A DNA stretch of 62,477 nucleotides, filler included, from Actinobacteria bacterium UBA7524 (GCA_002478275.1; 7 parts of 7 records of this genome joined end to end with filler, not necessarily neighbours in it), one strand, 5' to 3'; shown: positions 1 through 62,477, numbered from the whole stretch's first letter. Translations and numbers: made by a program. The notes: generated from the letters alone by a model not told the origin.

Positions 1-149
1 ACACCACTTGACGGGACATGGCCAATCGGGCACCAAATCCGGGCCTCGAATGAGATCGGCTTTCGTCGCAATATCATGAATTGAGAGTCCATGTCACGCA
101 GGGGTACCGAACCACGTCGGCATCATCGCCGTGTCGTTGACATCGGCAA

Positions 150-199
150 CTTCGACTTCTTCTTCTTCATCATCATCATCGTCGTCGTCGTCGTCGTCG
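150..199. repeat. Compound trinucleotide tract (TTC)n(ATC)n(GTC)n
   Basis: ttcttcttcttc-atcatcatcatc-gtcgtcgtcgtcgtcgtc; reads poly-D/E on the minus strand but no credible start codon. Confidence 0.6.
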
Positions 200-235
200 A
201 AAGAGGAGGCTCACCCAATCGCGGGCGAACGTCAA

Positions 236-1117
236 CTAAGCCTCTTCATCCCGGTCCAACGCCTCAATCATCTTCCGAGCCTCCCACTCTTCGGCACGGC
301 TGCACCGCAGGAGTCGCCCCTCTTCCGCGTCAAGGTCACGAAGGAAGACAAAGCGATTTCGCACGTCATCGATCCAGCGAATGATGTCAACGGGCGTGGT
401 CAGATAGCCGATAGCCTCAGGCTCGAACTCGGCCTCGCTCCGGGGCCGAAGTATGTCCTCAGGGTCCCACGGCTTCTCGCCCAGACCGTCGTCGACGACA
501 TCCGACCAAACCTTGAGAGCCGTCATTCGCCTGACAAGCGGCTCGTCGAAAGGACGATGAGACAACCACGCGAGGTCGTACAGGTCTCGCGCAAGGCTGG
601 TGCGGCGATATCGCGCCAGCTTCTCGGCGATCACCTCTTCGATTCGGGCCGTAGGAATCGCCGGCAGCAGGACGTCGTACTGTGCGTGGATGGGAAGTGG
701 CAGCGCTGGAAGCCGTTCGGGCGACAACCAGAGTCCACGTCGTCCGAGGTCGAGCCGAGCGGGCACCTCCGTGTCCCCGAACTCGCTGGCGATATGCAAC
801 AACATCCGTTGCGTGCCATTCAACGGCTCGAGTTCAAACGTAAACGGGCCGACCTGGGCACCCTGAACGATCTCGATGAGCAGGTCGGCAGTCGCGTCGC
901 CCATACCAGCGAAGTCAAGATCGGTCGAAAAGCGACCGGCATTGCCCGCGCGGAACTTGCGGATGGCGGTTCCGCCTTTCAGAGAGACATCCAACTCGAA
1001 GATTCCGGCTTCAGAGAGATGGGCCAGCAGATGATCTTGGGCAATATCGATGATCGCAGGCCCGCGTCCTCCTTTGCGTCCCTGGTAGTGGCGAACTAGG
1101 TATCCCTCGGTAATCAC
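236..1117 (-). CDS. Type IV TA toxin, AbiEii/MenT-family nucleotidyltransferase (resembles Rv2826c/MenT4)
   Basis: KGGTAIRK...RFSTDLDF motif, EKL and ARDLYDL C-terminal motifs; overlaps upstream antitoxin by 4 bp. Confidence 0.9.
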   Translation of the reverse strand: MITEGYLVRHYQGRKGGRGPAIIDIAQDHLLAHLSEAGIFELDVSLKGGTAIRKFRAGNAGRFSTDLDFAGMGDATADLLIEIVQGAQVGPFTFELEPLNGTQRMLLHIASEFGDTEVPARLDLGRRGLWLSPERLPALPLPIHAQYDVLLPAIPTARIEEVIAEKLARYRRTSLARDLYDLAWLSHRPFDEPLVRRMTALKVWSDVVDDGLGEKPWDPEDILRPRSEAEFEPEAIGYLTTPVDIIRWIDDVRNRFVFLRDLDAEEGRLLRCSRAEEWEARKMIEALDRDEEA

Positions 1118-1917
1118 TCGGCCGACACCTCCACTCCGAAGGTGTCCACGACGTCGAATCGGGCGTCATAGCGTCCTGAACCGCGTCTCCTTCCCAGATA
1201 GAACGGACCCGTTCCCGGAGGCGCCGAGTCCAGAAGCTGCTGCGCCTCAAGTTCTTTGCCGCCCTTTGAGAGAAGATAGGCGACACGCGCCCAGGCGCTG
1301 CGCGACCGTCCTTGGAGTTCCTCTTCGACAGACTGTGGGTTCGCCCGTCCCACACCCTGCCGGAGCCATTCGCCAACGTTGGGCCAGTCACGATAGGCAG
1401 CCGGCTTCGCCCCCATGAAGGCAAGAAGCGTGTCCACCGACCAGACCGGCAAACCCCCCTTGACCACGCGGCTCTCCTTGGGGACCCATCGCACCAGTCT
1501 CATTTCGGACAGCGCTTTCGGAAGCCTCACACCATCAGGCGCACCGATCACCTCCACGTCGGGGCGTCGACTTACAAGACCCAGGAGGTAGGCTGCCGAC
1601 TCGGCGCCGACCGAAAGCGGCAAAGAAGGTCGATGGGCCAATGTTGCCCGCAGTTCGATGAGGGGATCTCCCGAACCGAATGCCCCGGCTCGGGCGCCGG
1701 GAGCGAACTCCCATACTCCACGGGTCTTGAGGTCCAGCAACCAACCAGCTTCCCGCAGCCGCCTAACGGTGACTTGGACCGGCCAATCCAGGCCGACGTT
1801 CGTTGACCATGATTCGAGCTGTTCTCGAGTCACAACTCTCGGCTGCTCTAGCTCCAATTGCTGAACCAGCGGAGCCATCTGTTTCGTCACGTTCCGCTTA
1901 GCTGTCATTTCGCACAC
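1114..1917 (-). CDS. Type IV TA antitoxin, AbiEi family (resembles Rv2827c/MenA4)
   Basis: wHTH-like N-terminus (LELEQPRVVT...LREAGWLL...RGVWEF); coupled to AbiEii toxin. Confidence 0.85.
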   Translation of the reverse strand: MCEMTAKRNVTKQMAPLVQQLELEQPRVVTREQLESWSTNVGLDWPVQVTVRRLREAGWLLDLKTRGVWEFAPGARAGAFGSGDPLIELRATLAHRPSLPLSVGAESAAYLLGLVSRRPDVEVIGAPDGVRLPKALSEMRLVRWVPKESRVVKGGLPVWSVDTLLAFMGAKPAAYRDWPNVGEWLRQGVGRANPQSVEEELQGRSRSAWARVAYLLSKGGKELEAQQLLDSAPPGTGPFYLGRRRGSGRYDARFDVVDTFGVEVSAE

Positions 1918-1920
1918 CTA

Positions 1921-1972
1921 TCGTGTCGTGGTTTGACACGAAGATTGTCCGTTTTGACAGGGTAATTGTCAA
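1921..1972. promoter_or_regulatory. Inverted repeats upstream of AbiEi (candidate autoregulatory operators)
   Basis: TCGTGTC-N7-GACACGA (1921-1941) and TTGACA-N7-TGTCAA (1954-1972) in an AT-richer promoter region. Confidence 0.45.
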
Positions 1973-2145
1973 TTCCTACACTTATCGTGCCATCCATTGA
2001 CACTATGCACGCCATTTTCGACAGGAGTCTACGACGTCAGGACCGAGAGTCCTCAGCAATCTCGATGTCAGGCGTCAGAACCACTCCCGTCGCTACGCGC
2101 GTGTCCCGAGCATCGCGGCCTTGACGCTACGCCCAGGACCGGTGG

Positions 2146-3243
2146 TCATCGGTCGTCAAACTCGGAGAGACCTGTGAAGTATTCCTCACCGATCCTCCAC
2201 AGATCCAGGCTGAAGCCTAGGGCATCATCAGATGACTCAACAAACGGATCGGCCCACTCTGCCTGGCGTTGAACCGCCTCGATGACTCTCGCCAACAGCT
2301 TCTTTCGGCCGTCGTCTGTCATTGTCTGCTGATGCTCAGAAAGAGCATGGCAAAACTCCCTTAGCCCCCTCGCCTCATCCCATCCTTTGGCGCACTCCAG
2401 GATGTTCTGGCGGAACTTTGCCTCCAGGTTTCGTCTTTGTTCCAGTCTTCTTCGTCGCTCCGATGCAGCGAGTTCTCGCTCCCACTCGCGGTGCTGCATC
2501 AGCATCAGGCCCCTTCGCTTGTCTCCTCGGACACAGAGCGCATGGACCATCTCTCCGACGTGGTCCTCAATGGGATCACCCATACGATCCGCCCGCTGCC
2601 AGACAGGGATCCCACCGTGTTCTTCTTTGGCTTCCAGTGTCAGGCGACCGCTCGCTTCCTCGCTGAAACCGAGTTGGAAGTAGTCCTCGAGCAGACACAC
2701 TCGAATGTGGTGCTCGACTGCGCCTCTGCTGTCGTAGTGCTTCTCGGACTCGCTGATCCATCCCTCAATTCTGAAGAGCGTCTTGTCGAGCGTGTCAATT
2801 ACACGAAGTGCCCGCTTCTCATTCCTGGGAGACAGGTCAAACGGCCAGAGCTTGCCGTCGACGGGCCTTCCCCAGCGCTGGTGCGTCAACCGGAAATCCC
2901 AGTCTTGGCGCTCCGCTCGTCTCTTCTCACGGGCCTCGGCAAGACTCTGCACTACTGCCAACGCAACCGTTTCCGGGGATCGAAGCTGTCCTTCTACGAC
3001 CAGCTCGCTTGTATAGCCGGTGAGCGTCTCGATTGATTCGTGATTCAGGAGATGAAGCGGCCCCCCATCAACGAGCAGCTCGTCCGACATGCCGTCATTG
3101 TCTGTCCACTGGATCGCGTAGCCCCTCACATGCCTGGACAGGCTCTTGTTGATCGGAGGCAGTAGCGGTGGAATCGGAACCTTCTTGCCTGCCGCCCTCT
3201 TGGCCCAATAGCCACGTTGAGGGTTAACGTCCCCGGAAGTGGT
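2146..3243 (-). CDS. Hypothetical protein, 5' truncated by scaffold end
   Basis: Frame stays open upstream of 3129 and includes an RGYWAK motif; coiled-coil-like C-terminal half. Confidence 0.65.
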   Translation of the reverse strand, partial: TTSGDVNPQRGYWAKRAAGKKVPIPPLLPPINKSLSRHVRGYAIQWTDNDGMSDELLVDGGPLHLLNHESIETLTGYTSELVVEGQLRSPETVALAVVQSLAEAREKRRAERQDWDFRLTHQRWGRPVDGKLWPFDLSPRNEKRALRVIDTLDKTLFRIEGWISESEKHYDSRGAVEHHIRVCLLEDYFQLGFSEEASGRLTLEAKEEHGGIPVWQRADRMGDPIEDHVGEMVHALCVRGDKRRGLMLMQHREWERELAASERRRRLEQRRNLEAKFRQNILECAKGWDEARGLREFCHALSEHQQTMTDDGRKKLLARVIEAVQRQAEWADPFVESSDDALGFSLDLWRIGEEYFTGLSEFDDR

Positions 3244-3343
3244 NNNNNNNNNNNNNNNNNNNNNNNNNNNNNNNNNNNNNNNNNNNNTTAATTAATTAAN
3301 NNNNNNNNNNNNNNNNNNNNNNNNNNNNNNNNNNNNNNNNNNN

Positions 3344-4079
3344 CACATCATGAAGTAGTGGATGATGCGCATGTTCATGGGGCCGTTGACATACTCCAGT
3401 CCGGCCTGGAAGAAGGGCCAGTCCATCACGGGAGCGTAGATCGCGAATCCCGTGTACGCCATGAAGTACGTCAGCGGGATGGTCGCGAGGTAGGCGATCT
3501 TCTGCAGAACGCCGTACTTGGCTCCGAGCGGGTGGTCCTTCTTGAGGAACAGATAGTACTTGATCCACGGGATCAACTGGTGGCGGTTGGCCTGCTGCGG
3601 CAGCCNNNNNNNNNNNNNNNNNNNNNNNNNNNNNNNNNNNNNNNNNNNNNNNNNNNNNNNNNNNNNNNNNNNNNNNNNNNNNNNNNNNNNNNNNNNNNNN
3701 NNNNNNNNNNNNNNNNNNNNNNNNNNNNNNNNNNNNNNNNNNNNNNNNNNNNNNNNNNNNNNNNNNNNNNNNNNNNNNNNNNNNNNNNNNNNNNNNNNTG
3801 CGGCAGCCAGTTCTTGATGTCCGTGTCCTGCTCACGCGTACCGAGCATGACAGCGCTCTTGACGAAGAACGCTGCGATGATCCGGAAGGTGAGGTTGATG
3901 ATGAGCACGTACATGAAGAAGAAGTGCATACCGCGAGCGACACCCATGAATCCCGCGAAGAACGGGAAGTGGATGTAGAAACCTGAGAAGGCGAGTGCCA
4001 CCATGGCGATGAGGTTGATCCAGTGCGTCAGCACGAACACCATGGGGTGAGCCTCACGATAGTGAGCTGGGTGCGACAT
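3344..4079 (-). CDS. hyaC: Ni/Fe-hydrogenase b-type cytochrome subunit (gapped, 3' truncated)
   Basis: HWINL, RGMHFFF, KYGVLQKIAY and RIIHY heme-b motifs; directly after the large subunit. Confidence 0.9.
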
Positions 4080-5723
4080 CTACTTCACCCCCATCGGCTT
4101 GGTGTGGATATGGGCTTCCTTGCCGGTCTTCGGTTCAATCACGTGAACCGCGCACCCGATTCAAGGATCGAAGCTGCGAGCGACTCGAGCGACGTTGAGC
4201 GGCTTTTCCACATCGGCGACGGGAGTACCGATCAGCGCCTCTTCCATCGGTCCGCGGACACCGTTGGCATCACGCGGAGCTATGTCCCAGGTTGTGGGAG
4301 CCACGACGTTGTAGCGGTCGATCTTGCCGCCCTTGATGTCCATGAAGTGCGCGACCGAGCCGCGTGGGGCCTCCCAGAGGCCGTAACCAGAACCGTCGAC
4401 GACATCGTGCGGCTCGAAGAGCTTGACGTCTCCGCCCTTCATGGCCTCGATGACCTCACCGACGAACTGTTCGGCCAGGTCCGCCACGTAGACAGCCTCG
4501 AGGTTTCGGGCTGCAACACGGCCGAGGAGAGATACCAGCACCTCGGGCTTTCCGCCGGCGCCAAGTGCCTCCAGCGTACCGTCGATCAGGTCCTGAACAG
4601 GCTTCACACCACGTACATATGCGACGACCATGCGCGCGAGCGGGCCGACCTCGGCAGGCAGGTCCTTATAGCGTACGGCTTTGCCCCACGAGTACTTGCC
4701 GTCCGTGTCGTATTCGACGTACTCGGCCTCGGTCTCGCCGACTTTCGGGTTCAGACCCGAAGGCGACTTGTACCAGGAGTGCTCCGTGTACTCTTTGACG
4801 TTGTCGACATCCACGTCTTCGACGCCGAGGCTCGCACCCTCGGAGAAGCCGGCCGGCAGGTACCTGTTGTTGAGCTCGAAGCTCGGGTCGTTGAACACGC
4901 CCCACGACAGGAAGTTGCCTCCACCGCCACCGAACTCGAGCGCGGCCGCGTAGAACGGTGCGATCGCCAGGGTGTCGGGGATCATAGCGTCACGGATGAA
5001 TGCATTGACCTTCAGGAGCCGGAACAGGATGTCGTCAAGCTTCTCCTCGGTCGGAACGAAGGTCGTTCCGCCATTGACCGACGTCATGAAGTGCGGGAAC
5101 TTGCCCCCCATGATGCCGATGATGGCTGCGGCCTCCGCCTGCATCTCGAGCGCCTCAAGATAGTGGGCGACCGCGATGAGGTGGAGCTCAGCAGGCATGT
5201 CTGCGGCGTACTCGGGATGGCCGAACCAGCCGTTGGTGAAGATGGAGAGCTGTCCGTTCTCGACGAACGCCGCCAGTCTCTTGGCCACTGCCCCGAAGTC
5301 CGATACACGCGTGCCTGCCGCCTGGGCAAGAGCGTACGTATCGGCGATGTCGGCGGAGAGCGCCTTGACGGGGTCTACGTAGTCGAGGGCACCGAGCGTG
5401 TAGAACCACAGGATGTGACTGTGCAGATATTGGGCGCATTCGATGATGTTGCGGACGAGTCGTGCGCCCTCGGGGATCTGTACGCCCATCGCGTCTTCCG
5501 CGGCGGTGGTCGATGCGTGTCCGTGGGATATGGGGCACACACCGCAGATCCGCTGTGAGATGTAGAACGCGTCTTGCGGGCGGCGGCCCTTGAGCACGGT
5601 CTCCATGCCGCGGTACAGCGTACCGGAGACCCATGCGTCCGTGACCTCGCCGCCGTTGACTTCGACTTCGACTCTGAGGTGACCCTCGATACGGGTCAAC
5701 GGGTCGATAACCGCGCGTGCCAC
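4080..5723 (-). CDS. hyaB: Group 1 [NiFeSe] hydrogenase large subunit (selenocysteine at UGA 4161-4163)
   Basis: TRIEGH, L1 RICGVC; reading through TGA gives SFDP-U-IGCAVH-VIEPKTGKEAHIHTKPMGVK and a TAG at 4080-4082 abutting the hyaC ATG. Confidence 0.92.
4131..4150 (-). promoter_or_regulatory. Candidate bacterial SECIS hairpin
   Basis: mRNA CGGUUCA-CGUGAU-UGAACCG, a perfect 7-bp stem starting 10 nt after the in-frame UGA. Confidence 0.6.
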
Positions 5724-6898
5724 TATTTACCGCCTCCCTTCTTGCGATCGTGTTCCTTGGCTTCCTCGTAAGGAGCTCCGCCGTCCATGCGGCCGGTGGC
5801 CTTCATGCCCAGGCCATGTACGGCGAGAGCCGCGACAGCAGCAGCCCCGACAGCAGCGCCTACGATGGTCGGCTGTGTGATGGTCTCGCCGATCAGTATG
5901 TCCCGATGACGGTTCAGGAACGGTACGCCGACATCGACCCAGTTGCCGCCCGCCTTGAGGGGGTTGGCCGAGCCGCAACCGATGCAGGGGGCACCGGATT
6001 CGACGCACCATGACGCGAGTCTGTTCCAGCGCACTATCGGGCAGTTCGTGAAGGTCTGCGGACCTTTGCAGCCCACGGGGTACAGGCAGTAGCCCTTGGC
6101 CTCTTCCGCTGAGCCGAACTCGTAGACGAACTCGCCGTTCTCGAAGTGCCCGCGGCGGGGGCAGTTGTCGTGTATCGACTGGCCGAAGATCAGCTTGGGT
6201 CGACCGAACGAGTCGAGCTTGTCGAGGATCTTACCGCTTTCCAGCGAGCCGAGCAGCAGGACGTCGACGACCATAGCCACCACCCACTCGGGATTGACCG
6301 GGCACGTGGGAAGGTTGATGACCGGGGTCGCGATGTCGTTGCGAGTGCAGAACTCCTGGACGCCGATTCCCTCGGCTGGATTGGGCCTTGCGGCCACCCA
6401 TCCGCCGTCCACAGCACACGATCCAACCGCAAGGATCGCTGCCGCGTTGCTGAACAGTTCGGGCAGCTCCTCTGTCTGCGGGTGTCCCGCGATGCGGAGG
6501 GTGTTGCCGTCTGCACCTGTCATGACGGTGCCTTCGTAGATACAGACGTAGCCACCCGCTTCCATCAGAGCCTTCTTTGCGTCCTCGGCATCGTCACCCT
6601 GGGCCATCATGACCGTCTCGAAGTACTCGATACTCAGTAGGTCGAGAACGACCGTAGCGACGTCAGGGTACTGGACCTGTGCCATGGACTCGGTGCAGCC
6701 GGTACAGGCGCCGCCGTTGACCCACAGTGCGGGCGTGAGCTTGGCGCCCTTCTCGACTGCCGCGGCGATCGCCGGGACCATGGACTCGGACAAACCGAGC
6801 ATCGCCGCGACCGAGCCGCAAAACTTGAGGAAATCGCGACGCGTCACTCCACGGAACGCGAGCATCGACTCGAAAGCGTCGTGGTCCTCATGTGCCAT
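5723..6898 (-). CDS. hyaA: Hydrogenase small subunit, Tat-exported, with C-terminal TM anchor
   Basis: TRRDFLK twin-arginine signal, CTGCTES, GSCA, IHDNCPRR, CLYPVGCKGP, PCIGC; RBS AAGGAGG before ATG at 6898. Confidence 0.93.
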   Translation of the reverse strand: MAHEDHDAFESMLAFRGVTRRDFLKFCGSVAAMLGLSESMVPAIAAAVEKGAKLTPALWVNGGACTGCTESMAQVQYPDVATVVLDLLSIEYFETVMMAQGDDAEDAKKALMEAGGYVCIYEGTVMTGADGNTLRIAGHPQTEELPELFSNAAAILAVGSCAVDGGWVAARPNPAEGIGVQEFCTRNDIATPVINLPTCPVNPEWVVAMVVDVLLLGSLESGKILDKLDSFGRPKLIFGQSIHDNCPRRGHFENGEFVYEFGSAEEAKGYCLYPVGCKGPQTFTNCPIVRWNRLASWCVESGAPCIGCGSANPLKAGGNWVDVGVPFLNRHRDILIGETITQPTIVGAAVGAAAVAALAVHGLGMKATGRMDGGAPYEEAKEHDRKKGGGK

Positions 6899-7011
6899 GC
6901 CATACACCTCCTTGTTCAGTAACGTGACCGGCTAGCGAAGATCTTGCGAGTTGGCCGGGAGCGGGACGAGCAAGGATCCGCACCCGGTTCGCGACAGGGG
7001 ACGTTCGGCAT

Positions 7012-7118
7012 CCTCCTTTCCTGCTGAAGCAGAGACAGCGCGTACGAGTCGCGAAACAGGGGAGCACGCAGCCGATGTGGCCGTATGCAGGGTTCCCCGG
7101 GTTTCCAGGATCGGAGTC
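7012..7118 (-). ncRNA. Moco/Wco riboswitch-like cis element (tentative)
   Basis: Minus strand ACTCCGA...ACCCGGGG...TACGG...CTGC-TTCA-GCAG-GAAAGGAG; CTCC/GGAG closing helix and GGAAAGGAG end resemble the Moco RNA motif. Confidence 0.4.
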
Positions 7119-7484
7119 ATGGAACTGTGTGTGATCGTGGGAAGCTGCGATGCCCCATGGGCGTTGCAGTGAGGTTCGGTGTAGTTCGATTCGGTGCGTG
7201 TCTGAGACGAGACCCGCCTCATGACCGGGGAGACTCAACCGCTGGCCTGTCTCCTGCCCAGCGCTGGCACGTTACTCGTAGCCCCCTTGATGTCATCGGG
7301 GTGTAGACCCGTGTCCCAAATACACCCATGACATGTCGTCGTGTATCGGCCTCCGTTGCGTTGTGCATATTCTACCCATCATCAGCGCGTAGTACCACCA
7401 GAATCTGGCCCTGACTACACCTGGCCCGTCCAGGGCATGAACTTATGTGCAGCGACGGTCTCGGCTGATGGAGGTGTGAACGAG

Positions 7485-7676
7485 ATGAGCGCGAGCAAGC
7501 ATCAACGATCAATCACCGGTGAGTGGCCAGCCATCCCTGGGTCAGACGAAGAACTCGACGCGGCATCGGAAGCGTGCGAGCATGAGAGGGAGGAGATGAC
7601 TCCGCGACAGACCGCCGATTGCGCAGGCGCGGACATAGCCCAGGCGTACGAGAACGAGGAAGACGGCGGTTCATAG
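7485..7676 (+). CDS. Small acidic hypothetical protein
   Basis: RBS GGAGGT upstream; acidic 63-aa ORF. Confidence 0.5.
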   Translation: MSASKHQRSITGEWPAIPGSDEELDAASEACEHEREEMTPRQTADCAGADIAQAYENEEDGGS

Positions 7677-7732
7677 CGAACTATGTCACTCGTAGGATCT
7701 TCCGCGACAAGACGGCAGGGAGCGCTCAGGCG

Positions 7733-7996
7733 GTGGCTTCTGGTTCCCACAATGGTCTGGTGATCGACGTCAGGGGATTCACTCCCGGGCTTCGACGACC
7801 GATCGTTTTCGCGATCGTCGACAAGATGCTGTCGCTCGAATCTGACGACAGTCTTGTCGTGATATGCGATCACGAGCCTGCTGGCCTTGGCTACCAGCTC
7901 GACTTGCGGAAAGAGACCAGAGGCATGTATGAGTACTTCTACGACCAGCGTCTTGACGGTGCATGGGTTGCCTTGATCAGGCGTAAGTCGAGCTGA
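7733..7996 (+). CDS. DUF2249 domain-containing protein
   Basis: IDVRG..P..R...VF......L...D.L.VI.DHEP pattern. Confidence 0.7.
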   Translation: MASGSHNGLVIDVRGFTPGLRRPIVFAIVDKMLSLESDDSLVVICDHEPAGLGYQLDLRKETRGMYEYFYDQRLDGAWVALIRRKSS

Positions 7997-8018
7997 CCTC
8001 GACAGACTGGCCGGTCGC

Positions 8019-8714
8019 TCAGTCGATTCTGGTGAGCAGGTCGGCGAGGTCGGTGAGCGTGCCTCGGTAGTCTGCAGAAGTCACCTCGAAGCTTCCGACA
8101 TAGAACGTCTTCATGCCGATGTCTGCTGCCGCCAGGTCCAAGACCGGGTCGTCTCCGACCATAAGACAAGAAGCCGGAGGCACATCGAGCATGGCGGCAG
8201 TCTCTCGGAAATAGGCCGGCTGAGGCTTGCACGCTGTCATCGTTTCGAAACTCGTGATCACATCCACGTCTTCGGGCGAGACCCCGGCCCACGACATCCT
8301 GTGCTCGATCGCGCGCAACGGGAAGATGGGGTTCGTGGCGACCGCAACCCGCATACCCCGATTCCTGGCGGCATCCAGTGCCTCTCGCGTTCCGGGCGAC
8401 GGGCCGATACCTTCACCGAGACCGGGAAACACCTCTTCGTAGAATCGCTCGAACACCGGCCGACACTCCTCGAAGGAGAATCCGGAGAGCAACTCGTACT
8501 CCTCGGCGAATACATCTTCGTTGGTGCGCCCCGGATGCACCTGCATCATGGCGCCCGTCGAGTCATGGATGGCTTTCATGACCCGGGCGTGGATATCGTC
8601 GGTATGCGCGAAGGTCTCCACTGCTTCTGCGAGTGCCCGGAAGTAGACGGCAAGGAACGCTTCGATGTCGATGTCGAGCAACGTGCCATCCAGATCGAAC
8701 AGTACTGCTTTCAT
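8019..8714 (-). CDS. HAD-family hydrolase
   Basis: FDLDGTL motif I, ATNP, KP, VGDD...D motif IV. Confidence 0.92.
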   Translation of the reverse strand: MKAVLFDLDGTLLDIDIEAFLAVYFRALAEAVETFAHTDDIHARVMKAIHDSTGAMMQVHPGRTNEDVFAEEYELLSGFSFEECRPVFERFYEEVFPGLGEGIGPSPGTREALDAARNRGMRVAVATNPIFPLRAIEHRMSWAGVSPEDVDVITSFETMTACKPQPAYFRETAAMLDVPPASCLMVGDDPVLDLAAADIGMKTFYVGSFEVTSADYRGTLTDLADLLTRID

Positions 8715-8785
8715 GGCGCGGTTCGCCTCCGGTGGTCGTTATCGGGTTCGGCAGATGTTAGCACGTGACGCAAGAGAAGAGAGGG

Positions 8786-8815
8786 TTGACGGCGGGATAC
8801 CCCCGGGGGTATGCT
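8786..8815 (+). promoter_or_regulatory. Sigma70-type promoter with CsoR/RcnR-family operator
   Basis: TTGACG (-35) and TATGCT (-10) overlapping the perfect palindrome ATACCCCCGGGGGTAT (8797-8812). Confidence 0.7.
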
Positions 8816-8909
8816 ACGGTTAATCAAAGTTCAGGTCGTCGGCCCGGCGTCCGTGCCCTCCGTAAGGTGCGGGACCCCGGTAGATGATGCGGATGGGAAG
8901 GGAACGGAC

Positions 8910-11900
8910 ATGGCGGCAGTTGGCGAGCGCGTTGGCTCGAAGCTAAGGGATATCTTCGGGGACCGGTATCGGGATGACAGAGTCGAGCGCAAGATGTACT
9001 CGACTGATATCGGGGCGATGCCCCGGTTGGTCAAGCCTTTCGTGCCTTCAGGGATCGCCGGCGCGGTCGTCAGACCCAAGACCGAGGATGAGGTCGTACG
9101 TTTGGTGGAGGCGGCTCGTCGCGATGGTTTCAAGGTCGTGCCTCGCGGTTGGGCAACGTCAGGGTACGGCGGTGTGTTGCCGGTCGACGGTGCGGTGGTG
9201 GCCGATATGTCCGGCATGCACAGGGTGTTGTCGATCGACCATGAGAACATGACGGTCACCGTAGAGGCCTCGGCCATCTGGGAGGAGATCGAGCGCGCCC
9301 TGCACAAGGTGGGACTCGCGCTGAGGCTCTACCCGTCATCCACCCCGTCGTCCGGAGCCGCCGGTTGGTTGGCTCAAGGTGGTGCGGGTTTCGGTTCCTA
9401 CGAATACGGGATGTTCAAGGACAACGTCATCTCCGCCCGGGTCGTTTTGCCCACCGGTGAGGTCCGCGAGTTCACCGGCGACGAACTTCAGAATCACGTC
9501 GCGGACGCGGAGGGCATCACCGGCATCATCACGCAACTCACCTTCCGGGTCAGGTTGTTGGAGCCTGAGACTCACAGGGCGTTCGCATTTCCGGATGCGG
9601 ACTCGCTTGCTGTCGCGTTGAGCGCGATCTCGTCGCAACAGCTTCCGGTGTGGTCCATCACCTTCCTCAATCCTGAATCCATCAGCCTCAAGAAGCAGCT
9701 GCCGCATCGTCATGGACATCCATATGAGGAGGCGCATCCGCACGAGGACCCCGTCTTGCCCGAAGAGTACATCGCAGTCATCGCGTACCCGGATTCTCGC
9801 CGCCCTGCGCTCGATGACCAGCTCGCCGCCATCGTCTCGAACAGTGGAGGCGTGGACCTGGGGTCTGAGGTCGCGGAACACGAATGGGAGCTGCGCTTCT
9901 CTCCGATGCGCCTTAAGAGGGTCGGGCCTTCGCTCGTGCCTACCGAGGTCGTCGTTCCTCTCGACCGGATGGCCGATGTCCTGAAGGCGATCGACCAGAG
10001 GATCTCGCAGCCTTTCATCCTCGAGGGGATGCACGCGAAGGGTGACAACATCGTCCTCCTCGGCTTCATACCGCACGACGAGCGTTCTTTCGCCTTCAAC
10101 CTTGCGTTCGCCCTGTCACTCTCAGTGATCGGTATCGCAAAGCAACACGGAGGTTCCGCGTACTCCACGGGCCTGTACTTCCGGCGTGAAGCCGAAGACG
10201 TACTCGGTCCCGAGAAGGTAGCGGCACTGAAGGCGTACAAGCAGGCGGTCGATCCTGCGGGGATCATGAATCCCGGTAAGGTGCTTGGCCGAGGAGTGAT
10301 CGACTTGTTGATGGGGGGTGCCGCGGTCGCCGAGCCCCTGGTCCGACCCATAGCGAACGCGGCCAAGCCGCCCAGCCGTAACGGCGAGCTCAAAGAGGTG
10401 CGCGGTATTCCGGGAGACGTCGCGTTCATGGCGTACGCGTGCGCGCGGTGCGGATACTGCGTGCCGACGTGCGAGCAGTACACCGGTCGTGGATGGGAAT
10501 CGCACAGCCCGCGCGGGAAGTACGCTTACCTGCGCGAAGTCATGGAGGGACGCGAGAGTTTCGACCGCAAGGCGGTAGACACGTTCCTTGTCTGCACCAC
10601 ATGTGAGGTCTGCAACACGCGATGCCAACTCCAGTTGCCCATCGAGCACAACTGGATGGATATGCGCGGCAAGCTGATTCACGAGGAGAAGCGCGGCACC
10701 TTCCCGCCGTTCGAGATGATGGCAGCGTCGCTGCGTGGAGAGCTCGACATCTGGGCCGGGAAGCGCGAGAACAGGGCCAACTGGGTGCCGGATGATGTGA
10801 AGCCCAAGCTCAAGGACTCGGGTGAGCTACTGTACTTCGCAGGCTGCACGGCGAGCTATGTGGAGACTGACGTGGCCGAGGCGAGCGTACGTCTGCTTAC
10901 AGACGCCGGCTACGACATCGGCTACATGGGGACTGACGAGGCGTGCTGTGGGATTCCGATGAAGGTGGCAGGCAAGTGGGATGTGTTCGAGGAGATATAC
11001 GAGCACAACACTACGGAGGCGCGCAAACGCGGGGCGAAGACCATCGTGACATCGTGTCCCGCGTGTGCACTGGTGTGGAAGGAGATCTACGCCAAGACGG
11101 CAGCTGACCGGGGTGACGAGTACGAGTTCGAGGTCAGGCATTACTCCGAGCTCGTGAGCGAAGCGCTCGGGGAAGGACGTCTCGAACTCAAGAACCCAGT
11201 CGAAGGAAGGCTTACATTCCATGATTCGTGTCATGCCGGACGAGCGCAGGGCCTCTACGAGCCGCCGCGTGAGATGCTCAAGGCGATTCCGGGAGTCGAC
11301 TACGTAGAGATGGAGCACAATCGCGAAGATGGCTACTGCTGCGGTTCCGTGCTGACCCTTGTCGGCGAGATGCCGGTGGCGCCAGTGCTGGGCAAACAGC
11401 GTTTGCAGGAGGCTGTGGACGTAGAGGCGGACACCGTCGTAGCGTTGTGCCCTTGTTGTCAGGTTCAGCTGCGCGACAGCAACATCAAGAATGACCTTGG
11501 ACTTAAGATCGACGACCTCTCTCGCATCGTCGCGCAGGCTGCGGGGTACGAGATTCCCGAGACAACCGATCAGGCGATGTACATGTGGGGATACTTCGAG
11601 AAGTTCATCATCTTGATGCAGCCGGAGCATATGGCGGCGTTGATGGAGCGGATATTCCCTCAGATATGCGATTCGATGCCGTTCGGGATGAAGCCGATGA
11701 TGAAGGCCATGAAGGTCGTCCCCGGTGGGCCTGCCCTGATAGGCAAGACCATGCCGTTCATGTTCCCGCTGCTCATCGATGGGATCATGGGCAAGGTGAT
11801 GCCCGACATGATCAAGGCTGTCGAGGAGTACGTCGGCCCGATGCCCGATGACATGGCGGAGCTGATGCCGGACCTCCTTCCCAAGACGATGGATTCGATG

Positions 11901-11972
11901 ATGCCCACCTACCTGCCCGAGCTCATCCCGCATCTGGTGCCCCGGATGGTCGCCTATATCCAGCGCTGCTAA
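8910..11972 (+). CDS. FAD-linked oxidase (GlcD-like) fused to 4Fe-4S dicluster and two CCG domains
   Basis: VVRP...VPRG..T.GYGG FAD-binding; DPAGIMNPGK; CARCGYCVPTC and CTTCEVCNTRC; CCG motifs; Met/Pro-rich tail. Confidence 0.88.
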   Translation: MAAVGERVGSKLRDIFGDRYRDDRVERKMYSTDIGAMPRLVKPFVPSGIAGAVVRPKTEDEVVRLVEAARRDGFKVVPRGWATSGYGGVLPVDGAVVADMSGMHRVLSIDHENMTVTVEASAIWEEIERALHKVGLALRLYPSSTPSSGAAGWLAQGGAGFGSYEYGMFKDNVISARVVLPTGEVREFTGDELQNHVADAEGITGIITQLTFRVRLLEPETHRAFAFPDADSLAVALSAISSQQLPVWSITFLNPESISLKKQLPHRHGHPYEEAHPHEDPVLPEEYIAVIAYPDSRRPALDDQLAAIVSNSGGVDLGSEVAEHEWELRFSPMRLKRVGPSLVPTEVVVPLDRMADVLKAIDQRISQPFILEGMHAKGDNIVLLGFIPHDERSFAFNLAFALSLSVIGIAKQHGGSAYSTGLYFRREAEDVLGPEKVAALKAYKQAVDPAGIMNPGKVLGRGVIDLLMGGAAVAEPLVRPIANAAKPPSRNGELKEVRGIPGDVAFMAYACARCGYCVPTCEQYTGRGWESHSPRGKYAYLREVMEGRESFDRKAVDTFLVCTTCEVCNTRCQLQLPIEHNWMDMRGKLIHEEKRGTFPPFEMMAASLRGELDIWAGKRENRANWVPDDVKPKLKDSGELLYFAGCTASYVETDVAEASVRLLTDAGYDIGYMGTDEACCGIPMKVAGKWDVFEEIYEHNTTEARKRGAKTIVTSCPACALVWKEIYAKTAADRGDEYEFEVRHYSELVSEALGEGRLELKNPVEGRLTFHDSCHAGRAQGLYEPPREMLKAIPGVDYVEMEHNREDGYCCGSVLTLVGEMPVAPVLGKQRLQEAVDVEADTVVALCPCCQVQLRDSNIKNDLGLKIDDLSRIVAQAAGYEIPETTDQAMYMWGYFEKFIILMQPEHMAALMERIFPQICDSMPFGMKPMMKAMKVVPGGPALIGKTMPFMFPLLIDGIMGKVMPDMIKAVEEYVGPMPDDMAELMPDLLPKTMDSMMPTYLPELIPHLVPRMVAYIQRC

Positions 11973-12021
11973 GAGCAGCTCGCTGGGTCACAGCTCGTTC
12001 GTGTGAGATTGGACCTGCTAG

Positions 12022-12057
12022 TGTGACGAGACTCATCGCATTGTGTCTCAAGTCACA
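12022..12057 (+). promoter_or_regulatory. Tandem CRP-like boxes upstream of Crp/Fnr regulator
   Basis: TGTGA-N6-TCATC (12022-12037) and TGTGT-N6-TCACA (12042-12057). Confidence 0.55.
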
Positions 12058-12083
12058 GTGTCGTCGAGCCGATATCCTCTTAC

Positions 12084-12782
12084 ATGAACGAGCTGCAGAC
12101 ATCTCAGGAGCAAGCGGTAGCCAAACTCAGGGCGATTCCGATGTTCTCGGACCTTTCCGCCGACGACCTCGGTACGTTCGCGTCGATGGTCCAGTTCCGG
12201 CACTACCCCAAAGGTGCGTTCATCGTGAACCAGAATGACTCTGGTTCGGTGATGTACCTGCTTGTCTCGGGTCGGGTGAAGGTTTCGCTCGCTTCTCCCG
12301 ACGGCAAGGAACTCGCCCTCAACTACCTTGAGGCTCCCGCGCACTTCGGTGAGATGAGCCTCGTCGATGCGGAACCACGCTCCGCGGACGTCATCGCCGT
12401 GAGTGACGTCGAGCTCTTCAGTCTCGATGCGAGTGATCTGACCGCCGCGATCCAGCTCAACCCGCGCCTGGCCGTATCGTTGATAGCAACGCTTTCGCGC
12501 CGGTTGCGCAACACGATCGCCAGGCTCGAGGACATGGCGTTTCACGATGCCACGCACCGCGTCATGCGTGTGGTCCTCAATGTCGCCACAGCGAGCTACG
12601 AGTCGCGAGGCGTACCGGTCATAGAGGGTCTGACACACTACGACATCGCCACACTCGCAGGTACGTCACGCGAAACGGCCAGCCGCATCATCTCCAACCT
12701 TGCCAAGGCTGAGGTCGTAGCCACCAAGGGACGCAAGATCGTCGTGGACCTCATTCGACTGAGAGAGCGCCTCGAGGGCTGA
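12084..12782 (+). CDS. Crp/Fnr family transcriptional regulator
   Basis: cNMP domain FGEMSL...PRSA; HTH GTSRETASR. Confidence 0.93.
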   Translation: MNELQTSQEQAVAKLRAIPMFSDLSADDLGTFASMVQFRHYPKGAFIVNQNDSGSVMYLLVSGRVKVSLASPDGKELALNYLEAPAHFGEMSLVDAEPRSADVIAVSDVELFSLDASDLTAAIQLNPRLAVSLIATLSRRLRNTIARLEDMAFHDATHRVMRVVLNVATASYESRGVPVIEGLTHYDIATLAGTSRETASRIISNLAKAEVVATKGRKIVVDLIRLRERLEG

Positions 12783-12867
12783 ACGCATCCTGCGTGTTGC
12801 GTTAGGTCGACTGCCGGCAAGGGGACAAACCCACCAGATCGCCCGATTCACGCATACGGAGGAGACC

Positions 12868-13098
12868 ATGACCGAGTTCACCCTCGAAGATCTCGTCGCT
12901 TACGACGGCAAAGACGGGCGCCGTGCCTACGTGGCCTATCAGGGTGTCGTTTACGACGTCACTGAAAGTGCGATGTGGGGCGATGGCGAACACGAAGCCA
13001 TGCATGATGCCGGTCAGGACCTGACCGAAGCCCATGATGATGCCCCGCATGATGTCTACGTGACGGATTTTCCAGAGGTGGGCAGGTTGTCCGGTTAG
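12868..13098 (+). CDS. Cytochrome b5-like heme/steroid-binding protein
   Basis: FTLEDL..YDGKDG..AYVAYQGVVYDVT...W..G.H...H.AG.DLT.....PH. Confidence 0.88.
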   Translation: MTEFTLEDLVAYDGKDGRRAYVAYQGVVYDVTESAMWGDGEHEAMHDAGQDLTEAHDDAPHDVYVTDFPEVGRLSG

Positions 13099-14399
13099 AC
13101 GGACGCTTCGAACACCGCGACGGTCTCGACATGGTAGGTTTGCGGGAACAGGTCCACCGGAACGGCCAGTCGCAGTCGATATCCTCCGGCGCTTAGACGT
13201 GCAGCGTCTCTTGCCAGCGTACTCGGATCACACGAGACGTATACGATTCTTCGTGCGCCGGTCTTGCACATCGGATCGATGGTGTTGGGCGAAAGCCCGG
13301 ATCTGGGAGGATCGACCAGGATCAGGTCGATCGCACCGAGGTCAGGGAGTACGCGCGAGACGTCTCCCGGCTCGACCTCCACGGGAGATGCGTTCATCTC
13401 GATGTTCCTGCGCAGGTCGCTGACGGCCGGCCCGTAGGACTCAACAGCGATCGTCTCGCCGGCCGTTCGCGCGATCGCATGGGTGAACGTCCCCACTCCG
13501 GCGTACAGGTCCGCGACCCTGTCATCAGGGCCCGCATCGAGCAATTCGATGACCTTTCCGACCAGCAGTTCGGCAGCTGCTGTGTTGACCTGGAAGAAGG
13601 ACGGTGCAGACACCAGCAAGGAGTCTTTCAGGATACGCTCCTTCCAGGCCCCTCTTCCCTTCAGGACCTCGACGCCCGCGATCCTTCGTTGAGCCGCCTC
13701 TCCCTTCGCCATAACGCGTACGACGCCGCTTGCTCCTGTGGCCTGTGTGATCGTGGTTCCCGCGATGCGTCGCGGGAAGGGCCCGGGCGCGGTCCAGATC
13801 GCCACTTCTACGTCTTTGTGGTGGTGGGATACCCTCAGGCCGACGCGTTGTACCTGGAGATCCTCACGGCCGGCGAGGTAACGGAGTGCCCCCCGGAGCG
13901 ATCGGGGTGCCCGGCTCGCGTGAGTGGGCAGCAGTAGGCACTCGTCTATCGCGATCGTCGCGTCACTGCAGTAGCCCTTGAACCCCAGTTCGAGCGGATG
14001 GCCCTCGCGTCTCGTCGCGGACAACTCGATCTTGTTGCGGTAGCCATATGGGGAGGGAGAAGCGACACATGGATCGACCGGCGGTGACGTGTGATGACCT
14101 ATCCGTTCCAAGGCATCTGCGACGACGAGTCGTTTCGCTTCGAGCTGTGTCGGTTCGTCGACGTGTTGCCATTGACAACCTCCGCAGACCCCGAAGTACG
14201 GGCAAGGAGGGGTCACACGAGAAGTCGATGGTTCCACCACGTTGACAAGGTGCATATGGACGTATCTGGGGTGTTCTGTCTCTACATGAGCTTCAACCAC
14301 GTCACCGGGGCACGTCGCGGGAACGAATGCGACGCGGCCGTCGGACAGATGCGACACTCCTGCACCGCCGTAGGCAAGGCGTTCGATCTGAAGGCGCAT
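13095..14399 (-). CDS. rlmD: 23S rRNA (uracil-1939-C5)-methyltransferase
   Basis: TRAM domain, CPYFGVCGGC Fe-S motif, SFFQVN, DLYAGVG, DPPRSG, YVSC, DLFPQTYHVE. Confidence 0.92.
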   Translation of the reverse strand: MRLQIERLAYGGAGVSHLSDGRVAFVPATCPGDVVEAHVETEHPRYVHMHLVNVVEPSTSRVTPPCPYFGVCGGCQWQHVDEPTQLEAKRLVVADALERIGHHTSPPVDPCVASPSPYGYRNKIELSATRREGHPLELGFKGYCSDATIAIDECLLLPTHASRAPRSLRGALRYLAGREDLQVQRVGLRVSHHHKDVEVAIWTAPGPFPRRIAGTTITQATGASGVVRVMAKGEAAQRRIAGVEVLKGRGAWKERILKDSLLVSAPSFFQVNTAAAELLVGKVIELLDAGPDDRVADLYAGVGTFTHAIARTAGETIAVESYGPAVSDLRRNIEMNASPVEVEPGDVSRVLPDLGAIDLILVDPPRSGLSPNTIDPMCKTGARRIVYVSCDPSTLARDAARLSAGGYRLRLAVPVDLFPQTYHVETVAVFEASV

Positions 14400-14624
14400 G
14401 AGTTCTCGATCCAAGGATGGTCCATTCAGGATGAGTCCGCGCTCGCGTGAGCACGGCACGTGGGAATGCGGTCCGATACGGGAAGTATACTAGCGCGATG
14501 TGGGTTCGCGGCTATCGGTGCGCATCACACGACCTGCTACAGTAGGTGTCGCGCAACACCGATACTACTTTCGTCGAATGCAGCCGGGCATCGATGCGCG
14601 GTTCGAGTAGGAGGGTGTCTCCAG

Positions 14625-16727
14625 GTGGCAGAGAAGAAGGTACTGATCGTTCACGAGGACGCTGGACTCATCGAGAGCATCAAGTCCGGAGTCCTTCAGT
14701 CCGGAGCCGACATGGACGTCGTGAGCGTGATATCGGGTCCCAGGGCGCTTGGGATGATAGAGGCGCAGTCTCCCACGGTCATCGTGGTCGACGCTGAGCT
14801 GGAGGGCATGGACGGCTATGCGCTCACGCAGCAGATAAAGGCCGGTGTCGGCGGCGACGCCCCGGTCATCATCCTTTCACTTCAACCCGGCGAGGCATCC
14901 GCGCTGCGCGCCCGGCAGGCGGGCGCTGCGGCCCATCTGCCCTCGACGGGAGCGGTCGACGCGATCGTCGCCAAGATCCTGGCGCTCGGGGGCGTCGACG
15001 GCGCAGGGGGGCAGCCGGATGCGAGTGCAGCCGCGCCGCAGCCGGCCGCCGCATCCGCTCCCGGTCAGACGGCGGCTTCACCATCCGCGCCTGCAGAGCC
15101 GATGGGGGTTCGATCCGCGACCGAGGGTGGAGCAGGCGCGCCGCCTGCAGCCCCTGCNNNNNNNNNNNNNNNNNNNNNNNNNNNNNNNNNNNNNNNNNNN
15201 NNNNNNNNNNNNNNNNNNNNNNNNNNNNNNNNNNNNNNNNNNNNNNNNNNNNNNNNNNNNNNNNNNNCGAGTTGTCCGCGACGAGACGCGCGCCGCCTGC
15301 AGCCCCTGCGCCTACGCCGGCCGGCTCGCCGCTCGGCGGGGACGGGGTGCCCAAGCCGGTGGGGGCACCATCGCCATCGGCTCCCGCTTCGGCTGCAACG
15401 CCTGGCCCTCAGACCGCAGGCGGGTTCGGTTCGGGTGTACCGCAGCCTGTCGGTGCACCGTCGCCCGCTGCTGCTCCCAACGCAGCCGGCTCAGCTTCGC
15501 CGGGTTCCGATGCTCCCCACGTCGATGACCTGCTGCGTCTGATGTTGGAGCGCGGTGGTTCGGACCTGCATATCACGGTCGGGAGTCCCCCCGGCATACG
15601 CCAGCGCGGGGAACTCGTCCAGGTCGAGAACATGCGGCCGGTGACGCCCAGGGATGCACAGGAGATGATCTTGGGCCTGCTGTCCGAAGAGCAGAGACGC
15701 CGGTTCGAGACCGAGCTCGAGCTGGACTTCGCTTACAGCATCCCGGGGGTCTCCAGGTTCAGGGCGAACGTCTTCCAGCAGCGCAATTCGCTGGGCGCGG
15801 TCTTCCGCGTGATTCCTATCACCATCCCGACGCTGGAGGAGCTCGCCCTTCCGAAGGTCTGCAAGTTCCTCTCCGAGCGTCCCCGTGGTCTCGTTCTGGT
15901 AACTGGGCCTACGGGTTCAGGTAAGTCGACCACGCTGGCGGCGATNNNNNNNNNNNNNNNNNNNNNNNNNNNNNNNNNNNNNNNNNNNNNNNNNNNNNNN
16001 NNNNNNNNNNNNNNNNNNNNNNNNNNNNNNNNNNNNNNNNNNNNNNNNNNNNNNNNNNNNNNNNNNNNNNAAGTCGACCACGCTGGCGGCGATGATCGAT
16101 CACATCAACGACACACGCCCCTTGCACATCATCACCATGGAAGACCCCATCGAGTTCATGCACAAGAACAAGCGCGCTTACGTCAACCAGCGCGAGGTCG
16201 GTGAGGATACCCATTCATTCGCGGCTGCTCTCAAGCGGGTACTGCGTCAGGACCCTGATGTGATCCTTGTCGGTGAGATGCGCGACCTTGAGACGATCTC
16301 CGCCGCCATCACGGCGGCCGAGACCGGCCACTTGGTGCTTGCCACTTTGCATACGACAGGTGGACCGGAGACGGTCGACCGTATCATCGACGTCTTTCCT
16401 CCACACCAGCAGCAGCAGGTTCGCATGCAGCTTTCCAACACACTCGAAGGCGTGCTCTCCCAGGTCCTGTTGCGCAGCACCGACGGTCGCAGCCGCATTA
16501 TGGCCATGGAGATCATGCTTGGTATCCCGGCCATCCGTAACTTGATCCGAGAAGGGAAGACACACCAGATGGCGACCATCATCCAGGGTGGAGGTTCCCT
16601 GGGTATGCAGACCTTGGACCAGCATCTCAGGACCTTGCTGCAGGGAGGTAAGGTCACTTTCGAGGAGGCAATCGGCAAGGCCCAGAATCCCAGGGAACTC
16701 GCCGAGGCCGTCGGCCGCAAGGTCTGA
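14625..16727 (+). CDS. pilT: Type IV pilus retraction ATPase PilT with N-terminal receiver-like domain and Pro/Ala linker (two gaps)
   Basis: SDLHI, RFRANVF, GPTGSGKSTT, EDPIE, LRQDPDVILVGEMRD, TGHLV.ATLHT, AIRNLIRE; duplicated gap flanks allow an in-frame join to the REC domain. Confidence 0.8.
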
Positions 16728-16757
16728 CGCCGGGGACCGGTCGCGAAAGGGGCAGAT

Positions 16758-17069
16758 TTGGATACCATACGTGTCCGCCGGAGCGCCAAACGGCAGCTCG
16801 TGGCATGGGACGACTCCGGACATGCGATCGTCATGGACGCCAGGACCGAATACAAGGGCGAAAGCACCGGCATGCGGCCGCTTCAGGTCGTACTTGCCGG
16901 CCTTGCCGGCTGTACTGCGATGGATGTCATATCGATACTCGAGAAGAAACGTCAGGATGTTCGGGCCATCGAGATCGAGGTCGAAGCGGACCAGCGTGAG
17001 GATGACTTCCCCAAGATCTACACCGCCATCAGGATTCACTACCTGGTCACAGGCTATGGGGTGTCGTCG
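16758..17069 (+). CDS. OsmC/YhfA family protein (3' truncated)
   Basis: GMRP.Q.VLAGLAGCTAMDVISILEKKRQ. Confidence 0.88.
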
Positions 17070-17406
17070 NNNNNNNNNNNNNNNNNNNNNNNNNNNNNNN
17101 NNNNNNNNNNNNNTTAATTAATTAANNNNNNNNNNNNNNNNNNNNNNNNNNNNNNNNNNNNNNNNNNNNGCGGCCGGGGGGGGAAGGGAGGGGGGGGCGC
17201 GGGGGGGGCCCTCCGCCGCGCGGGGCGAAGCGCTCCCCTGGTTCCCGATCTTCATGTCCTCACGTGTCCGCGCCAACAGCTCACATCCCAAAGAGCGTCG
17301 AGGGTCCGGCCCATCATATCGCACGCGATGCCGCAACACCCCTGCCAGCACACGGCGGGCCCGGATTCCCGGGCCCGCCGACGGTGGGTCGAACGAACGA
17401 TGCTGT

Positions 17407-20400
17407 CTACGGCCATGCACCCACGGTGCCGTGAGATCCGCATCCGTTGACGCCGCACCCGCCTGAGCTCCAGCCTGTGGGAGTCTTGTTTCCCGTGGAG
17501 ATCCCCAGCACCCTCTGCGACTGGTACGGAGGCGGGTCGGACATGTAGCCGATCAGGCGCGGGCGCTTCCAGGCATGCGGTGTGCGCACGTGGCAGTTGT
17601 TACACAACCCGTTGGTCGTGCCTTTGTGGTCGCTGCGGTTGTGCACGTTGCCGTTGACCGTCCCGTTGAACAGGTTCGTGTTCTGATGGCACTTGGCACA
17701 GATCGGCAGCCCTGCTCCAGTGATGTTGGATGCGATCGCGTTACCTGTCGTGATATACGCACTCGTGTACGGAGCCGGGTAATTCGGGTCGACACCGAGC
17801 GTCATCGCCGCACCGTGCGGTCCTGTGGCGCCGGAGACGGTCCCGTGACAATCCCCGCAGCTTACGATGCTCGTCGCGGTATAGCCGCTGCTGGAGGTGA
17901 ACATGTTGGCTATGGTTCCCGGTCGACTCCACGTCGCCGTCACGCCATCGACCGCCAGCGTGAACGAAGTCTTCATGCCGGGCATCGACGTGTACACCCG
18001 ATGGCCCGACCAGTCATCGCTGAACTGCACCCCGCCGATCGCAGGCGACCCTGTATGCGCCGCGCCGTTCCAGCCCTGCCGCTGGACGTGGATAGAGGAC
18101 TTGCTCACCGTCTTGTGACAATCGGTACACAGCGCGGTGTTGGCGGCCTTCTGAATCGTCGCGTCGTTATTCGCTTTGGTGACGTCTGTCGGCGCACCGC
18201 TGTTGCCGGCCTTGCGGTGACAGATCGAGCACGGCGTCGAGACGTATGCCGCCAGCTGATGCTCGCGGTCGATATCGTCATCGTGGCACCCGGAACAGTA
18301 CGTCGAATTGAAGTTCGCATCGAACACCGCAGAGCTGCTGAAGCTCGTCCGGTGCTGGTTGGCCGCGTGATGATCCCGGTTCACACCCGGATGGCAGCCG
18401 CTGGCCTGACAGTTGAGCTGCGTGGGATGCGCGCCCGTCCCGGCGTGGCAGCGGTCGCACCCGAAGTTCGACAAGCCGGCGTGGATGTTGGCGACGTCGG
18501 TCACGATGTGGCACTCGGTTCCGTTGGGGTTGTTCTGGCAACTTGCCAGCGCGGTGCTTCCCGCGGGCAGAGGTGTCGTCGTCTTGGTCGTCCCTTCCAT
18601 GAACACGTCATCGAAGTAGGCGAACTCGCCGCTGGCCGCGTTGAACGATGCCGAGAGACGGATGACCAGTTGCGTCGCTGCGGGCAGGTCTCTGCGAACG
18701 TTCGTCCAGCTCCCGACGTTACCCGCCACCTCGTGAATCACGTACCAGTTAGTGCCGTTGTTCGGCGAGTACTCTATGCGCACCCAATCTCGGTTGCTAC
18801 CGGTCGCTGTCGAAAGACCCGCCGTCTGGTACCAGACGCTGAAGCTCACTCCGTCGTTGTACGCGCTCGTGTTGAAGGTTCGCGTGACCGTACGGGTCGT
18901 GCGCGTGGTCGAGTTGCTTGTGATGCGAAGTCGCGAACCCGTACGTCCGCCGGTGACTACGGAGACATTGGTGGTATCGGAGCGCGTCCATGCCGCAGGC
19001 CACGTCGTGCCGGTGCCCCAGTTCTCGTCGACCACCACCGTGTTCGCCCAGGTGATGGAGGAGCCTGGCTGTGACATGACCTGCGCGCTCGCATCGTGCT
19101 TCTCGGCCCAGCCTCGTCCTGCCGTGCGGTGCAGGCCGCCGGCGCCGCTTGCCATCGAGTGACATGAACCGCCTTCGCCTCCACAGCCGCCCGCCCACGG
19201 GTTGACGAAGTTGTCGACTCTCAGCTCGTGACACGTGACACACTCGTTGCTGTAGCCGTTGAGCCTGAAGTCGTTGGCCTTGACATGCTCGGTCATCAGA
19301 TCGGTCGTGTGGCAGTTGGCGCACGGTACTTCGTAGCTCACTCCGGTTGCGTCCGGATAGTACTTGTTCACTGTGACGCCGAAGCTCGTGGTGCCCCAGT
19401 TGCTGCCCGATATCTGCTGGTTCTCCTGGTGGCTTGACGCCCACTCGTCGTAATGGTTCGGGTCGTAGGGATGGTACGCGTAGGTGCCGAGTTCGACGCC
19501 GTTGTGACAATCAATGCAATCAGCAGTGTTAGTGGCGCCCAGGTTCGAGCCAGCGTTGTGGCATGTGGTGCAGTCACCGCCGTGCTGGTCTATGACGCTG
19601 TCGTTCTCATGACACTCGATGCAACCGCCGGTATCCATTCCCGAGGCATCGTGGACGGTCATGTCATGCGGGTCGACATCGTGACAACCGGACGCCCCAC
19701 ATGCGAGCACAGAAGGCTTCTGCGCCTGCCCGTTGTAGTCGTGACACACCGAACACGCCGGGTCGGGAGCGATCCCGTTGCCCTTGTGCAGCACGTGCAG
19801 GTCCCACGTGGCGTGACATCCCGTATTGACGCACCCGGTCCCCGTACCGTTGACTCCCGCGGGAGCGACGCCGCCCGCATGACCGTAGAGCGAATCACCG
19901 GGATCGGGCATGGCCGGGCCGTTGTGACACGTACCGCAACTCGCCCAGCCGCTCACCACGACGTCCGGGAAGGCGTTGTGGCAGCCGGCGCAGGTGATGT
20001 CACCCTTGTCGGGCAGCCCCTGGTGCTGCACCCACAGTCCGATCATGCCACCCGGGTCGTTGCGACTGTGGCAGTCATTGCAGCGGGCGACCGTCTGGCC
20101 GTCGCTCGCACCCTTGACAGGACCCAGGAACGCACCCGGGTCGTGAGCACTGGCCAGGTAGTGTCCGGTCGGCACGGGCTCGGTCAGTTCGACGGCGTCA
20201 GGCGCGTTGTCGTAGAGCAGCGTGCCACCGCCGTGACAGTTCTGGCAGGTGTTCGGGTCGTTGAACTGCGAGTTGCTGTGGTTTGCCGCTGTATGACACG
20301 GCCCTTCGGTGCATCCGGAATTCGGGTGATAGTCAAGGTATGTGGGTTCGGCGCTCGCATCGGTACCGTGGCATCCCGCACCCGAATTCGTGCAACCCGT

Positions 20401-23325
20401 GATCGTCACGTCGTCGTAGTCAGAGTCGACGAGATTCAACGAGTGCGCGTGCGGAAGCATGCCTTCGTGACAGCCGACGCTGTCGCAGCCTGCCGCCACC
20501 ACTTGTACGTCGGCACTCGTATGGCACACATTACAGCTCGTCACCCCGCCACCGGAGTCCGCATCAGCGTGAAGCAGGGCGATATCGCTGCCGTTATGGC
20601 ATGACGCACCACTGCAGCCAAGCCCGTCGGCGGAGGTCCCGAGATCATGCTGCGCAGCATCGAAGGAGTTGTGAAGAGTGCCGTGGCAGTCCGAGCACCG
20701 GCGATCGGTCCATCCAGCAACGATCACGCTCTTGGCGTCGATCGGCGCGCTTGAAGTATGGCAGTCGAAGCAGCCCATGGGTCCGCTTGACAAGGTCAGC
20801 AGATGCTCTGCCTTAAGCGAGTTCGCGTGACAGCTCGTGCACGCCTTATCGGTGACCACGCTGCCCCCGGTCGGAACCGACAGGCCTGTGTAGTCTGCGG
20901 TGTGGCTTGCCAGATACGGGTCATAGTGGTTGGGGTCGTAGGGCTGGTAATCGTAGCTACCGAGCACGGTGGAATTGTGGCAGTCGGTGCACCGCGCTTC
21001 GTAGTTGTCCTTCAGGTAATGGGTGAGCTTGTTCGTTGGCAGCTTGTTGTGGCAGTTGTAGCACATGCCGTCGTGGTAGATCAGACCGTTGCCCGCAGGC
21101 ACGACGAACTTGGTGTGGCAGACGAGACAGTCAGCGTTGTCGGCGGCAAGCTGCGGTGTCGCCTCGGGCGCATGCGGCGTGATCCAGTCATGCGCCGCAT
21201 GGCAATCGAGACAGTCGCCCTCGGTCGGCACCGTTGCCGGGTCGTCATGGCACGACAGACACGACGAGCCGCGGGGATGGCTCACCGTCTCCTTCCAGGC
21301 GTTCGTATGGATCAGGTCGATACTGGCCACCGTGTGGCACAGAGCGCCCGAACAATTGACGGAAGATCCGCCGATACCGTTCGTCGCGGTCCAGTCGTGC
21401 TTGAACGCGTACTCGTCGGAGGGGTGAGGCGCCCCCGCCTTACCGCCGGCGGTCGGGTGGCAGGCCACGCATGTGTTGGTCGCGGGCGCACCGGCCATCC
21501 AGCCTGTCGGGAAGTAAGCGACTTCGTGGCACTCCACACAGCCGATATAGGTGTCGCCCGTACCGCGCGAGCTGGTCTTGGCGTGTTCTGCCACGGCATC
21601 GACGATCAGATGGCAGCTGCTGCAAGCATGTCCACCCGTGCGCTCGACACCGGCATCGGTGCCGCTCGCCACATGCGGGGGGGCAGGATGCGTCTCAATG
21701 CTCACGACACCCGAGCCCACATGGCAGCCCGCGTCCGTGCAGTCCTTGGTGAGCGGGAACGTGGCCGCGCTGTGACAGGTGGTGCATCCGGTCGTCCACT
21801 CGTTGGCGCGCAGAGAGCCGTCGTAGGCACGAGGAGGTGTGGCGCCCGCACCGGCGGCGCGCGCGTTGGCCGCCGAGTCGTCATGGATGAGTCCCAGATC
21901 GCTTCCGTGACAGCCTCGGCACTGCGCAGTGGCGGCGTCTGTGGCGGTGTGGTCCGAATCGATGAAGTTGTGCGGCGCCTCGCCGTTAGCACCCTGGTGG
22001 CAGTCCGACCACGTGCACGTACCGTCGTAGCCGGTCGAGGGCAGGGGCACGTACACCGGATGGCACGACGCGCACACTGACGCGCTGGTCTTGGAGCTCG
22101 ACCTGCCGTGCTCGTGAAGCATATTGAGACTGTGACAGGTCGTGCACTCGTAGTCGGGCGCCGGACCGGGATAGACGCCTACGGTCTGCGAGGCCTCATG
22201 ATCGAAGTCCCCGTGTGAATCGTGACAGTCGGTGCACGGCGGGGCGATCGATTCGGGCAGCTCGGAATAGACGCGGAAAGCGTCGACGACGACATAGGTG
22301 GCGCGTGCCGAGGAGTTCTTCTGGTTCAGCACCTCGACGACTATCGTGTGCTCGCCCGGACCGAGGTCATCGGCCGTGAACACTATCGCCTGGAGCTTGG
22401 TGGCGGGCGAGTACAGGTCGATGACCTCGACGGGCTGCCCGTCGATGCGTACTCTCGCCTTTCCGCGATATGGATCGAGGTCGGAGACAAGCTCGACCCG
22501 CGAGCCGGTGAACGTGACCCCCAGCGTCGAACCGGCGACGTTACTGAGACTGTATCGCGCACCGGACCTCGCCGAGTTGGAAACCGTCTTCCACGTCCCG
22601 GTCTTGATGACCTCGTTCGTCGCTGTCGGGTCCTGCGGGTTGCCTCCGGCACTGTGCGCGTAATCCTCACGCACGCGCGGAGCAAGATCGCCGATGCCCT
22701 CCAAGTCATGGCAGACCGACGTCGCACACTGGTTGCTCACGTTCGTGGCGGTTCGCATGGTCTGGTCCGACCCCACGACACCGTACGCCACCGTCCCCGA
22801 CCAAGGGCCATGCTGCGTCGCTCCATGCTCTTCGTGACGAATGGCCAACGGTTCCGTGTGACACGCGTCGCACGCGGCAGGCGCATGGCAGCTCGAACAC
22901 GCGCTCACACTGGTGTTGACGCTACCCGCCCAACGGGCTTTCGAGTGGATCACGTGCAAGACGGTTGGCGGATAGTCTTTGGACGAGGCCGAAGCGAACG
23001 AGGCTCCCGCCGCCGCGTCGTAATGCATCGGAAGGGCCGTGCGGAGCGTGTCCCCCCAGCCGGGATGACACATGGCGCCGCAGTTGGCGCCCGCCTGGTG
23101 GTACGGGTGAGAGCCCGCAAGACCCGGAAGATGGCACTTCGCACACGCCGTGTCCCGGTCGACTCCCCCCACCGAGAAGTCCTGGGTCGCACCGTGGCAG
23201 TGCAGACAGTCCGCATTGTTGGCGGCATAGCTGTACACGGGCGATATCAACAGGCAGACAGCCGCAACCGTACACACGAACGCCGCGACCCACGCCGCCA
23301 CCCGGTACTTACATCGAATATGCAC
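17407..23325 (-). CDS. Very large secreted multiheme c-type cytochrome (about 50 heme sites)
   Basis: Signal peptide; manual count of 38 CxxCH plus 1 Cx3CH, 10 Cx4CH, 2 Cx6CH, 1 Cx8CH; two heme-free beta-rich inserts. Confidence 0.92.
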   Translation of the reverse strand: MHIRCKYRVAAWVAAFVCTVAAVCLLISPVYSYAANNADCLHCHGATQDFSVGGVDRDTACAKCHLPGLAGSHPYHQAGANCGAMCHPGWGDTLRTALPMHYDAAAGASFASASSKDYPPTVLHVIHSKARWAGSVNTSVSACSSCHAPAACDACHTEPLAIRHEEHGATQHGPWSGTVAYGVVGSDQTMRTATNVSNQCATSVCHDLEGIGDLAPRVREDYAHSAGGNPQDPTATNEVIKTGTWKTVSNSARSGARYSLSNVAGSTLGVTFTGSRVELVSDLDPYRGKARVRIDGQPVEVIDLYSPATKLQAIVFTADDLGPGEHTIVVEVLNQKNSSARATYVVVDAFRVYSELPESIAPPCTDCHDSHGDFDHEASQTVGVYPGPAPDYECTTCHSLNMLHEHGRSSSKTSASVCASCHPVYVPLPSTGYDGTCTWSDCHQGANGEAPHNFIDSDHTATDAATAQCRGCHGSDLGLIHDDSAANARAAGAGATPPRAYDGSLRANEWTTGCTTCHSAATFPLTKDCTDAGCHVGSGVVSIETHPAPPHVASGTDAGVERTGGHACSSCHLIVDAVAEHAKTSSRGTGDTYIGCVECHEVAYFPTGWMAGAPATNTCVACHPTAGGKAGAPHPSDEYAFKHDWTATNGIGGSSVNCSGALCHTVASIDLIHTNAWKETVSHPRGSSCLSCHDDPATVPTEGDCLDCHAAHDWITPHAPEATPQLAADNADCLVCHTKFVVPAGNGLIYHDGMCYNCHNKLPTNKLTHYLKDNYEARCTDCHNSTVLGSYDYQPYDPNHYDPYLASHTADYTGLSVPTGGSVVTDKACTSCHANSLKAEHLLTLSSGPMGCFDCHTSSAPIDAKSVIVAGWTDRRCSDCHGTLHNSFDAAQHDLGTSADGLGCSGASCHNGSDIALLHADADSGGGVTSCNVCHTSADVQVVAAGCDSVGCHEGMLPHAHSLNLVDSDYDDVTITGCTNSGAGCHGTDASAEPTYLDYHPNSGCTEGPCHTAANHSNSQFNDPNTCQNCHGGGTLLYDNAPDAVELTEPVPTGHYLASAHDPGAFLGPVKGASDGQTVARCNDCHSRNDPGGMIGLWVQHQGLPDKGDITCAGCHNAFPDVVVSGWASCGTCHNGPAMPDPGDSLYGHAGGVAPAGVNGTGTGCVNTGCHATWDLHVLHKGNGIAPDPACSVCHDYNGQAQKPSVLACGASGCHDVDPHDMTVHDASGMDTGGCIECHENDSVIDQHGGDCTTCHNAGSNLGATNTADCIDCHNGVELGTYAYHPYDPNHYDEWASSHQENQQISGSNWGTTSFGVTVNKYYPDATGVSYEVPCANCHTTDLMTEHVKANDFRLNGYSNECVTCHELRVDNFVNPWAGGCGGEGGSCHSMASGAGGLHRTAGRGWAEKHDASAQVMSQPGSSITWANTVVVDENWGTGTTWPAAWTRSDTTNVSVVTGGRTGSRLRITSNSTTRTTRTVTRTFNTSAYNDGVSFSVWYQTAGLSTATGSNRDWVRIEYSPNNGTNWYVIHEVAGNVGSWTNVRRDLPAATQLVIRLSASFNAASGEFAYFDDVFMEGTTKTTTPLPAGSTALASCQNNPNGTECHIVTDVANIHAGLSNFGCDRCHAGTGAHPTQLNCQASGCHPGVNRDHHAANQHRTSFSSSAVFDANFNSTYCSGCHDDDIDREHQLAAYVSTPCSICHRKAGNSGAPTDVTKANNDATIQKAANTALCTDCHKTVSKSSIHVQRQGWNGAAHTGSPAIGGVQFSDDWSGHRVYTSMPGMKTSFTLAVDGVTATWSRPGTIANMFTSSSGYTATSIVSCGDCHGTVSGATGPHGAAMTLGVDPNYPAPYTSAYITTGNAIASNITGAGLPICAKCHQNTNLFNGTVNGNVHNRSDHKGTTNGLCNNCHVRTPHAWKRPRLIGYMSDPPPYQSQRVLGISTGNKTPTGWSSGGCGVNGCGSHGTVGAWP

Positions 23326-23707
23326 TTCGCACGCTCCCTACCCAGTCGAAGCGACCGAAGCGCCCCTCGAGCTTCAGCCCATCCTTGCCCAGTCGATCGG
23401 AACGAGCCTTGGTGACTTAGTCCCTCGGCCCTCACGGACCTCCTCCACGTCACGGCCGAAGCGAACTCCAACACGGCTTCACGCACATACCGCTCTTTCC
23501 CCGCACGCCGAGACGAACGGGGTACCCGTCAAACAGTTTCTTCCTGGCCATGGTATCGGCGTCCGTACGGTTGCGATAAGAAGAAAGCGTTCGGTGGCGA
23601 CAATGTGCCACCGAATGGCGAGGAATTCTGACTAATGGGTGAATTCGGGGGACGAATGGCAGTCGGAACCACGACTCCTGAGCGAACTTTATCGCATACC
23701 GGTGACG

Positions 23708-24541
23708 TCACCGGAAATAGACAGCATGCAACGACCCGTCGATCAAGGAGGTGAAGAACAGCGTTCCGGCGGCCAGGAAGAAGCAGCCGGCGAGCATCCA
23801 GGCAGCGCGCTCACCTCGCCACCCGAAGAATCGTCGCAGGTGCAGGTAGAGCCCGAACGCGACCCACGTCACGAGCGACCAGGTCTCCACCGGGTCCCAG
23901 CCCCAGAAGCGGCCCCACGCGTAGTAAGCCCAGATGGAGCCCGTGAGCATCCCTATCCCCCAGAAGACGAACGCCAGGCCTCCGACCCGATATGCCATCG
24001 CGTCCAACGCGGCGGAGTCCGGCAGCCTCTCAAGCCACTCGGAGCTCAGCCGCCTCTGTGCGATGAACAGTACCGATGTCGATACCGCCGCTAGCGCCGC
24101 AGCGAACGCGATGAAGTAGAAGTAGACATGCATCACCAGCCAGATGCCGCTGAACGTCGGCGGCAGCTGCGAGACCTCCGGTCCCGTGTAGACGCCAAGC
24201 GCGGTGATCAGCAGCGCCGAGGGAACGAGCACGATGCCCAGCGCTCTGGCCTTCTCGTAGGACCGCGACGCAACGAGCCACAGCGCCAGCGCGACCCATG
24301 CGTTGGCGGAAAGCACTTCGTAGCGCGAGATGTAGGGGCCGTGACCGACGGCGATCCATCGCGCACCGAGACCCGCGCCCTGCATCAGGAGTCCGGCCAT
24401 CAGGGCGACCGAAGCCGCCCTCGCACCCCAGGCGGGGCGCGCGTACACGGTGTCGAGCACGATGAACGTGCTGGCGACCGAGTACGCGACGAGCGCAAGG
24501 ATGTGCAGCACCGGGTCGACCATGAGGAGCGTCTCAGTCAT
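23708..24541 (-). CDS. ccsA: Cytochrome c biogenesis protein CcsA/ResC
   Basis: GSIWAYYAWGRFWGWDPVETW (WWD domain), conserved TM histidines. Confidence 0.95.
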   Translation of the reverse strand: MTETLLMVDPVLHILALVAYSVASTFIVLDTVYARPAWGARAASVALMAGLLMQGAGLGARWIAVGHGPYISRYEVLSANAWVALALWLVASRSYEKARALGIVLVPSALLITALGVYTGPEVSQLPPTFSGIWLVMHVYFYFIAFAAALAAVSTSVLFIAQRRLSSEWLERLPDSAALDAMAYRVGGLAFVFWGIGMLTGSIWAYYAWGRFWGWDPVETWSLVTWVAFGLYLHLRRFFGWRGERAAWMLAGCFFLAAGTLFFTSLIDGSLHAVYFR

Positions 24542-25850
24542 CCGGTTGGTCCTCTCTCGAAAGGAGTGACTCGGCGATGGTGTCGATCTCCTCGGCGTAC
24601 ATGTCGGGGAAGCGGATGGCGCGCAGGTGGACGGTGGTCGTGCCGTCCTCGGTCGACACGAACGCCTCGCGTGGGACGGTCAGGTAGATCAGAGCGCTGC
24701 CGATGAACACGAGGAAGAAGCCCGCGAACAGCACGGGCACGCCATGGTCGCGCATCACGATGATGTTGGCCCAGGATCGGACGAGCTTCAGTTCGACGAC
24801 CAGTGGGCCTACCTGGATGGGGATGTCGACAGGCAGGACCGCTTCTGCGCTGCGCTCGTCGCCCTCCGCGTAGCGGGCCCACAGCTCGGGTTCGCCGGTG
24901 AGCGAGGCACGCTCCACGTCCGCGTAGTACTTGAGCTGCAATCTCCGGTCGGGTCCGAGTTCGAGGTCGAAGTACACGGGTTCCTCGGTCGACCAGGCCC
25001 ACTCCATCTCCACGCGCTCGCGGCGCAGCTCCTCTCCGTCGGTCACTTCAAGGAAGAACGACCTGCCGAACCGCTGGTCCTGGTAGAAACGCACGCCGTT
25101 TCGCACCTTGCTGTGGTTGACGGCGATCTGCAGCGGGTACTCGGTGCCGTCGGGGGCGATGAACGTCAGGTCGCTCGTGATCTGACGCAGCTCGTCGTTG
25201 TCCCAATACGTCGGCGTCACCTTGTCGAGGCGCAGGGTCTCGGGAAGCACGATGTGGTCGGAGAACGGACCGGGCTCTGAGTTGGACCACTCCCCTCCCG
25301 GCTCGAGCGTCTCGCCCTCGACCAGGCCGATGATCGCCCAACTCTCGGTCGACAGTACGATGAGCGCAAAGGCGACAGAGACGACTAGCCCCAGGTGCAG
25401 GATGAAGCCGCCCCAAAGCCCCCACGGGTGTTTCATGAAGCGGGATGTCGTGCCGGCCGGCGGCATCGGGCGATAGCCGCGGGCGCGCAGGAGGGATGCG
25501 GTCTCCTCGGCGGGCATGTGTGTGTGCAAGGCGCCGCGGGAACCGGCGCCGACGACCGGTTGGAACGTGCGTTTCCAGGCGGTGCGGCCGGATTGCAGCA
25601 ACGCGGCAAGGAGCGCGATCAGGCACGCGCCGAGGGTGCCAAGGTAGAGCGGCGAGGACCACATCCGGTCGAGCCCGGCCGCCGAGGAAAGCGTGAGCAG
25701 TGAGGTGGGCAGGTCGAAGCGATTCGGCCCGAGGCCGTCGGTGCCTTGCTGTGGCAACACGTAGCCCAGCGACGTCAACGCGAGCAGGACGACGATCAGG
25801 GTGATCGCCGTCCTGCGCGAGGTCAGGAACCTGTTCAGGGCGTGCAGCAC
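24534..25850 (-). CDS. ccsB: Cytochrome c biogenesis protein CcsB/ResB
   Basis: G..LPQ, G..ILHLG, VNH...GVRFYQ; overlaps ccsA. Confidence 0.88.
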   Translation of the reverse strand: MLHALNRFLTSRRTAITLIVVLLALTSLGYVLPQQGTDGLGPNRFDLPTSLLTLSSAAGLDRMWSSPLYLGTLGACLIALLAALLQSGRTAWKRTFQPVVGAGSRGALHTHMPAEETASLLRARGYRPMPPAGTTSRFMKHPWGLWGGFILHLGLVVSVAFALIVLSTESWAIIGLVEGETLEPGGEWSNSEPGPFSDHIVLPETLRLDKVTPTYWDNDELRQITSDLTFIAPDGTEYPLQIAVNHSKVRNGVRFYQDQRFGRSFFLEVTDGEELRRERVEMEWAWSTEEPVYFDLELGPDRRLQLKYYADVERASLTGEPELWARYAEGDERSAEAVLPVDIPIQVGPLVVELKLVRSWANIIVMRDHGVPVLFAGFFLVFIGSALIYLTVPREAFVSTEDGTTTVHLRAIRFPDMYAEEIDTIAESLLSREDQPDD

Positions 25851-25923
25851 GGGCTTCCTCCGGCAGGGTCGGCCGCCGGAGTAATCCTACCAGTTCTCGT
25901 AGGCGGCGTTTGTGGTCCCGAGC

Positions 25924-27144
25924 CTACCAGTTCTCCCAAGTGCCCGTGCCGTTAGCTCCGGTCTTGTTGCCGCTCAACTGATGCTTGGCGCCGCCACCGG
26001 TGCATCCGGCCGACACACCCGACGCGCTGATGCTGCAGTCGGCAGTCGTGTAGGCCGTGGCACTGCGCTTGGTGAAGCTCGACACCATCACGTAGCTCTT
26101 ATCGTTGTTGTAGGCGAAGCGTGCGGGCATGCTGCTGTCGGCGTCCGCGATGAGTCGCGACATGCCGCCACCGTGCGGGATCAGCGTGTGACACCTCACA
26201 CACGAGGAGCTCCTATGCAGCGCGTTCTTCTGGTGCACGATGTTCGCCTTGATCGCCGGGTGGCAGTTCGCACAGAACGGCAACGGGTCGCCGGCACCAG
26301 CCGCTGCCACCATGTCCAGTGTCCACAGGGTGCCGCTCGGATTGGCCGGCCAGTACGGGTTCGGACCGCGCAGCGAGTACTCCTTGGTGGAGCCGTGCGG
26401 ACCCTGCGTGTAGTCGAGCGCGTCCGGTGCGTTGGGCAGCGGCGCGAACTCGTTGCCGTGGCAGTCTGAGCAATACATCGTATCGCCGGGAGCCCAGATC
26501 GCCGCGTCGAGCTGGCCCGGGTAGACCTTGCTCGTCCCGTACGTCGCCGTGTCGGGATACGCGTCGTTGGGAGCGAGCACCGGGTGCCTCGACTGGTTGC
26601 CGACATTGAAGTCCCGGGCCACGTTCGTCCAGCGCGGCTGGTTGGTCGCGCCCGTCTTGGTCCCACCCCACGTGGCGTAATTCGTGTTCGCCGAGGAGTG
26701 ACACTTGAGGCATATCTCGTATTCGTAGTCCGAGTAAGTCTTCCAGGCGAGCTGGTTGCTGACCTGCGCGTCGGTCGGGTAGTTGGTGGTCGAAAGCGCG
26801 GCGGTGTTGAAAGCCTGTCCGGACACGCCGCGGATGGCCTCGGAGACCGCGTTCGTCGAACCCCACTCGTGCCTCGCGTTACCGACTACATGGTGGTTGT
26901 GGCAATCGGCACACTCAACGTGCTTGGTGGCGCTGATCTGCGCCTGCGTCTCGTTGAGCAGGTGGATGTTGTGATAGAGGTGCGGCTTGTGGCCGTGCGT
27001 GTTGCCGGTGGCCGTCATCTGCGAGTAGATGGCGGTATTGGAGATAGACATCGGTTCCGTATCGTACCAGTCGTAATAGGTCCGGGCCTTCGTGACACCA
27101 GGTAGCCCATCATCGACATGACTGTGGCAGCGGAAGCACATCTG
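25924..27144 (-). CDS. Multiheme c-type cytochrome, 5' truncated
   Basis: CFRCH, CADCH, CLKCH, CSDCH, CANCH, CVRCH. Confidence 0.9.
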   Translation of the reverse strand, partial: QMCFRCHSHVDDGLPGVTKARTYYDWYDTEPMSISNTAIYSQMTATGNTHGHKPHLYHNIHLLNETQAQISATKHVECADCHNHHVVGNARHEWGSTNAVSEAIRGVSGQAFNTAALSTTNYPTDAQVSNQLAWKTYSDYEYEICLKCHSSANTNYATWGGTKTGATNQPRWTNVARDFNVGNQSRHPVLAPNDAYPDTATYGTSKVYPGQLDAAIWAPGDTMYCSDCHGNEFAPLPNAPDALDYTQGPHGSTKEYSLRGPNPYWPANPSGTLWTLDMVAAAGAGDPLPFCANCHPAIKANIVHQKNALHRSSSCVRCHTLIPHGGGMSRLIADADSSMPARFAYNNDKSYVMVSSFTKRSATAYTTADCSISASGVSAGCTGGGAKHQLSGNKTGANGTGTWENW

Positions 27145-27379
27145 NNNNNNNNNNNNNNNNNNNNNNNNNNNNNNNNNNNNNNNNNNNNTTAATTAATTAA
27201 NNNNNNNNNNNNNNNNNNNNNNNNNNNNNNNNNNNNNNNNNNNNCGCCAACGCGCTGAAGTAGGGACGGGGGATCCCGCGACTAGGCTCCTCCGGTCTCG
27301 GGTAGCATCCAGACAGTCGCCTGTGCCTGGCAGCATGGGCACGGGATGCCCGGATCGTCTCCCGAGGAGTTGAGGACGC

Positions 27380-27625
27380 ATGGGGATCTTGAGCTGGATC
27401 ATCGTCGGAGGGCTTGCGGGATTACTCGCGCAGTTCCTCATGGGGCAGGACCGAGGGGGCTGCCTGATCTCGGTGCTGCTCGGGGTTGTCGGGGCGTTCG
27501 TCGGTGGCTTCGTCATGAGCCTGTTCGGTTATGGCGGGGTCAGCGGCCTGAATGTCTGGTCGATCATCGTCGCGACGATCGGTGCGGTCATCGTGCTTGC
27601 GGTCTCGAGGGCGCTGAGACGATAA
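27380..27625 (+). CDS. GlsB/YeaQ/YmgE (transglycosylase-associated) membrane protein
   Basis: MGILSWIIVGGLAG.LA..LM...GG.L..V.LGVVGAFVGG. Confidence 0.92.
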   Translation: MGILSWIIVGGLAGLLAQFLMGQDRGGCLISVLLGVVGAFVGGFVMSLFGYGGVSGLNVWSIIVATIGAVIVLAVSRALRR

Positions 27626-27679
27626 GTCGCGTGGTGCAGAGGTCTCTGGTGATGTTCGAACGGAAGGTGCGACGCAGGC

Positions 27680-27709
27680 TTGACAGTCAAACCAACGTTT
27701 GACTACGAT
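27680..27709 (+). promoter_or_regulatory. arsR-hgcAB promoter with ArsR-type operator
   Basis: TTGACA-N18-TACGAT; palindrome AGTCAAAC-N4-GTTTGACT (27685-27704); ATG 6 nt after the -10 box (leaderless). Confidence 0.7.
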
Positions 27710-27715
27710 GCGCTC

Positions 27716-28216
27716 ATGAACGTCGCATCCTTCAACGCACTTGCCGATGAGAACCGCCTNNNNNNNNNNNNNNNNNNNNNNNNNNNNNNNNNNNNNNNNN
27801 NNNNNNNNNNNNNNNNNNNNNNNNNNNNNNNNNNNNNNNNNNNNNNNNNNNNNNNNNNNNNNNNNNNNNNNNNNNNNNNNNNNNNNNNNNNNGCACTTGC
27901 CGATGAGAACCGCCTCGCCATCGTACGCCTGCTCGCAGACGGCCGGGAGCACTGCGTGTGTGAGATCTCGGAGGTCCTCGGTCTCTCCAAGGCGCTCGCG
28001 TCTCACCATCTGAAGCGCCTGCGTGCGGCTGAACTTGTCGCCACCGAGCGCCGCGGACAGTGGCTCTACTGCCGCCTCGACTGTGAGGCTCTGCGCGAAG
28101 TCGCGGATGGGTTGCGCGAGATCGCCGAGGCGCCGGCAACGGACCGAGCAGCGTGCTGTGGGCGTCCGCCCGCTCGGAACGCCCGCGCGATTACCGGCGC
28201 CGGCGAGGGGGTGTGA
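27716..28216 (+). CDS. arsR: ArsR/SmtB family metalloregulator (gap with duplicated flanks)
   Basis: FNALADENRLAI..LL...EHCVCEI...SHHLKRL...ERRGQW; C-terminal CC. Confidence 0.88.
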   Translation: MNVASFNALADENRXXXXXXXXXXXXXXXXXXXXXXXXXXXXXXXXXXXXXXXXXXXXXALADENRLAIVRLLADGREHCVCEISEVLGLSKALASHHLKRLRAAELVATERRGQWLYCRLDCEALREVADGLREIAEAPATDRAACCGRPPARNARAITGAGEGV

Positions 28217-28397
28217 TCGATGGCTGAGTGCTGTCNNNNNNNNNNNNNNNNNNNNNNNNNNNNNNNNNNNNNNNNNNNNNNNNNNNNNNNNNNNNNNNNN
28301 NNNNNNNNNNNNNNNNNNNNNNNNNNNNNNNNNNNNNNNNNNNNNNNNNNNNNNNNNNNNNNNNNNNNNNNNNNNNNNNNNNNNNNNNNNNNNATCG

Positions 28398-29501
28398 ATG
28401 GCTGAGTGCTGTCCGCCGAGCGTCCCGTGTTGCGGCGGCGGTGCGCCGTCCATCGACTACGAGTACGGCCCACAGCCTTTCGAGTGCGGCGAGGTCTCCA
28501 TGCTTACTGGCCAGGTGCCGGTGGTCGCCACCGAACTGTCGCACGCTGACCGGCTCGGTGCGTGGCGGGTGCGGATGAACGTCGGCCGGAGCCGCTATCG
28601 CGTGCGCCCGGGACTCTACGCCATCGGGGAACCTGACGACGAGGCACCCGTGCTCGTCTCCGCCAACTACAAGCTTTCCTTCGATGCGGTCCGCACTGCG
28701 ATGACCGGGCGCGATGCGTGGCTGCTCGTCATCGATTCGCGTGGCATCAACGTATGGTGCGCGGCAGGCAAGGGCACCTTCAGCACGGCCGAGGTGGTGA
28801 AGCGAGTGCGCGAGGCGAACCTCGGGCAGGTCGTCAGTCATCAGAGACTCGTGGTGCCCCAGCTGGCGGCGACCGGTGTCGCCGCGCACGAGGTGAGAGC
28901 GCAGACGGGCTTCTCGGTGGTGTGGGGGCCGGTGCGCGCTGCGGACCTGCCCGCATTCCTTGATGCTGGTATGAAGGCCACCGTGGAGATGCGTCGCGTG
29001 GAGTTCGCCTTGGCGGACCGGGTGCGCCTCGTCGGCGTCGAGTTGTCGGTGCTGTGGCGGCCGAAGGTACTCTTCGGCGCGTTCGGTGCTCTTGCTGCTG
29101 CATGGGTGTCAAGCGCCTGGTGGCCGGGAGCACTCGGGTCCGCGGCTGCCGTGGCGGGCTTCGCGGCAGTGGGTGTGGTGGCGGGTGCGGGTGTGATGCC
29201 GGTGCTGCTTCCGTGGCTTCCGGGCCGCATGTTCGCGGTCAAGGGCGCAGTTGCAGGTGCCGCGCTCGCCTTCGGTCTTGCTGCCGCTCTGGTGCGTGGC
29301 GACGGGCCATCGTGGCTATGGGGCGCGGCTCTGGCGTCGACGGCACTCGCCAGCTTCGTGGCGATGAACTTCACCGGTACATCCACGTACACCTCCCCGA
29401 GCGGTGTCGAGTGGGAGATGCGCCGTGCGATTCCCGCGCAGCTCATCGGTGCTGTTGCTGCGATCGCACTTGTCGTGGCGACGGTGGTGACAGGGATATG
29501 A
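28398..29501 (+). CDS. hgcA: Mercury methylation corrinoid protein HgcA
   Basis: Cap-helix GINVWCAAGKG, PGLY, ANYKLSFD, C-terminal TM domain with NFTG.STYTSPSGV..EMR; start also seen at 28220 before the gap. Confidence 0.96.
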   Translation: MAECCPPSVPCCGGGAPSIDYEYGPQPFECGEVSMLTGQVPVVATELSHADRLGAWRVRMNVGRSRYRVRPGLYAIGEPDDEAPVLVSANYKLSFDAVRTAMTGRDAWLLVIDSRGINVWCAAGKGTFSTAEVVKRVREANLGQVVSHQRLVVPQLAATGVAAHEVRAQTGFSVVWGPVRAADLPAFLDAGMKATVEMRRVEFALADRVRLVGVELSVLWRPKVLFGAFGALAAAWVSSAWWPGALGSAAAVAGFAAVGVVAGAGVMPVLLPWLPGRMFAVKGAVAGAALAFGLAAALVRGDGPSWLWGAALASTALASFVAMNFTGTSTYTSPSGVEWEMRRAIPAQLIGAVAAIALVVATVVTGI

Positions 29502-29776
29502 GCCAGATGCGCTATATCGAGGATGTCATCACGCTCAGTTACGATGCTGAGCGGTGTACCGGCTGCCGTCAGTGCACGATGGTCTGTCCTCACGGCGTGT
29601 TTGCGATGGATGGCACGCGTGCTGTGCTCGCGGACAAGGGCGCGTGCATGGAGTGCGGGGCGTGTGCGCGCAACTGCGCGTTCGGCGCGATCTCGCTACA
29701 GCCAGGCGTGGGCTGTGCCGCAGCGATCATCAACGGCTGGATCACCGGCTCGGAGCCTAGCTGCGGGTGTTCGTGA
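29498..29776 (+). CDS. hgcB: Mercury methylation ferredoxin HgcB
   Basis: CTGCRQCTMVCPH and CMECGACARNC, GVGCAAA, C-terminal CGC; ATGA overlap with hgcA. Confidence 0.95.
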   Translation: MSQMRYIEDVITLSYDAERCTGCRQCTMVCPHGVFAMDGTRAVLADKGACMECGACARNCAFGAISLQPGVGCAAAIINGWITGSEPSCGCS

Positions 29777-29946
29777 GGGCGACGCTCCTGCGACCCCCGG
29801 GGGCGCATGGCCCTCATGACATCTGACGCCATGTTCGCATAGCTCCTTGCGCGGTACGATTCAGAGCGTGGTGATACGCGGACGGCGGGTGCGGCAGCAA
29901 GTCTTTCTCGCGCGCAGGCAGGCCATGGGAGTTGCGGAGCGAAACG

Positions 29947-30793
29947 GTGGCAAGAGACGCCAACGAAGCGGTGATCAAGCTCCTCGAACGCATGCCCTTG
30001 CCGATCGTCGTCGCGAGCCCGGTGACCGGCAAGATCTTGTGGGTCAACTCCCATTTGGTGAAGATGGCCAGGGCAGGACNNNNNNNNNNNNNNNNNNNNN
30101 NNNNNNNNNNNNNNNNNNNNNNNNNNNNNNNNNNNNNNNNNNNNNNNNNNNNNNNNNNNNNNNNNNNNGATGGCCAGGGCAGGACACCCCGAGCAGATCC
30201 TCGGCAAGAGCATCCTGGATTTCGTGAAAGCACCAGGGCAGCAGGGAATCGCACTGGGCGACCTCGCCAAGGTCGCGCTCGGCGGCAGCCCCCGGCCTGT
30301 CATCTACGAGTTGCAGCGACTGGACGGCGAAACCGCTGCGGGGCACGTGGCCTCGGTTCCGATGATGTTCAGAGGTCAGCCTGCCATGCTGAGCCTCGTC
30401 ACCGATGTCTCCGACCGCGAGCGCGTCATCCGAGAACTCGAGGAGAGCGAGGAGCGCTACCGCCTGCTGCTCGACAACACCCCCAGTGGGATCGTCGTGG
30501 TCCAGGACGAGAGGGTCGTCTTCGCCAATCGTTCTCTCGCTCGCGCGCTCGGTTACGACGGCACTGATGATCTCCTCGGCATGTCGGTCTACGAACATAT
30601 CGCCGAGGAGTATCGAAAGCCGGTTCGCGACGCTCGCCGCCAGCTCATGAGGACCGGCAAGACGATTCCGGCAGCTGCTGTCGAACTCGTGCGGCGTGAT
30701 GGTGAGCGAGTGCCTACGACCGCCGTCACCACCCTCATCCGCTGGAAGGGAGAGCTAGCGACTCAGACGTTGATGCATGATCTCGCGCTATGA
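29947..30793 (+). CDS. Tandem PAS-domain protein with no output domain (gapped)
   Basis: ILWVN, DVSDR, SEERYRLLLDNTPSGIVV, FAN, RRDG PAS/PAC motifs; gap flanks duplicated. Confidence 0.75.
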
Positions 30794-30850
30794 CGCCCGC
30801 CCCTCGAATGTGAGAAGCGGGCGTCTGTGCTTGCGTTGTCATGCGGTCGG

Positions 30851-31618
30851 CTACTTGATGAAGCCGCCGTCCGCCACATACTGCTTGCCCGTCGTGTACG
30901 AGGACTCGTCGGAGGCGAGGAACAGCGCCAGGTACGCGATCTCCCTTGCTTCTCCGTAGCGTCCAAGCGGAACCTGTGTCTCGAAACCGGTCTGAACGGA
31001 GCATGGGTCCTCCGGTGCGAACTGCCCTTCGATCGAGCGCATCATCCGGGTGTGGATCGGTCCGGGATGGACGGAGTTCACGCGAACCCCTGCTTCCGCT
31101 GCTTCAAGTGCCGCCGTCCGAGTCAGGCCGATGACCGCGTGCTTCGTGGCCACGTACGGGCCAAGTCCGGCAGAACCCATCAGGCCTGCCACCGATGATG
31201 TGTTGATCACCGATCCGGAACCCTTCTCCATCATGACCGGCAGCACGTGCTTGAGTCCTAGCCACACGCCGCGTACGTTGATGGCCATGATCTTGTCGAA
31301 GTCCGCCTGTTCGACGGCGACCAGCGGGGCGCACTTGCCCTCGATCCCCGCGTTGTTGAAGAAGACGTCGATGGTTCCGAACGCTTTGAGTGTCTCATCG
31401 ACGTACATCTTCGTCTGGGCCTCGTCGGAGACATCGGCTTTGATGGCCGTGATGTCGCCGAGGTCCTTGAGCTCCTCGACGGCCTCGCTGAGGCTCTCGT
31501 CGCTGATGTCCACGATCGCGACCTTCGCGCCTTCTTCGAGGAACAACCGTGCGGTCTCTTTGCCGATGCCGGCCGCGCCGCCCGTTATGAGTGCCACCTT
31601 ACCCTTGAGTCTGTCCAC
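30851..31618 (-). CDS. SDR family oxidoreductase
   Basis: [24 protein letters not shown]. Confidence 0.93.
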
Positions 31619-31662
31619 AATAGAACCTCCTTCGTCGGATCCGAGCGAACGGTAAGGGATAT

Positions 31663-31678
31663 ATACCCAGGGGGGTAT
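31663..31678. promoter_or_regulatory. CsoR/RcnR-family operator upstream of SDR gene
   Basis: ATACCCAGGGGGGTAT, same pattern as 8797-8812. Confidence 0.6.
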
Positions 31679-31742
31679 ACGTTCAGACACTCGCTGGGCG
31701 ACTCGGACATCCAGGAGGACGTCGCGGTTCTCTTGGGTCCCG

Positions 31743-32231
31743 TCATGCGTCGCCGGTGTCGGCCGTAGCTTCCATCTCGTCGACGAGTGCCAGGACTTCG
31801 GTCACCTCGGGGATGTCTTGCATGCTATGGCCGTAATGGACGAATCGGGCGATGCCTTCCTTGTCGACCAGGACCTGAGCAGGCATCCGTCCCAACTTGA
31901 AGAGCTTCACCTGTTGCCCGTAGAGCTTGAGAACGTGATGGGCGGGGTCTGGCAGTCCGACGAAGGGAAGCGAGTGGGCCTGCCAGTATTCGCTGAATGC
32001 ACCTGCATCTTCCGGGCCGACGACCAGGACCTCTACGTTGCGGGCCACGAATTCCGAGTAGGTGTCGCGCAACTGCGCCATGTGCCGGCGGCAGAACGGT
32101 CAAACGAACCCACGGTTGAAGACCACGAGCACGTGCGAGCGGCCTCGGTAGTCGGACAGACTGACGGGCGTACCGGCGAAGTCTTCCAAGGTGAAGTCCG
32201 GCGCGGCGGTATCCAGGGCGACTCGGGGCAT
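31743..32231 (-). CDS. AhpC/TSA peroxiredoxin-like selenoprotein (UxxC; UGA at 32100-32102)
   Basis: APDFTL...VSLSDYRG...[21 protein letters not shown] joins the two ORF-track pieces in frame. Confidence 0.88.
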
Positions 32232-32357
32232 GCACTTGTCCTTCCGCGGCAGAGCCGGCCGGCGAGCTTGGAGCTGTGTGTAGGTCACGTTGGTCCATCA
32301 GGGGTATTCTATCTCTACGGGGTCGCATCCGGGCGGCCAGGGGCAGGGAGGGCTCTC

Positions 32358-34337
32358 ATGAATTCAGGCCGTGCAATCCGGACTCTATCAGTGGCTCTGC
32401 TTATAGCGGTGTTCATCATGTCCGCTGCGCAGGTCTCGGCGACACCCACCTTCTCGGAGATCGTGGTGGCTGGTGGACCGGTGATGATAGGGTCTGCGCC
32501 GATCCAGGTGAATCCGGAGTTCGACGGACGCTACATCGTGTATGAGCGCACGCCGGGAGTGGACTCGGGCCTGCTCGATACGGACATAAGGGCCTACGAT
32601 GTCGGAACCGGGCAGACCATCTCGATCAGCGATCGTGAAGGCGATGACGATGCCGATCAGATCAGTCCCGACGTTTCGATCGATACGGTCGTCTATCAGA
32701 GCTATGAGTTGCTGCACCCCAACATATTCCTCCACAACATCACGTGGTCGAATACACGTCAGGTCACCAATGTGGCTCACGCTCAGACCGGCCCGCGGAT
32801 CTCCGGCAACCACATCCTTTGGCATGACGGTCAAACCGACGCGCTCAAGTTCTACCCCGTCACCTGGCCTCAGTACATGAACCAGCAGATTCCCGGCACG
32901 GTCGGCGTGTACCAGGGCTCCTGGGACATCGATGGGGACACGGTGGTATTCGCGCGGAAGCATGGTGCAGGGGATTTCACGTTCTACGAATGGAAGCTGT
33001 TCTCGGATGCGGTACCGCAAGCGTTCGCGACCCATGAAGGGGCCGTCGACATCGCCGACGTCCGGTTGCACAACAACATGATCACCTACACCTATGGAGC
33101 TGGGCTGAACAGTCTGGGCATCCGTCCCGTCGCTGAGGGGCAGCCTCTCAGCTTCGCGGATGGGTGGCGCGACGGCGACGTCTTCCATGACATGCTGGCA
33201 TTCGAAATCGTCGCGGACAACGATGTCGGTGTCTTCCGCAATGGGGAGTGGAACACCGCGTTCGGGACCCCCGCACAGGCTGAGACCAACCCGAGCGTGT
33301 TCGGCCATCGTGTCGCGTTCGAGCGTGACACGTACAACGGCGACATCATCCTCGCCACGGCTTCGGAGCCGCTGGTGGACCGGACGGCGGGCGCGAACCG
33401 GTACGCGACAGCGGTGGCTGTCAGCGAGGAGTACTTCCCGTTCGGCGCGGACAACGTGGTGTTGTGCACGGGAGAGAACTTCCCCGACGCGCTTGCCGCC
33501 GCTCCCTGGGCGCGGTTCCTTGAGGGCCCCGTGCTGCTCACGCGCGGCTCCTCGGTGCCCCAGGTCGTCATGGATGAGATCGAGCGTCTGGGCGCGAAGA
33601 GCGTGTGGATCATCGGCGGGGAGAGTGCGGTATCCTCAGCGGTGAAGACGCAGCTGGAAGCCGAAGGGCTCTACGTCGACCGTCAGCTGCAGGGCGTGAA
33701 TCGCTACGAGACGTCCGCGAAGATCGCGTACTTCCTCTACGATGCGCTCGCTGCCGACGGTAGGCCGTTCAGCAACAAGGCCTTCGTTGCGCGCGGGGAT
33801 GCGTTCCCCGACGCGCTTGCGGTCGCCCCGCTGGCTGCGGCGACGTATTCGCCGATCATCCTGGTCAGGACCGACGCGCCGGTGCCGTCGGCGAGTGCTC
33901 AGGTCTTCCAGACACTGCCGATCTGGTATGCGTTCATCGTGGGCGGGACCGATGTGGTGAGCGAGGACGTGGAAGTCGCCATCGAGACGTGGACGACTGC
34001 GAATCTGGGTATGGGCAGCCCGGCGACCCGTTATGCGGGGGCTGACCGCTATGCGACCGCGGCCGTGGTGCTGCAGGACGGCGTGGCCATGGGGTGGGTC
34101 GATCTGGATACGGTGGGCTTCGCCACCGGCGTGAACTTCCCTGATGCTCTCGGAGGCGGTGCCGCGCTTGGTAGTTACGGGAGTCCGCTGCTGTTGACGC
34201 GGCAAGGTTCGCTACCCGGGTCGGTGTCCGCGGTGCTCGAGCAGCGCGCGGCCGAGATCGGCCGGGCCGATGTGTTCGGGGGCAGCGATGTGGTCAGCGA
34301 CGCGGTGAAGGGGTCCATCACGGACCTGTTGCGGTAG
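32358..34337 (+). CDS. Secreted beta-propeller protein with cell wall binding repeat 2 (CWB2) domains
   Basis: Signal peptide; three R..G.NRY.T repeats with FPDAL and P.LL motifs. Confidence 0.88.
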   Translation: MNSGRAIRTLSVALLIAVFIMSAAQVSATPTFSEIVVAGGPVMIGSAPIQVNPEFDGRYIVYERTPGVDSGLLDTDIRAYDVGTGQTISISDREGDDDADQISPDVSIDTVVYQSYELLHPNIFLHNITWSNTRQVTNVAHAQTGPRISGNHILWHDGQTDALKFYPVTWPQYMNQQIPGTVGVYQGSWDIDGDTVVFARKHGAGDFTFYEWKLFSDAVPQAFATHEGAVDIADVRLHNNMITYTYGAGLNSLGIRPVAEGQPLSFADGWRDGDVFHDMLAFEIVADNDVGVFRNGEWNTAFGTPAQAETNPSVFGHRVAFERDTYNGDIILATASEPLVDRTAGANRYATAVAVSEEYFPFGADNVVLCTGENFPDALAAAPWARFLEGPVLLTRGSSVPQVVMDEIERLGAKSVWIIGGESAVSSAVKTQLEAEGLYVDRQLQGVNRYETSAKIAYFLYDALAADGRPFSNKAFVARGDAFPDALAVAPLAAATYSPIILVRTDAPVPSASAQVFQTLPIWYAFIVGGTDVVSEDVEVAIETWTTANLGMGSPATRYAGADRYATAAVVLQDGVAMGWVDLDTVGFATGVNFPDALGGGAALGSYGSPLLLTRQGSLPGSVSAVLEQRAAEIGRADVFGGSDVVSDAVKGSITDLLR

Positions 34338-35851
34338 GTTGTGAACGGCCTACTGAGCTTCTTGCACAGGCGCTGTACCGTGTCCTTCCCGGTGACGACT
34401 GCGACCGGTAGACCGCCGGGGGGCTGCAGCCACTGACCGGACAGCACGAAGTTGTCGAGCCCCTTGATGCGCCCGGTATGAGCCATCATCTTGCCGCCGA
34501 TGGTCGGGAAGAACGCCATGAACGAGCCGCGGTGTGCGTTGCAGTAGCGGTCGTACGTCGCCGGAGTGGCCACGTCGAGCACCCTGAGCTTGCCTGCCAT
34601 GTGCGGGAAGTGCGCCTCGATGGCCGCGCGCACCGCCGCGCCCACACGTTGCTTCTCTTCGCGATATGCGTCGCGGTCCTTGCGGATCGCGAGCCAGTGA
34701 TCGACCTCCTCGGCGAAGTGGTTGAGGGCGACGGTCATCGCGGTGCACCCTCGCGGGGCGAATCCGGGCTCGTAAGCGTAGTGATTGAGCGTGATCTGGT
34801 CAATTGATGCAGCGCCGATCGGGATCGGTTCACACGGGAAACGGACGGTCCTTGGCATGTCGCCGACCTCGCCATCGAAACCCAGCCCGATGTAGGTGTT
34901 CGAGGCGAGCGGGTAGGTCTCGGGATCTGCGAAGCGCTTCGCGAACCCGCGGTCGCGGTAGCGTCCGCCGAGGAGACGCTCGAAGACGAAGTGCGCGTCG
35001 CATGCGGCGATGAAGTGGTCGGCGGCAAAGATGCGGCCTTCGACCGTGGTGACGTGCGTGACTCGGTCGCCGTCGATGGCGACGCCTGTGACCTCGCACC
35101 CGGTCTCGCTCAGCCCGCCGAGCGAGTGGTACCGCTCGGCCATCCGGTCCGCGAGCGCCTTGGAGCCGCCCGCCGGAATCGAGGACTGGCCCTTACTGAA
35201 GCTCGCAAGCGCGAAGAAGAGAAAAGCCGCTGCATACTCGCCTGGAGCGAAGGTGGCGAACATCTCCCTGATCGCCGGGTGTTCGAAGCGCTCGGAGAAC
35301 TCCTTGAGCCCGACCTTGCCGTACTTCGAGAGGACCGCGCCAGCATCCTTCATCGAGGCGAAGTAGCGCACTTTCTCGAGGAGCGACATCATGTCCACCG
35401 GTTTGTCGACCTGCATCTCGTAGCTGCTCATCCGCTCGATGGTGCTGCAGAACTCGTCGATCTGCTCGGCATCGACGGGAGAGAGAGCGCGCCAGCTCTC
35501 GCGCAGCCGGTCGATGTCTCGGTAGAGCGGCACGCTGCCGCTTTCGTGTTCGAAGACCAGGAACGTCTCGGGGTGGTGGATATCGACTCCGTCGAGCGCG
35601 CCGACTGTCTTCCACAGGTCGTTCATCGGCGTGCCTTCGAGCGTGCCGACGAGCCAGTGGATGCACCCGTCGATGTGGTAGCCTTGGCGGTCCCAGCCGG
35701 TGCATTCTCCGCCGAGGAGTGCGTGTTTCTCAAGGATCGTCGTTTCGAAGCCGTTGAGGCGGGCGAAGATGCCTGCGGAAAGGCCTGCCACACCTCCGCC
35801 GATGATCACGACGCGGGGCGCCGCCTGCTCGTTCGTCCTCATGCTGTTCAT
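34175..35851 (-). CDS. NAD(P)/FAD-dependent oxidoreductase, phytoene dehydrogenase-like
   Basis: IIGGGVAGL..G, EKH..LGG, GQWLQPPGGLP; 3' end overlaps the convergent CWB2 gene. Confidence 0.85.
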   Translation of the reverse strand: MNSMRTNEQAAPRVVIIGGGVAGLSAGIFARLNGFETTILEKHALLGGECTGWDRQGYHIDGCIHWLVGTLEGTPMNDLWKTVGALDGVDIHHPETFLVFEHESGSVPLYRDIDRLRESWRALSPVDAEQIDEFCSTIERMSSYEMQVDKPVDMMSLLEKVRYFASMKDAGAVLSKYGKVGLKEFSERFEHPAIREMFATFAPGEYAAAFLFFALASFSKGQSSIPAGGSKALADRMAERYHSLGGLSETGCEVTGVAIDGDRVTHVTTVEGRIFAADHFIAACDAHFVFERLLGGRYRDRGFAKRFADPETYPLASNTYIGLGFDGEVGDMPRTVRFPCEPIPIGAASIDQITLNHYAYEPGFAPRGCTAMTVALNHFAEEVDHWLAIRKDRDAYREEKQRVGAAVRAAIEAHFPHMAGKLRVLDVATPATYDRYCNAHRGSFMAFFPTIGGKMMAHTGRIKGLDNFVLSGQWLQPPGGLPVAVVTGKDTVQRLCKKLSRPFTTYRNRSVMDPFTASLTTSLPPNTSARPISAARCSSTADTDPGSEPCRVNSSGLP

Positions 35852-36423
35852 TGCTGCTCATCCTTTCGGTACTTCATCGCGATCGCGATCTCCTCGCCCG
35901 TCTCGAGCAGTAGCTGCTCGACTGCGGTTTCGTCCATCCATGAAGGCAGGTTGTCGTTGGCGACCATCGCTGAGAGCCCGAGCTGGAAGACGCGCATCTT
36001 GAGGAAGAGTCGCCGGAGCTCGTCCTCGGTCCACCCCGCGAGTTCGGGGTCACCCGCCATGACGGGGAGCATCGCGGACTCGATCTGCTCGTGGGTGGCA
36101 ACGTAGGGATTCGGCTCAAGAGCCATCTCGCGGAACAGGGCGGGATAGTCGCGCGCGAACGCGAGGGAGGCTTTGCCCATGTTCTCGAAGGGATGGGGGC
36201 CTGTCTGTGCTGCGAGCAACTCGCCAGACATGGAGCGGACGCGTTCGACGACGGCTGCAAGCAGCTCGTCGACGGTGGCGAAGTTCTGGTAGATCGGCGC
36301 GACCGAGCAACCGAGTCGCTTGGCGACCGCGCGCGTCGAGATCGCCGAGAATCCGCCCTCCTTGGCCAGGGTGAACGCGGCCTCGACGATCTGGTCCCTG
36401 TTGAACTTGGTGATCGGTGGCAT
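35848..36423 (-). CDS. TetR/AcrR family regulator
   Basis: IVEAAF.L...G...IS.R.VAKRLGCSVAPIY.NF. Confidence 0.92.
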   Translation of the reverse strand: MPPITKFNRDQIVEAAFTLAKEGGFSAISTRAVAKRLGCSVAPIYQNFATVDELLAAVVERVRSMSGELLAAQTGPHPFENMGKASLAFARDYPALFREMALEPNPYVATHEQIESAMLPVMAGDPELAGWTEDELRRLFLKMRVFQLGLSAMVANDNLPSWMDETAVEQLLLETGEEIAIAMKYRKDEQQ

Positions 36424-36460
36424 CTTCAGCTCCCTTGCGCACATAGCAGAACATATGATA

Positions 36461-36476
36461 TATAACATATGTTATA
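36461..36476. promoter_or_regulatory. TetR operator between divergent genes
   Basis: Perfect 16-bp palindrome TATAACATATGTTATA, with an imperfect copy just upstream. Confidence 0.75.
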
Positions 36477-36551
36477 CAATACGTGGAGACCGATCGGATG
36501 TCAAGGGCCGGGTCGCTTCCGGTTCGTGCCTCGTTCAGAAGGAGACAGCAC

Positions 36552-37625
36552 ATGAGCCCGCACGCAGACAGTTCGTTCGTCCAGCAAGCCGTCGACAAGA
36601 TGATCGACGACAAGAGCGTCTTCGGCGCGACGCTTCGCGTCGAGAGCGGGGACGGGTCGCTTGCGATCGAGTGCGCGTCCGGCGAGATGCATCCCGGGGA
36701 CCGTTACTTCATCGCAAGCGTCACCAAGCTCTACATCACCGCCGTCGTGTTGCGCCTGCGGGCAGAGGGGCGCATCTCGCTCGACGATAGGATCGTCGGT
36801 TACTTCCCCGGCGGCGAGCTCGACGGACTACACGTCCTCAAAGGCACCGACCACACCGGCACGATCACCGTTCGCCACCTCATCTCCAACACCTCGGGTC
36901 TACCGGACTACTTCTTCGACAAGACCGAGTCCGGCAGATCGGCAGCCGACGAGCTCCTCGGCGGCAAGGACGAGGAGTGGCCGCTTGCGCGCATCCTGGA
37001 GGCGAACCGGCGCATCGGACCTCGCTTCACTCCCGGGCAGAAGGGCAAGGTGCTCTACTCGGACACGAACTACGAGCTTGCGGGCACGATCATCGAGCGC
37101 ATATGCGGAAAGCCGATCGGCGAGGTGTTCAAAGAGATCATCTTCGACGACCTCGGGCTGCAGGACACCTACGTGTTCGCTGACGTGAACGACACGACCC
37201 CAGCCCAGCTCTACTACAAATCGAACCCGGTCCACCTGCCGCGCTACCTGACCTCGGTTCCGGCCGAGGGCGGCATCGTTTCGACCACCGAGGAGTGCAT
37301 GCGATTCCTCAAGGCGTTCTTCGCCGGACGCTATTTCCCCGCCGAGGAGATCGAGTCGCTCAAGCAGTGGAACCTGCTCTTCAGGCCCGGCATGTTCCTC
37401 TACGGTATCGGGCTGGAGAAGCTCTATGTACCCGGGCCGCTCAAGCCGTTCTTCCCGCATGGGGACATCCTGGGTTACTGGGGCCAGACCTCGGCGTTCG
37501 CGTGGCACAACCCGAAGAACGACCTGTACTTCACGGGTACCGCCAACCAGCTCGGTGGACCCGGCCACAACGCTGCAGGGAAGGCGATGCTGAGGATCAT
37601 CAGGGAGTGGCAGAAGCAGGGCTGA
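36552..37625 (+). CDS. Serine hydrolase, beta-lactamase/D-Ala-peptidase family
   Basis: ASVTK (SxxK), YSD.NY, GGIVST. Confidence 0.88.
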   Translation: MSPHADSSFVQQAVDKMIDDKSVFGATLRVESGDGSLAIECASGEMHPGDRYFIASVTKLYITAVVLRLRAEGRISLDDRIVGYFPGGELDGLHVLKGTDHTGTITVRHLISNTSGLPDYFFDKTESGRSAADELLGGKDEEWPLARILEANRRIGPRFTPGQKGKVLYSDTNYELAGTIIERICGKPIGEVFKEIIFDDLGLQDTYVFADVNDTTPAQLYYKSNPVHLPRYLTSVPAEGGIVSTTEECMRFLKAFFAGRYFPAEEIESLKQWNLLFRPGMFLYGIGLEKLYVPGPLKPFFPHGDILGYWGQTSAFAWHNPKNDLYFTGTANQLGGPGHNAAGKAMLRIIREWQKQG

Positions 37626-38910
37626 GGTGTGGGCGAGAGTCGGAGGTCGTGTCACGCGGCTCAGCGCTGAACTCACGGATCTCGGCCCGGGACGCCGCCA
37701 CGAGCGACGACAGCATCAGCCCGAGGCCTGCACCGACGAACAGCAGGGTCGAACTTGCATCGATGATCACCCCCGAAAGCGCCTGCGAGACCGGCATCAT
37801 CCCGATCATGCCGAGCATCATCAGCGACATCATGCGTCCCACCATCTCAGGGGGCGCGGTGCGCTGCAGGTAGGTCACTATCGTCACGCCGAGGAACCCG
37901 TTGCCTATGCCGATGAACGCCATGATTGCTGCAGCCAACCACGTGTTCGTGATCCAGGCGAATGATGCGATCCCTATCCCGAACGCCGCGAACATGCCGA
38001 TGATGATCGCGCCGAGGGTTCGCGGAGCGGGGCGCTTGATCGAGCCGGCGACAACCACGCCGAACAGATTGCCGAACGCGAACCCTGAGAGAACGATCCC
38101 TAGTGCTGCGGCGCCCTCGGGCAACCGTGCATCGGCGAGCACCGGCACACCGACGAGCAGTGGGCCGACAGTGAACAGGTTCGCTGCCGCGAGCAGGATC
38201 AGTGCCCACATCAGCTGGGAGCGGGTCGTGACGAAACGAACAGCTTCCTTGATGGCCATCACCGGGTGAGCCGGCTCAGCGCCTTCGGCCACTAGAGGCT
38301 CCATGCGGCTCATCGCGATCAAGAACCCGATCGAGATCACGAATGTGGCGGCGTGGATGGCGAACGCGACACCCACGCCGAGCAGAGAGCCAGTGGTTTC
38401 AGCGGCACTACGTGTGCCGAACCAGGCGATGAGCGTACCCGCCGCAGCAGGCCCCAGGAAGTTCGCGATTTGGTCTCCCATGAATACGAGCGAGTTGCCG
38501 CTCTCGAGCCGCTCGTCGTCGACGAGTCTGGGTACGGCGGCCTGTGACGCCGGTTCGAAGATCCCGGTGATGATGCCGAAGATCAGGGCGGCGGCATAGA
38601 CCATCCACATATGGACGCCGCCAGTGAGCACGACGTAGGCGAGCGCAGCAGCCACGCCTCCGCGCACCACGTTCGACCACATCATGATTTCTCTGGGCGA
38701 GTAGCGGTCGGCAAGTGCGCCGCCAGGCAGCATCATCGCCGCGCGGGAGATGCCGGCGACGGCAAGCACCGCGCCGAGCTGCGTGGCGCTTCCGGTCAGC
38801 TGCAGGACGAGCCATGGCATGGCGATGAGATGGAACTGGTCTCCAAGCAGCGCGATCGTCTGACCGAGCCAGTGGAGGCGGTAGTCGCGGAAGTGTAGTG
38901 CGGCAAGCAT
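37600..38910 (-). CDS. MFS transporter (DHA3-like efflux)
   Basis: GGALADRYSPR motif A, about 12 TM segments. Confidence 0.92.
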   Translation of the reverse strand: MLAALHFRDYRLHWLGQTIALLGDQFHLIAMPWLVLQLTGSATQLGAVLAVAGISRAAMMLPGGALADRYSPREIMMWSNVVRGGVAAALAYVVLTGGVHMWMVYAAALIFGIITGIFEPASQAAVPRLVDDERLESGNSLVFMGDQIANFLGPAAAGTLIAWFGTRSAAETTGSLLGVGVAFAIHAATFVISIGFLIAMSRMEPLVAEGAEPAHPVMAIKEAVRFVTTRSQLMWALILLAAANLFTVGPLLVGVPVLADARLPEGAAALGIVLSGFAFGNLFGVVVAGSIKRPAPRTLGAIIIGMFAAFGIGIASFAWITNTWLAAAIMAFIGIGNGFLGVTIVTYLQRTAPPEMVGRMMSLMMLGMIGMMPVSQALSGVIIDASSTLLFVGAGLGLMLSSLVAASRAEIREFSAEPRDTTSDSRPHLSPASATP

Positions 38911-38922
38911 GACGGTTCCTTT

Positions 38923-39603
38923 CTATTTCTTGGTGTTTTGAGACTGGAGGGCGTTCACGGTGCCGAGCAGCCCGTCGATGAGCGCTTCCGCTCCGAGCGA
39001 GAACTCGTCGGGGAAGTCGAGGCCCTCGATGCCCGCGGCGATGATCGCGGCGGTATGGGGGAACTCCTCGGGCGAGAGGCCTGCGTAACGGGACTCGTCG
39101 AAATCGTCGTGGTACTCGGTATCGAGCAAGTGGCTCGCGTATGTGACGGTCGCGCCGAGGACGAAGTAGCCCAAAGCGTTGACCGCGCTGAGTGCCCGTT
39201 GGTAGTCGAAGCCCACCTCGAGGAAGACGCCCAGTGCGTACTCGGCGGGGCGAAGGCTCTCCGGTGTGAGCAGGGGCCGAGAGGAGAGCAACGGCAGAGC
39301 GTTGGGGTGTGCGAGCAAAGCGTCGCGGTAGGCGAGTGCGATCGCCACAAGGCGCGCCCGAACGGAAGTCTCCGACTCGGCGCGCAAGAGGTCCATCTCG
39401 CTCATGACCGCATCCATCACTAGGTCATAGAGGGCTGATTTGTTGGGCACGTGGTAGTAGATGCTGCTTGCGTCGACACCAAGATCGGCACCGAGCCTAC
39501 GCATCGAGAGCGCCCCAAGTCCCTGAGTGTCGACGATTCGCAACGCCGCATGCGTGATCCGCTCTCTGGTGAGAGGCTCCTGCCCTGTCTTGCGTGCACT
39601 CAT
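38923..39603 (-). CDS. TetR family regulator with TetR_C domain
   Basis: LTRERI..AAL.IVD..GL.ALSMRRLG..LGV....IYYHVPNK. Confidence 0.92.
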   Translation of the reverse strand: MSARKTGQEPLTRERITHAALRIVDTQGLGALSMRRLGADLGVDASSIYYHVPNKSALYDLVMDAVMSEMDLLRAESETSVRARLVAIALAYRDALLAHPNALPLLSSRPLLTPESLRPAEYALGVFLEVGFDYQRALSAVNALGYFVLGATVTYASHLLDTEYHDDFDESRYAGLSPEEFPHTAAIIAAGIEGLDFPDEFSLGAEALIDGLLGTVNALQSQNTKK

Positions 39604-39654
39604 GGCGTTCCTCCGGTTCGAGCTGCTGCGAGAGGGCGCAGCGCGTGTCAGGAT

Positions 39655-39691
39655 TCCAACGTTGTTGGATAGAGTATCCCACAGTGTTGGA
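39655..39691. promoter_or_regulatory. Tandem TetR operators
   Basis: TCCAAC-GTT-GTTGGA and TCCCAC-AGT-GTTGGA. Confidence 0.65.
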
Positions 39692-39825
39692 TAAGTCAAC
39701 CCTGTTGATCTGGGACAAGGCAGTCCCGCCCCCTTCGCCTGAGAGCTGAACCCAGAACGGGTAAGCATACTTGGGATGAGGGCGTCATCCAGGTAGGCGG
39801 ACCGCAGGACTGATGAGTATCGACC

Positions 39826-40101
39826 ATGACGGAGGATGATTCGATGGCGCGGACGAATGGGCCAGGGGAGTATCTCGCCAAGAACCCGATCGCGTACGTA
39901 CTCTCACTCTTCGGGGCCGGCACTGCGGTCGGAGCCTTCGCGTTCCGTGCAGCGGGGTCACGAGGCCCGAAGCGCCTCGGCTGGGTGCTGCTCTGCGCTC
40001 TCGAGATGGCGATCTTCCTCGGCATCATCGTCGTCACAGAAGGAGCGAACCCGCGCAACTCGAGGCGAAGATGGCACCGATCCAGTGGAGGCGATGAATG
40101 A
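39826..40101 (+). CDS. Small membrane protein
   Basis: Two hydrophobic segments; overlaps the next gene by 4 bp. Confidence 0.55.
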   Translation: MTEDDSMARTNGPGEYLAKNPIAYVLSLFGAGTAVGAFAFRAAGSRGPKRLGWVLLCALEMAIFLGIIVVTEGANPRNSRRRWHRSSGGDE

Positions 40102-41060
40102 GGGTGGCGAAGATAATCGGAGGGATTCTACTAGGTCTTCTGGTCCTGGTCATGGTCGGGATAGCGGCCTTGGCGCTCAATCATCGTTCTCAACTGCGCA
40201 AAGAAGCGGACGAGTATCCAGCGCCAGGCAGAATGGTCGAAGTCAACGGTCAGCAGCTCCACGTGTACGCCGAGGGCCAAGGGGAGCGCACCCTCGTCTT
40301 CATGGCGGGGCACGGGACCGCCAGTCCCACCATCGACTTCAAACCCCTGTGGATGCGAATGGTCGATGAGTACCGGATCGTCGTCATCGAGAAGACGGGC
40401 TACGGGTGGAGTGAGAGCTCCGGGTCCCCGAGAGATCTCGACACCATCTTGGAGGAAACGAGACAGGCCCTGGAGCTTGCTGGAGAGGAAGGCCCCTACG
40501 TCCTCGTACCCCATTCCATGTCGGGGTTGGAAGCGATCTACTGGGGGCAACGGTATCCCGAGGAAGTCGAGGCGATCATCGGACTGGATCCCTTGACGCC
40601 GAATGCGGCTGACCTACTCCCGGCTCCATCGAGAGTCCAACTTCAGGCGACGTATCTGATCTCCAGGCTTGGACTCTCACGGTTCATGCCTGAAGAGGAT
40701 TTCGCGGCGCTCTTCCCTCTCATGAGGTCGGAGGACCTTACAGAGAAGGACCGACGACAGTACCGGGCGGTGTTCTACAGGAGTGCTGTCACGAGACCGA
40801 TGCTCGGGGAGATCACGCACCTGGACAGTAACGCCCGGACAGCGGCGAGGTTCGAGCCCCCTGTCGGCATCCCCATGTACTTCTTCATCACGGATGGTCA
40901 GGAAGAGGAGGTGCCAGGGTGGGGGGAAGCGTTGACGGACTACCTCTCAGCGATCGGCGAGGCGAGGCATCTGCGATTGGATGCGGGCCACTACGTTCAC
41001 CATGACAGGGCGGATCTGATCGCCGAGGAGACCAAGACGCTCCTGAGGAGCGTCCCGTAG
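40098..41060 (+). CDS. Membrane-anchored alpha/beta hydrolase
   Basis: N-terminal TM; GYGWS, PHSMSG nucleophile elbow, AGHYVH. Confidence 0.9.
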   Translation: MRVAKIIGGILLGLLVLVMVGIAALALNHRSQLRKEADEYPAPGRMVEVNGQQLHVYAEGQGERTLVFMAGHGTASPTIDFKPLWMRMVDEYRIVVIEKTGYGWSESSGSPRDLDTILEETRQALELAGEEGPYVLVPHSMSGLEAIYWGQRYPEEVEAIIGLDPLTPNAADLLPAPSRVQLQATYLISRLGLSRFMPEEDFAALFPLMRSEDLTEKDRRQYRAVFYRSAVTRPMLGEITHLDSNARTAARFEPPVGIPMYFFITDGQEEEVPGWGEALTDYLSAIGEARHLRLDAGHYVHHDRADLIAEETKTLLRSVP

Positions 41061-41229
41061 ACTGTCAGGTCTGAGTGGATCGGAGGCATGCGTCAGGCGG
41101 AGATAGCGATAACCATGATGGCAGTAGTGCGTATCGACCGGGACTGCCATCGGCGCGGGACTGGTATTCGGGCGCAGCACCGGAGGCGGACCGAGGGCTG
41201 ACGATGACGGGCACCTCGCCGCCGGAGGC

Positions 41230-42066
41230 TTACTCTGCCGGCCGGGCCGGATGGCTTGCGGGACTGTCTCCGGGCGAGGCCACGGGAGACAGCAGTGCGA
41301 CAAGCGAGGCCACCGCACCGGCGAGCAGCACGAGCCACAGGGGGAGTAGCGGGTCTCCGCCCCACTCCGTGCCGAACAGCGGCAACGAGGCCGCCGAGAG
41401 CAGCGTCGAGTAGAGCACGCCCTTCACGAGTATGATCACCGCGATCACTCGTCCCCAGGGCCGCCGACGCCACACCCACACTGAGGCCAATCCGACCGGC
41501 GCCACCACGAAGGCGAGGTCGAGCGCTGCTATGAGCCGGAACGCCTCCTCGCCGATCCCCGGAACCTGATCTGCGAAGACGAAGCCCGCCCACTGCCCGA
41601 TCCAGGCGACACCGAGGACTAGCGCCCAGAACGCGAGATAGCCGGCTGCAAGTCGGTCGGTTCTCCTCGGCGGGAATGTCGTGACGACGCGGCTGATATC
41701 GAGTCCCACAAGACCGAAGATGAGCGCGAAGCCGGAGAGGGCGAACAGCGCGACGTAGAGCGGGAAGAACACGTTGAGCGCAGCGCCGAAGAGGTAGAAC
41801 GCGTAGTTGTAGAGGGCGAACTGCAGTGCGCCGAGCCATACGAGTGTTCCTCGAAGGGATTCGCGACGTGCAGCGATGAGGGCCGCGACAAGCGTCGGCA
41901 GGGCGAGCAAGAGCGTCACCGGGTCGTTGAGGCGCCAGGCGTCGAGCGCGAAGGTGTCGTCGCGGTACAGGCCCGGGGCGAACATGCCAGCGAGCGCCTG
42001 GACCGCCATCAGCACGGCGATGAGTATCGACAGGCGGTAGGCTGTCTTGAGGGCGTGGTTCTTCAT
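41230..42066 (-). CDS. Hypothetical polytopic membrane protein
   Basis: About 8 TM segments, LYNYAFY and LDL motifs. Confidence 0.75.
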   Translation of the reverse strand: MKNHALKTAYRLSILIAVLMAVQALAGMFAPGLYRDDTFALDAWRLNDPVTLLLALPTLVAALIAARRESLRGTLVWLGALQFALYNYAFYLFGAALNVFFPLYVALFALSGFALIFGLVGLDISRVVTTFPPRRTDRLAAGYLAFWALVLGVAWIGQWAGFVFADQVPGIGEEAFRLIAALDLAFVVAPVGLASVWVWRRRPWGRVIAVIILVKGVLYSTLLSAASLPLFGTEWGGDPLLPLWLVLLAGAVASLVALLSPVASPGDSPASHPARPAE

Positions 42067-42147
42067 CGTGAGCCTTCCAAGTCGTTTCGGCAGCGTTCGT
42101 TTCTTGGGTATCAACGTACCGTATGCGCACAGAATGGAGGTAGTGCG

Positions 42148-42597
42148 ATGTCGGTTGAAAGCCCGGGGTACGAAGTCGTACGGCGGGATGGCTCGCTTGA
42201 GATGCGCCGGTACCGCCCGTACCTCACCGCGAGCGTGACGACTCATGCGGTCGGCTACAACGAAGCGACGTACGCGGGATTCGGCCTGCTTGCCGACTAT
42301 ATCTTCGGCAACAATGCGGAGGCGGGTAGCATAGCGATGACTGCTCCCGTGACGGCGAGTCGCCCGCCAGGCGTGAAGATCTCGATGACCGCACCCGTGA
42401 CGTCGCAGCGTGCTCGCGACGAGCAGTTGGAGACGCCCCAACCCTCGTGTATCGTCGCGGTCGGCGAGCCCGAGGCTGCTCAGCACGACGCTCCGTGGAA
42501 GCCCGGCTTCGCGCGGCACAATGAGGTACTCATCGTGGTGCAAGAGCGCGCCGTGGAACACCTCGGAGACGCGGACCAAGGGATTGATGCAGAGTAG
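42148..42597 (+). pseudogene. SOUL heme-binding protein, internally deleted
   Basis: YEVV...EMRRY, GF..LADYIFGNN, IAMTAPV, then jumps to C-terminal GEP...PW.P.F.R.NEV. Confidence 0.65.
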
Positions 42598-42620
42598 CCG
42601 ATCGCAAGGAAGGGGCGGCA

Positions 42621-43524
42621 ATGACAGATCCGAACCAGAGGTTCAAGCGCCTGAGGATCTACAACGCAGTGATGGGTCTGTTTCACCTCGGGCAGGGTGC
42701 GGCAATCGTTGCCCTGGCTAAGCCGTATGCGATTCAGGTGACGGCTTCGTGGTTGAGTGTGCGGCCGGGCTCCGGAGTCTATAGCCCACCGCAGGAGTAC
42801 TTCCAGTTCGATCTCGGCATGGGAGTGGCGATCTTCCTGTTCTTCTCGGCGTTCGCGCACTTCATGATCGCTGGCCCTGCGTATGGGAGTTACGTGGCTG
42901 GTCTCAAGGAGCACCGCAACTACTTCCGCTGGGTCGAATACGCATTCAGTTCGTCGCTCATGGTCGTACTCATCGCATCGCTCGTCGGGATTCTCGACAT
43001 CGCGGCGCTCACCGCGATCTTCGGCGTCAACGCTTCGATGATCCTGTTCGGCTGGCTGGTAGAGAAGTACGAGCAGCCTGGCAGTACCGATTGGACTGCC
43101 TTCATTTTCGGCTGCATCGCCGGGATCTTCCCCTGGATCGCCATCGGCGCGTACCTGTGGGGACCCGGCTCAAGCGATCTGACACCCAGCTTCGTGTACT
43201 GGATCTTCGTCTCGATGTTCGTGTTCTTCAACAGNNNNNNNNNNNNNNNNNNNNNNNNNNNNNNNNNNNNNNNNNNNNNNNNNNNNNNNNNNNNNNNNNN
43301 NNNNNNNNNNNNNNNNNNNNNNNNNNNNNNNNNNNNNNNNNNNNNNNNNNNNNNNNNNNNNNNNNNNNNNNNNNNNNNNNNNNNNNNNNNNNNNNNNNNN
43401 NNNNNNNNNNNNNNNNNNNNNNNNNNNNNNNNNNNNNNNNNNNNNNNNNNNNNNNNNNNNNNNNNNNACCGCCAAGTCGCTGCTTGCGTGGCTCGTGTTT
43501 GCGAACGTGCTGATCCCAGACTGA
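42621..43524 (+). CDS. heR: Heliorhodopsin (gap in TM6-TM7)
   Basis: LRIYN..MG.FH..Q, SAFAH, N.FRWVEYAFSSSLM; after the gap TAKSLLAWLVFAN carries the retinal-binding Lys. Confidence 0.93.
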
Positions 43525-43678
43525 CCGGGAGCAGCCGGGTCTTATCAGGTACCCAAACTCGCGGGTATTGAGACCCGGCGAGTTGGGTATTCATACTCTA
43601 TGCGCATGACGGGTGACGCGTGCCACGGTCCATCCCGGCGGTTTGTCTGAGTCCACTCCACTGAAAGAGGTTGACGTC

Positions 43679-43762
43679 ATGAGTAGCGACACCATGGGTT
43701 CCTCGGCAGGTAGACACCCACGTGCAGGCGTTCGCGGCCCGTCGAACAAGGACTGGTGGCCC
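43679..43762 (+). CDS. katG: Catalase-peroxidase N-terminus (truncated by scaffold end)
   Basis: SNKDWWP motif typical of KatG N-termini; only 28 codons visible. Confidence 0.6.
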
Positions 43763-43873
43763 NNNNNNNNNNNNNNNNNNNNNNNNNNNNNNNNNNNNNN
43801 NNNNNNTTAATTAATTAANNNNNNNNNNNNNNNNNNNNNNNNNNNNNNNNNNNNNNNNNNNNCACGAGCGGGT

Positions 43874-43905
43874 CAATCCCAATCCCAATCCCAATCCCAA
43901 TCCCA
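43874..43905. repeat. Hexanucleotide microsatellite (CAATCC)x5
   Basis: Directly visible, about 30 bp upstream of a membrane protein ORF. Confidence 0.85.
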
Positions 43906-43938
43906 GATGATACGTGTGTACAACCTGGACTTCCTGTG

Positions 43939-44445
43939 ATGGGAGAAGCTGTGGGGGGTTCGTTGAGAAGGCCAATCGTGCTTGGACTCGTGTTCCTTTG
44001 GATTGCGCACAACCTGGCGAACGTGGCGTTGTTCTCGGAGGTCATGGCGTATCCGGTGTCCAGTGGGCAGAAGACGCTGCTGGTGGCGCTGCGTGTTGCG
44101 CTCCCATTTGGAAGCGTAGGGATTGGCTATGCTGCGCTCGTTACTATCCCGCTCGTGTACATGGGCTTGGTGAAGCTCCTTGCCCACCAGGCCACATTGC
44201 GTCTTGGGTGGCTCAGCATGTTGCCAGTCATGTTCCTGTCGGCCGTATCGGCCGTGGCCGCACCTGCAACAGGCATGATTGGCGTGTGGACGCAGCCGAT
44301 GTCTGCGCAGCTTGACCTGTTGCTGGAGGCAGCCGTCGGCGCATTCCTTCTGACCGCAGTGCTGTACGCTCTTGCGAACGTCCTGACGCAGCTCGCAGTG
44401 TTCGTCTACCGGAGGATGGCAGAGTCACCAGAGAAGCCGGCGTGA
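43939..44445 (+). CDS. Hypothetical membrane protein
   Basis: Four hydrophobic segments. Confidence 0.55.
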   Translation: MGEAVGGSLRRPIVLGLVFLWIAHNLANVALFSEVMAYPVSSGQKTLLVALRVALPFGSVGIGYAALVTIPLVYMGLVKLLAHQATLRLGWLSMLPVMFLSAVSAVAAPATGMIGVWTQPMSAQLDLLLEAAVGAFLLTAVLYALANVLTQLAVFVYRRMAESPEKPA

Positions 44446-44846
44446 CTGAGGCTATGCACCAGATTGTCGGACCGTAACGCCCCTGCGACCGGCTTGAGGC
44501 CACCACCGACGCGCTCGGGCACACGTGGTCCTTCACCCACGACGCGGCCGGAAACACGCTATCCTCGTCCTATCCGACGGGGGAGACCGTGAGCCGCACC
44601 TACACCGCAGACGAGCCGTGTGGCCTTGACTGACACTCTGGTCGGGATGAGCGAGTACCGGAGTTGGGCAGACCTCAGTTCTGCGCGGTCCCTACTGACT
44701 GACCGGCAGATCGAATCCCATTCACCCGGGAGTGTGCGAACAGTACAATCGAGGCGCCGCCGGGGGAGCGGTCGGCCACGCAGGCGGATCGACGCTAGTC
44801 CCGGTAGCCGTAGCCCAGCCCGTCGGAGACGGATGGAGTCACCCGG

Positions 44847-46388
44847 ATGACCGCGAGGATCCGCGTGTTCGTCAGTTCTGTGCAGAATGAACTCGAGGAC
44901 GAACGCCTCATCGTTCAGAACCTGGTCAACACTGATCCCTTCTTGTCGGCGCACTGCACGCCGGTGCTCTACGAGTTTGAACCCGCGTCTCCCGCCAAGG
45001 CGCTGGAGGACTGCCTCGACTGCCTGGATGGGTGCCACATTTACCTGGTCATCGTGGGCGCCCAGCAGGGGACGAGTGTGGGCGACCTGACGATCACCCA
45101 TGCGGAATATCGACGCTCGAAGGAGCAGGGTCTGCCCGTAATCGCGTTCATCAAGGGCGACAGGAGCGTAGTGCGCGAGAAGGGGGCGCAGGCGCTTCTC
45201 GACGAGATAGCCTCAGACGGGTTCAAGTACAAGCGGTTCGGCAACGTCATCGAACTCCAAAGAGAGGTGCGGTCTTCGCTCGTCAAGCTCCTGCAGGACC
45301 GCTTCGGCATCGCGCCGACGAGCGATGAGAACGAGATCGCGGACCAGACGATTGCGGCCACCTCGCCCTTTGAGTCCCAGGCCCTCGATCGCGTCAGGTG
45401 GGCCGACCTCGACTCGGCAGTGGCGCGAAGCCTGATTGCGGCAGCCGAGGGGCGCGACCCTGACGACATCTCAGAAGATGATCTTCTGTCAGGCGCCGTG
45501 CTGCGCGGGTTGGTGTGGCGTGAGAGCGCCTCCGGGGGGTACCTCGCTACGGCGGCGGGCGTACTCTTGCTCGCCAGGGACCCTTCGGCGGTGTTCCCAC
45601 AGTGCCGGATTCTGGCGGATGCCTACAGGGGGACCGAGCCCGACAGCGAGCCCCGTGACCATGAGGACATACGCGAACCGATCCCGCGAGCGATCGAGCG
45701 GGCAATCGCATTCGTGGATCGGAGCACCCGTCATCCCATGCGGGTTGTCGGACTGAACCGTGTGAGACTCGATGAATACCCGGTGGAGGCTCTGCGCGAA
45801 GCGCTCGTGAACGCGATGGCTCATCGGCAGTATGAAGATGCCGGCCGCAAGATCCTCCTCGAGGTGTTCGCAGACAGGGTGGTCGTCTCGAGCCCCGGTC
45901 TTCCTCCCGCTCCGATCACGCTCTCAAATCTCCGCAAGGGCAAGTACCGGCCCTGTTCGCGCAATCCCGTTGTGGCGCAGTGCCTGTCGTACTTCCAGCG
46001 GATAGAAGAGCGTGGCAGTGGATTCCGACGCATGCGCGACCAGATGGTGGATCACGGCTTGGAGGCTCCGGTTCTGGGAACGGACACGGGCTACTTCCAG
46101 GTCACGTTCATGGGACCTGGCGAAGACATCGAACGCCTTCGCGTTCCGGAGAGACTCCTCGGGCTATCGCCCGGCGTCGAGGCACTGCTCAGTCAGCGTC
46201 AGAGGACCATCCTCCGTCATGCCCTCGAAGAGGGAGAGGTGACGACCAGATGGTGCATGGAGGCACTCTCTGTCGTCCGAGACACCGCCTACAGCGATCT
46301 CACAGGGCTTGTTGAGCTTGACTTGCTGGAACGCAAGGGCGCCGGGCGGTCGACGCGCTACGTTCCCAAGGAAGTCCGTTCGGAGTGA
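44847..46388 (+). CDS. DUF4062 + HATPase_c_4 (RecG C-terminal-like) + wHTH protein
   Basis: RVFVSSVQ.EL..ER, ITHAEY; EYPVEALREALVNAMAHR.Y, SPG, RNP, IEERGSG; C-terminal HTH. Confidence 0.8.
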   Translation: MTARIRVFVSSVQNELEDERLIVQNLVNTDPFLSAHCTPVLYEFEPASPAKALEDCLDCLDGCHIYLVIVGAQQGTSVGDLTITHAEYRRSKEQGLPVIAFIKGDRSVVREKGAQALLDEIASDGFKYKRFGNVIELQREVRSSLVKLLQDRFGIAPTSDENEIADQTIAATSPFESQALDRVRWADLDSAVARSLIAAAEGRDPDDISEDDLLSGAVLRGLVWRESASGGYLATAAGVLLLARDPSAVFPQCRILADAYRGTEPDSEPRDHEDIREPIPRAIERAIAFVDRSTRHPMRVVGLNRVRLDEYPVEALREALVNAMAHRQYEDAGRKILLEVFADRVVVSSPGLPPAPITLSNLRKGKYRPCSRNPVVAQCLSYFQRIEERGSGFRRMRDQMVDHGLEAPVLGTDTGYFQVTFMGPGEDIERLRVPERLLGLSPGVEALLSQRQRTILRHALEEGEVTTRWCMEALSVVRDTAYSDLTGLVELDLLERKGAGRSTRYVPKEVRSE

Positions 46389-46903
46389 ATCATCCGACAA
46401 TCATCCGGACAGTCCGCCCAATCATCCGATTCGACGCCTCAGAGCCGAGTCCCGCACGCCCGGCCCACTCGGCGCCACCACGAGCTACACCTANNNNNNN
46501 NNNNNNNNNNNNNNNNNNNNNNNNNNNNNNNNNNNNNNNNNNNNNNNNNNNNNNNNNNNNNNNNNNNNNNNNNNNNNNNNNNNNNNNNNNNNNNNNNNNN
46601 NNNNNNNNNNNNNNNNNNNNNNNNNNNNNNNNNNNNNNNNNNNNNNNNNNNNNNNNNNNNNNNNNNNNNNNNNNNNNNNNNNNNNNNNNNNNNNNNNNNN
46701 NNNNNNNNNNNNNNNNNNNNNNNNNNNNNNNNNNNNNNNNNNNNGTACTCCACCGGCGAGTCCTACAGGCAGGCGGGGCCGGCGAGGGCCTGAGTACTCG
46801 CCAGTCACCCGCCTATTGGTGGGGAAGTTGTCGTTGTGAGCTTATGTGGCGGAGACGATGACAATTTGATAGATTGTCGTTGTTACCTTTCTGAGGGGGT
46901 ACG

Positions 46904-47935
46904 ATGACAAATGCACCTGCTGGCCGAGCGCCTCGGGGGCGGCCCTCCCGGAACGCGGTGTATCAGCGATTTGCCACCGCCATCGATGAGCTCGGCAAGT
47001 ACGGCGGGCTTCCCACCCCGGTTGAGTCCAGACAGCTGTGGGATGACGTGTGGCACCTCGAAGCCCACCACTCCACGGCGATCGAGGGAAACACGCTCGT
47101 GCTGCGCGAGGTCGAGCAGCTCTTGGAGCAGGGTCGAGCAGTCGGGTCAAAGGAGCTCAAGGACTACATGGAGGTCCTTGGTTACGCGGAGGCTGCGCGC
47201 TGGGTCTACGAGCAAGGCGTCGACCCGGACGAGCATGTGCACGACGGCCTCCTCACCGTCACCGAAGTGCGCAGCATCCATACGCTTGCGATGGCGAAAG
47301 TGTGGGAAGTCGCGCCGCACCCGAGCGCGTACCCCGACGAGGCGCCGGGCAGCTTCCGGCAGCACGATGTCCGACCGTTTCCCGGGGGAATGACGCCGCC
47401 AACGCACCCGCTCGTCCCGGCGGGTGTCGCTTCCTGGGTGGAGCAGGTGAATCAGTTCGGCGGCGCGCTTGCTGACGGAAGCCTCGGCGTCATCGAGGTC
47501 CCGGAGGCTCTCGCGCGCATCCATGCCGACTTCGAGCGGCTGCACCCGTTCATCGACGGCAACGGGCGCACCGGGCGGCTATTGCTCAACCTCATCCTGA
47601 CCCGCCTTGGCTGGCCGCCGATCGTGATCTTCAAGGAGCAGCGGCGGCGCTACATAAGGGCACTCGATCGCGCTGACCACGATGACCTCGGCCCGCTCGC
47701 GGAGCTCCTCGCCCGCTCGGTCATCGACAACCTCCATCGGCTGATCCCCAACATCGCCGGCCCCGCGAAGTACGTACCGCTCGAGGCGCTTGCCGACGAG
47801 GAGTTCAGTCTGGCCGCACTCAAGCAGGCGGCCGGACGCGGTCGGCTCGAGGCGATCATCGGCACTGACGGGCGGTATCGATCCAGTCGCGCTGCCCTTG
47901 AGGCATACCGAGCGTCCAAGTACTCACGAGGCTGA
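46904..47935 (+). CDS. Class II Fic family protein
   Basis: HPFIDGNGRTGR catalytic motif and STAIEGN inhibitory motif. Confidence 0.93.
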   Translation: MTNAPAGRAPRGRPSRNAVYQRFATAIDELGKYGGLPTPVESRQLWDDVWHLEAHHSTAIEGNTLVLREVEQLLEQGRAVGSKELKDYMEVLGYAEAARWVYEQGVDPDEHVHDGLLTVTEVRSIHTLAMAKVWEVAPHPSAYPDEAPGSFRQHDVRPFPGGMTPPTHPLVPAGVASWVEQVNQFGGALADGSLGVIEVPEALARIHADFERLHPFIDGNGRTGRLLLNLILTRLGWPPIVIFKEQRRRYIRALDRADHDDLGPLAELLARSVIDNLHRLIPNIAGPAKYVPLEALADEEFSLAALKQAAGRGRLEAIIGTDGRYRSSRAALEAYRASKYSRG

Positions 47936-48013
47936 AGCGCTCACCGGGTCTCAGTCCGCAACGCTTGCACGTCATAGCGTCACAACGTTATGATGCTCTC
48001 GGGGTGATCGCTG

Positions 48014-48244
48014 ATGTCCGCACCACGCCGTTCCACCATCTACCTTGAGCCGGAGCTCCACCAGGCGCTGCGCCTCAAGGCCGCCGTGACCGATCGCTCG
48101 GTCTCCGACCTCGTGAACGAGGCCGTGCGTGCCGCGCTTGCAGAAGACGAGGAGGACCTCCGGGCGTTTACCGAGCGCGCCGACGAGCCGTTGGTCGCGT
48201 ACGAAGACGCGCTCGAGTACCTGAAGCGCGATGGCAAGCTATAG
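48014..48244 (+). CDS. CopG/RHH antitoxin
   Basis: RSTIYL...LHQALRLKAA...RSVSDLVNEAVR; overlaps toxin. Confidence 0.85.
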   Translation: MSAPRRSTIYLEPELHQALRLKAAVTDRSVSDLVNEAVRAALAEDEEDLRAFTERADEPLVAYEDALEYLKRDGKL

Positions 48245-48491
48245 AGTCCTGCTCAAGCGGTCCGTCCTGAAGGACCTCGAGCCGCTTCCCGCGCGGGACC
48301 GCGTGCGCGTCATGGAGCGCATTGGCGCACTCGCGGACGATCCGCGGCCACGCGGGTGCGAGAAGCTCTCCGCGCTTGAGCGGTACCGCCTCCGCGTCGG
48401 CGACTACCGCATCGTCTACGCGATCGAAGACGCCGAACTCGTGGCCTGGGTCGTCCGGGTCGGCCATCGGCGGGACGTTTATCGCGGGTAG
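48231..48491 (+). CDS. RelE/ParE family toxin
   Basis: LADDPRPRGCEKL...YRLRVGDYRIVY...VGHRRDVYR. Confidence 0.92.
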   Translation: MASYRVLLKRSVLKDLEPLPARDRVRVMERIGALADDPRPRGCEKLSALERYRLRVGDYRIVYAIEDAELVAWVVRVGHRRDVYRG

Positions 48492-48592
48492 TGGTCATTG
48501 GGCGGCTGCGCCTCGCGCTCTTCGGGGCGGTACGAATGATGGCGGCTGAGCATGACCATGAGAAATCAAGGAGAGACTTTAGTATTTCATGG

Positions 48593-49066
48593 TATTTGCT
48601 CACGGACGCGCAGGTGGTGAGGCAGCTTCAGCCGTATCACGCCAATCTCAAGAAACGCCAGGTGAAGTCCCCGAAGGTGTATGTGCGCGACAGCGGGATC
48701 CTCCACGAACTGCTTGGCATCGGCTCCGAGAAGAGTCTTTTCGAGCATCCCAAGGTCGGCGCTTCATGGGAGGGCTTCGTTGTGGAGCAGGTGTTGGCAA
48801 CCGTACCCCACGAACGCGCCTGGTTCTGGTCGACGCACCAGGGAGCTGAGGTAGACCTGGTCTTGGAGCGAGACGCCCAGATCCATGGAATCGAGATCAA
48901 GCGGACAGACGCGCCCAAGATCACACCCTCGATTCGGACGGCAATCGCCGACCTCGGACTCGCGAGCGTCGCAATCGTGTACCCGGGCGAGAAGCGCTAC
49001 TCGCTGGCGGAGCACGTGGAGGCGGTTCCGCTCTCCGCCCTCGCGTCTACGCACGCCATCGAGTGA
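48593..49066 (+). pseudogene. C-terminal DUF4143 fragment of an AAA-family ATP-binding protein
   Basis: KRQVKSPKVYVRDSG, GASWEGF, GAEVDL, EIK; N-terminal ATPase absent. Confidence 0.7.
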
Positions 49067-49509
49067 GCGGCACCCCGCTCGAGCGGTTCTTGCTGGACGC
49101 CGCCTGGCCGTCGCGGGTACTCTCGACGTGACATCTGGCCGAGGGGAGCCGTCATGCTGCTGGGCATCAGCATCACCCGTGACATCATCGTCNNNNNNNN
49201 NNNNNNNNNNNNNNNNNNNNNNNNNNNNNNNNNNNNTTAATTAATTAANNNNNNNNNNNNNNNNNNNNNNNNNNNNNNNNNNNNNNNNNNNNACCGCGAT
49301 AGAGCGATTCGGCTTTGTGCGAGGCGGATGGTTGGCGCTGCGCCGGATCGGACGATGCCACCCATGGAGCCCCGGAGGTCACGACCCGGTCCCGCCGAGG
49401 CAAGAGCGGTAGTATAGTGTGTACACTGCACACGACCCCCCGAGGCGATTCGGGAGTGGAGGGCCTCAAGACACCATGATCCGTGCCAAACCAAGGAGGT
49501 TGGCGTTCC

Positions 49510-50406
49510 GTGCTCGCACCGATTGAGAGAATCTTGTTCGACGTGCTTCAGGCGCTGTTCAGTGTCGTGGGTGACTATGGNNNNNNNNNNNNNNNNNNNN
49601 NNNNNNNNNNNNNNNNNNNNNNNNNNNNNNNNNNNNNNNNNNNNNNNNNNNNNNNNNNNNNNNNNNNNNNNNNNNNNNNNNNNNNNNNNNNNNNNNNNNN
49701 NNNNNNNNNNNNNNNNNNNNNNNNNNNNNNNNNNNNNNNNNNNNNNNNNNNNNNNNNNNNNNNNNNNNNNNNNNNNNNNNNNNNNNNNNNNNNNNNNNNN
49801 NNNNNNNNNNNNNNNNNNNNNACGCGGTCGATGTACGAGCTGCAGCGGATCCAACCGAAGATCAAGGAGCTGCAGGACAAGTACAAGAACGACAAGGAGA
49901 AGCTGCAGGAAGAGACGCTGAAGTTCTATCAGGAGAACAAGGTGAATCCCTTCGGCGGCTGCCTCCCCCTCCTGCTCCAGATGCCCATCTTCTTCGCGTT
50001 GTTCCGGATGCTGGGGACGACCGGAACGCACCCGGGGCTTTTTCCGCAGTACATCGAATCACTGCCCGAGGCGGCCGCGCAAGCGGCTTCCAGATTCTGG
50101 ATTGTGCTGCCAGATATTACCATGTCTGCCAGTCAGGTGTACTCGACCAGTGGGCTGGTATCGGCGCTTCCGTACATCGTGTTCGTCGTCCTGTTCGGGT
50201 TGAGCACCCTGATCCCGCAGCTCATGCAGCCAGGCGCTCAGGCCCAACAGCGCCAGATGGGGATCCTGATGGGTGGCATGATGCTGTTCTTCGGGTGGAG
50301 TGTCTCGGCCGGTGTCGTCCTGTATTGGGTGACTCAAGGGCTGTTGGGTGTGGTGCAACAGGTTGTTCAGACACGAATCTACAAGGCGCAAGAGGAGCAC
50401 GCATGA
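49510..50406 (+). CDS. yidC: Membrane protein insertase YidC (gapped)
   Basis: QPKIKELQ.KYK, NPFGGCLPLLLQMPIF, LYWV. Confidence 0.93.
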   Translation: MLAPIERILFDVLQALFSVVGDYXXXXXXXXXXXXXXXXXXXXXXXXXXXXXXXXXXXXXXXXXXXXXXXXXXXXXXXXXXXXXXXXXXXXXXXXXXXXXXXXXTRSMYELQRIQPKIKELQDKYKNDKEKLQEETLKFYQENKVNPFGGCLPLLLQMPIFFALFRMLGTTGTHPGLFPQYIESLPEAAAQAASRFWIVLPDITMSASQVYSTSGLVSALPYIVFVVLFGLSTLIPQLMQPGAQAQQRQMGILMGGMMLFFGWSVSAGVVLYWVTQGLLGVVQQVVQTRIYKAQEEHA

Positions 50407-51131
50407 TTCGCGAGATCGAAATGGAAGCCGCATCCATCGCGGACGCGATCGATGCAGCGCTGGAGGAGATGGGCGTTCAACAGGACGCTGTCGACTATGA
50501 GGTGCTCGAGGAGCCTGGGCGGGGCTTGCTCGGCGGCGCAGGCAAGAGGGCACGTGTCCGTGTGTGGCTGCGTGATGACTACGTCCTGGCGTCGGGGGCC
50601 GACGACCAGGTGGCCGAGGCGGAGACGGACGCTCGCGCGTCCTATGCGGACACTGACGACGAGCTGAGTGATGAGGATCTGGACGCCATCGCTGACGCGG
50701 GCGTTGCGACCATCCGCGAGATTCTCGGGCACCTTGGCATCCAGGCTGAGATCGAGGAGTACGAGGGCGACGAAGGGGAGATCATCCTGGACATCGTCGG
50801 AGATGATCTCGGACTACTCATCGGCAGACATGGCCGGACACTCGATGCGCTGCAGGTGCTGGTATCCGCCATCACGAACCGCCGAATCGAGAAGCGCTTC
50901 CCGATCGTGGTCGACGTGTCCGGGTATCGCCATCGTAGGAGACTGAAGCTCGAGGACATCGCTCGGCGTGCGGCAGATCGTGCTGTTCGTCAGCGCAGGG
51001 CCGTCGATCTTCGGCCGATGACCAGCTTCGAGCGCCGGGTCATTCACGTTGCGCTGCGTGACGATCGTCGGGTATTCACCGAAAGCGAAGGGGACGAGCC
51101 GCGTCGCATGGTCGTGATCCATCCGAAGTGA
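50403..51131 (+). CDS. jag: RNA-binding protein Jag/EloR/KhpB
   Basis: Jag_N, KH (LIGRHGRTLDALQ) and R3H (ERRVIH) domains. Confidence 0.93.
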   Translation: MIREIEMEAASIADAIDAALEEMGVQQDAVDYEVLEEPGRGLLGGAGKRARVRVWLRDDYVLASGADDQVAEAETDARASYADTDDELSDEDLDAIADAGVATIREILGHLGIQAEIEEYEGDEGEIILDIVGDDLGLLIGRHGRTLDALQVLVSAITNRRIEKRFPIVVDVSGYRHRRRLKLEDIARRAADRAVRQRRAVDLRPMTSFERRVIHVALRDDRRVFTESEGDEPRRMVVIHPK

Positions 51132-51486
51132 CCACGAGCAGACATGCTCGTATGGACGGGGCGCCGGTGGGCGCCCCGTCTGCGTCTGGTCTGTGCTCGA
51201 CACGCGGTCCAGGTGTGTGGACTCCGTCCGCTTGTGCCGACATTGCGGGGATGCCCTTGGGCGAGCTTCTTCTCGGGACGGTGCGACTCCGGCGTGCGAG
51301 CTGAGGAGTGGCTGATTCCTGACGGTTGGCCGTGTCCCATTCGGCGTGCCGGCGGAATCGGTGCCTGAATCTCACGAACCATCGACCTGAGGCAGAAGGT
51401 TCCCGGTTTCCTCGTCGTCGCCACGCCCAAGGATCCATCGCATCGGTCGCGGCGACTCAGCGATCGGATTGTGATAGGCCCAAGAG

Positions 51487-51502
51487 GGTTTCACGTGAAA
51501 CA
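51487..51502. other. parS site
   Basis: GGTTTCACGTGAAACA matches the parS consensus. Confidence 0.9.
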
Positions 51503-51542
51503 CAACACCTCGGGCCACTTGCAGCGGGGCCGATTGGACTGC

Positions 51543-52579
51543 ATGATGTTTCACGTGAAACCAGATTCCTCACCTCGCGACCAGGAGCCTCGAAGACTGG
51601 CTGCTTTGCTCGAGCAGGCCGGCCTTCGTCCCGACGCGGGCCAGGTATCTTCCCTTCTGCGGCACTTGGATTTGGTGCTGGACCACAACAGCCGCGTCAA
51701 TCTGACTCGAATCACCGAGTATGACGCTGCCTTGCGCCTTCACATCGTCGACTCGCTTGCTTGGTTGCCCGTGCTGGGTGACTGCGAGGCGCCGATCGTG
51801 GACGTTGGATCAGGCGCCGGATTCCCCGGAGTGCCTCTCGCTATCGTGGGGCATCAACCGGTGATTCTTTGTGAGTCGATACGCAAGAAAGCCGACTTCC
51901 TCACGCTTGTGTGTGGGGAGATTGCGCCGACTGCGAGAGTCCATAGAGGACGGGCTGAAGAGCTGGCGCTGGCCGAACCCGAAGCGGCCGGCACCGTGAC
52001 CGCACGTGCCGTTGCTTCCCTACCGGCACTGGTCGAACTTGCCTCCCCGTTGCTGCGGTCTGGTGGTAGATTGATCGCGCTCAAGGGGCGACTTACGGAC
52101 GATGAGCTGGCCAGTGGTGACGTGGCTTCTGCCATATGCGGGATGAGGCGGAGCGCACTCGTGCGATACACGCTACCGGAGGGGGCCGAGGAGCGCACGG
52201 CAGTCGCATACACGAAGGTGGAGCGCCCATCCGTTGCACTTCCACGGCGCNNGCGCTGGCCGAACCCGAAGCGGCTGGCACGGTGACCGCACGTGCCGTT
52301 GCTTCCCTACCGGCACTGGTCGAACTTGCCTCCCCGTTGCTGCGGTGCGGGGGTAGGTTGATCGCGCTCAAGGGGCGGCTTACGGACGATGAGCTGGCCC
52401 GGGGTGACGTGGCTTCGGCAGTATGCGGGATGAGGCGGAGCGCACTCGTGCGATACACGCTGCCGGAGGGGGCCGAGGAGCGCACGGCAGTCGCATACAC
52501 GAAGGTAGAGCGCTCATCCGTTGCACTTCCACGGCGCCCTGGGCAGGCACAACGTACTCCGTTTGGTGGTTCGGTGTGA
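51543..52579 (+). CDS. rsmG: 16S rRNA m7G527 methyltransferase (3' part duplicated across a 1-N join)
   Basis: NLTRI, HIVDSL, DVGSGAGFPG, RAEE, ARAVA, PRRPG. Confidence 0.88.
51547..51562. other. parS site
   Basis: TGTTTCACGTGAAACC, at the rsmG 5' end. Confidence 0.9.
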
Positions 52580-52643
52580 CTGTCCACGCAGGTCCGAGTC
52601 GCGTATACTGCTGTGCAACGAGTCATCGGGAGGAGGCAGCCTG

Positions 52644-53447
52644 GTGTCAAGCGATCCAAGCGCCGGCCGCGGAGATGCTGGTAGACGCGCCTTCGTGATT
52701 GCTGTGGTCAACCAGAAGGGTGGGGTAGGAAAGAGCACGACCGCGGTCAACCTCGCCGCCACGCTCGGGGATGAGGGGCGGCGCGTCCTCCTCGTTGATC
52801 TTGACCCGCAAGGCAACGCGACGTCGGGGTATGGGCTAGACAAGAACCAACGGGAAGAGTGCATCTACAATGCGCTACTGGGGGACGTTCCGATCACGGA
52901 GCTCATCGAGCCGGTTGCAGTCGAACATGTGTTTGTCGTCCCTGCGACGATACAGCTTGCAGGTGCGGAGATCGAGTTGGTTTCGGCTTTCAGCCGGGAA
53001 TCGAAGCTGAAGCAGGTCTTGTCCCCTGTTACCGGGGATTTCGACTTCGTCATCGTCGACTGCCCTCCCTCGCTCGGGTTGCTCACCATCAACGCCCTCA
53101 CCGCTGCCGATGGGGTGCTGATCCCCGTTCAGTGTGAGTACTATGCCCTGGAAGGCCTGAGCAAGCTGCTCGAGAGCGTTCGGCTCGTCAAGACGCATCT
53201 GAATCCCGCACTTGAGATCTTCGGCGTGTTGATGACCATGTACGATCGGCGGACGAAACTGTCTCAGCTCGTCGTCGACGAGGTGCGAGACTTCTTCGAT
53301 GACAAGGTCTTTGAGACCCTCATACCGCGGGGAGTGCGCCTCTCTGAGGCGCCGAGTTACGGTCAACCCGTGACGCTCTACGACCCGAGTGGGCGTGGCG
53401 CAGAAGCATACAGACTACTGGCGAAGGAAGTGATCAGCCGTGTCTAA
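52644..53447 (+). CDS. parA: Chromosome partitioning ATPase ParA/Soj
   Basis: NQKGGVGKST, DLDPQGN, DCPPSLG, QCEYYALEG, LSEAPS. Confidence 0.95.
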   Translation: MSSDPSAGRGDAGRRAFVIAVVNQKGGVGKSTTAVNLAATLGDEGRRVLLVDLDPQGNATSGYGLDKNQREECIYNALLGDVPITELIEPVAVEHVFVVPATIQLAGAEIELVSAFSRESKLKQVLSPVTGDFDFVIVDCPPSLGLLTINALTAADGVLIPVQCEYYALEGLSKLLESVRLVKTHLNPALEIFGVLMTMYDRRTKLSQLVVDEVRDFFDDKVFETLIPRGVRLSEAPSYGQPVTLYDPSGRGAEAYRLLAKEVISRV

Positions 53448-54476
53448 GCGCGGACTCGGCAAGGGGCTATCGGCACTGATTCCGGGCGCGGGACAAGAGG
53501 TCGGCGGCGAGGTCCTCGAGCTGACTATCGAGTCGATCGCTCCGAACCCCAATCAACCACGCACCGCGATGGACGAAGCCCACATCGCGGAGCTAGCCGA
53601 CTCGATCCGCAAGGTCGGCGTGCTGCAACCGATCGTGGTCAGGCCGCATGCAGGGGAGTATCAGATCATCGCGGGAGAGCGCCGGTGGCGCGCCGCAAAG
53701 GCAGCTGGCCTGGAGAAGGTCCCGGTCCGCGTGATGATGTGCAGTGAGACCGAAGCGCTCGCCCTCGCGCTCATCGAGAACCTGCAACGCGAAGACTTGA
53801 ACCCGGTTGAAGAGGCGAAGGGGTACCGTCGGCTCATCGACGAGTATCACATGACGCAGTCAGAGCTGGCTGACAGGGTGTCGAAGTCTCGATCAGCGGT
53901 CACGAACACCCTACGACTCCTCGATCTGCCTGACGACATACTCGAACTACTTTACAATAACCTGATTTCCGCCGGTCATGCTCGTGCGATCCTGTCAGTG
54001 CCGGACGATGAGAGGCGGCGCACCCTGGCACGGAAGTGCCTNNNNNNNNNNNNNNNNNNNNNNNNNNNNNNNNNNNNNNNNNNNNNNNNNNNNNNNNNNN
54101 NNNNNNNNNNNNNNNNNNNNNNNNNNNNNNNNNNNNNNNNNNNNNNNNNNNNNNNNNNNNNNNNNNNNNNNNNNNNNNNNNNNNNNNNNNNNNNNNNNNN
54201 NNNNNNNNNNNNNNNNNNNNNNNNNNNNNNNNNNNNNNNNNNNNNNNNNNNNNNNNNNNNNNNNNNNNNNNNNNNNNNNNNNNNNNNNNNNNNNNNNNNN
54301 NNNNNNNNNNNNNNTACAAGATCGTCGCGCGGAAGCTGCGCAGACTGCTGGCTACGAACGTGCGAGTGCGGCAGACGTCCAAGAAGGGCAAGATAGAGAT
54401 CGACTTCGTTGACGAAGGTGACCTTGAGCGCATCGTGCGCTTGCTGACCGAAGGCGGAGAGGGAGGCACGGCATGA
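53440..54476 (+). CDS. parB: Chromosome partitioning protein ParB/Spo0J (gapped)
   Basis: GLGKGLSALI, AGERRWRA, ENLQREDL, HARA, KGKIEIDF. Confidence 0.95.
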
Positions 54477-54775
54477 GTGGCAGGCGTCTGGACTACTTCA
54501 TAGTCGGCCTTCTCGTGGGAGGTGCGGCAGGCATCGTCGTGGGACTGTTGTTCGCGCCGGACGCGGGGTCCAAGACGCGCAGGCGTCTTGCGGACGAGGC
54601 TCTGAAGGTCGCTGACGGTGCACGGCGAGTGGCCGAGCGCGCCGAGCACGCGGTGGAAGACATCGGGGCCAAGATCGACCACTATCTCGGCCGGGACGAA
54701 GAGGTCGCGTGGCGTAAGGTGCATGAGATCCGGGAGGGAGTGCACCGCTACGCGGGGACGATCGCGTCTTCGTGA
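54473..54775 (+). CDS. YtxH domain protein
   Basis: G.LVGGAAG...GLLFAP..G..TR. Confidence 0.85.
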   Translation: MSGRRLDYFIVGLLVGGAAGIVVGLLFAPDAGSKTRRRLADEALKVADGARRVAERAEHAVEDIGAKIDHYLGRDEEVAWRKVHEIREGVHRYAGTIASS

Positions 54776-54864
54776 GCGCGTCTCGCGCCCTCGTCGGTTC
54801 GGCGTCTGGCGCCAATGGTGTCAGAGCCCTGTGGCAGACTCCCTCTGACGCATAGGGGGAGTCC

Positions 54865-57386
54865 ATGACGCTGCAGGTCATCACAGGTCCGGCGAACGCT
54901 GGCAAGACAGGGATCGCGTACACACGTGTGCGGTCATGTGCATCGGCGGGTGGGTCCGCAGTGGTGCTACTTCCCGCGGAGCCGGACGTTGTCCGCGTGA
55001 GCCGTGAGTTCGCGCGCGACTCTCCGGTGGGTGTGCGCGTCGCCACGGTGGACGGCTTCATCGACGGGCTCTGGCGAACCGTCGGGGATGGGCGCGGGCT
55101 GCTGTCGGCGGCAAGGCGCGGGCTGCTGGTCGCGCAGACTGTCAGAATCTGTCAGTCGGAGATCCCGCACGCCGTCTGGGACACGCCAGGTTCACTCGTG
55201 TTGCTGGAGCGGCTCGTGATGCGCGCCGCCGAGTCAGGGACGGAGGGCGTGCGGCTTCCCGACCTCGGCCGATCGACATCGCCTGCGGTGGACGAGGTGC
55301 TGCTGCACGCTCTAAGCGTCTACCAGGAACAGGCGCGGGCGTCGGGCGTGGTCGAGCGCGCGGAGGCGCACCAGCTGATCGTCGGATCCCTTGAGTCGGT
55401 GCCGCTCCCCGATGTCATCGTGGTAAACGGCGTGACAGGGTTGACCGTGGCCCAAGAAGCCTTCGTCGTGGCCGCCGCACAGCGGACGGAGGTCATAGTC
55501 TGCCTCACCTATGACGAAACGGTGCCAGCGACACATGGTAGCCGTGACTTGGTCGAGCGCCTCGGGGCTCACGGCCGGGTGTGGGCCGCCCCCGGGGCTG
55601 CCACCTACACGGCCGAACCGGAGCTGCTCGTTCTGGAGCGCTCACTTGGCGGTCTCGTGCGCGGGGAGCCGCTTGTCGCGGCTGGCGCAATCCGGATCTC
55701 GGAAGCATGGGGGGACGAGGCTGAGGCAGCGCGCATTGCACGCGAGGTGCAAGAGGCGATCTCAGCAGGCATCGAGCCCGGCAGGATAGCCATCGTGTTC
55801 CGAGATGCTACGCATTACATAAGCCCGCTTCGAGCTGCGTTGGCCGAGATCTCCGTGCCGGCTGAATGGGACGTGTATGCGGGCTTCGGCGTGTCCGGCC
55901 TCGGGCGCGCGCTCCAGGTAGCCGTGCGGTTCGACACCGCCACCGCGGCCGAACGCATGGACCTCTTGCGAAGCCCGTATAGTCCCGGAGACGGTTCCGC
56001 CTTGGACGCGCTCGATTCACGTGTGCGGCGCTCAGGAGACGTGGCCCCCGGGCGGTTCGTGCGATGGTGCGACGAGGCCGATCCGCTGTTGGGCGTGTTC
56101 GTCGGCGCGGTGCGGAAGGCATGTACGTCGCGCGGTGAAGGCGCAGTGCAAGAGTGGGCGAGCGTGGTGTCGGGTATGTTGGGACGAGCGTGGCCGGAGG
56201 CCGTGCACGCGGAGATGCCGCTCATGCTCGACGCAGGCGCGGCGCGGGTCTTCATGGGCGTACTCGCGGGGGCGCTCGATTCAGCACGTGATCCGCTCAA
56301 GGACATGCATCGCGCACTGAAGCGGGCGAGGATCGCAATCACCTCCACCGGCGACCCGGGGTGCGTCCAGGTCATGAGCGCCGAGCGGGCGCGGGGCCGG
56401 CGCTTCGAGTGTGTGATCGTCGGCGGCCTGAACGACGGCGACTTTCCCCGTAGCGCTGCCGCTGACCCGCTGAGGGCTCAGAAGATCGCGGATGCTTTAC
56501 GCGACGCGGGCGTCCACATCGCATCCGGACGCGACCTTGAACTTGAGCGGCTGCTGTTCTACCAGGTCGCCACGCGCGCGTCGAAGCGTCTGGTGCTGAG
56601 CTGGCAGTCCCACGACGCGGACGGCAAACCGAAGCGGCCGTCGATCTTCCTCGAGGAGGTGCGTGACCTGTACCGCGGCAGCGAGGAGTTGAAGGCTGAA
56701 GCGCTAGGGCAGTCGCACGCTGGAGGCGCCGGGCCCGTGCCGGCCGTCCTCGGCCCCGACTGGTTCACGAGGCATCCCGCGGGCCCGGTTGCTGCGCGCC
56801 GCGAACTCCGTGCGGCGGTCACCCGATCGGCCGAAGAAGGGGGCGGTGCCTGCTGGGACGGTGAGCGGATCGCGGACGCGCGCCGTCGGGCGCGGCGGCC
56901 TGCCTGTGAGCTGAGTGAGAGTGCGCGCCGCTTCGCTTCCGAGCGTGTCGTCTTCACGGTCTCGGAGATCGAGGCGTACCTGCGATGCCCGCTCGAATGG
57001 TTCGTCAGCTTCGTTCTGCGCCCTCGGCCTCTCGACGTCCGTCTCGACGCCGCGGCGATCGGGCGCGTTGGTCACCGGGCGCTCTACCGCTTCTACACCG
57101 AGTACCCGCGCCGGACCGGGTATGCGCGGGTGAGCCCGGAGTCGCTGCCGGAGGCGCAGATGCTCTACGGGAGCATCGCCGAGTCAGTACGCGACGAAAC
57201 GCGGACCACGCGCCCGTCCGAGGGCCTGCGCATCGGCAGGATCCTCGCAGCTGGAGCTCGGGTCATCGAGGCCGATGCGGACTTCCTGCCGGGGTTCGTT
57301 CCGGCGCATGTGGAGTGGGAGTTCGGCACGGCCGAGGGGGATGAGCCGGAGCCGCTCGGGGACTTCGCGCTCGCGGGACGGATCGA
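54865..57386 (+). CDS. AddB-like helicase/PD-(D/E)XK nuclease subunit (3' truncated)
   Basis: GPANAGKT, ARGRRF..V..G.N.G.FP, ER.LFY...TRA, S.IE.Y..CP, GRID. Confidence 0.82.
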
Positions 57387-57486
57387 NNNNNNNNNNNNNN
57401 NNNNNNNNNNNNNNNNNNNNNNNNNNNNNNTTAATTAATTAANNNNNNNNNNNNNNNNNNNNNNNNNNNNNNNNNNNNNNNNNNNN

Positions 57487-57853
57487 TCCACGAAACCGGG
57501 GCAGCATCAGAGAGCCGTTTGATGTAGATGCAGCCTTTGCCGGTCTTGTGCTTGCCGAGCCTGCCGAGCGACTCCGCCAGCGAATCAAGCTCCAGCCCAA
57601 GGTAGACGGTGAGCGCGGCCTTCCTGGATGCGAACCCCACAGGGAACCAGTCGCCTTCCTGACCACTGGGCGACTTGTAGTGGTAGGTGCCGAACCCGAT
57701 GAGGCCCGAGCTCCAAACCCGGGGCTCTTCCCCGGTAACCCGCTTCATGAGCTCCAACAGGGTCAAGCAGTCCTCGCGTCGCGCATCGTCATCGATCGCC
57801 ATGATGAAGGCACTGACGCTGTCGTCTGTGCTGTGCGTCTTGATTCCGCCCAC
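57487..57853 (-). CDS. DUF1801 (YdhG-like) protein, cassette gene, 3' truncated
   Basis: IGFGTYHYK..SG.EGDW..VGF..RK, LGKHKTGKGCIYIKRL. Confidence 0.88.
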
Positions 57854-57868
57854 GAGACCCCCCGTTGT

Positions 57869-57972
57869 GCCTAACGATTCTGCGGATGGCCGCAATACGC
57901 CGCCCTCCGCGCCTCACAAGCCGAGTCTACCCTCTCACGCGGCGCATTGTCTGCTCGATCCGCTTGTTCGAC
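57869..57972 (-). repeat. attC site
   Basis: Minus strand GTCGAAC-AAGCGGATCGAGCAG...CCATCCGCAGAATC-GTTAGGC. Confidence 0.8.
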
Positions 57973-57995
57973 CCACCCGTCAGGGCACCACGCCA

Positions 57996-58200
57996 CTACT
58001 CCGGGTCATCCGGCCTCTGCGCGTCGTGCCTTACCCCGACGACCCAAGGAACTTCTCCACGCAGCTCGTGAAAGAAGCGACACGTGCCGACGAGGATCTC
58101 GCGGAATCCGATCTCCGGGAACAGGAATGACTCGCCCCGCCTTCGGAAAGCGGATCAGATGCGTGAGCGACTCCTTGGAACAGCTCCGAGACTCCCCCGC
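57996..58200 (-). pseudogene. Frameshifted ParE/RelE toxin remnant
   Basis: ELFQGVAH / LIRFPKAGRVIP / EIGFREILVG..RFF...WVVGVRH spread over three frames. Confidence 0.5.
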
Positions 58201-58244
58201 GGCTGACCGGCGCTCGCGCTCTCTGCTGGATGCCCTGGTTGGGT
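58200..58244 (-). repeat. Truncated attC (inverse-core half only)
   Basis: Minus strand ACCCAAC-CAGGGCATCCAGCAGA; exact complement of this cassette's GTTGGGT core. Confidence 0.6.
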
Positions 58245-58259
58245 GTGTGCGGAGCGCTC

Positions 58260-58844
58260 CTAGAATGGCGAGCGCATGAACGGAACGGCGAGGGACAGCG
58301 CCACAACGATGCCCACGATGTTGAGCCCGATTCCCAGCGTCACCGGCACACCGAGACGGCGCCTCATCGCCAGGACGCTCAGGTATATGCCCCAACCGTC
58401 CAGGAGCAGGTGCGTGATCCCGAGAAACACCTGATCGTGGAAGCCGAGGGCGAACCACGTCCAGTCCCAGACGACGATCACGGCGCCGACCACCAACGCA
58501 GTCATGCCGGCAACATTCACCAGGAACCCGAGGTCGCTTTCCCGACCCAGGGCGCGCAGGATCGCATGTCCCGCCAGCGCGCCGAGGAGCATCTGAGCGA
58601 AGATGATCGTAGGGGCGGCGAAGACGAGGAACCAGTAGTAGCCGTTCGCCGGTATTGGAATCACGGGCGGAGTAGGCGGGACCCGGCCCATGATCGCGAC
58701 CGGGAGGTACTCCAACAGGGAGTCCAGTGTCACGCGCACACCTTGGCCGGCGAATCCGAGCAGCCAGCCACGCCTCGCGATGATGCCTTCGACGAATGCG
58801 CTCGGACGCGTGTAGCCGAACCACCAGAGGCGAAGGAACTCCAC
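58260..58844 (-). CDS. Membrane protein (Yip1-like), cassette gene
   Basis: About 5 TM segments between attC sites. Confidence 0.65.
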   Translation of the reverse strand: MEFLRLWWFGYTRPSAFVEGIIARRGWLLGFAGQGVRVTLDSLLEYLPVAIMGRVPPTPPVIPIPANGYYWFLVFAAPTIIFAQMLLGALAGHAILRALGRESDLGFLVNVAGMTALVVGAVIVVWDWTWFALGFHDQVFLGITHLLLDGWGIYLSVLAMRRRLGVPVTLGIGLNIVGIVVALSLAVPFMRSPF

Positions 58845-58876
58845 GTCGGCCCCCCGACCTAGATCCGCCACATAAT

Positions 58877-58979
58877 ACCCAACGCTCTTGCGCTTCAGCC
58901 GCAGCGCCGCCCCCACATCACCCGCAGCCCGAGCATACCGCACACGGTCGGCACTTTCTGCTGGAAGCGCTTGTCAGGC
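58877..58979 (-). repeat. attC site
   Basis: Minus strand GCCTGAC-AAGCGCTTCCAGCAG...GCTGAAGCGCAAGAGC-GTTGGGT. Confidence 0.8.
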
Positions 58980-58987
58980 ATGGGTCC

Positions 58988-59413
58988 CTAGGACTTGCCC
59001 GCAACCGTTCTCTGCGCCTGGTACCACGGCTCCGTATGCTCGATGGCGCCACTCACATACTGCGGGATTTCGTGCGGAAGGCCACCCGAAATCGCGCCGT
59101 AGCGCAACTCGACGGCATTCGCGTCCGACTCCGACCAGAACCTCAGGATCAGCCGACAGAGTACGCCCTCGACGGGGTCGATCTGGTACCCGCCGTCGAG
59201 CGCGAGCAGATCCGGGCTCAGGTTCGCAAGGACGCCGGGCAGCAGCGGCTGCGGTGCTTGACCCACGTAGAGGTCACGGTCCTCCCAGGCGGGACGCCCG
59301 TTGCCCATCCGCATCAAGGAACCGTCAGGCTTGAGAATGAGCGTGAAGACGTTGTCATCGCCAACGTACCAGTCGATCGCCGCAGCGATGATCTCCCCCA
59401 CTGTCTGGATCAT
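58988..59413 (-). CDS. Hypothetical protein, cassette gene
   Basis: ORF fills the interval between two attC sites. Confidence 0.65.
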   Translation of the reverse strand: MIQTVGEIIAAAIDWYVGDDNVFTLILKPDGSLMRMGNGRPAWEDRDLYVGQAPQPLLPGVLANLSPDLLALDGGYQIDPVEGVLCRLILRFWSESDANAVELRYGAISGGLPHEIPQYVSGAIEHTEPWYQAQRTVAGKS

Positions 59414-59430
59414 GGGTCCCCCAACCCTGT

Positions 59431-59516
59431 GTCTAACGTCCGGCGCATCAGCCGCGGCCGTGCGCGTCTTCTCGTAGCTTACCGCTTGTGCCGTCGGCTG
59501 GAAGCGCTTGCTAGGC
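59431..59516 (-). repeat. attC site
   Basis: Minus strand GCCTAGC-AAGCGCTTCCAGCCG...GCTGATGCGCCGGAC-GTTAGAC. Confidence 0.82.
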
Positions 59517-59708
59517 GTCACGCCAGGCGCAGGAAGTCGCCTTCCTCATCTTCGAGTGCGAGGAAGGCGCTCTCCAGCTGCGCCTCAAGGGATGGCTGAT
59601 CCCAGATGCACGCCCGAAGTTGCGGTATCCAAGACCGTACGCCGTCACCAGTGATCCGAAGGCTTTCTGTGCTGCGCGAACGAACTGCGACGAGCCGACG
59701 AAGGACAC
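59511..59708 (-). CDS. Short hypothetical or internally deleted cassette ORF
   Basis: RBS AGGAGG plus GTG; stop falls in the attC inverse core. Confidence 0.4.
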   Translation of the reverse strand: MSFVGSSQFVRAAQKAFGSLVTAYGLGYRNFGRASGISHPLRRSWRAPSSHSKMRKATSCAWRDA

Positions 59709-59725
59709 TCGGGATCCTCCTGTAT

Positions 59726-59818
59726 GCCTAACGTTGTCGCGCATGGACTGCGCGGTTGAACCGTATCGCGCGAAACGCGCCGACGCCGAAAGGCGTCAGG
59801 CTGATGCGCTTGCTAGCT
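59726..59818 (-). repeat. attC site
   Basis: Minus strand AGCTAGC-AAGCGCATCAGCCTG...GTCCATGCGCGACAAC-GTTAGGC. Confidence 0.8.
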
Positions 59819-60250
59819 GCCCGACAGCAGTCCTTCGAGGATCTCAGCGGCCGCGCGTACGGCCGGAAGGCACCGCGACTCGCGCAGACCCTCCTCCTGC
59901 ACGATCGCCCGTTGCTCAGCAACCCGAACGTCGTATCCGAGAATGCCGGGGCAATCAAGGCTTCCGACTCGCTCTAGGAAGCGAGCATTGAACGTGTCGA
60001 CCATGGACATGACCTGATGGCGGCTCTCCGGGGTGCAATCCTCGTCGCAGTCAGAAAGCCCGAGAACGAGCAGGGCCCCCAGCGCCGCGCCACAGGTGCT
60101 GCCCGCGCGAACGCCGCCGCCCAGCGCGGCCGACAGCCTCAACGCCTGCGAAGTGGTGATGCCGAAGGATGGAGCGAACGCTGCGAACACCGCCTGCGAG
60201 CATGAGTAGCGGTCGCGGAACAGCTGGCTCGCAGCATCGACTCGACTCAC
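59813..60250 (-). CDS. C_GCAxxG_C_C family redox protein, cassette gene
   Basis: YSCSQAV, TCGAALGA, GSLDC..IL, C..AV. Confidence 0.88.
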   Translation of the reverse strand: MSRVDAASQLFRDRYSCSQAVFAAFAPSFGITTSQALRLSAALGGGVRAGSTCGAALGALLVLGLSDCDEDCTPESRHQVMSMVDTFNARFLERVGSLDCPGILGYDVRVAEQRAIVQEEGLRESRCLPAVRAAAEILEGLLSGS

Positions 60251-60270
60251 GTGGGACTCCCCCTTGGTCC

Positions 60271-60549
60271 AGCTAACGCCTCTGCGGATGAGCNNNNNNN
60301 NNNNNNNNNNNNNNNNNNNNNNNNNNNNNNNNNNNNNNNNNNNNNNNNNNNNNNNNNNNNNNNNNNNNNNNNNNNNNNNNNNNNNNNNNNNNNNNNNNNN
60401 NNNNNNNNNNNNNNNNNNNNNNNNNNNNNNNNNNNNNNNNNNNNNNNNNNNNNNNNNNNNNNNNNNNNNNNNNNNNNNNNNNNNNNNNNNNNACAAGCCG
60501 AGTCTACCTTCTCACGCGGCGTATTGACTGCTCGATCCGCCTGTTAGCG
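60271..60549 (-). repeat. attC site interrupted by an assembly gap
   Basis: Minus strand CGCTAAC-AGGCGGATCGAGCAG...GCTCATCCGCAGAGGC-GTTAGCT; near-identical to 57869-57972. Confidence 0.75.
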
Positions 60550-60849
60550 ATCACGCCGAAGCCGGTCACTCCAGGCGCGAGGATCGCGGCGAACGTGCAG
60601 ACATGCGATCACACGCACCGTGTCGTCATCCGATGTGAAGAAGACCCCGTAGGGGAAACGCCGCAGGAGCGCGCGACGAAGATCGCGATGGACGACCGGA
60701 AAGCGTCCTGGTGTGCGGCGAATATCCGAGAGGCACGCGTCGACAAGCCGAAGGAAGTCGAAGCCGAGACCCTGCGCCCTCGCCTCATACCAGAGTGCAG
60801 CGTCGGCGATGTCTCGTTCCGCCTCTGGCCAGACGACGATCCCGCGCAT
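60544..60849 (-). CDS. RelE/ParE family toxin, cassette gene
   Basis: PEAE.DI..A..WYE...GLG..F...RRALLRRFPY...VIAC.H.RRDP. Confidence 0.9.
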   Translation of the reverse strand: MRGIVVWPEAERDIADAALWYEARAQGLGFDFLRLVDACLSDIRRTPGRFPVVHRDLRRALLRRFPYGVFFTSDDDTVRVIACLHVRRDPRAWSDRLRRDR

Positions 60850-61079
60850 CAGGTGCAGAGCCGGAGCTGCTCCTCGACGCGGGCGCGCACCTCTTCCCAA
60901 GGCACGACTGCATCGGGGTTGCGATCGAGTTCGGCGAGGCGACGGTCGAGCTCTGCGATCTCAGCCTCGCTCAGAGGGACGCGAGACGTGCTCACAGCGA
61001 TGCTGTCCCAGAGATCCTCGACAAGCTGGATTCGCTCAGAGACCGAAAGACGATCGAAGTTGTGTGCTGCATTACCCAT
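60849..61079 (-). CDS. Addiction module antitoxin (TIGR02574-like)
   Basis: LSVSERIQLVEDLWDSI...ELDRRL...PWEEVR. Confidence 0.9.
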   Translation of the reverse strand: MGNAAHNFDRLSVSERIQLVEDLWDSIAVSTSRVPLSEAEIAELDRRLAELDRNPDAVVPWEEVRARVEEQLRLCT

Positions 61080-61129
61080 GATGTCAGTGTGCCCGCTTGC
61101 GGCGCCTTTCGCAACGGATTGGCGTGTAT

Positions 61130-61216
61130 CGCTAACGTAGTTGCGCATAAGCTGCGCGCCGTGCGCCTTCAGGTCGATTCTACCTCGTGCGCGTCAGCTG
61201 GAAGCGCTTGTTAGGC
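61130..61216 (-). repeat. attC site
   Basis: Minus strand GCCTAAC-AAGCGCTTCCAGCTG...GCTTATGCGCAACTAC-GTTAGCG. Confidence 0.85.
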
Positions 61217-61690
61217 CGACCCTGCCCGAGATGTCCCGCGCACGAGCCGACCGCCTTCACGCACGAGGTCCGCTCTTGCTGCGAGTTCTGTGAGGAACTC
61301 TTCGCGTTGCGAGGGAGATACGAGGCTCAATCCGAAAGGCCCGGCTTTCGTGCGAATCGCGAGACGGTCGAGCGATAGAGCCGGCGATGAGAGCGGATTG
61401 TGCGTCGGGTACACCTCGAGGATGTCGGCCAAGCGAATGCGGCTTCTCACGACGCCGAACCGGACGATGAGCTCCTCCCTCGATAGGCCATATCGGATGG
61501 GAATGATGAGAAGCGCGTAGATGGCGGTGACGATCCCGATACCTACCAGAGCAGCCACGATGCCCTCGCGCTCTCCGGATCGCAGCGCAGCAACGAAGGC
61601 TCCTATCTCGATCAACGGGAGCGCGACGAGGATGACTCCAAGCCACCAGTCGACCTTCGAGCGGAACCACGTCACGTTCAGATCGGTCAT
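61211..61690 (-). CDS. Membrane-anchored bacterial PH domain protein, cassette gene
   Basis: FRSKVDWW, 2 TM, SSPALSLDRLAI, VSP. Confidence 0.85.
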   Translation of the reverse strand: MTDLNVTWFRSKVDWWLGVILVALPLIEIGAFVAALRSGEREGIVAALVGIGIVTAIYALLIIPIRYGLSREELIVRFGVVRSRIRLADILEVYPTHNPLSSPALSLDRLAIRTKAGPFGLSLVSPSQREEFLTELAARADLVREGGRLVRGTSRAGSA

Positions 61691-61725
61691 GCCTCCGAGT
61701 CATCCACCCCTCAGCGCGGTGTTCG

Positions 61726-61820
61726 GCCTAACGCTCTTGGGCGTAACCTGCAACGCCTACGCCCGCTCCCTGCCCGAGGATACCTCACACGGCGTTGCCA
61801 GGTTGACGCCCTGGTTAGAT
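61726..61820 (-). repeat. attC site
   Basis: Minus strand ATCTAAC-CAGGGCGTCAACCTG...CAGGTTACGCCCAAGAGC-GTTAGGC. Confidence 0.85.
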
Positions 61821-62114
61821 CGCCCCGCCGAACTCGTCCTCATCGATCAACTGGCTCGCGCGACGAACCGTATGGATGTCGATATCGACACCGACCTCGT
61901 AGAAGACCCGGAAGTCCCCCAAGACGAGCTCCCTGATCCCGGGCGTGGCGACACCGCGACCGGGCTTGCCCATCTCCGGGAAGTCGCCGAGGCGTCCGAC
62001 CTCATCGAACAGCTCGTCGATCCAGCGGGCCGCGGCAGCCGGGCTGTCCTGTGCGATGTAGCCCGAGATCTCCTCGACGCGTTCGAGCGCCCGCTCCGAC
62101 CAGATGACCCTCAT
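61815..62114 (-). CDS. ParE/RelE family toxin, cassette gene
   Basis: VIWSERAL...EEI..YIAQDSP.AA...FPEMG...RELV.GDFRVFY. Confidence 0.9.
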   Translation of the reverse strand: MRVIWSERALERVEEISGYIAQDSPAAAARWIDELFDEVGRLGDFPEMGKPGRGVATPGIRELVLGDFRVFYEVGVDIDIHTVRRASQLIDEDEFGGAI

Positions 62115-62392
62115 GAGCCGAGCTTGCCGAGCACTCGCGCCCTGGCCTCGTCATGAGGTACCCCGCCACCGGCGGCGATCTGTGCTCGCGACACCTGGAT
62201 GTCGTCAAGGATGGCGAGCTTCTCGCGCATCGCCTCGAACTCGCGGATGTCGACGACGACCGCGACGCCACGACCGTGCTGGGTGAGGACGAGAGGGCGG
62301 CGGGTATCGCTCACTCGTTTGATGAAGGCCGCGACACCAGAGCGGAACTCAGAGAGCGGACGGATGTCCTCGTCGAGCCGGAGCGGTTGCAT
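62111..62392 (-). CDS. Phd/YefM antitoxin, cassette gene
   Basis: DIRPLSEFR...RRPLVLTQHGRGVAVVV. Confidence 0.9.
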   Translation of the reverse strand: MQPLRLDEDIRPLSEFRSGVAAFIKRVSDTRRPLVLTQHGRGVAVVVDIREFEAMREKLAILDDIQVSRAQIAAGGGVPHDEARARVLGKLGS

Positions 62393-62469
62393 GATGACCT
62401 CCTGGTACGCTGTCTTGTACAACTTAGCGTACGCTCCCGTCGCTCAAACAGCAAGCGCTGGCGGGGTCG

Positions 62470-62477
62470 ATCTAACG
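62470..62477 (-). repeat. Core site of next attC (or attI), cut by window end
   Basis: Minus strand GTTAGAT, exact complement of inverse core ATCTAAC at 61814-61820. Confidence 0.6.

Follow-up and report, generated by a model that had tools for sequence, protein, structure and literature searches.

The UGA at codon 521 of the hydrogenase large subunit gene analysed here is identified, from translation and from comparison with its relatives, as a selenocysteine (Sec) codon at the nickel site of a predicted [NiFeSe] hydrogenase. Judged on the same grounds, the product would be a real Sec-containing uptake hydrogenase linked to cytochrome b, of a kind that is the norm for its order. Taken as a whole, insertion of Sec at UGA521 of a cytochrome b-linked uptake hydrogenase in the Anaerosomatales is with high probability the best explanation of the data. 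The selenocysteine reading had been put forward in an earlier note on this DNA, and it is borne out by conservation of the codon in orthologues, by a covarying hairpin downstream of it and by the use of Sec in this genome and its relatives. The window, that is, the whole stretch of DNA that was analysed (62,477 nucleotides, filler included), consists of contigs of one metagenome-assembled genome joined by N spacers and is not one chromosome segment. The genome (1.81 Mb in 60 contigs, 82.9% complete) comes from an uncultured bacterium of the order Anaerosomatales (earlier name OPB41) in the Coriobacteriia. The hydrogenase genes lie on the minus strand, a point not given in the earlier note, and occupy the start of contig C45 (window 3344-17069). 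Window 6907-3346 (minus strand) is an operon of three genes, whose products would be the small subunit, exported via Tat, the large subunit, which is the catalytic one, and a cytochrome b:

5723..6907, minus strand: hydrogenase small subunit gene, 394 aa as listed, matching TIGR00391, TIGR01409, PF14720 and PF01058

4080..5723, minus strand: predicted [NiFeSe] hydrogenase large subunit gene, 547 codons including the UGA, plus TAG, matching PF00374

3346..4079, minus strand: cytochrome b subunit gene, matching PF01292 and TIGR02125, ending at the contig end

The large subunit matches PF00374 with 533.6 bits (cut-off 25.8) and contains both nickel-binding motifs. Under table 11 its open reading frame amounts to 520 aa, the last residues being SFDP. 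When the TGA is translated as U, window 5723-4080 (minus strand) yields 547 residues with the C-terminal end ...ARVARSFDP-U-IGCAVH-VIEPKTGKEAHIHTKPMGVK. The elements on which the argument turns are the following:

5523..5552, minus strand: N-terminal nickel-binding motif RICGVCPISH (Cys60, Cys63), from translation and alignment to solved chains

4143..4169, minus strand: C-terminal nickel-binding motif D-P-U-I-G-C-A-V-H, residues 519-527, from translation and alignment to solved chains

4161..4163, minus strand: UGA, predicted selenocysteine codon, residue 521, from translation and as a conserved column in orthologues

4131..4150, minus strand: SECIS-like hairpin with a 7-bp stem and the loop CGUGAU, 10 nt past the UGA, from folds and alignment

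4083..4142, minus strand: 20-residue C-terminal extension VIEPKTGKEAHIHTKPMGVK, whose removal by an endopeptidase is predicted after His527

Alignment to solved [NiFe] large subunits places UGA521 in the column of the first Cys of DPCxxCxxH. The large-subunit TAG is at 4082-4080 and the cytochrome b ATG starts at the next base, 4079. All that the earlier note stated on the sequence itself is thus confirmed: that the annotated frame stops at SFDP, that the TGA sits at the Ni-ligating Cys of the L2 motif (by both translation and solved-chain alignments), that readthrough ends at a TAG abutting the cytochrome b ATG, that a 7-bp hairpin lies 10 nt past the TGA (found at 4150-4131), that 20 residues follow the motif His (translated from 4142-4083) and that the operon has a Tat small subunit and a cytochrome b, TIGR01409 and PF01292 both being matched over cut-off.

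The codon is highly conserved. In 60 genomes of the same order, representing 25 families, every full-length orthologue of at least 61% identity has exactly one in-frame TGA, with an alignment that continues to the last residues; the sole exception without TGA (genome G011) is found at 59% identity. The TGA occupies the Cys column in 29 of 29 orthologous loci fetched from related genomes, in all of which the frame is conserved up to the last residues, and is kept in all 5 of those in which Gln replaces the motif His. Among 80 public loci from uncultured Coriobacteriia or Actinomycetota bins, 6 end before the motif and 73 of the other 74 have TGA, the remaining one having TGC. Counted over motif-bearing sequences, TGA stands at the same column in 98 of 99, to which 5 further loci with Gln for His are to be added. 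In the Sec forms no stop interrupts the conserved frame over the 19-24 codons past the motif, and it ends beside the cytochrome b start; in several orthologues the genuine stop is itself a TGA, placed immediately ahead of the cytochrome b ATG. A scan of 301 genomes of the class gave 166 matches, of which the 150 listed, counted by hand, comprise 98 with TGA and 52 without. Among the class matches listed, TGA is present in 96 of the 100 at 59% identity or above, three families at 47-55% identity are all Cys-type, and three genomes (G089, G101 and G126) hold one Sec and one Cys copy each. Alternation of Cys and TGA among homologues, which the earlier note had advised looking for, is present, with TGA the rule in the order and with Cys in G011, in the one TGC locus and in more distant families.

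Use of Sec by the genome itself is visible in the start of selD at the end of contig C37, which reads SKAG-TGA-AAK, and in two fdhA-like genes with one in-frame TGA each. The earlier note had proposed a search for selA, selB, selC and selD, and its outcome in this genome is mixed. The selD fragment is present; in the 82.9% complete assembly selA was not found, selB was represented by partial, below-cut-off matches, which from their extent and a nearby tRNA are guessed to be other translation GTPases, and no tRNA-Sec was found, the best match to RF01852 having 43.4 bits (cut-off 47). This match was considered as tRNA-Sec and rejected, ARAGORN assigning it to tRNA-Ser; over the whole genome ARAGORN gave 28 tRNAs, none of them for Sec. 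A search for GRDA (PF04723) was uninformative, as its control matched in no genome. The relatives have selA over cut-off in 51 of 61 genomes, and tRNA-Sec (72-75 bits, cut-off 47) together with a TGA-containing selD in three of the five genomes checked (G002, G028 and G022); in G022 tRNA-Sec, selA and selD are clustered. The genome with the Cys orthologue, G011, is 99% complete and has no Sec copy; no selA was found in it, nor selD or tRNA-Sec over cut-off. One genome stands apart as an unexplained gap: G001, a 96% complete assembly, has the TGA-bearing hydrogenase, and selA, selD and tRNA-Sec were not found in that assembly; G004, of the same genus, has a selA fragment.

These data bear on the alternative that survives best, with a small probability, according to which the UGA is read as Cys by a SECIS-dependent tRNA of the SelC* or tRNA-ReC type and the enzyme would be an ordinary [NiFe] hydrogenase, unusually encoded. 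SECIS-dependent tRNAs of this sort are described for some genomes with Sec-type hydrogenases in the available part of PMC13582414, and the search of the incomplete genome studied here, in which no canonical tRNA-Sec was found, would agree with such a reading. The relatives, however, are equipped with canonical tRNA-Sec, selA and Sec-containing selD, and the sole relative without such machinery, G001 set apart, has a TGC/TGT-type orthologue. Both observations argue for Sec as the residue inserted.

The hairpin provides a line of evidence at the RNA level. Its arms, CGGTTCA and TGAACCG, enclose the 6-nt loop CGTGAT. The hairpin covers the codons from Ala525 to Pro531 and straddles the site at which the protease is predicted to cut, so that the 3' half of the SECIS coincides with the first codons of the C-terminal tail. 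Its conservation was analysed in 73 distinct sequences (that of the window and 72 loci), a set that excluded the one Cys locus and the five loci with Gln for His. Of the 511 stem cells in this alignment 95.3% are paired. Two pairs change on both sides: for pair 14-33 the counts are 41 G-C and 19 C-G, and for pair 15-32 they are 47 and 25. Covariation was scored at 0.216, a value reached by none of 500 shuffles (mean 0.063), and when the partner was slid by one column the pairing fell to 55% or less. The compensatory switches in the stem change codons, Ala525 (GCG) occurring together with Pro531 (CCG) and Gly (GGC) together with Arg (CGC), and hence the RNA pairing shows as coupled amino-acid changes in the protein. 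In four Sec sequences the stem pairs only after a one-base shift. All 7 pairs are formed in 57 of the 73 Sec forms, whereas eleven Cys-type relatives, in which the tail is kept, form only 0-6 of them. The spacing of 10 nt and an early G in the loop, at position 2 here, agree with the minimal SECIS of E. coli. In PMC13582414, as far as its available part goes, the loop likewise has a conserved G, at position 1 or 2. A scan with Rfam over window 3900-4400 placed no family on the hairpin, the only match being a chance one to Tymo_tRNA-like (11.9 bits, E = 7). The pairing is more than would arise by chance, and the hairpin has the stem-loop expected of a SECIS.

Conservation downstream of the codon and the hairpin together weigh on a second alternative, namely that the TGA is a true stop and the gene a decaying or truncated hydrogenase minus its last two metal ligands, followed by an untranslated frame. 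Its probability is lower still than that of Cys insertion. Of the 120 nearest database homologues, 114 do end at SFDP as called and 6 are Cys forms, and TGA is an ordinary stop in this genome, where it terminates 193 of 362 open frames of at least 500 codons and is the commonest terminator. Yet the 26 downstream codons, which encode the other Cys and the His ligand, show in-frame conservation in about 100 orthologues at 59-100% identity, and the same residues follow the Cys codon in Cys-type relatives. A covarying hairpin is present at the SECIS distance, and cultured members of the order grow on H2 according to the accessible text of PMC9686372. Since TGA is a normal stop in the genome, the recoding to Sec would be specific to the site and would involve no change of the genetic code.

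The earlier note had expected standard annotation to call the gene a pseudogene, which is only approximately right, since the databases carry a 520-aa protein ending at SFDP. Among 1.84 billion representatives of 50%-identity clusters, 500 matches were obtained at E values up to 1e-30; the best 150 of these comprise 81 with a Cys-type motif, 5 ending at DP and 64 fragments or variants, counts that are no measure of Sec frequency because each cluster is represented by one arbitrary member. The large subunit scores below the NCBIfam cut-offs of both NF033181 (509.8 vs 600) and HysA, NF045518 (430.6 vs 780), and it is consequently not filed as a member of either. These sub-cut-off scores may be the reason why Sec-aware annotation misses the protein. 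The best-scoring family here, NF033181, is possibly the model of the Firmicutes cytochrome b [NiFeSe] group, which is a guess on our part.

The weakest alternative, that the TGA is a sequencing or assembly error for a TGC or TGT codon, can draw on the fragmented metagenome bin and on a mis-sized scaffold gap 360 bases away, and it has next to no probability, given that the identical codon is found in independent assemblies across many studies, so that it is not unique to this assembly, uniqueness being what the earlier note had named as a refutation, and given that a separate assembly of run X1 has the same bases, though possibly from the same sample. That assembly reproduces window 3850-4850 (1001 bases) with 0 differences; it is not an independent confirmation, since the run is possibly the source sample. 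Two DNA runs (X2 and X3) and a metatranscriptome (X4), all of them small-share runs, gave short contigs of relatives over window 4119-4191, with no difference at 4161-4163 among the matches listed; the RNA contigs of X4 do not prove transcription. The gap itself is a run of 193 N (3606-3798) inside the cytochrome b gene. The possibility that it stands for masked codons was considered and rejected. The protein sequence before it (...IKNWLP) and after it (LPQQANRHQL...) is continuous when compared with the orthologue of locus L064, and the run is therefore a mis-sized scaffold gap.

The small subunit matches TIGR00391 with 283.7 bits (cut-off 179.5) as well as PF14720 and PF01058. It carries the Tat signal RRDFLKF, recognised by TIGR01409 with 23.3 bits (cut-off 16.7), and a C-terminal hydrophobic stretch that, judged by eye only, is taken as a membrane anchor. 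Its TAG stop shares one base with the GTG start of the large subunit. In the cytochrome b, the portion ahead of the gap matches PF01292 with 37.9 bits (cut-off 30.1) and TIGR02125, and the portion past the gap matches PF01292 with 29.5 bits; the gene ends with the contig at about residue 178 of about 225. The complete 225-aa orthologue in L064 reaches 81.7 bits with PF01292. At this 82%-identical locus the operon comprises the same three genes only, with the same neighbours as in the genome studied here. From these profiles and signals the product would be a periplasm-facing, membrane-anchored hydrogenase for H2 uptake, linked to cytochrome b.

The 20-residue extension had been regarded in the earlier note as setting this enzyme apart from the Desulfovibrio [NiFeSe] large subunits, which were said to end at the L2 His without a tail. 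This is wrong. For the D. vulgaris [NiFeSe] enzyme (5JSU, 5JSH) a sequence of 507 residues is deposited, the last 15 of which come after the His and align with the tail found here. When only the last 70 residues are compared, the best of all solved chains is 5JSU (79.3 bits), in a match that extends into the tail. The available part of PMC10362691 states that the operon of Desulfomicrobium baculatum includes a specific protease for the C-terminal extension and that the large subunit pairs with the small one only after this section has been removed. Since the [NiFeSe] precursors of D. vulgaris and Dm. baculatum have a tail, its occurrence on a Sec enzyme is normal, and the one described here is, by homology, an ordinary maturation peptide that is predicted to be cleaved. 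The tail is conserved, with 19-24 aa in the Sec forms and 20-23 aa in the Cys forms; most tails have about 12-20 residues among the 81 Cys-type cluster representatives (best 150 of 500). A maturation protease (PF01750), the presence of which the earlier note had suggested verifying, was not found in the 82.9% complete genome. Of the 61 relatives 59 have it, and its gene often lies 1-3 kb downstream of that for the large subunit. In the family to which the genome belongs the protease lies elsewhere in the genome and not beside the operon.

We infer a pathway that would start with the insertion of Sec at UGA521 by SelB and tRNA-Sec, guided by the hairpin 10 nt downstream, an element that the last codons of the motif and the first of the tail would form together. 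Hyp proteins would load the metal centre, after which an endopeptidase of the HycI/HybD type would cut behind His527, freeing the 20-residue tail. The dimer would be exported via Tat once the tail has been removed. Haem b would then receive the electrons of H2 by way of three FeS clusters and hand them on to the menaquinone pool. Of these clusters, the medial one is predicted to be of the [4Fe-4S] type, since Cys stands in place of the usual Pro. At this column the small subunit reads SWCV, whereas the three standard [NiFe] small subunits with which it was compared (1H2A_S, 1E3D_A and 1YRQ_A) read NWPV. A fourth Cys ligand replacing Pro at the medial cluster is a mark of [NiFeSe] enzymes, and work on Desulfovibrio fructosovorans and Desulfomicrobium baculatum reportedly indicates that a Cys at that site predicts a [4Fe-4S] medial cluster.

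Comparison with known hydrogenases places the enzyme among a described group. The clusters of Anaerosoma tenue and Parvivirga hydrogeniphila are assigned to HydDB group 1i in the accessible part of PMC9686372; both strains grow on H2, and the cluster comprises large subunit, small subunit, cytochrome b and protease. In that part the enzyme is called [NiFe], and the string 'selen' appears only for selenate and selenite, tested as electron acceptors. Group 1i was defined as the 'Coriobacteria-type' respiratory [NiFe] hydrogenase in PMC5037454, and in the HydDB table [NiFeSe] variants are entered under groups 1a, 3a and 3c, with none under 1i. The published classification of the two cultured members of the order, taken with orthology across the order, suggests that the enzyme belongs to group 1i. 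It has in common with the group 1i enzymes of the Anaerosomatales the order and a cluster in which the genes of both subunits are joined by one for cytochrome b; a protease is adjacent in many relatives, and the orthologues are 59-85% identical across the order. It differs from those of other families of the class, which at 47-55% identity (among the matches listed) are Cys-type whereas Sec is predicted here. A further difference concerns the protease, which is part of the published cluster but is kept away from the operon in the family of this genome.

Among the solved enzymes, those of D. vulgaris Hildenborough (2WPN, 5JSU) and Dm. baculatum (1CC1), of group 1a, have Sec at the first Cys, as is predicted here, and they share with the present enzyme a homologous C-terminal tail, which in their case is cleaved by a dedicated protease; their clusters are, however, without the cytochrome b subunit that is present here. 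Over the whole length these [NiFeSe] chains give 342 bits in two stretches, against 428-440 bits for the standard Desulfovibrio [NiFe] enzymes. The best full-length solved matches for both subunits are those of D. fructosovorans (1FRF) and D. vulgaris Miyazaki (1H2A), of group 1b, which differ in having Cys and not Sec, and Pro and not Cys beside the medial cluster. The partner of these standard Desulfovibrio [NiFe] hydrogenases is the soluble cytochrome c3 and not a cytochrome b.

A layout like that of the operon is described for the Firmicutes. The part of PMC5113046 that is available gives for Syntrophaceticus schinkii a [NiFeSe] cluster of three genes, among them those for a Tat small subunit and for a subunit resembling cytochrome b, and reports synteny with Thermacetogenium phaeum, Carboxydothermus hydrogenoformans and Desulfosporosinus orientis. 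The Firmicutes clusters (PMC5113046 and PMC3551663, each as far as available) likewise consist of genes for a Sec large subunit, a small subunit with a Tat signal and, as the third, a cytochrome b-like protein, and the maturation genes lie elsewhere in the genome; they belong to another phylum. The quinone-coupled Sec hydrogenase type proposed in the earlier note is not new in its layout, which had already been published for the Firmicutes in that part of PMC5113046. Both the tail and the cytochrome b partner are ordinary for such enzymes.

The only part for which no printed precedent was found is that the group 1i enzymes of the Anaerosomatales would be Sec enzymes. A literature search on Sec in hydrogenases of Coriobacteriia, with subscription journals outside its coverage, found nothing relevant among the papers listed. 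The value of [NiFeSe] hydrogenases lies in their rapid production of H2 and their quick recovery from oxygen exposure, and those characterised come from a few sulfate reducers and methanogens. In the available part of PMC4730141 (2016) the [NiFeSe] genes are said to have been inherited by few sulfate-reducing deltaproteobacteria, and truncated annotation of Sec hydrogenases is already noted there; in that of PMC13582414 (2026), Sec variants in a new hydrogenase group are treated as a result in itself. With a little more than even probability, the group 1i enzymes of environmental Anaerosomatales are selenium enzymes and constitute the first actinobacterial respiratory [NiFeSe] hydrogenases, unrecognised so far in two cultured H2-oxidisers. 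On the sequence evidence above, a whole order of subsurface Actinomycetota uses a predicted Sec enzyme wired to cytochrome b, and two isolates that grow on H2 exist for direct tests. Public protein sets hold these enzymes minus the last two metal ligands, and because the called proteins are truncated, protein-based surveys of hydrogenases or selenoproteins misread them.

Under the same interpretation of the group 1i enzymes as selenium enzymes, the Sec or Cys state would track the Sec machinery, Sec being the rule in the order and the Cys forms belonging to other families of the class and to one genome in which no Sec machinery was found. Switching between isoenzymes in response to selenium is known in Methanococcus. 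The occurrence of a Sec and a Cys copy in each of G089, G101 and G126 suggests, by analogy, a selenium-responsive switch of this kind.

The base pairing of the SECIS-like hairpin stem (window 4131-4150, minus strand) is mirrored in the hydrogenase large subunit as coupled residue changes. In the alignment of 73 Sec-form sequences (A1), the coupled states are Ala525 with Pro531, encoded by GCG and CCG, versus Gly with Arg, encoded by GGC and CGC. Six of the seven SECIS pairs are still formed in L153 (G126:C22), a Cys-type second copy that looks as if it had recently been converted from a Sec form. The Sec/Cys position is occupied by Ser (SFDPSATCAVH) in one relative, L160 (G160:C24), and the motif His is replaced by Gln (DP-U-xGCGVQ) in five Sec-type orthologues (L052, L100, L101, L105 and L107). 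This His is the residue normally preceding the protease cut.

The genome under study (G000) holds an in-frame TGA in each of three further genes, all located outside the window:

G000:C37:55908-56099, selD start
G000:C23:10315-11100, formate-dehydrogenase-like gene
G000:C9:707-1480, formate-dehydrogenase-like gene

The selD gene is interrupted by a contig end, which may be the reason why the remainder of the sel cluster is absent from the G000 assembly.

A second, more distant large-subunit family of the same order (43-46% identity) carries a single in-frame TGA too, with members at G053:C31, G009:C18, G023:C32, G036:C86, G054:C1 and G017:C4, and in several of them a protease gene lies immediately downstream. 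Another [NiFe] hydrogenase large subunit, a 444-residue open frame without an in-frame stop, is encoded outside the window at G000:C45:26752-27897, some 25 kb from the hydrogenase operon on the same contig.

Downstream in the operon, the cytochrome b gene contains a run of 193 N (window 3606-3798) at which no codons are lost; since the protein runs straight across it with two residues duplicated, the scaffold gap is mis-sized. Coverage depth in the separate assembly of run X1 also shifts abruptly near window 3850-3950. The window (1-62477) strings together no fewer than seven contigs (C44, C45, C46, C47, C48, C50 and C58), all from a single metagenome bin, with paired 44-N spacers between them and more N gaps inside the contigs. 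Genes on either side of a spacer are not genomic neighbours. Other genes in the window include:

236-1917, minus strand, pair made up of the antitoxin AbiEi and the toxin AbiEii, a nucleotidyltransferase; located on C44, a short contig
8019-8714, minus strand, HAD phosphatase
8811-11972, plus strand, fusion of 1053 residues of a GlcD-like FAD-linked oxidase and an FeS/CCG-domain part

The AbiEi/AbiEii pair corresponds to a type IV toxin-antitoxin or abortive infection system. The FeS/CCG-domain part of the fusion is LdhH-, GlpC- and HdrD-like, and in L064, a related locus, the fusion and the phosphatase sit next to the hydrogenase operon in the same place as here.

Follow-up and report, generated by a model that had tools for sequence, protein, structure and literature searches.

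Positions 57487 to 62477 of the window, by which we mean the whole stretch of 62,477 nt analysed here, form a genuine integron gene-cassette array. The array very probably comes from a host in the Coriobacteriia order that holds the Anaerosomatales record, an order in which a chromosomal integron is the rule. All elements lie on the minus strand and make up nine cassette units, six of which are followed on their 3' side by an attC-type hairpin of 86-104 nt (95, 87, 93, 86, 103 and 104 nt), in agreement with an earlier reading of the bare sequence (the sequence-only reading) that had counted eight or more co-oriented units with palindromes. Among the remaining sites, one is interrupted only by an N run and one is odd, at 270 nt. 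The cassettes contain two toxin-antitoxin pairs, both of which probably stabilise the array, and small ORFs. In the order of the array, ending at the contig junction, the features are:

62470..62477, minus strand: 3' end of the upstream site attC0; R' GTTAGAT (62476-62470) opens cassette 1, the remainder lying outside the window
62114..62392, minus strand: cassette 1 gene 1, Phd/YefM antitoxin, 93 aa (Pfam PF02604, E 4e-16)
61818..62114, minus strand: cassette 1 gene 2, ParE toxin (type II toxin-antitoxin), 99 aa (Pfam PF05016, E 1e-17); stop within R''
61726..61820, minus strand: attC1, 95 nt; R'' ATCTAAC, next R' GTTAGGC; model R1 86.4 bits, model R2 72 bits, E 4.3e-18
61214..61690, minus strand: cassette 2, 159-aa membrane protein carrying a bacterial PH domain (Pfam PF06713 bPH_4, E 1.5e-15)
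61130..61216, minus strand: attC2, 87 nt; R'' GCCTAAC, R' GTTAGCG; R2 E 6.4e-17
60852..61079, minus strand: cassette 3 gene 1, putative addiction-module antitoxin, 76 aa (Pfam PF09720, E 2.8e-18)
60547..60849, minus strand: cassette 3 gene 2, ParE-like toxin, 101 aa (Pfam PF05016, E 6.7e-5, 23.8 bits with the cut-off at 23)
60271..60549, minus strand: attC3, true length about 104 nt; R'' CGCTAAC, R' GTTAGCT; split by the N run 60294-60492
59816..60250, minus strand: cassette 4, C_GCAxxG_C_C putative redox-active protein, 145 aa (Pfam PF09719, E 1.3e-23)
59726..59818, minus strand: attC4, 93 nt; R'' AGCTAGC, R' GTTAGGC; R2 E 1.6e-11
59514..59708, minus strand: cassette 5, 65-aa ORF with GTG start; no Pfam family matched
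59431..59516, minus strand: attC5, 86 nt; R'' GCCTAGC, R' GTTAGAC; R2 E 4.1e-17
58991..59413, minus strand: cassette 6, 141-aa ORF; no Pfam family matched
58877..58979, minus strand: attC6, 103 nt; R'' GCCTGAC, R' GTTGGGT; R2 E 5.5e-14
58263..58844, minus strand: cassette 7, hydrophobic 194-aa ORF, its start set at a GTG behind a G-rich stretch; no Pfam family matched
57975..58244, minus strand: atypical 270-nt interval; R''/L'' (ACCCAAC + CAGGGCATCCAGC) pairs with an L'/R'-like end GGTGGGT
57869..57972, minus strand: attC8, 104 nt, immediately adjoining the 270-nt interval; R'' GTCGAAC, R' GTTAGGC; R2 E 8.2e-12
57488..57853, minus strand: last cassette in view, DUF1801 protein, 122 aa, then contig end (Pfam PF08818, E 7.9e-7)
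57387..57486, no strand: contig junction, an N44-TTAATTAATTAA-N44 linker; the array contig begins at 57487

The sequence-only reading needs correction in several details. The window consists of seven contigs joined by linkers, all six linkers being present, and the array is a separate contig that is cut at both ends. The N run exaggerates the gap in attC3, since contigs of three runs (X1, X3 and X9) place 24 letters between 60293 and 60493; the 5' half of attC3 is 92% similar to that of attC8. One supposed site is the 270-nt interval, in which about 230 nt separate the paired ends. Its outer stem is retained in both the MFE and the centroid structure, it contains no convincing ORF, and it is undetected by attC models R1 and R2. 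Contigs of X8 and X9 connect 57944 to 58215 and skip the interval, which may be a damaged site. Known attC lengths span about 57-141 nt, a range that includes our eight sites of 63-104 nt and excludes this interval. At the upstream end, L095 matches the window with 100% identity over 318 nt, extends the sequence 1217 nt beyond it, and carries a 63-nt attC at the attC0 position (L095:1163-1225; model R2, E 3.4e-8). An intI gene is present neither in the window nor in these 1217 nt, and the array, with at least two attCs and no intI in view, is a CALIN as seen. The DUF1801 cassette has an 85% identical DNA copy in a metagenome cassette array (L114).

The six window sites fold into one common structure (RNAalifold), with compensatory change in 9 of 21 pairs. 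In a set of 126 attCs that combines the window with four genomes, compensatory change extends to 15 of the 21 pairs and, in an alignment fitted to the structure, 94.9% of cells are paired, against 78.3 +/- 0.5 in shuffles (0 of 500 reaching the observed value) and 22-37% in slid controls. The R''-L'' arm, and this arm only, carries an unpaired C in 124 of 126 sites and an unpaired A in 115, that is, G and T on the bottom strand, where the sequence-only reading had proposed to look for extrahelical bases; in canonical attCs these bases are G and T. The AAC/GTT columns are 94-100% conserved over the 126 sites, and the median attC length of the family is 87 nt. Model R1 was derived from the window's six sites. 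Model R2 was built exclusively from 53 attCs behind intI genes of two other genomes, a set chosen with R1, so that both models trace back to those same six; R2 recovers all of these six at E 4e-18 to 1.6e-11, whereas its best match in the window's other 57 kb reaches 16.5 bits (E 0.024).

The boundaries between cassettes carry the signature of site-specific recombination. Each unit would be a single gene or a pair of genes that lacks a promoter and is closed by an attC, whose bottom strand (the window's plus strand) folds so as to give an R box and an L box, with a short unpaired spacer between them, and two flipped-out bases. IntI, a tyrosine recombinase, cleaves the R' core between G and TT, releases cassettes in circular form and integrates them at attI. 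For this reason, the six bases by which a cassette's own attC is completed stand at the head of that cassette. In line with this expectation, the outer three R'' bases complement the cassette-opening heptamer in 96 of 121 consecutive pairs; they complement the adjacent following heptamer in 19 of 121, compared with 25.6 +/- 4.1 in shuffles. This is the G|TT crossover signature, and by hand we find R'' complementary to the opening heptamer in six of seven cassettes within the window. The individual pairs are as the sequence-only reading had given them: four match perfectly (GTTAGAT/ATCTAAC, GTTAGGC/GCCTAAC, GTTAGCG/CGCTAAC, GTTGGGT/ACCCAAC), two contain a single mismatch (GTTAGCT/AGCTAGC, GTTAGGC/GCCTAGC) and one contains two (GTTAGAC/GCCTGAC). 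Its placement of the stops ending at 59511, 59813, 60544, 61211 and 61815 within the inverse core was likewise correct; the stops of cassettes 6 and 7 lie outside it. The strict R' consensus GTTRRRY is found at six boundaries, GTTAGCG and GTTAGCT being near variants, and the strict R'' (RYYYAAC) in three sites, with the variants TAGC, TGAC and GAAC elsewhere. GTTRRRY frequency alone (6 in 5 kb) is not above chance, and it is the placement of the heptamers that makes the array more than a chance pattern. Two observations speak for mobility: in a contig of run X8, cassette 1 stands behind an attC2-like site with the junction inside the GTTAG core, and loose contig ends cluster at 60548, 61214-61216, 61728-61737 and 61817-61820. 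With its attC structure and crossover signature in place, the sequence-only identification as an integron cassette array stands.

Relatives carry the integrase that the window lacks, which answers in part the earlier suggestion to look for an IntI-type recombinase. The IntI of G003 matches TIGR02249 with 486 bits over positions 1-315 (cut-off 265) and aligns end to end with VchIntIA (PDB 2a3v, E 1.5e-89), through the IntI-specific insertion and with a single one-residue gap. Some intI genes lie on contigs of 1.4-2.7 Mb and are directly followed by at least 36 co-oriented attCs, the arrays beginning exactly behind a bona fide intI: G003 has at least 36 over 39.6 kb behind its IntI gene on a 1.44 Mb contig, and G002 has 59 over 47.5 kb. 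In five of six loci with both elements, intI and attCs share a strand and the array is downstream of intI. In the order, intI is read the same way as the cassettes are, and attI would lie about 100-200 nt behind the intI stop; a candidate attI is marked by a heptamer complementary to the first cassette's R'' in five of five loci, three of which share an upstream motif. Of 145 species genomes in the order holding the 'Anaerosomatales' record, 96 encode an IntI above the NCBIfam cut-off; for the remainder of the class sample the figure is 1 of 255 (97 of 400 overall; controls 0 of 14). Such wide presence points to a resident system, not to sporadic acquisition. IntI identity follows RlmD identity (Mantel r 0.64, a value reached by 0 of 5000 permutations), and both genes share a contig in G003, G026, G027 and G056. 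Searches of five integrase-bearing genomes for Omp85 and LpxC were positive in none; WhiB was also found in 0 of 5, so that this actinobacterial marker lends no support.

Judged from these features, the relatives' integrons are of the sedentary chromosomal type, with long arrays, similar attCs and an IntI that tracks the host, and the system would be a canonical integron with reversed integrase orientation. Like the sedentary chromosomal integrons of Vibrio (VchIntIA, VCR-type attC), they combine a full-length IntI bearing the specific insertion with long chromosomal arrays, homogeneous attCs and toxin-antitoxin cassettes, and IntI identity follows host divergence. They differ in that the host is a monoderm-type Actinomycetota order and not a gammaproteobacterium, in that intI reads with the cassettes and attI lies behind the intI 3' end, and in the attC family itself (median 87 nt). 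Treponema denticola provides an example of a reversed-integrase integron, and class 1 integrons occur on Corynebacterium plasmids. With the reversed-integrase-orientation integrons of Spirochaetota, a type named in the available text of PMC13323075 and 10.1101/2022.02.06.479319, the relatives' loci share co-stranded intI and attCs and the downstream array; the host phylum differs, and the likeness is one of orientation. In the accessible part of the IntegronFinder 2.0 survey, Actinobacteria have no complete integron, a single In0 and a handful of CALIN (PMC9024848). The window adds a CALIN in an actinobacterial assembly, whereas among its relatives complete integrons occur on megabase contigs and comprise at least 36 attCs. 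The archaeal MAG integrons, as far as their available description goes (10.1101/2022.02.06.479319), are similar in coming from uncultured anaerobes, in canonical attC folding and in an IntI with the additional domain; here the host is a bacterial monoderm, and the sites are known from sequence alone.

Could the palindromes be ordinary intergenic repeats, such as REP-like elements or terminators, after small genes? G+C-rich hairpins at gene ends, modest fold z-scores of single sites (-0.2 to -3.2) and the lack of any Rfam match for the attC sites would fit, yet we regard this as extremely improbable: it is already contradicted by the pairing of R'' with the opening and not the adjacent heptamer, by flipped-out bases conserved on one arm only, by arrays anchored exactly behind intI, and by cassettes that recur in different surroundings, joined within the core. 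A different proposal concerns the element's state and not its nature, namely an orphan CALIN whose integrase was lost and whose cassettes are fossil or move only in trans through neighbours' integrases. We think this possible, though doubtful. The window and the 1.2 kb beyond it lack intI, G001 (a single 1.84 Mb chromosome) has seven attC matches at E<=1e-6 and no IntI above cut-off, 49 of the 145 genomes of the order likewise have no IntI above cut-off, and the 270-nt interval could represent a damaged site. Against it stand the 96 IntI genomes, most with no stop within the match, and the intact R''/R' complementarity in six of seven window cassettes. Moreover, short-read MAG contigs often end 190-400 nt after intI, so that assembly routinely separates arrays from their integrase. 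In our preferred reading, an intI would adjoin the array beyond the window and cassettes would still be recombined.

It is also unlikely that the array, though real, is mis-binned from a diderm or other-phylum host of the same sample with similar G+C and coverage. Because only a linker joins the contigs, the array contig is tied to the rest by binning. An exact attC 19-mer occurs at 52 loci in 37 genomes, 12 of which bear non-actinobacterial labels with one occurrence each (cyanobacterium, Desulfobacterota-type, Gammaproteobacteria, Chloroflexi, Akkermansia, Eubacteriales and others). In a quick tree, IntIs labelled Syntrophus and Chlorobiales (73% identical) nest within the Coriobacteriia IntI radiation, and therefore transfer or mis-binning does occur in this IntI subfamily; L165, a metagenome contig carrying a Phd homologue, includes a divergent, classical intI that is only 54% identical to the IntI of G003. 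However, 40 of the 52 loci and 25 of the 37 genomes are labelled Coriobacteriia/Actinomycetota, 10 of 10 checked Actinomycetota-labelled MAGs with the 19-mer are IntI-positive members of one order, and the same attC family fills arrays on Coriobacteriia contigs of 0.4-1.8 Mb. The window's RlmD falls with that order, a branch of SH-aLRT 97 putting it on the side of the IntI-positive genomes in a single-gene tree (all trees are single-gene and come from quick searches with midpoint root), and is at most 58% identical to the RlmD of every genome in the order. Tetranucleotide correlation of the array contig with the other contigs is 0.943, against 0.940 +/- 0.021 for size-matched chunks, so the contig matches its bin in composition, a check that the sequence-only reading had suggested, in a test that is partly circular since binning itself uses composition. 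We therefore retain an array of the Coriobacteriia order: on present sequence comparisons, the contig most likely derives from an uncultured anaerobic member of it. The earlier claim of a native system in a Coriobacteriia-like monoderm gains indirect support from the attC labels, the megabase-contig integrons, IntI frequency, the Omp85/LpxC result and RlmD, with binning as the contig's own tie. Its view of the attC family as the genome's own is mistaken, for the family is common to the whole order and its 19-mer reaches the 12 genomes labelled otherwise.

Taken together, we lean towards a wider picture: roughly two thirds of the species in one anaerobic, outer-membrane-less Coriobacteriia order may have a chromosomal integron that is old and for the most part inherited vertically, with arrays of 36-59 or more cassettes, the window's among them, and with the window's cassettes circulating nearly unchanged between groundwater, sludge, hydrocarbon and biofilm communities, perhaps also into other phyla. 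The sequence-only reading had noted that integrons are mainly described in diderms, and the available text of earlier work agrees: complete-genome surveys report no complete integron in Actinobacteria, a gap called intriguing (PMC9024848), and the phrase used for Actinomycetota in a MAG study of 2026 is 'virtual absence' (PMC13323075). Automatic annotation already labels these proteins 'integron integrase [Coriobacteriia bacterium]', so that the raw fact is in the databases; our literature search found no paper discussing integrons in this host clade. Short-read MAG surveys miss such integrons, as contigs break right behind intI, and for the same reason arrays land as small loose contigs like the window's. 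If true, an order-wide integron would overturn the recurring claim that complete integrons are missing from Actinomycetota. An order with resident integrons would mean that attC recombination through single strands is functional in this cell type, would offer a natural setting in which to ask why it is missing from other monoderms, and would add a large unexplored cassette pool in anoxic habitats.

The array occupies the minus strand of the last contig of the window (57487-62477), which runs past the window's end, and consists of small units of one orientation arranged head-to-tail. None of the ten cassette proteins matched PADLOC, and an Rfam search of 57000-62477 at E values up to 1 returned no match.

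Genes of the cassette array (families from Pfam)
Minus strand: Phd/YefM antitoxin and ParE toxin, cassette genes
Minus strand: bPH_4 membrane protein, cassette gene
Minus strand: second antitoxin (Unstab_antitox) and ParE-like toxin, cassette genes
Minus strand: C_GCAxxG_C_C protein, cassette gene
Minus strand: three ORFs of 65, 141 and 194 aa, without any Pfam family
Minus strand: DUF1801 protein, truncated by the contig end

Hairpin-forming sites of 95, 87, 93, 86, 103 and 104 nt terminate six of the units. Just as the sequence-only reading had described, the heptamers that open and close the cassettes form four perfectly complementary pairs, two pairs with one mismatch and one with two, and five stop codons of the minus-strand ORFs fall within the inverse core (R''). 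The N run at 60294-60492 overstates a gap that contigs from three public runs span with 24 letters, which makes attC3 an ordinary site of ~104 nt; it resembles attC8 (92% over 53 nt). The six sites share one structure (RNAalifold) with compensatory change in 9 of its 21 pairs. This consensus comprises a 5-bp R stem, a spacer of 2 nt versus 6 nt, an L stem and a variable top, and its R''-L'' arm carries an unpaired C that is invariant across the six sites.

By itself, the count of the word GTTRRRY is unremarkable against chance. A covariance model built from the six sites (R1) found nothing besides them in the remaining 57 kb of the window. In 190 kb of sequence taken from five other genomes it produced 150 further matches at E<=1; apart from three weak ones, the matches of any one array all lie on the same strand. 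A second model (R2), trained on 53 sites that follow intI in two other genomes and were picked using R1, recovers all six window sites (E 4e-18 to 1.6e-11, filters off) and also detects a short 63-nt site just past the window end; the rest of the window yields no score above 16.5 bits. Across 126 sites, paired cells reach 94.9%, versus 78.3 +/- 0.5 in shuffles and 22-37% in slid controls, and double changes occur in 15 of the 21 pairs of an alignment that was fitted to the model. The R''-L'' arm alone contains two unpaired bases, a C (124/126) and an A (115/126). They read G and T on the attC bottom strand, which would match the bases flipped out in canonical sites. In the most specific test, the heptamer complementarity noted in the window was scaled up to 121 consecutive pairs. 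The outer three bases of R'' are complementary to the opening heptamer of their own cassette in 96 of the 121, versus just 19 for the physically adjacent heptamer; within-genome shuffles gave 25.6 +/- 4.1 and, in 1000 rounds, never more than 38. This pattern is the one predicted by G|TT recombination of circular cassettes.

We found no intI in the window, nor in the 1217 nt by which the metagenome contig L095, identical to the window's last 318 nt, prolongs the array; this extension holds one further attC and two further ORFs. A tyrosine recombinase with the IntI-specific insertion is present in the relative G003. Its IntI scores 486 bits against TIGR02249 (cut-off 265 bits, exceeded in 0 of 14 control genomes) and aligns over its full length to the Vibrio cholerae IntI of known structure (2a3v, E 1.5e-89), with a single one-residue gap and across the IntI-specific insertion; the runner-up structure, a XerC-like protein, reaches 123 bits. 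Straight after the intI stop codon, at least 36 attCs follow on the same strand over 39.6 kb, and a heptamer ~108 nt past the stop is the exact complement of the first cassette's R''. A heptamer complementary to the first R'' was found behind intI in all five loci examined. Three of these loci (L054, L073 and L079) have a motif in common immediately before the first crossover heptamer, roughly GTAGAA-n-CATT ahead of GTT; it is a possible core of attI in this family of integrons.

Where a locus holds both intI and attCs, the two share a strand in five of six cases, a co-orientation known as the 'inverted integrase' layout in the available text of PMC13323075. The sole locus with an attC on the strand opposite to intI is L082 (G013:C172, attC at 3342-3426); genome G013 has three IntI matches, one of them carrying an internal stop. 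On the metagenome contig L165 we observed a classical divergent intI (5433-6380), 54% identical to that of G003 and ~3.6 kb from a Phd homologue at 10001-10273; the same cassette type therefore also occurs in another integron lineage. Phd-ParE homologues are the first or early cassettes after a co-oriented intI in the metagenome contigs L090, L109 and L111, and they are present in the G003 array too.

Words near-identical to 60493-62477 occur in 19 public sequencing runs from 13 studies (groundwater, hydrocarbon, biofilm, sludge, aquatic). We compared Logan contigs from four runs with the array contig, excluding joints with sides of fewer than 40 letters. Their points of departure from the window sequence cluster at attC borders (60548, 61214-61216, 61728-61737 and 61817-61820). 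In a contig from run X8, the head of cassette 1 directly follows an attC2-like site, the junction lying inside the common GTTAG (side 79; 6 letters fit both sides). Both this junction and the clustering at borders fit cassettes as separable modules. Cassettes 2, 4, 5, 6 and 9 were left uncovered by the contigs from X8 and X9, and we draw no inference from this. The excluded joints, 58974 to 61728 (side 26), 61215/61216 to 61727/61726 (sides 27-28) and 61819 back to 57898 (side 37), possibly stem from repeats or other organisms.

Cassette 7 is separated from attC8 by an interval of 270 nt (57975-58244) with attC-like ends, which pair as R''/L'' with L'/R'; its overall fold z-score is -0.39. It showed no convincing ORF on either strand, no copy in any of the loci examined and no match to R1 or R2, and contigs from two other runs lack it, passing directly from 58215 to 57944 (side 47). 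The interval may represent sequence inserted within an attC, or else a cassette that had no ORF and has decayed.

IntI above the cut-off is found in 39 of 60 relatives of G003, in 97 of 400 genomes of a class sample and in 96 of the 145 genomes of the order of G033, which takes in G003, G004, G002, G005 and G095 ('Anaerosomatales bacterium'); hence just one IntI-positive genome, G309, stands among the 255 class genomes outside the order. Its intI (G309:C21:227-1171), located at a contig start, has the highest IntI score of all (508 bits) and may represent a separate acquisition. Many MAGs carry intI 190-1800 nt from the end of an 85-500 kb contig, at the end from which the array would be expected to start (G011:C12, G078:C21, G031:C5, G029:C6, G058:C1 and others; loci L168-L187). 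The repeated attCs seem to be where these assemblies fragment. For many intI genes the distance to the contig end is 190-400 nt, on contigs of 85-250 kb, which explains why short-read surveys that require both intI and attC in the same contig would overlook such integrons.

An exact 19-mer of the attC motif across R''-L'', searched against one genome per prokaryote species, matched 52 loci in 37 genomes, with 40 of the loci and 25 of the genomes titled Coriobacteriia, Coriobacteriaceae, Anaerosomatales, Actinomycetes, Actinobacteria or Actinomycetota. The remaining 12 genomes have one match each and bear other labels (a cyanobacterium, delta- and betaproteobacterial MAGs, Dethiosulfatarculus, Eisenbacteria, Chloroflexi, Endoriftia, Teredinibacter, Oceanospirillum, an Akkermansia MAG, a Eubacteriales MAG and one unclassified). 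All ten 19-mer MAGs checked were IntI-positive and within the order. The actinobacterial matches include long contigs: the 1.84 Mb chromosome of G001, a 1.44 Mb contig of G003, and a 422 kb contig of G002 with 59 attCs starting from its first bases. Two of the G002 attCs, 19 kb apart in the array (L068:2906-2991 and L069:1982-2067; both 71 bits), are nearly identical and differ in their R' triplets, which suggests a duplicated cassette.

Six N44-TTAATTAATTAA-N44 linkers (window 3244-57486) divide the window into seven contigs, which also contain N runs of 2-273 nt. The array is joined to the other contigs through linkers only, so that binning is what associates it with them. In tetranucleotide profile, a comparison that is partly circular, the array contig agrees with the other window contigs (0.943) as closely as these agree among themselves (0.940 +/- 0.021). 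In relatives, IntI and the housekeeping gene rlmD lie together on one contig in G003, G026 (2.67 Mb), G027 (1.84 Mb) and G056, and mis-binning cannot explain these four. The bin's own RlmD (13098-14459) has a best identity of 56-58% across 400 class and 145 order genomes, with no close relative above 58% among them; this is on a par with the order's own median divergence (56%). A quick tree of this single gene groups it with the 20 genomes positive for IntI, as the sister of G033 (SH-aLRT 92), and a branch with SH-aLRT 97 parts it from eight IntI-negative class members. A language-model atlas puts it nearest to Actinomycetota clusters in 8 of 10 rows. Other window contigs encode a NiFe hydrogenase small subunit (4161-6907), a 1972-aa ORF (17407-23325) and a protein that weakly matches an S-layer type (31818-34337), which would be in keeping with an anaerobe whose wall is of the Gram-positive type.

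Across 20 genomes, IntI identities of 63-96% correlate with RlmD identities of 49-95% (Mantel r 0.64, a value reached by none of 5000 permutations), which favours mainly vertical descent. Evidence against strictly vertical inheritance comes from IntIs that NCBI labels Syntrophus sp. and Chlorobiales bacterium (P0101 and P0102): they are 73% identical to that of G003 and sit inside the Coriobacteriia IntI radiation (quick tree, SH-aLRT 86), reflecting either cross-phylum transfer or mis-binned contigs. Neither Omp85 nor LpxC was found in any of the five relatives searched, the control genomes having them in 7/14 and 4/14, respectively; this absence is consistent with a cell lacking an outer membrane. 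The actinobacterial marker WhiB was likewise absent from five relatives, a result that is uninformative and not contrary.

The available text of PMC13323075 describes integrons as virtually absent from Actinomycetota MAGs and suspects attC models of missing novel sites, and that of PMC8618304 names Actinobacteriota among the phyla with integrons 'detected'. Our search of full-text literature, with subscription journals and supplements outside its scope, found no paper on integrons of Coriobacteriia, OPB41 or Anaerosomatales. Automatic annotation at NCBI already calls such proteins 'integron integrase [Coriobacteriia bacterium]'. Taken as an observation, the cassette array proposed from the sequence alone is confirmed, and its interpretation as an integron array is supported, the window itself being without an integrase. 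In mechanism and parts the array is a canonical integron; none of the defining features that could be tested spoke against this, save that the window itself shows no integrase. Its novelty is the host clade, one in which specialists would not expect an integron.
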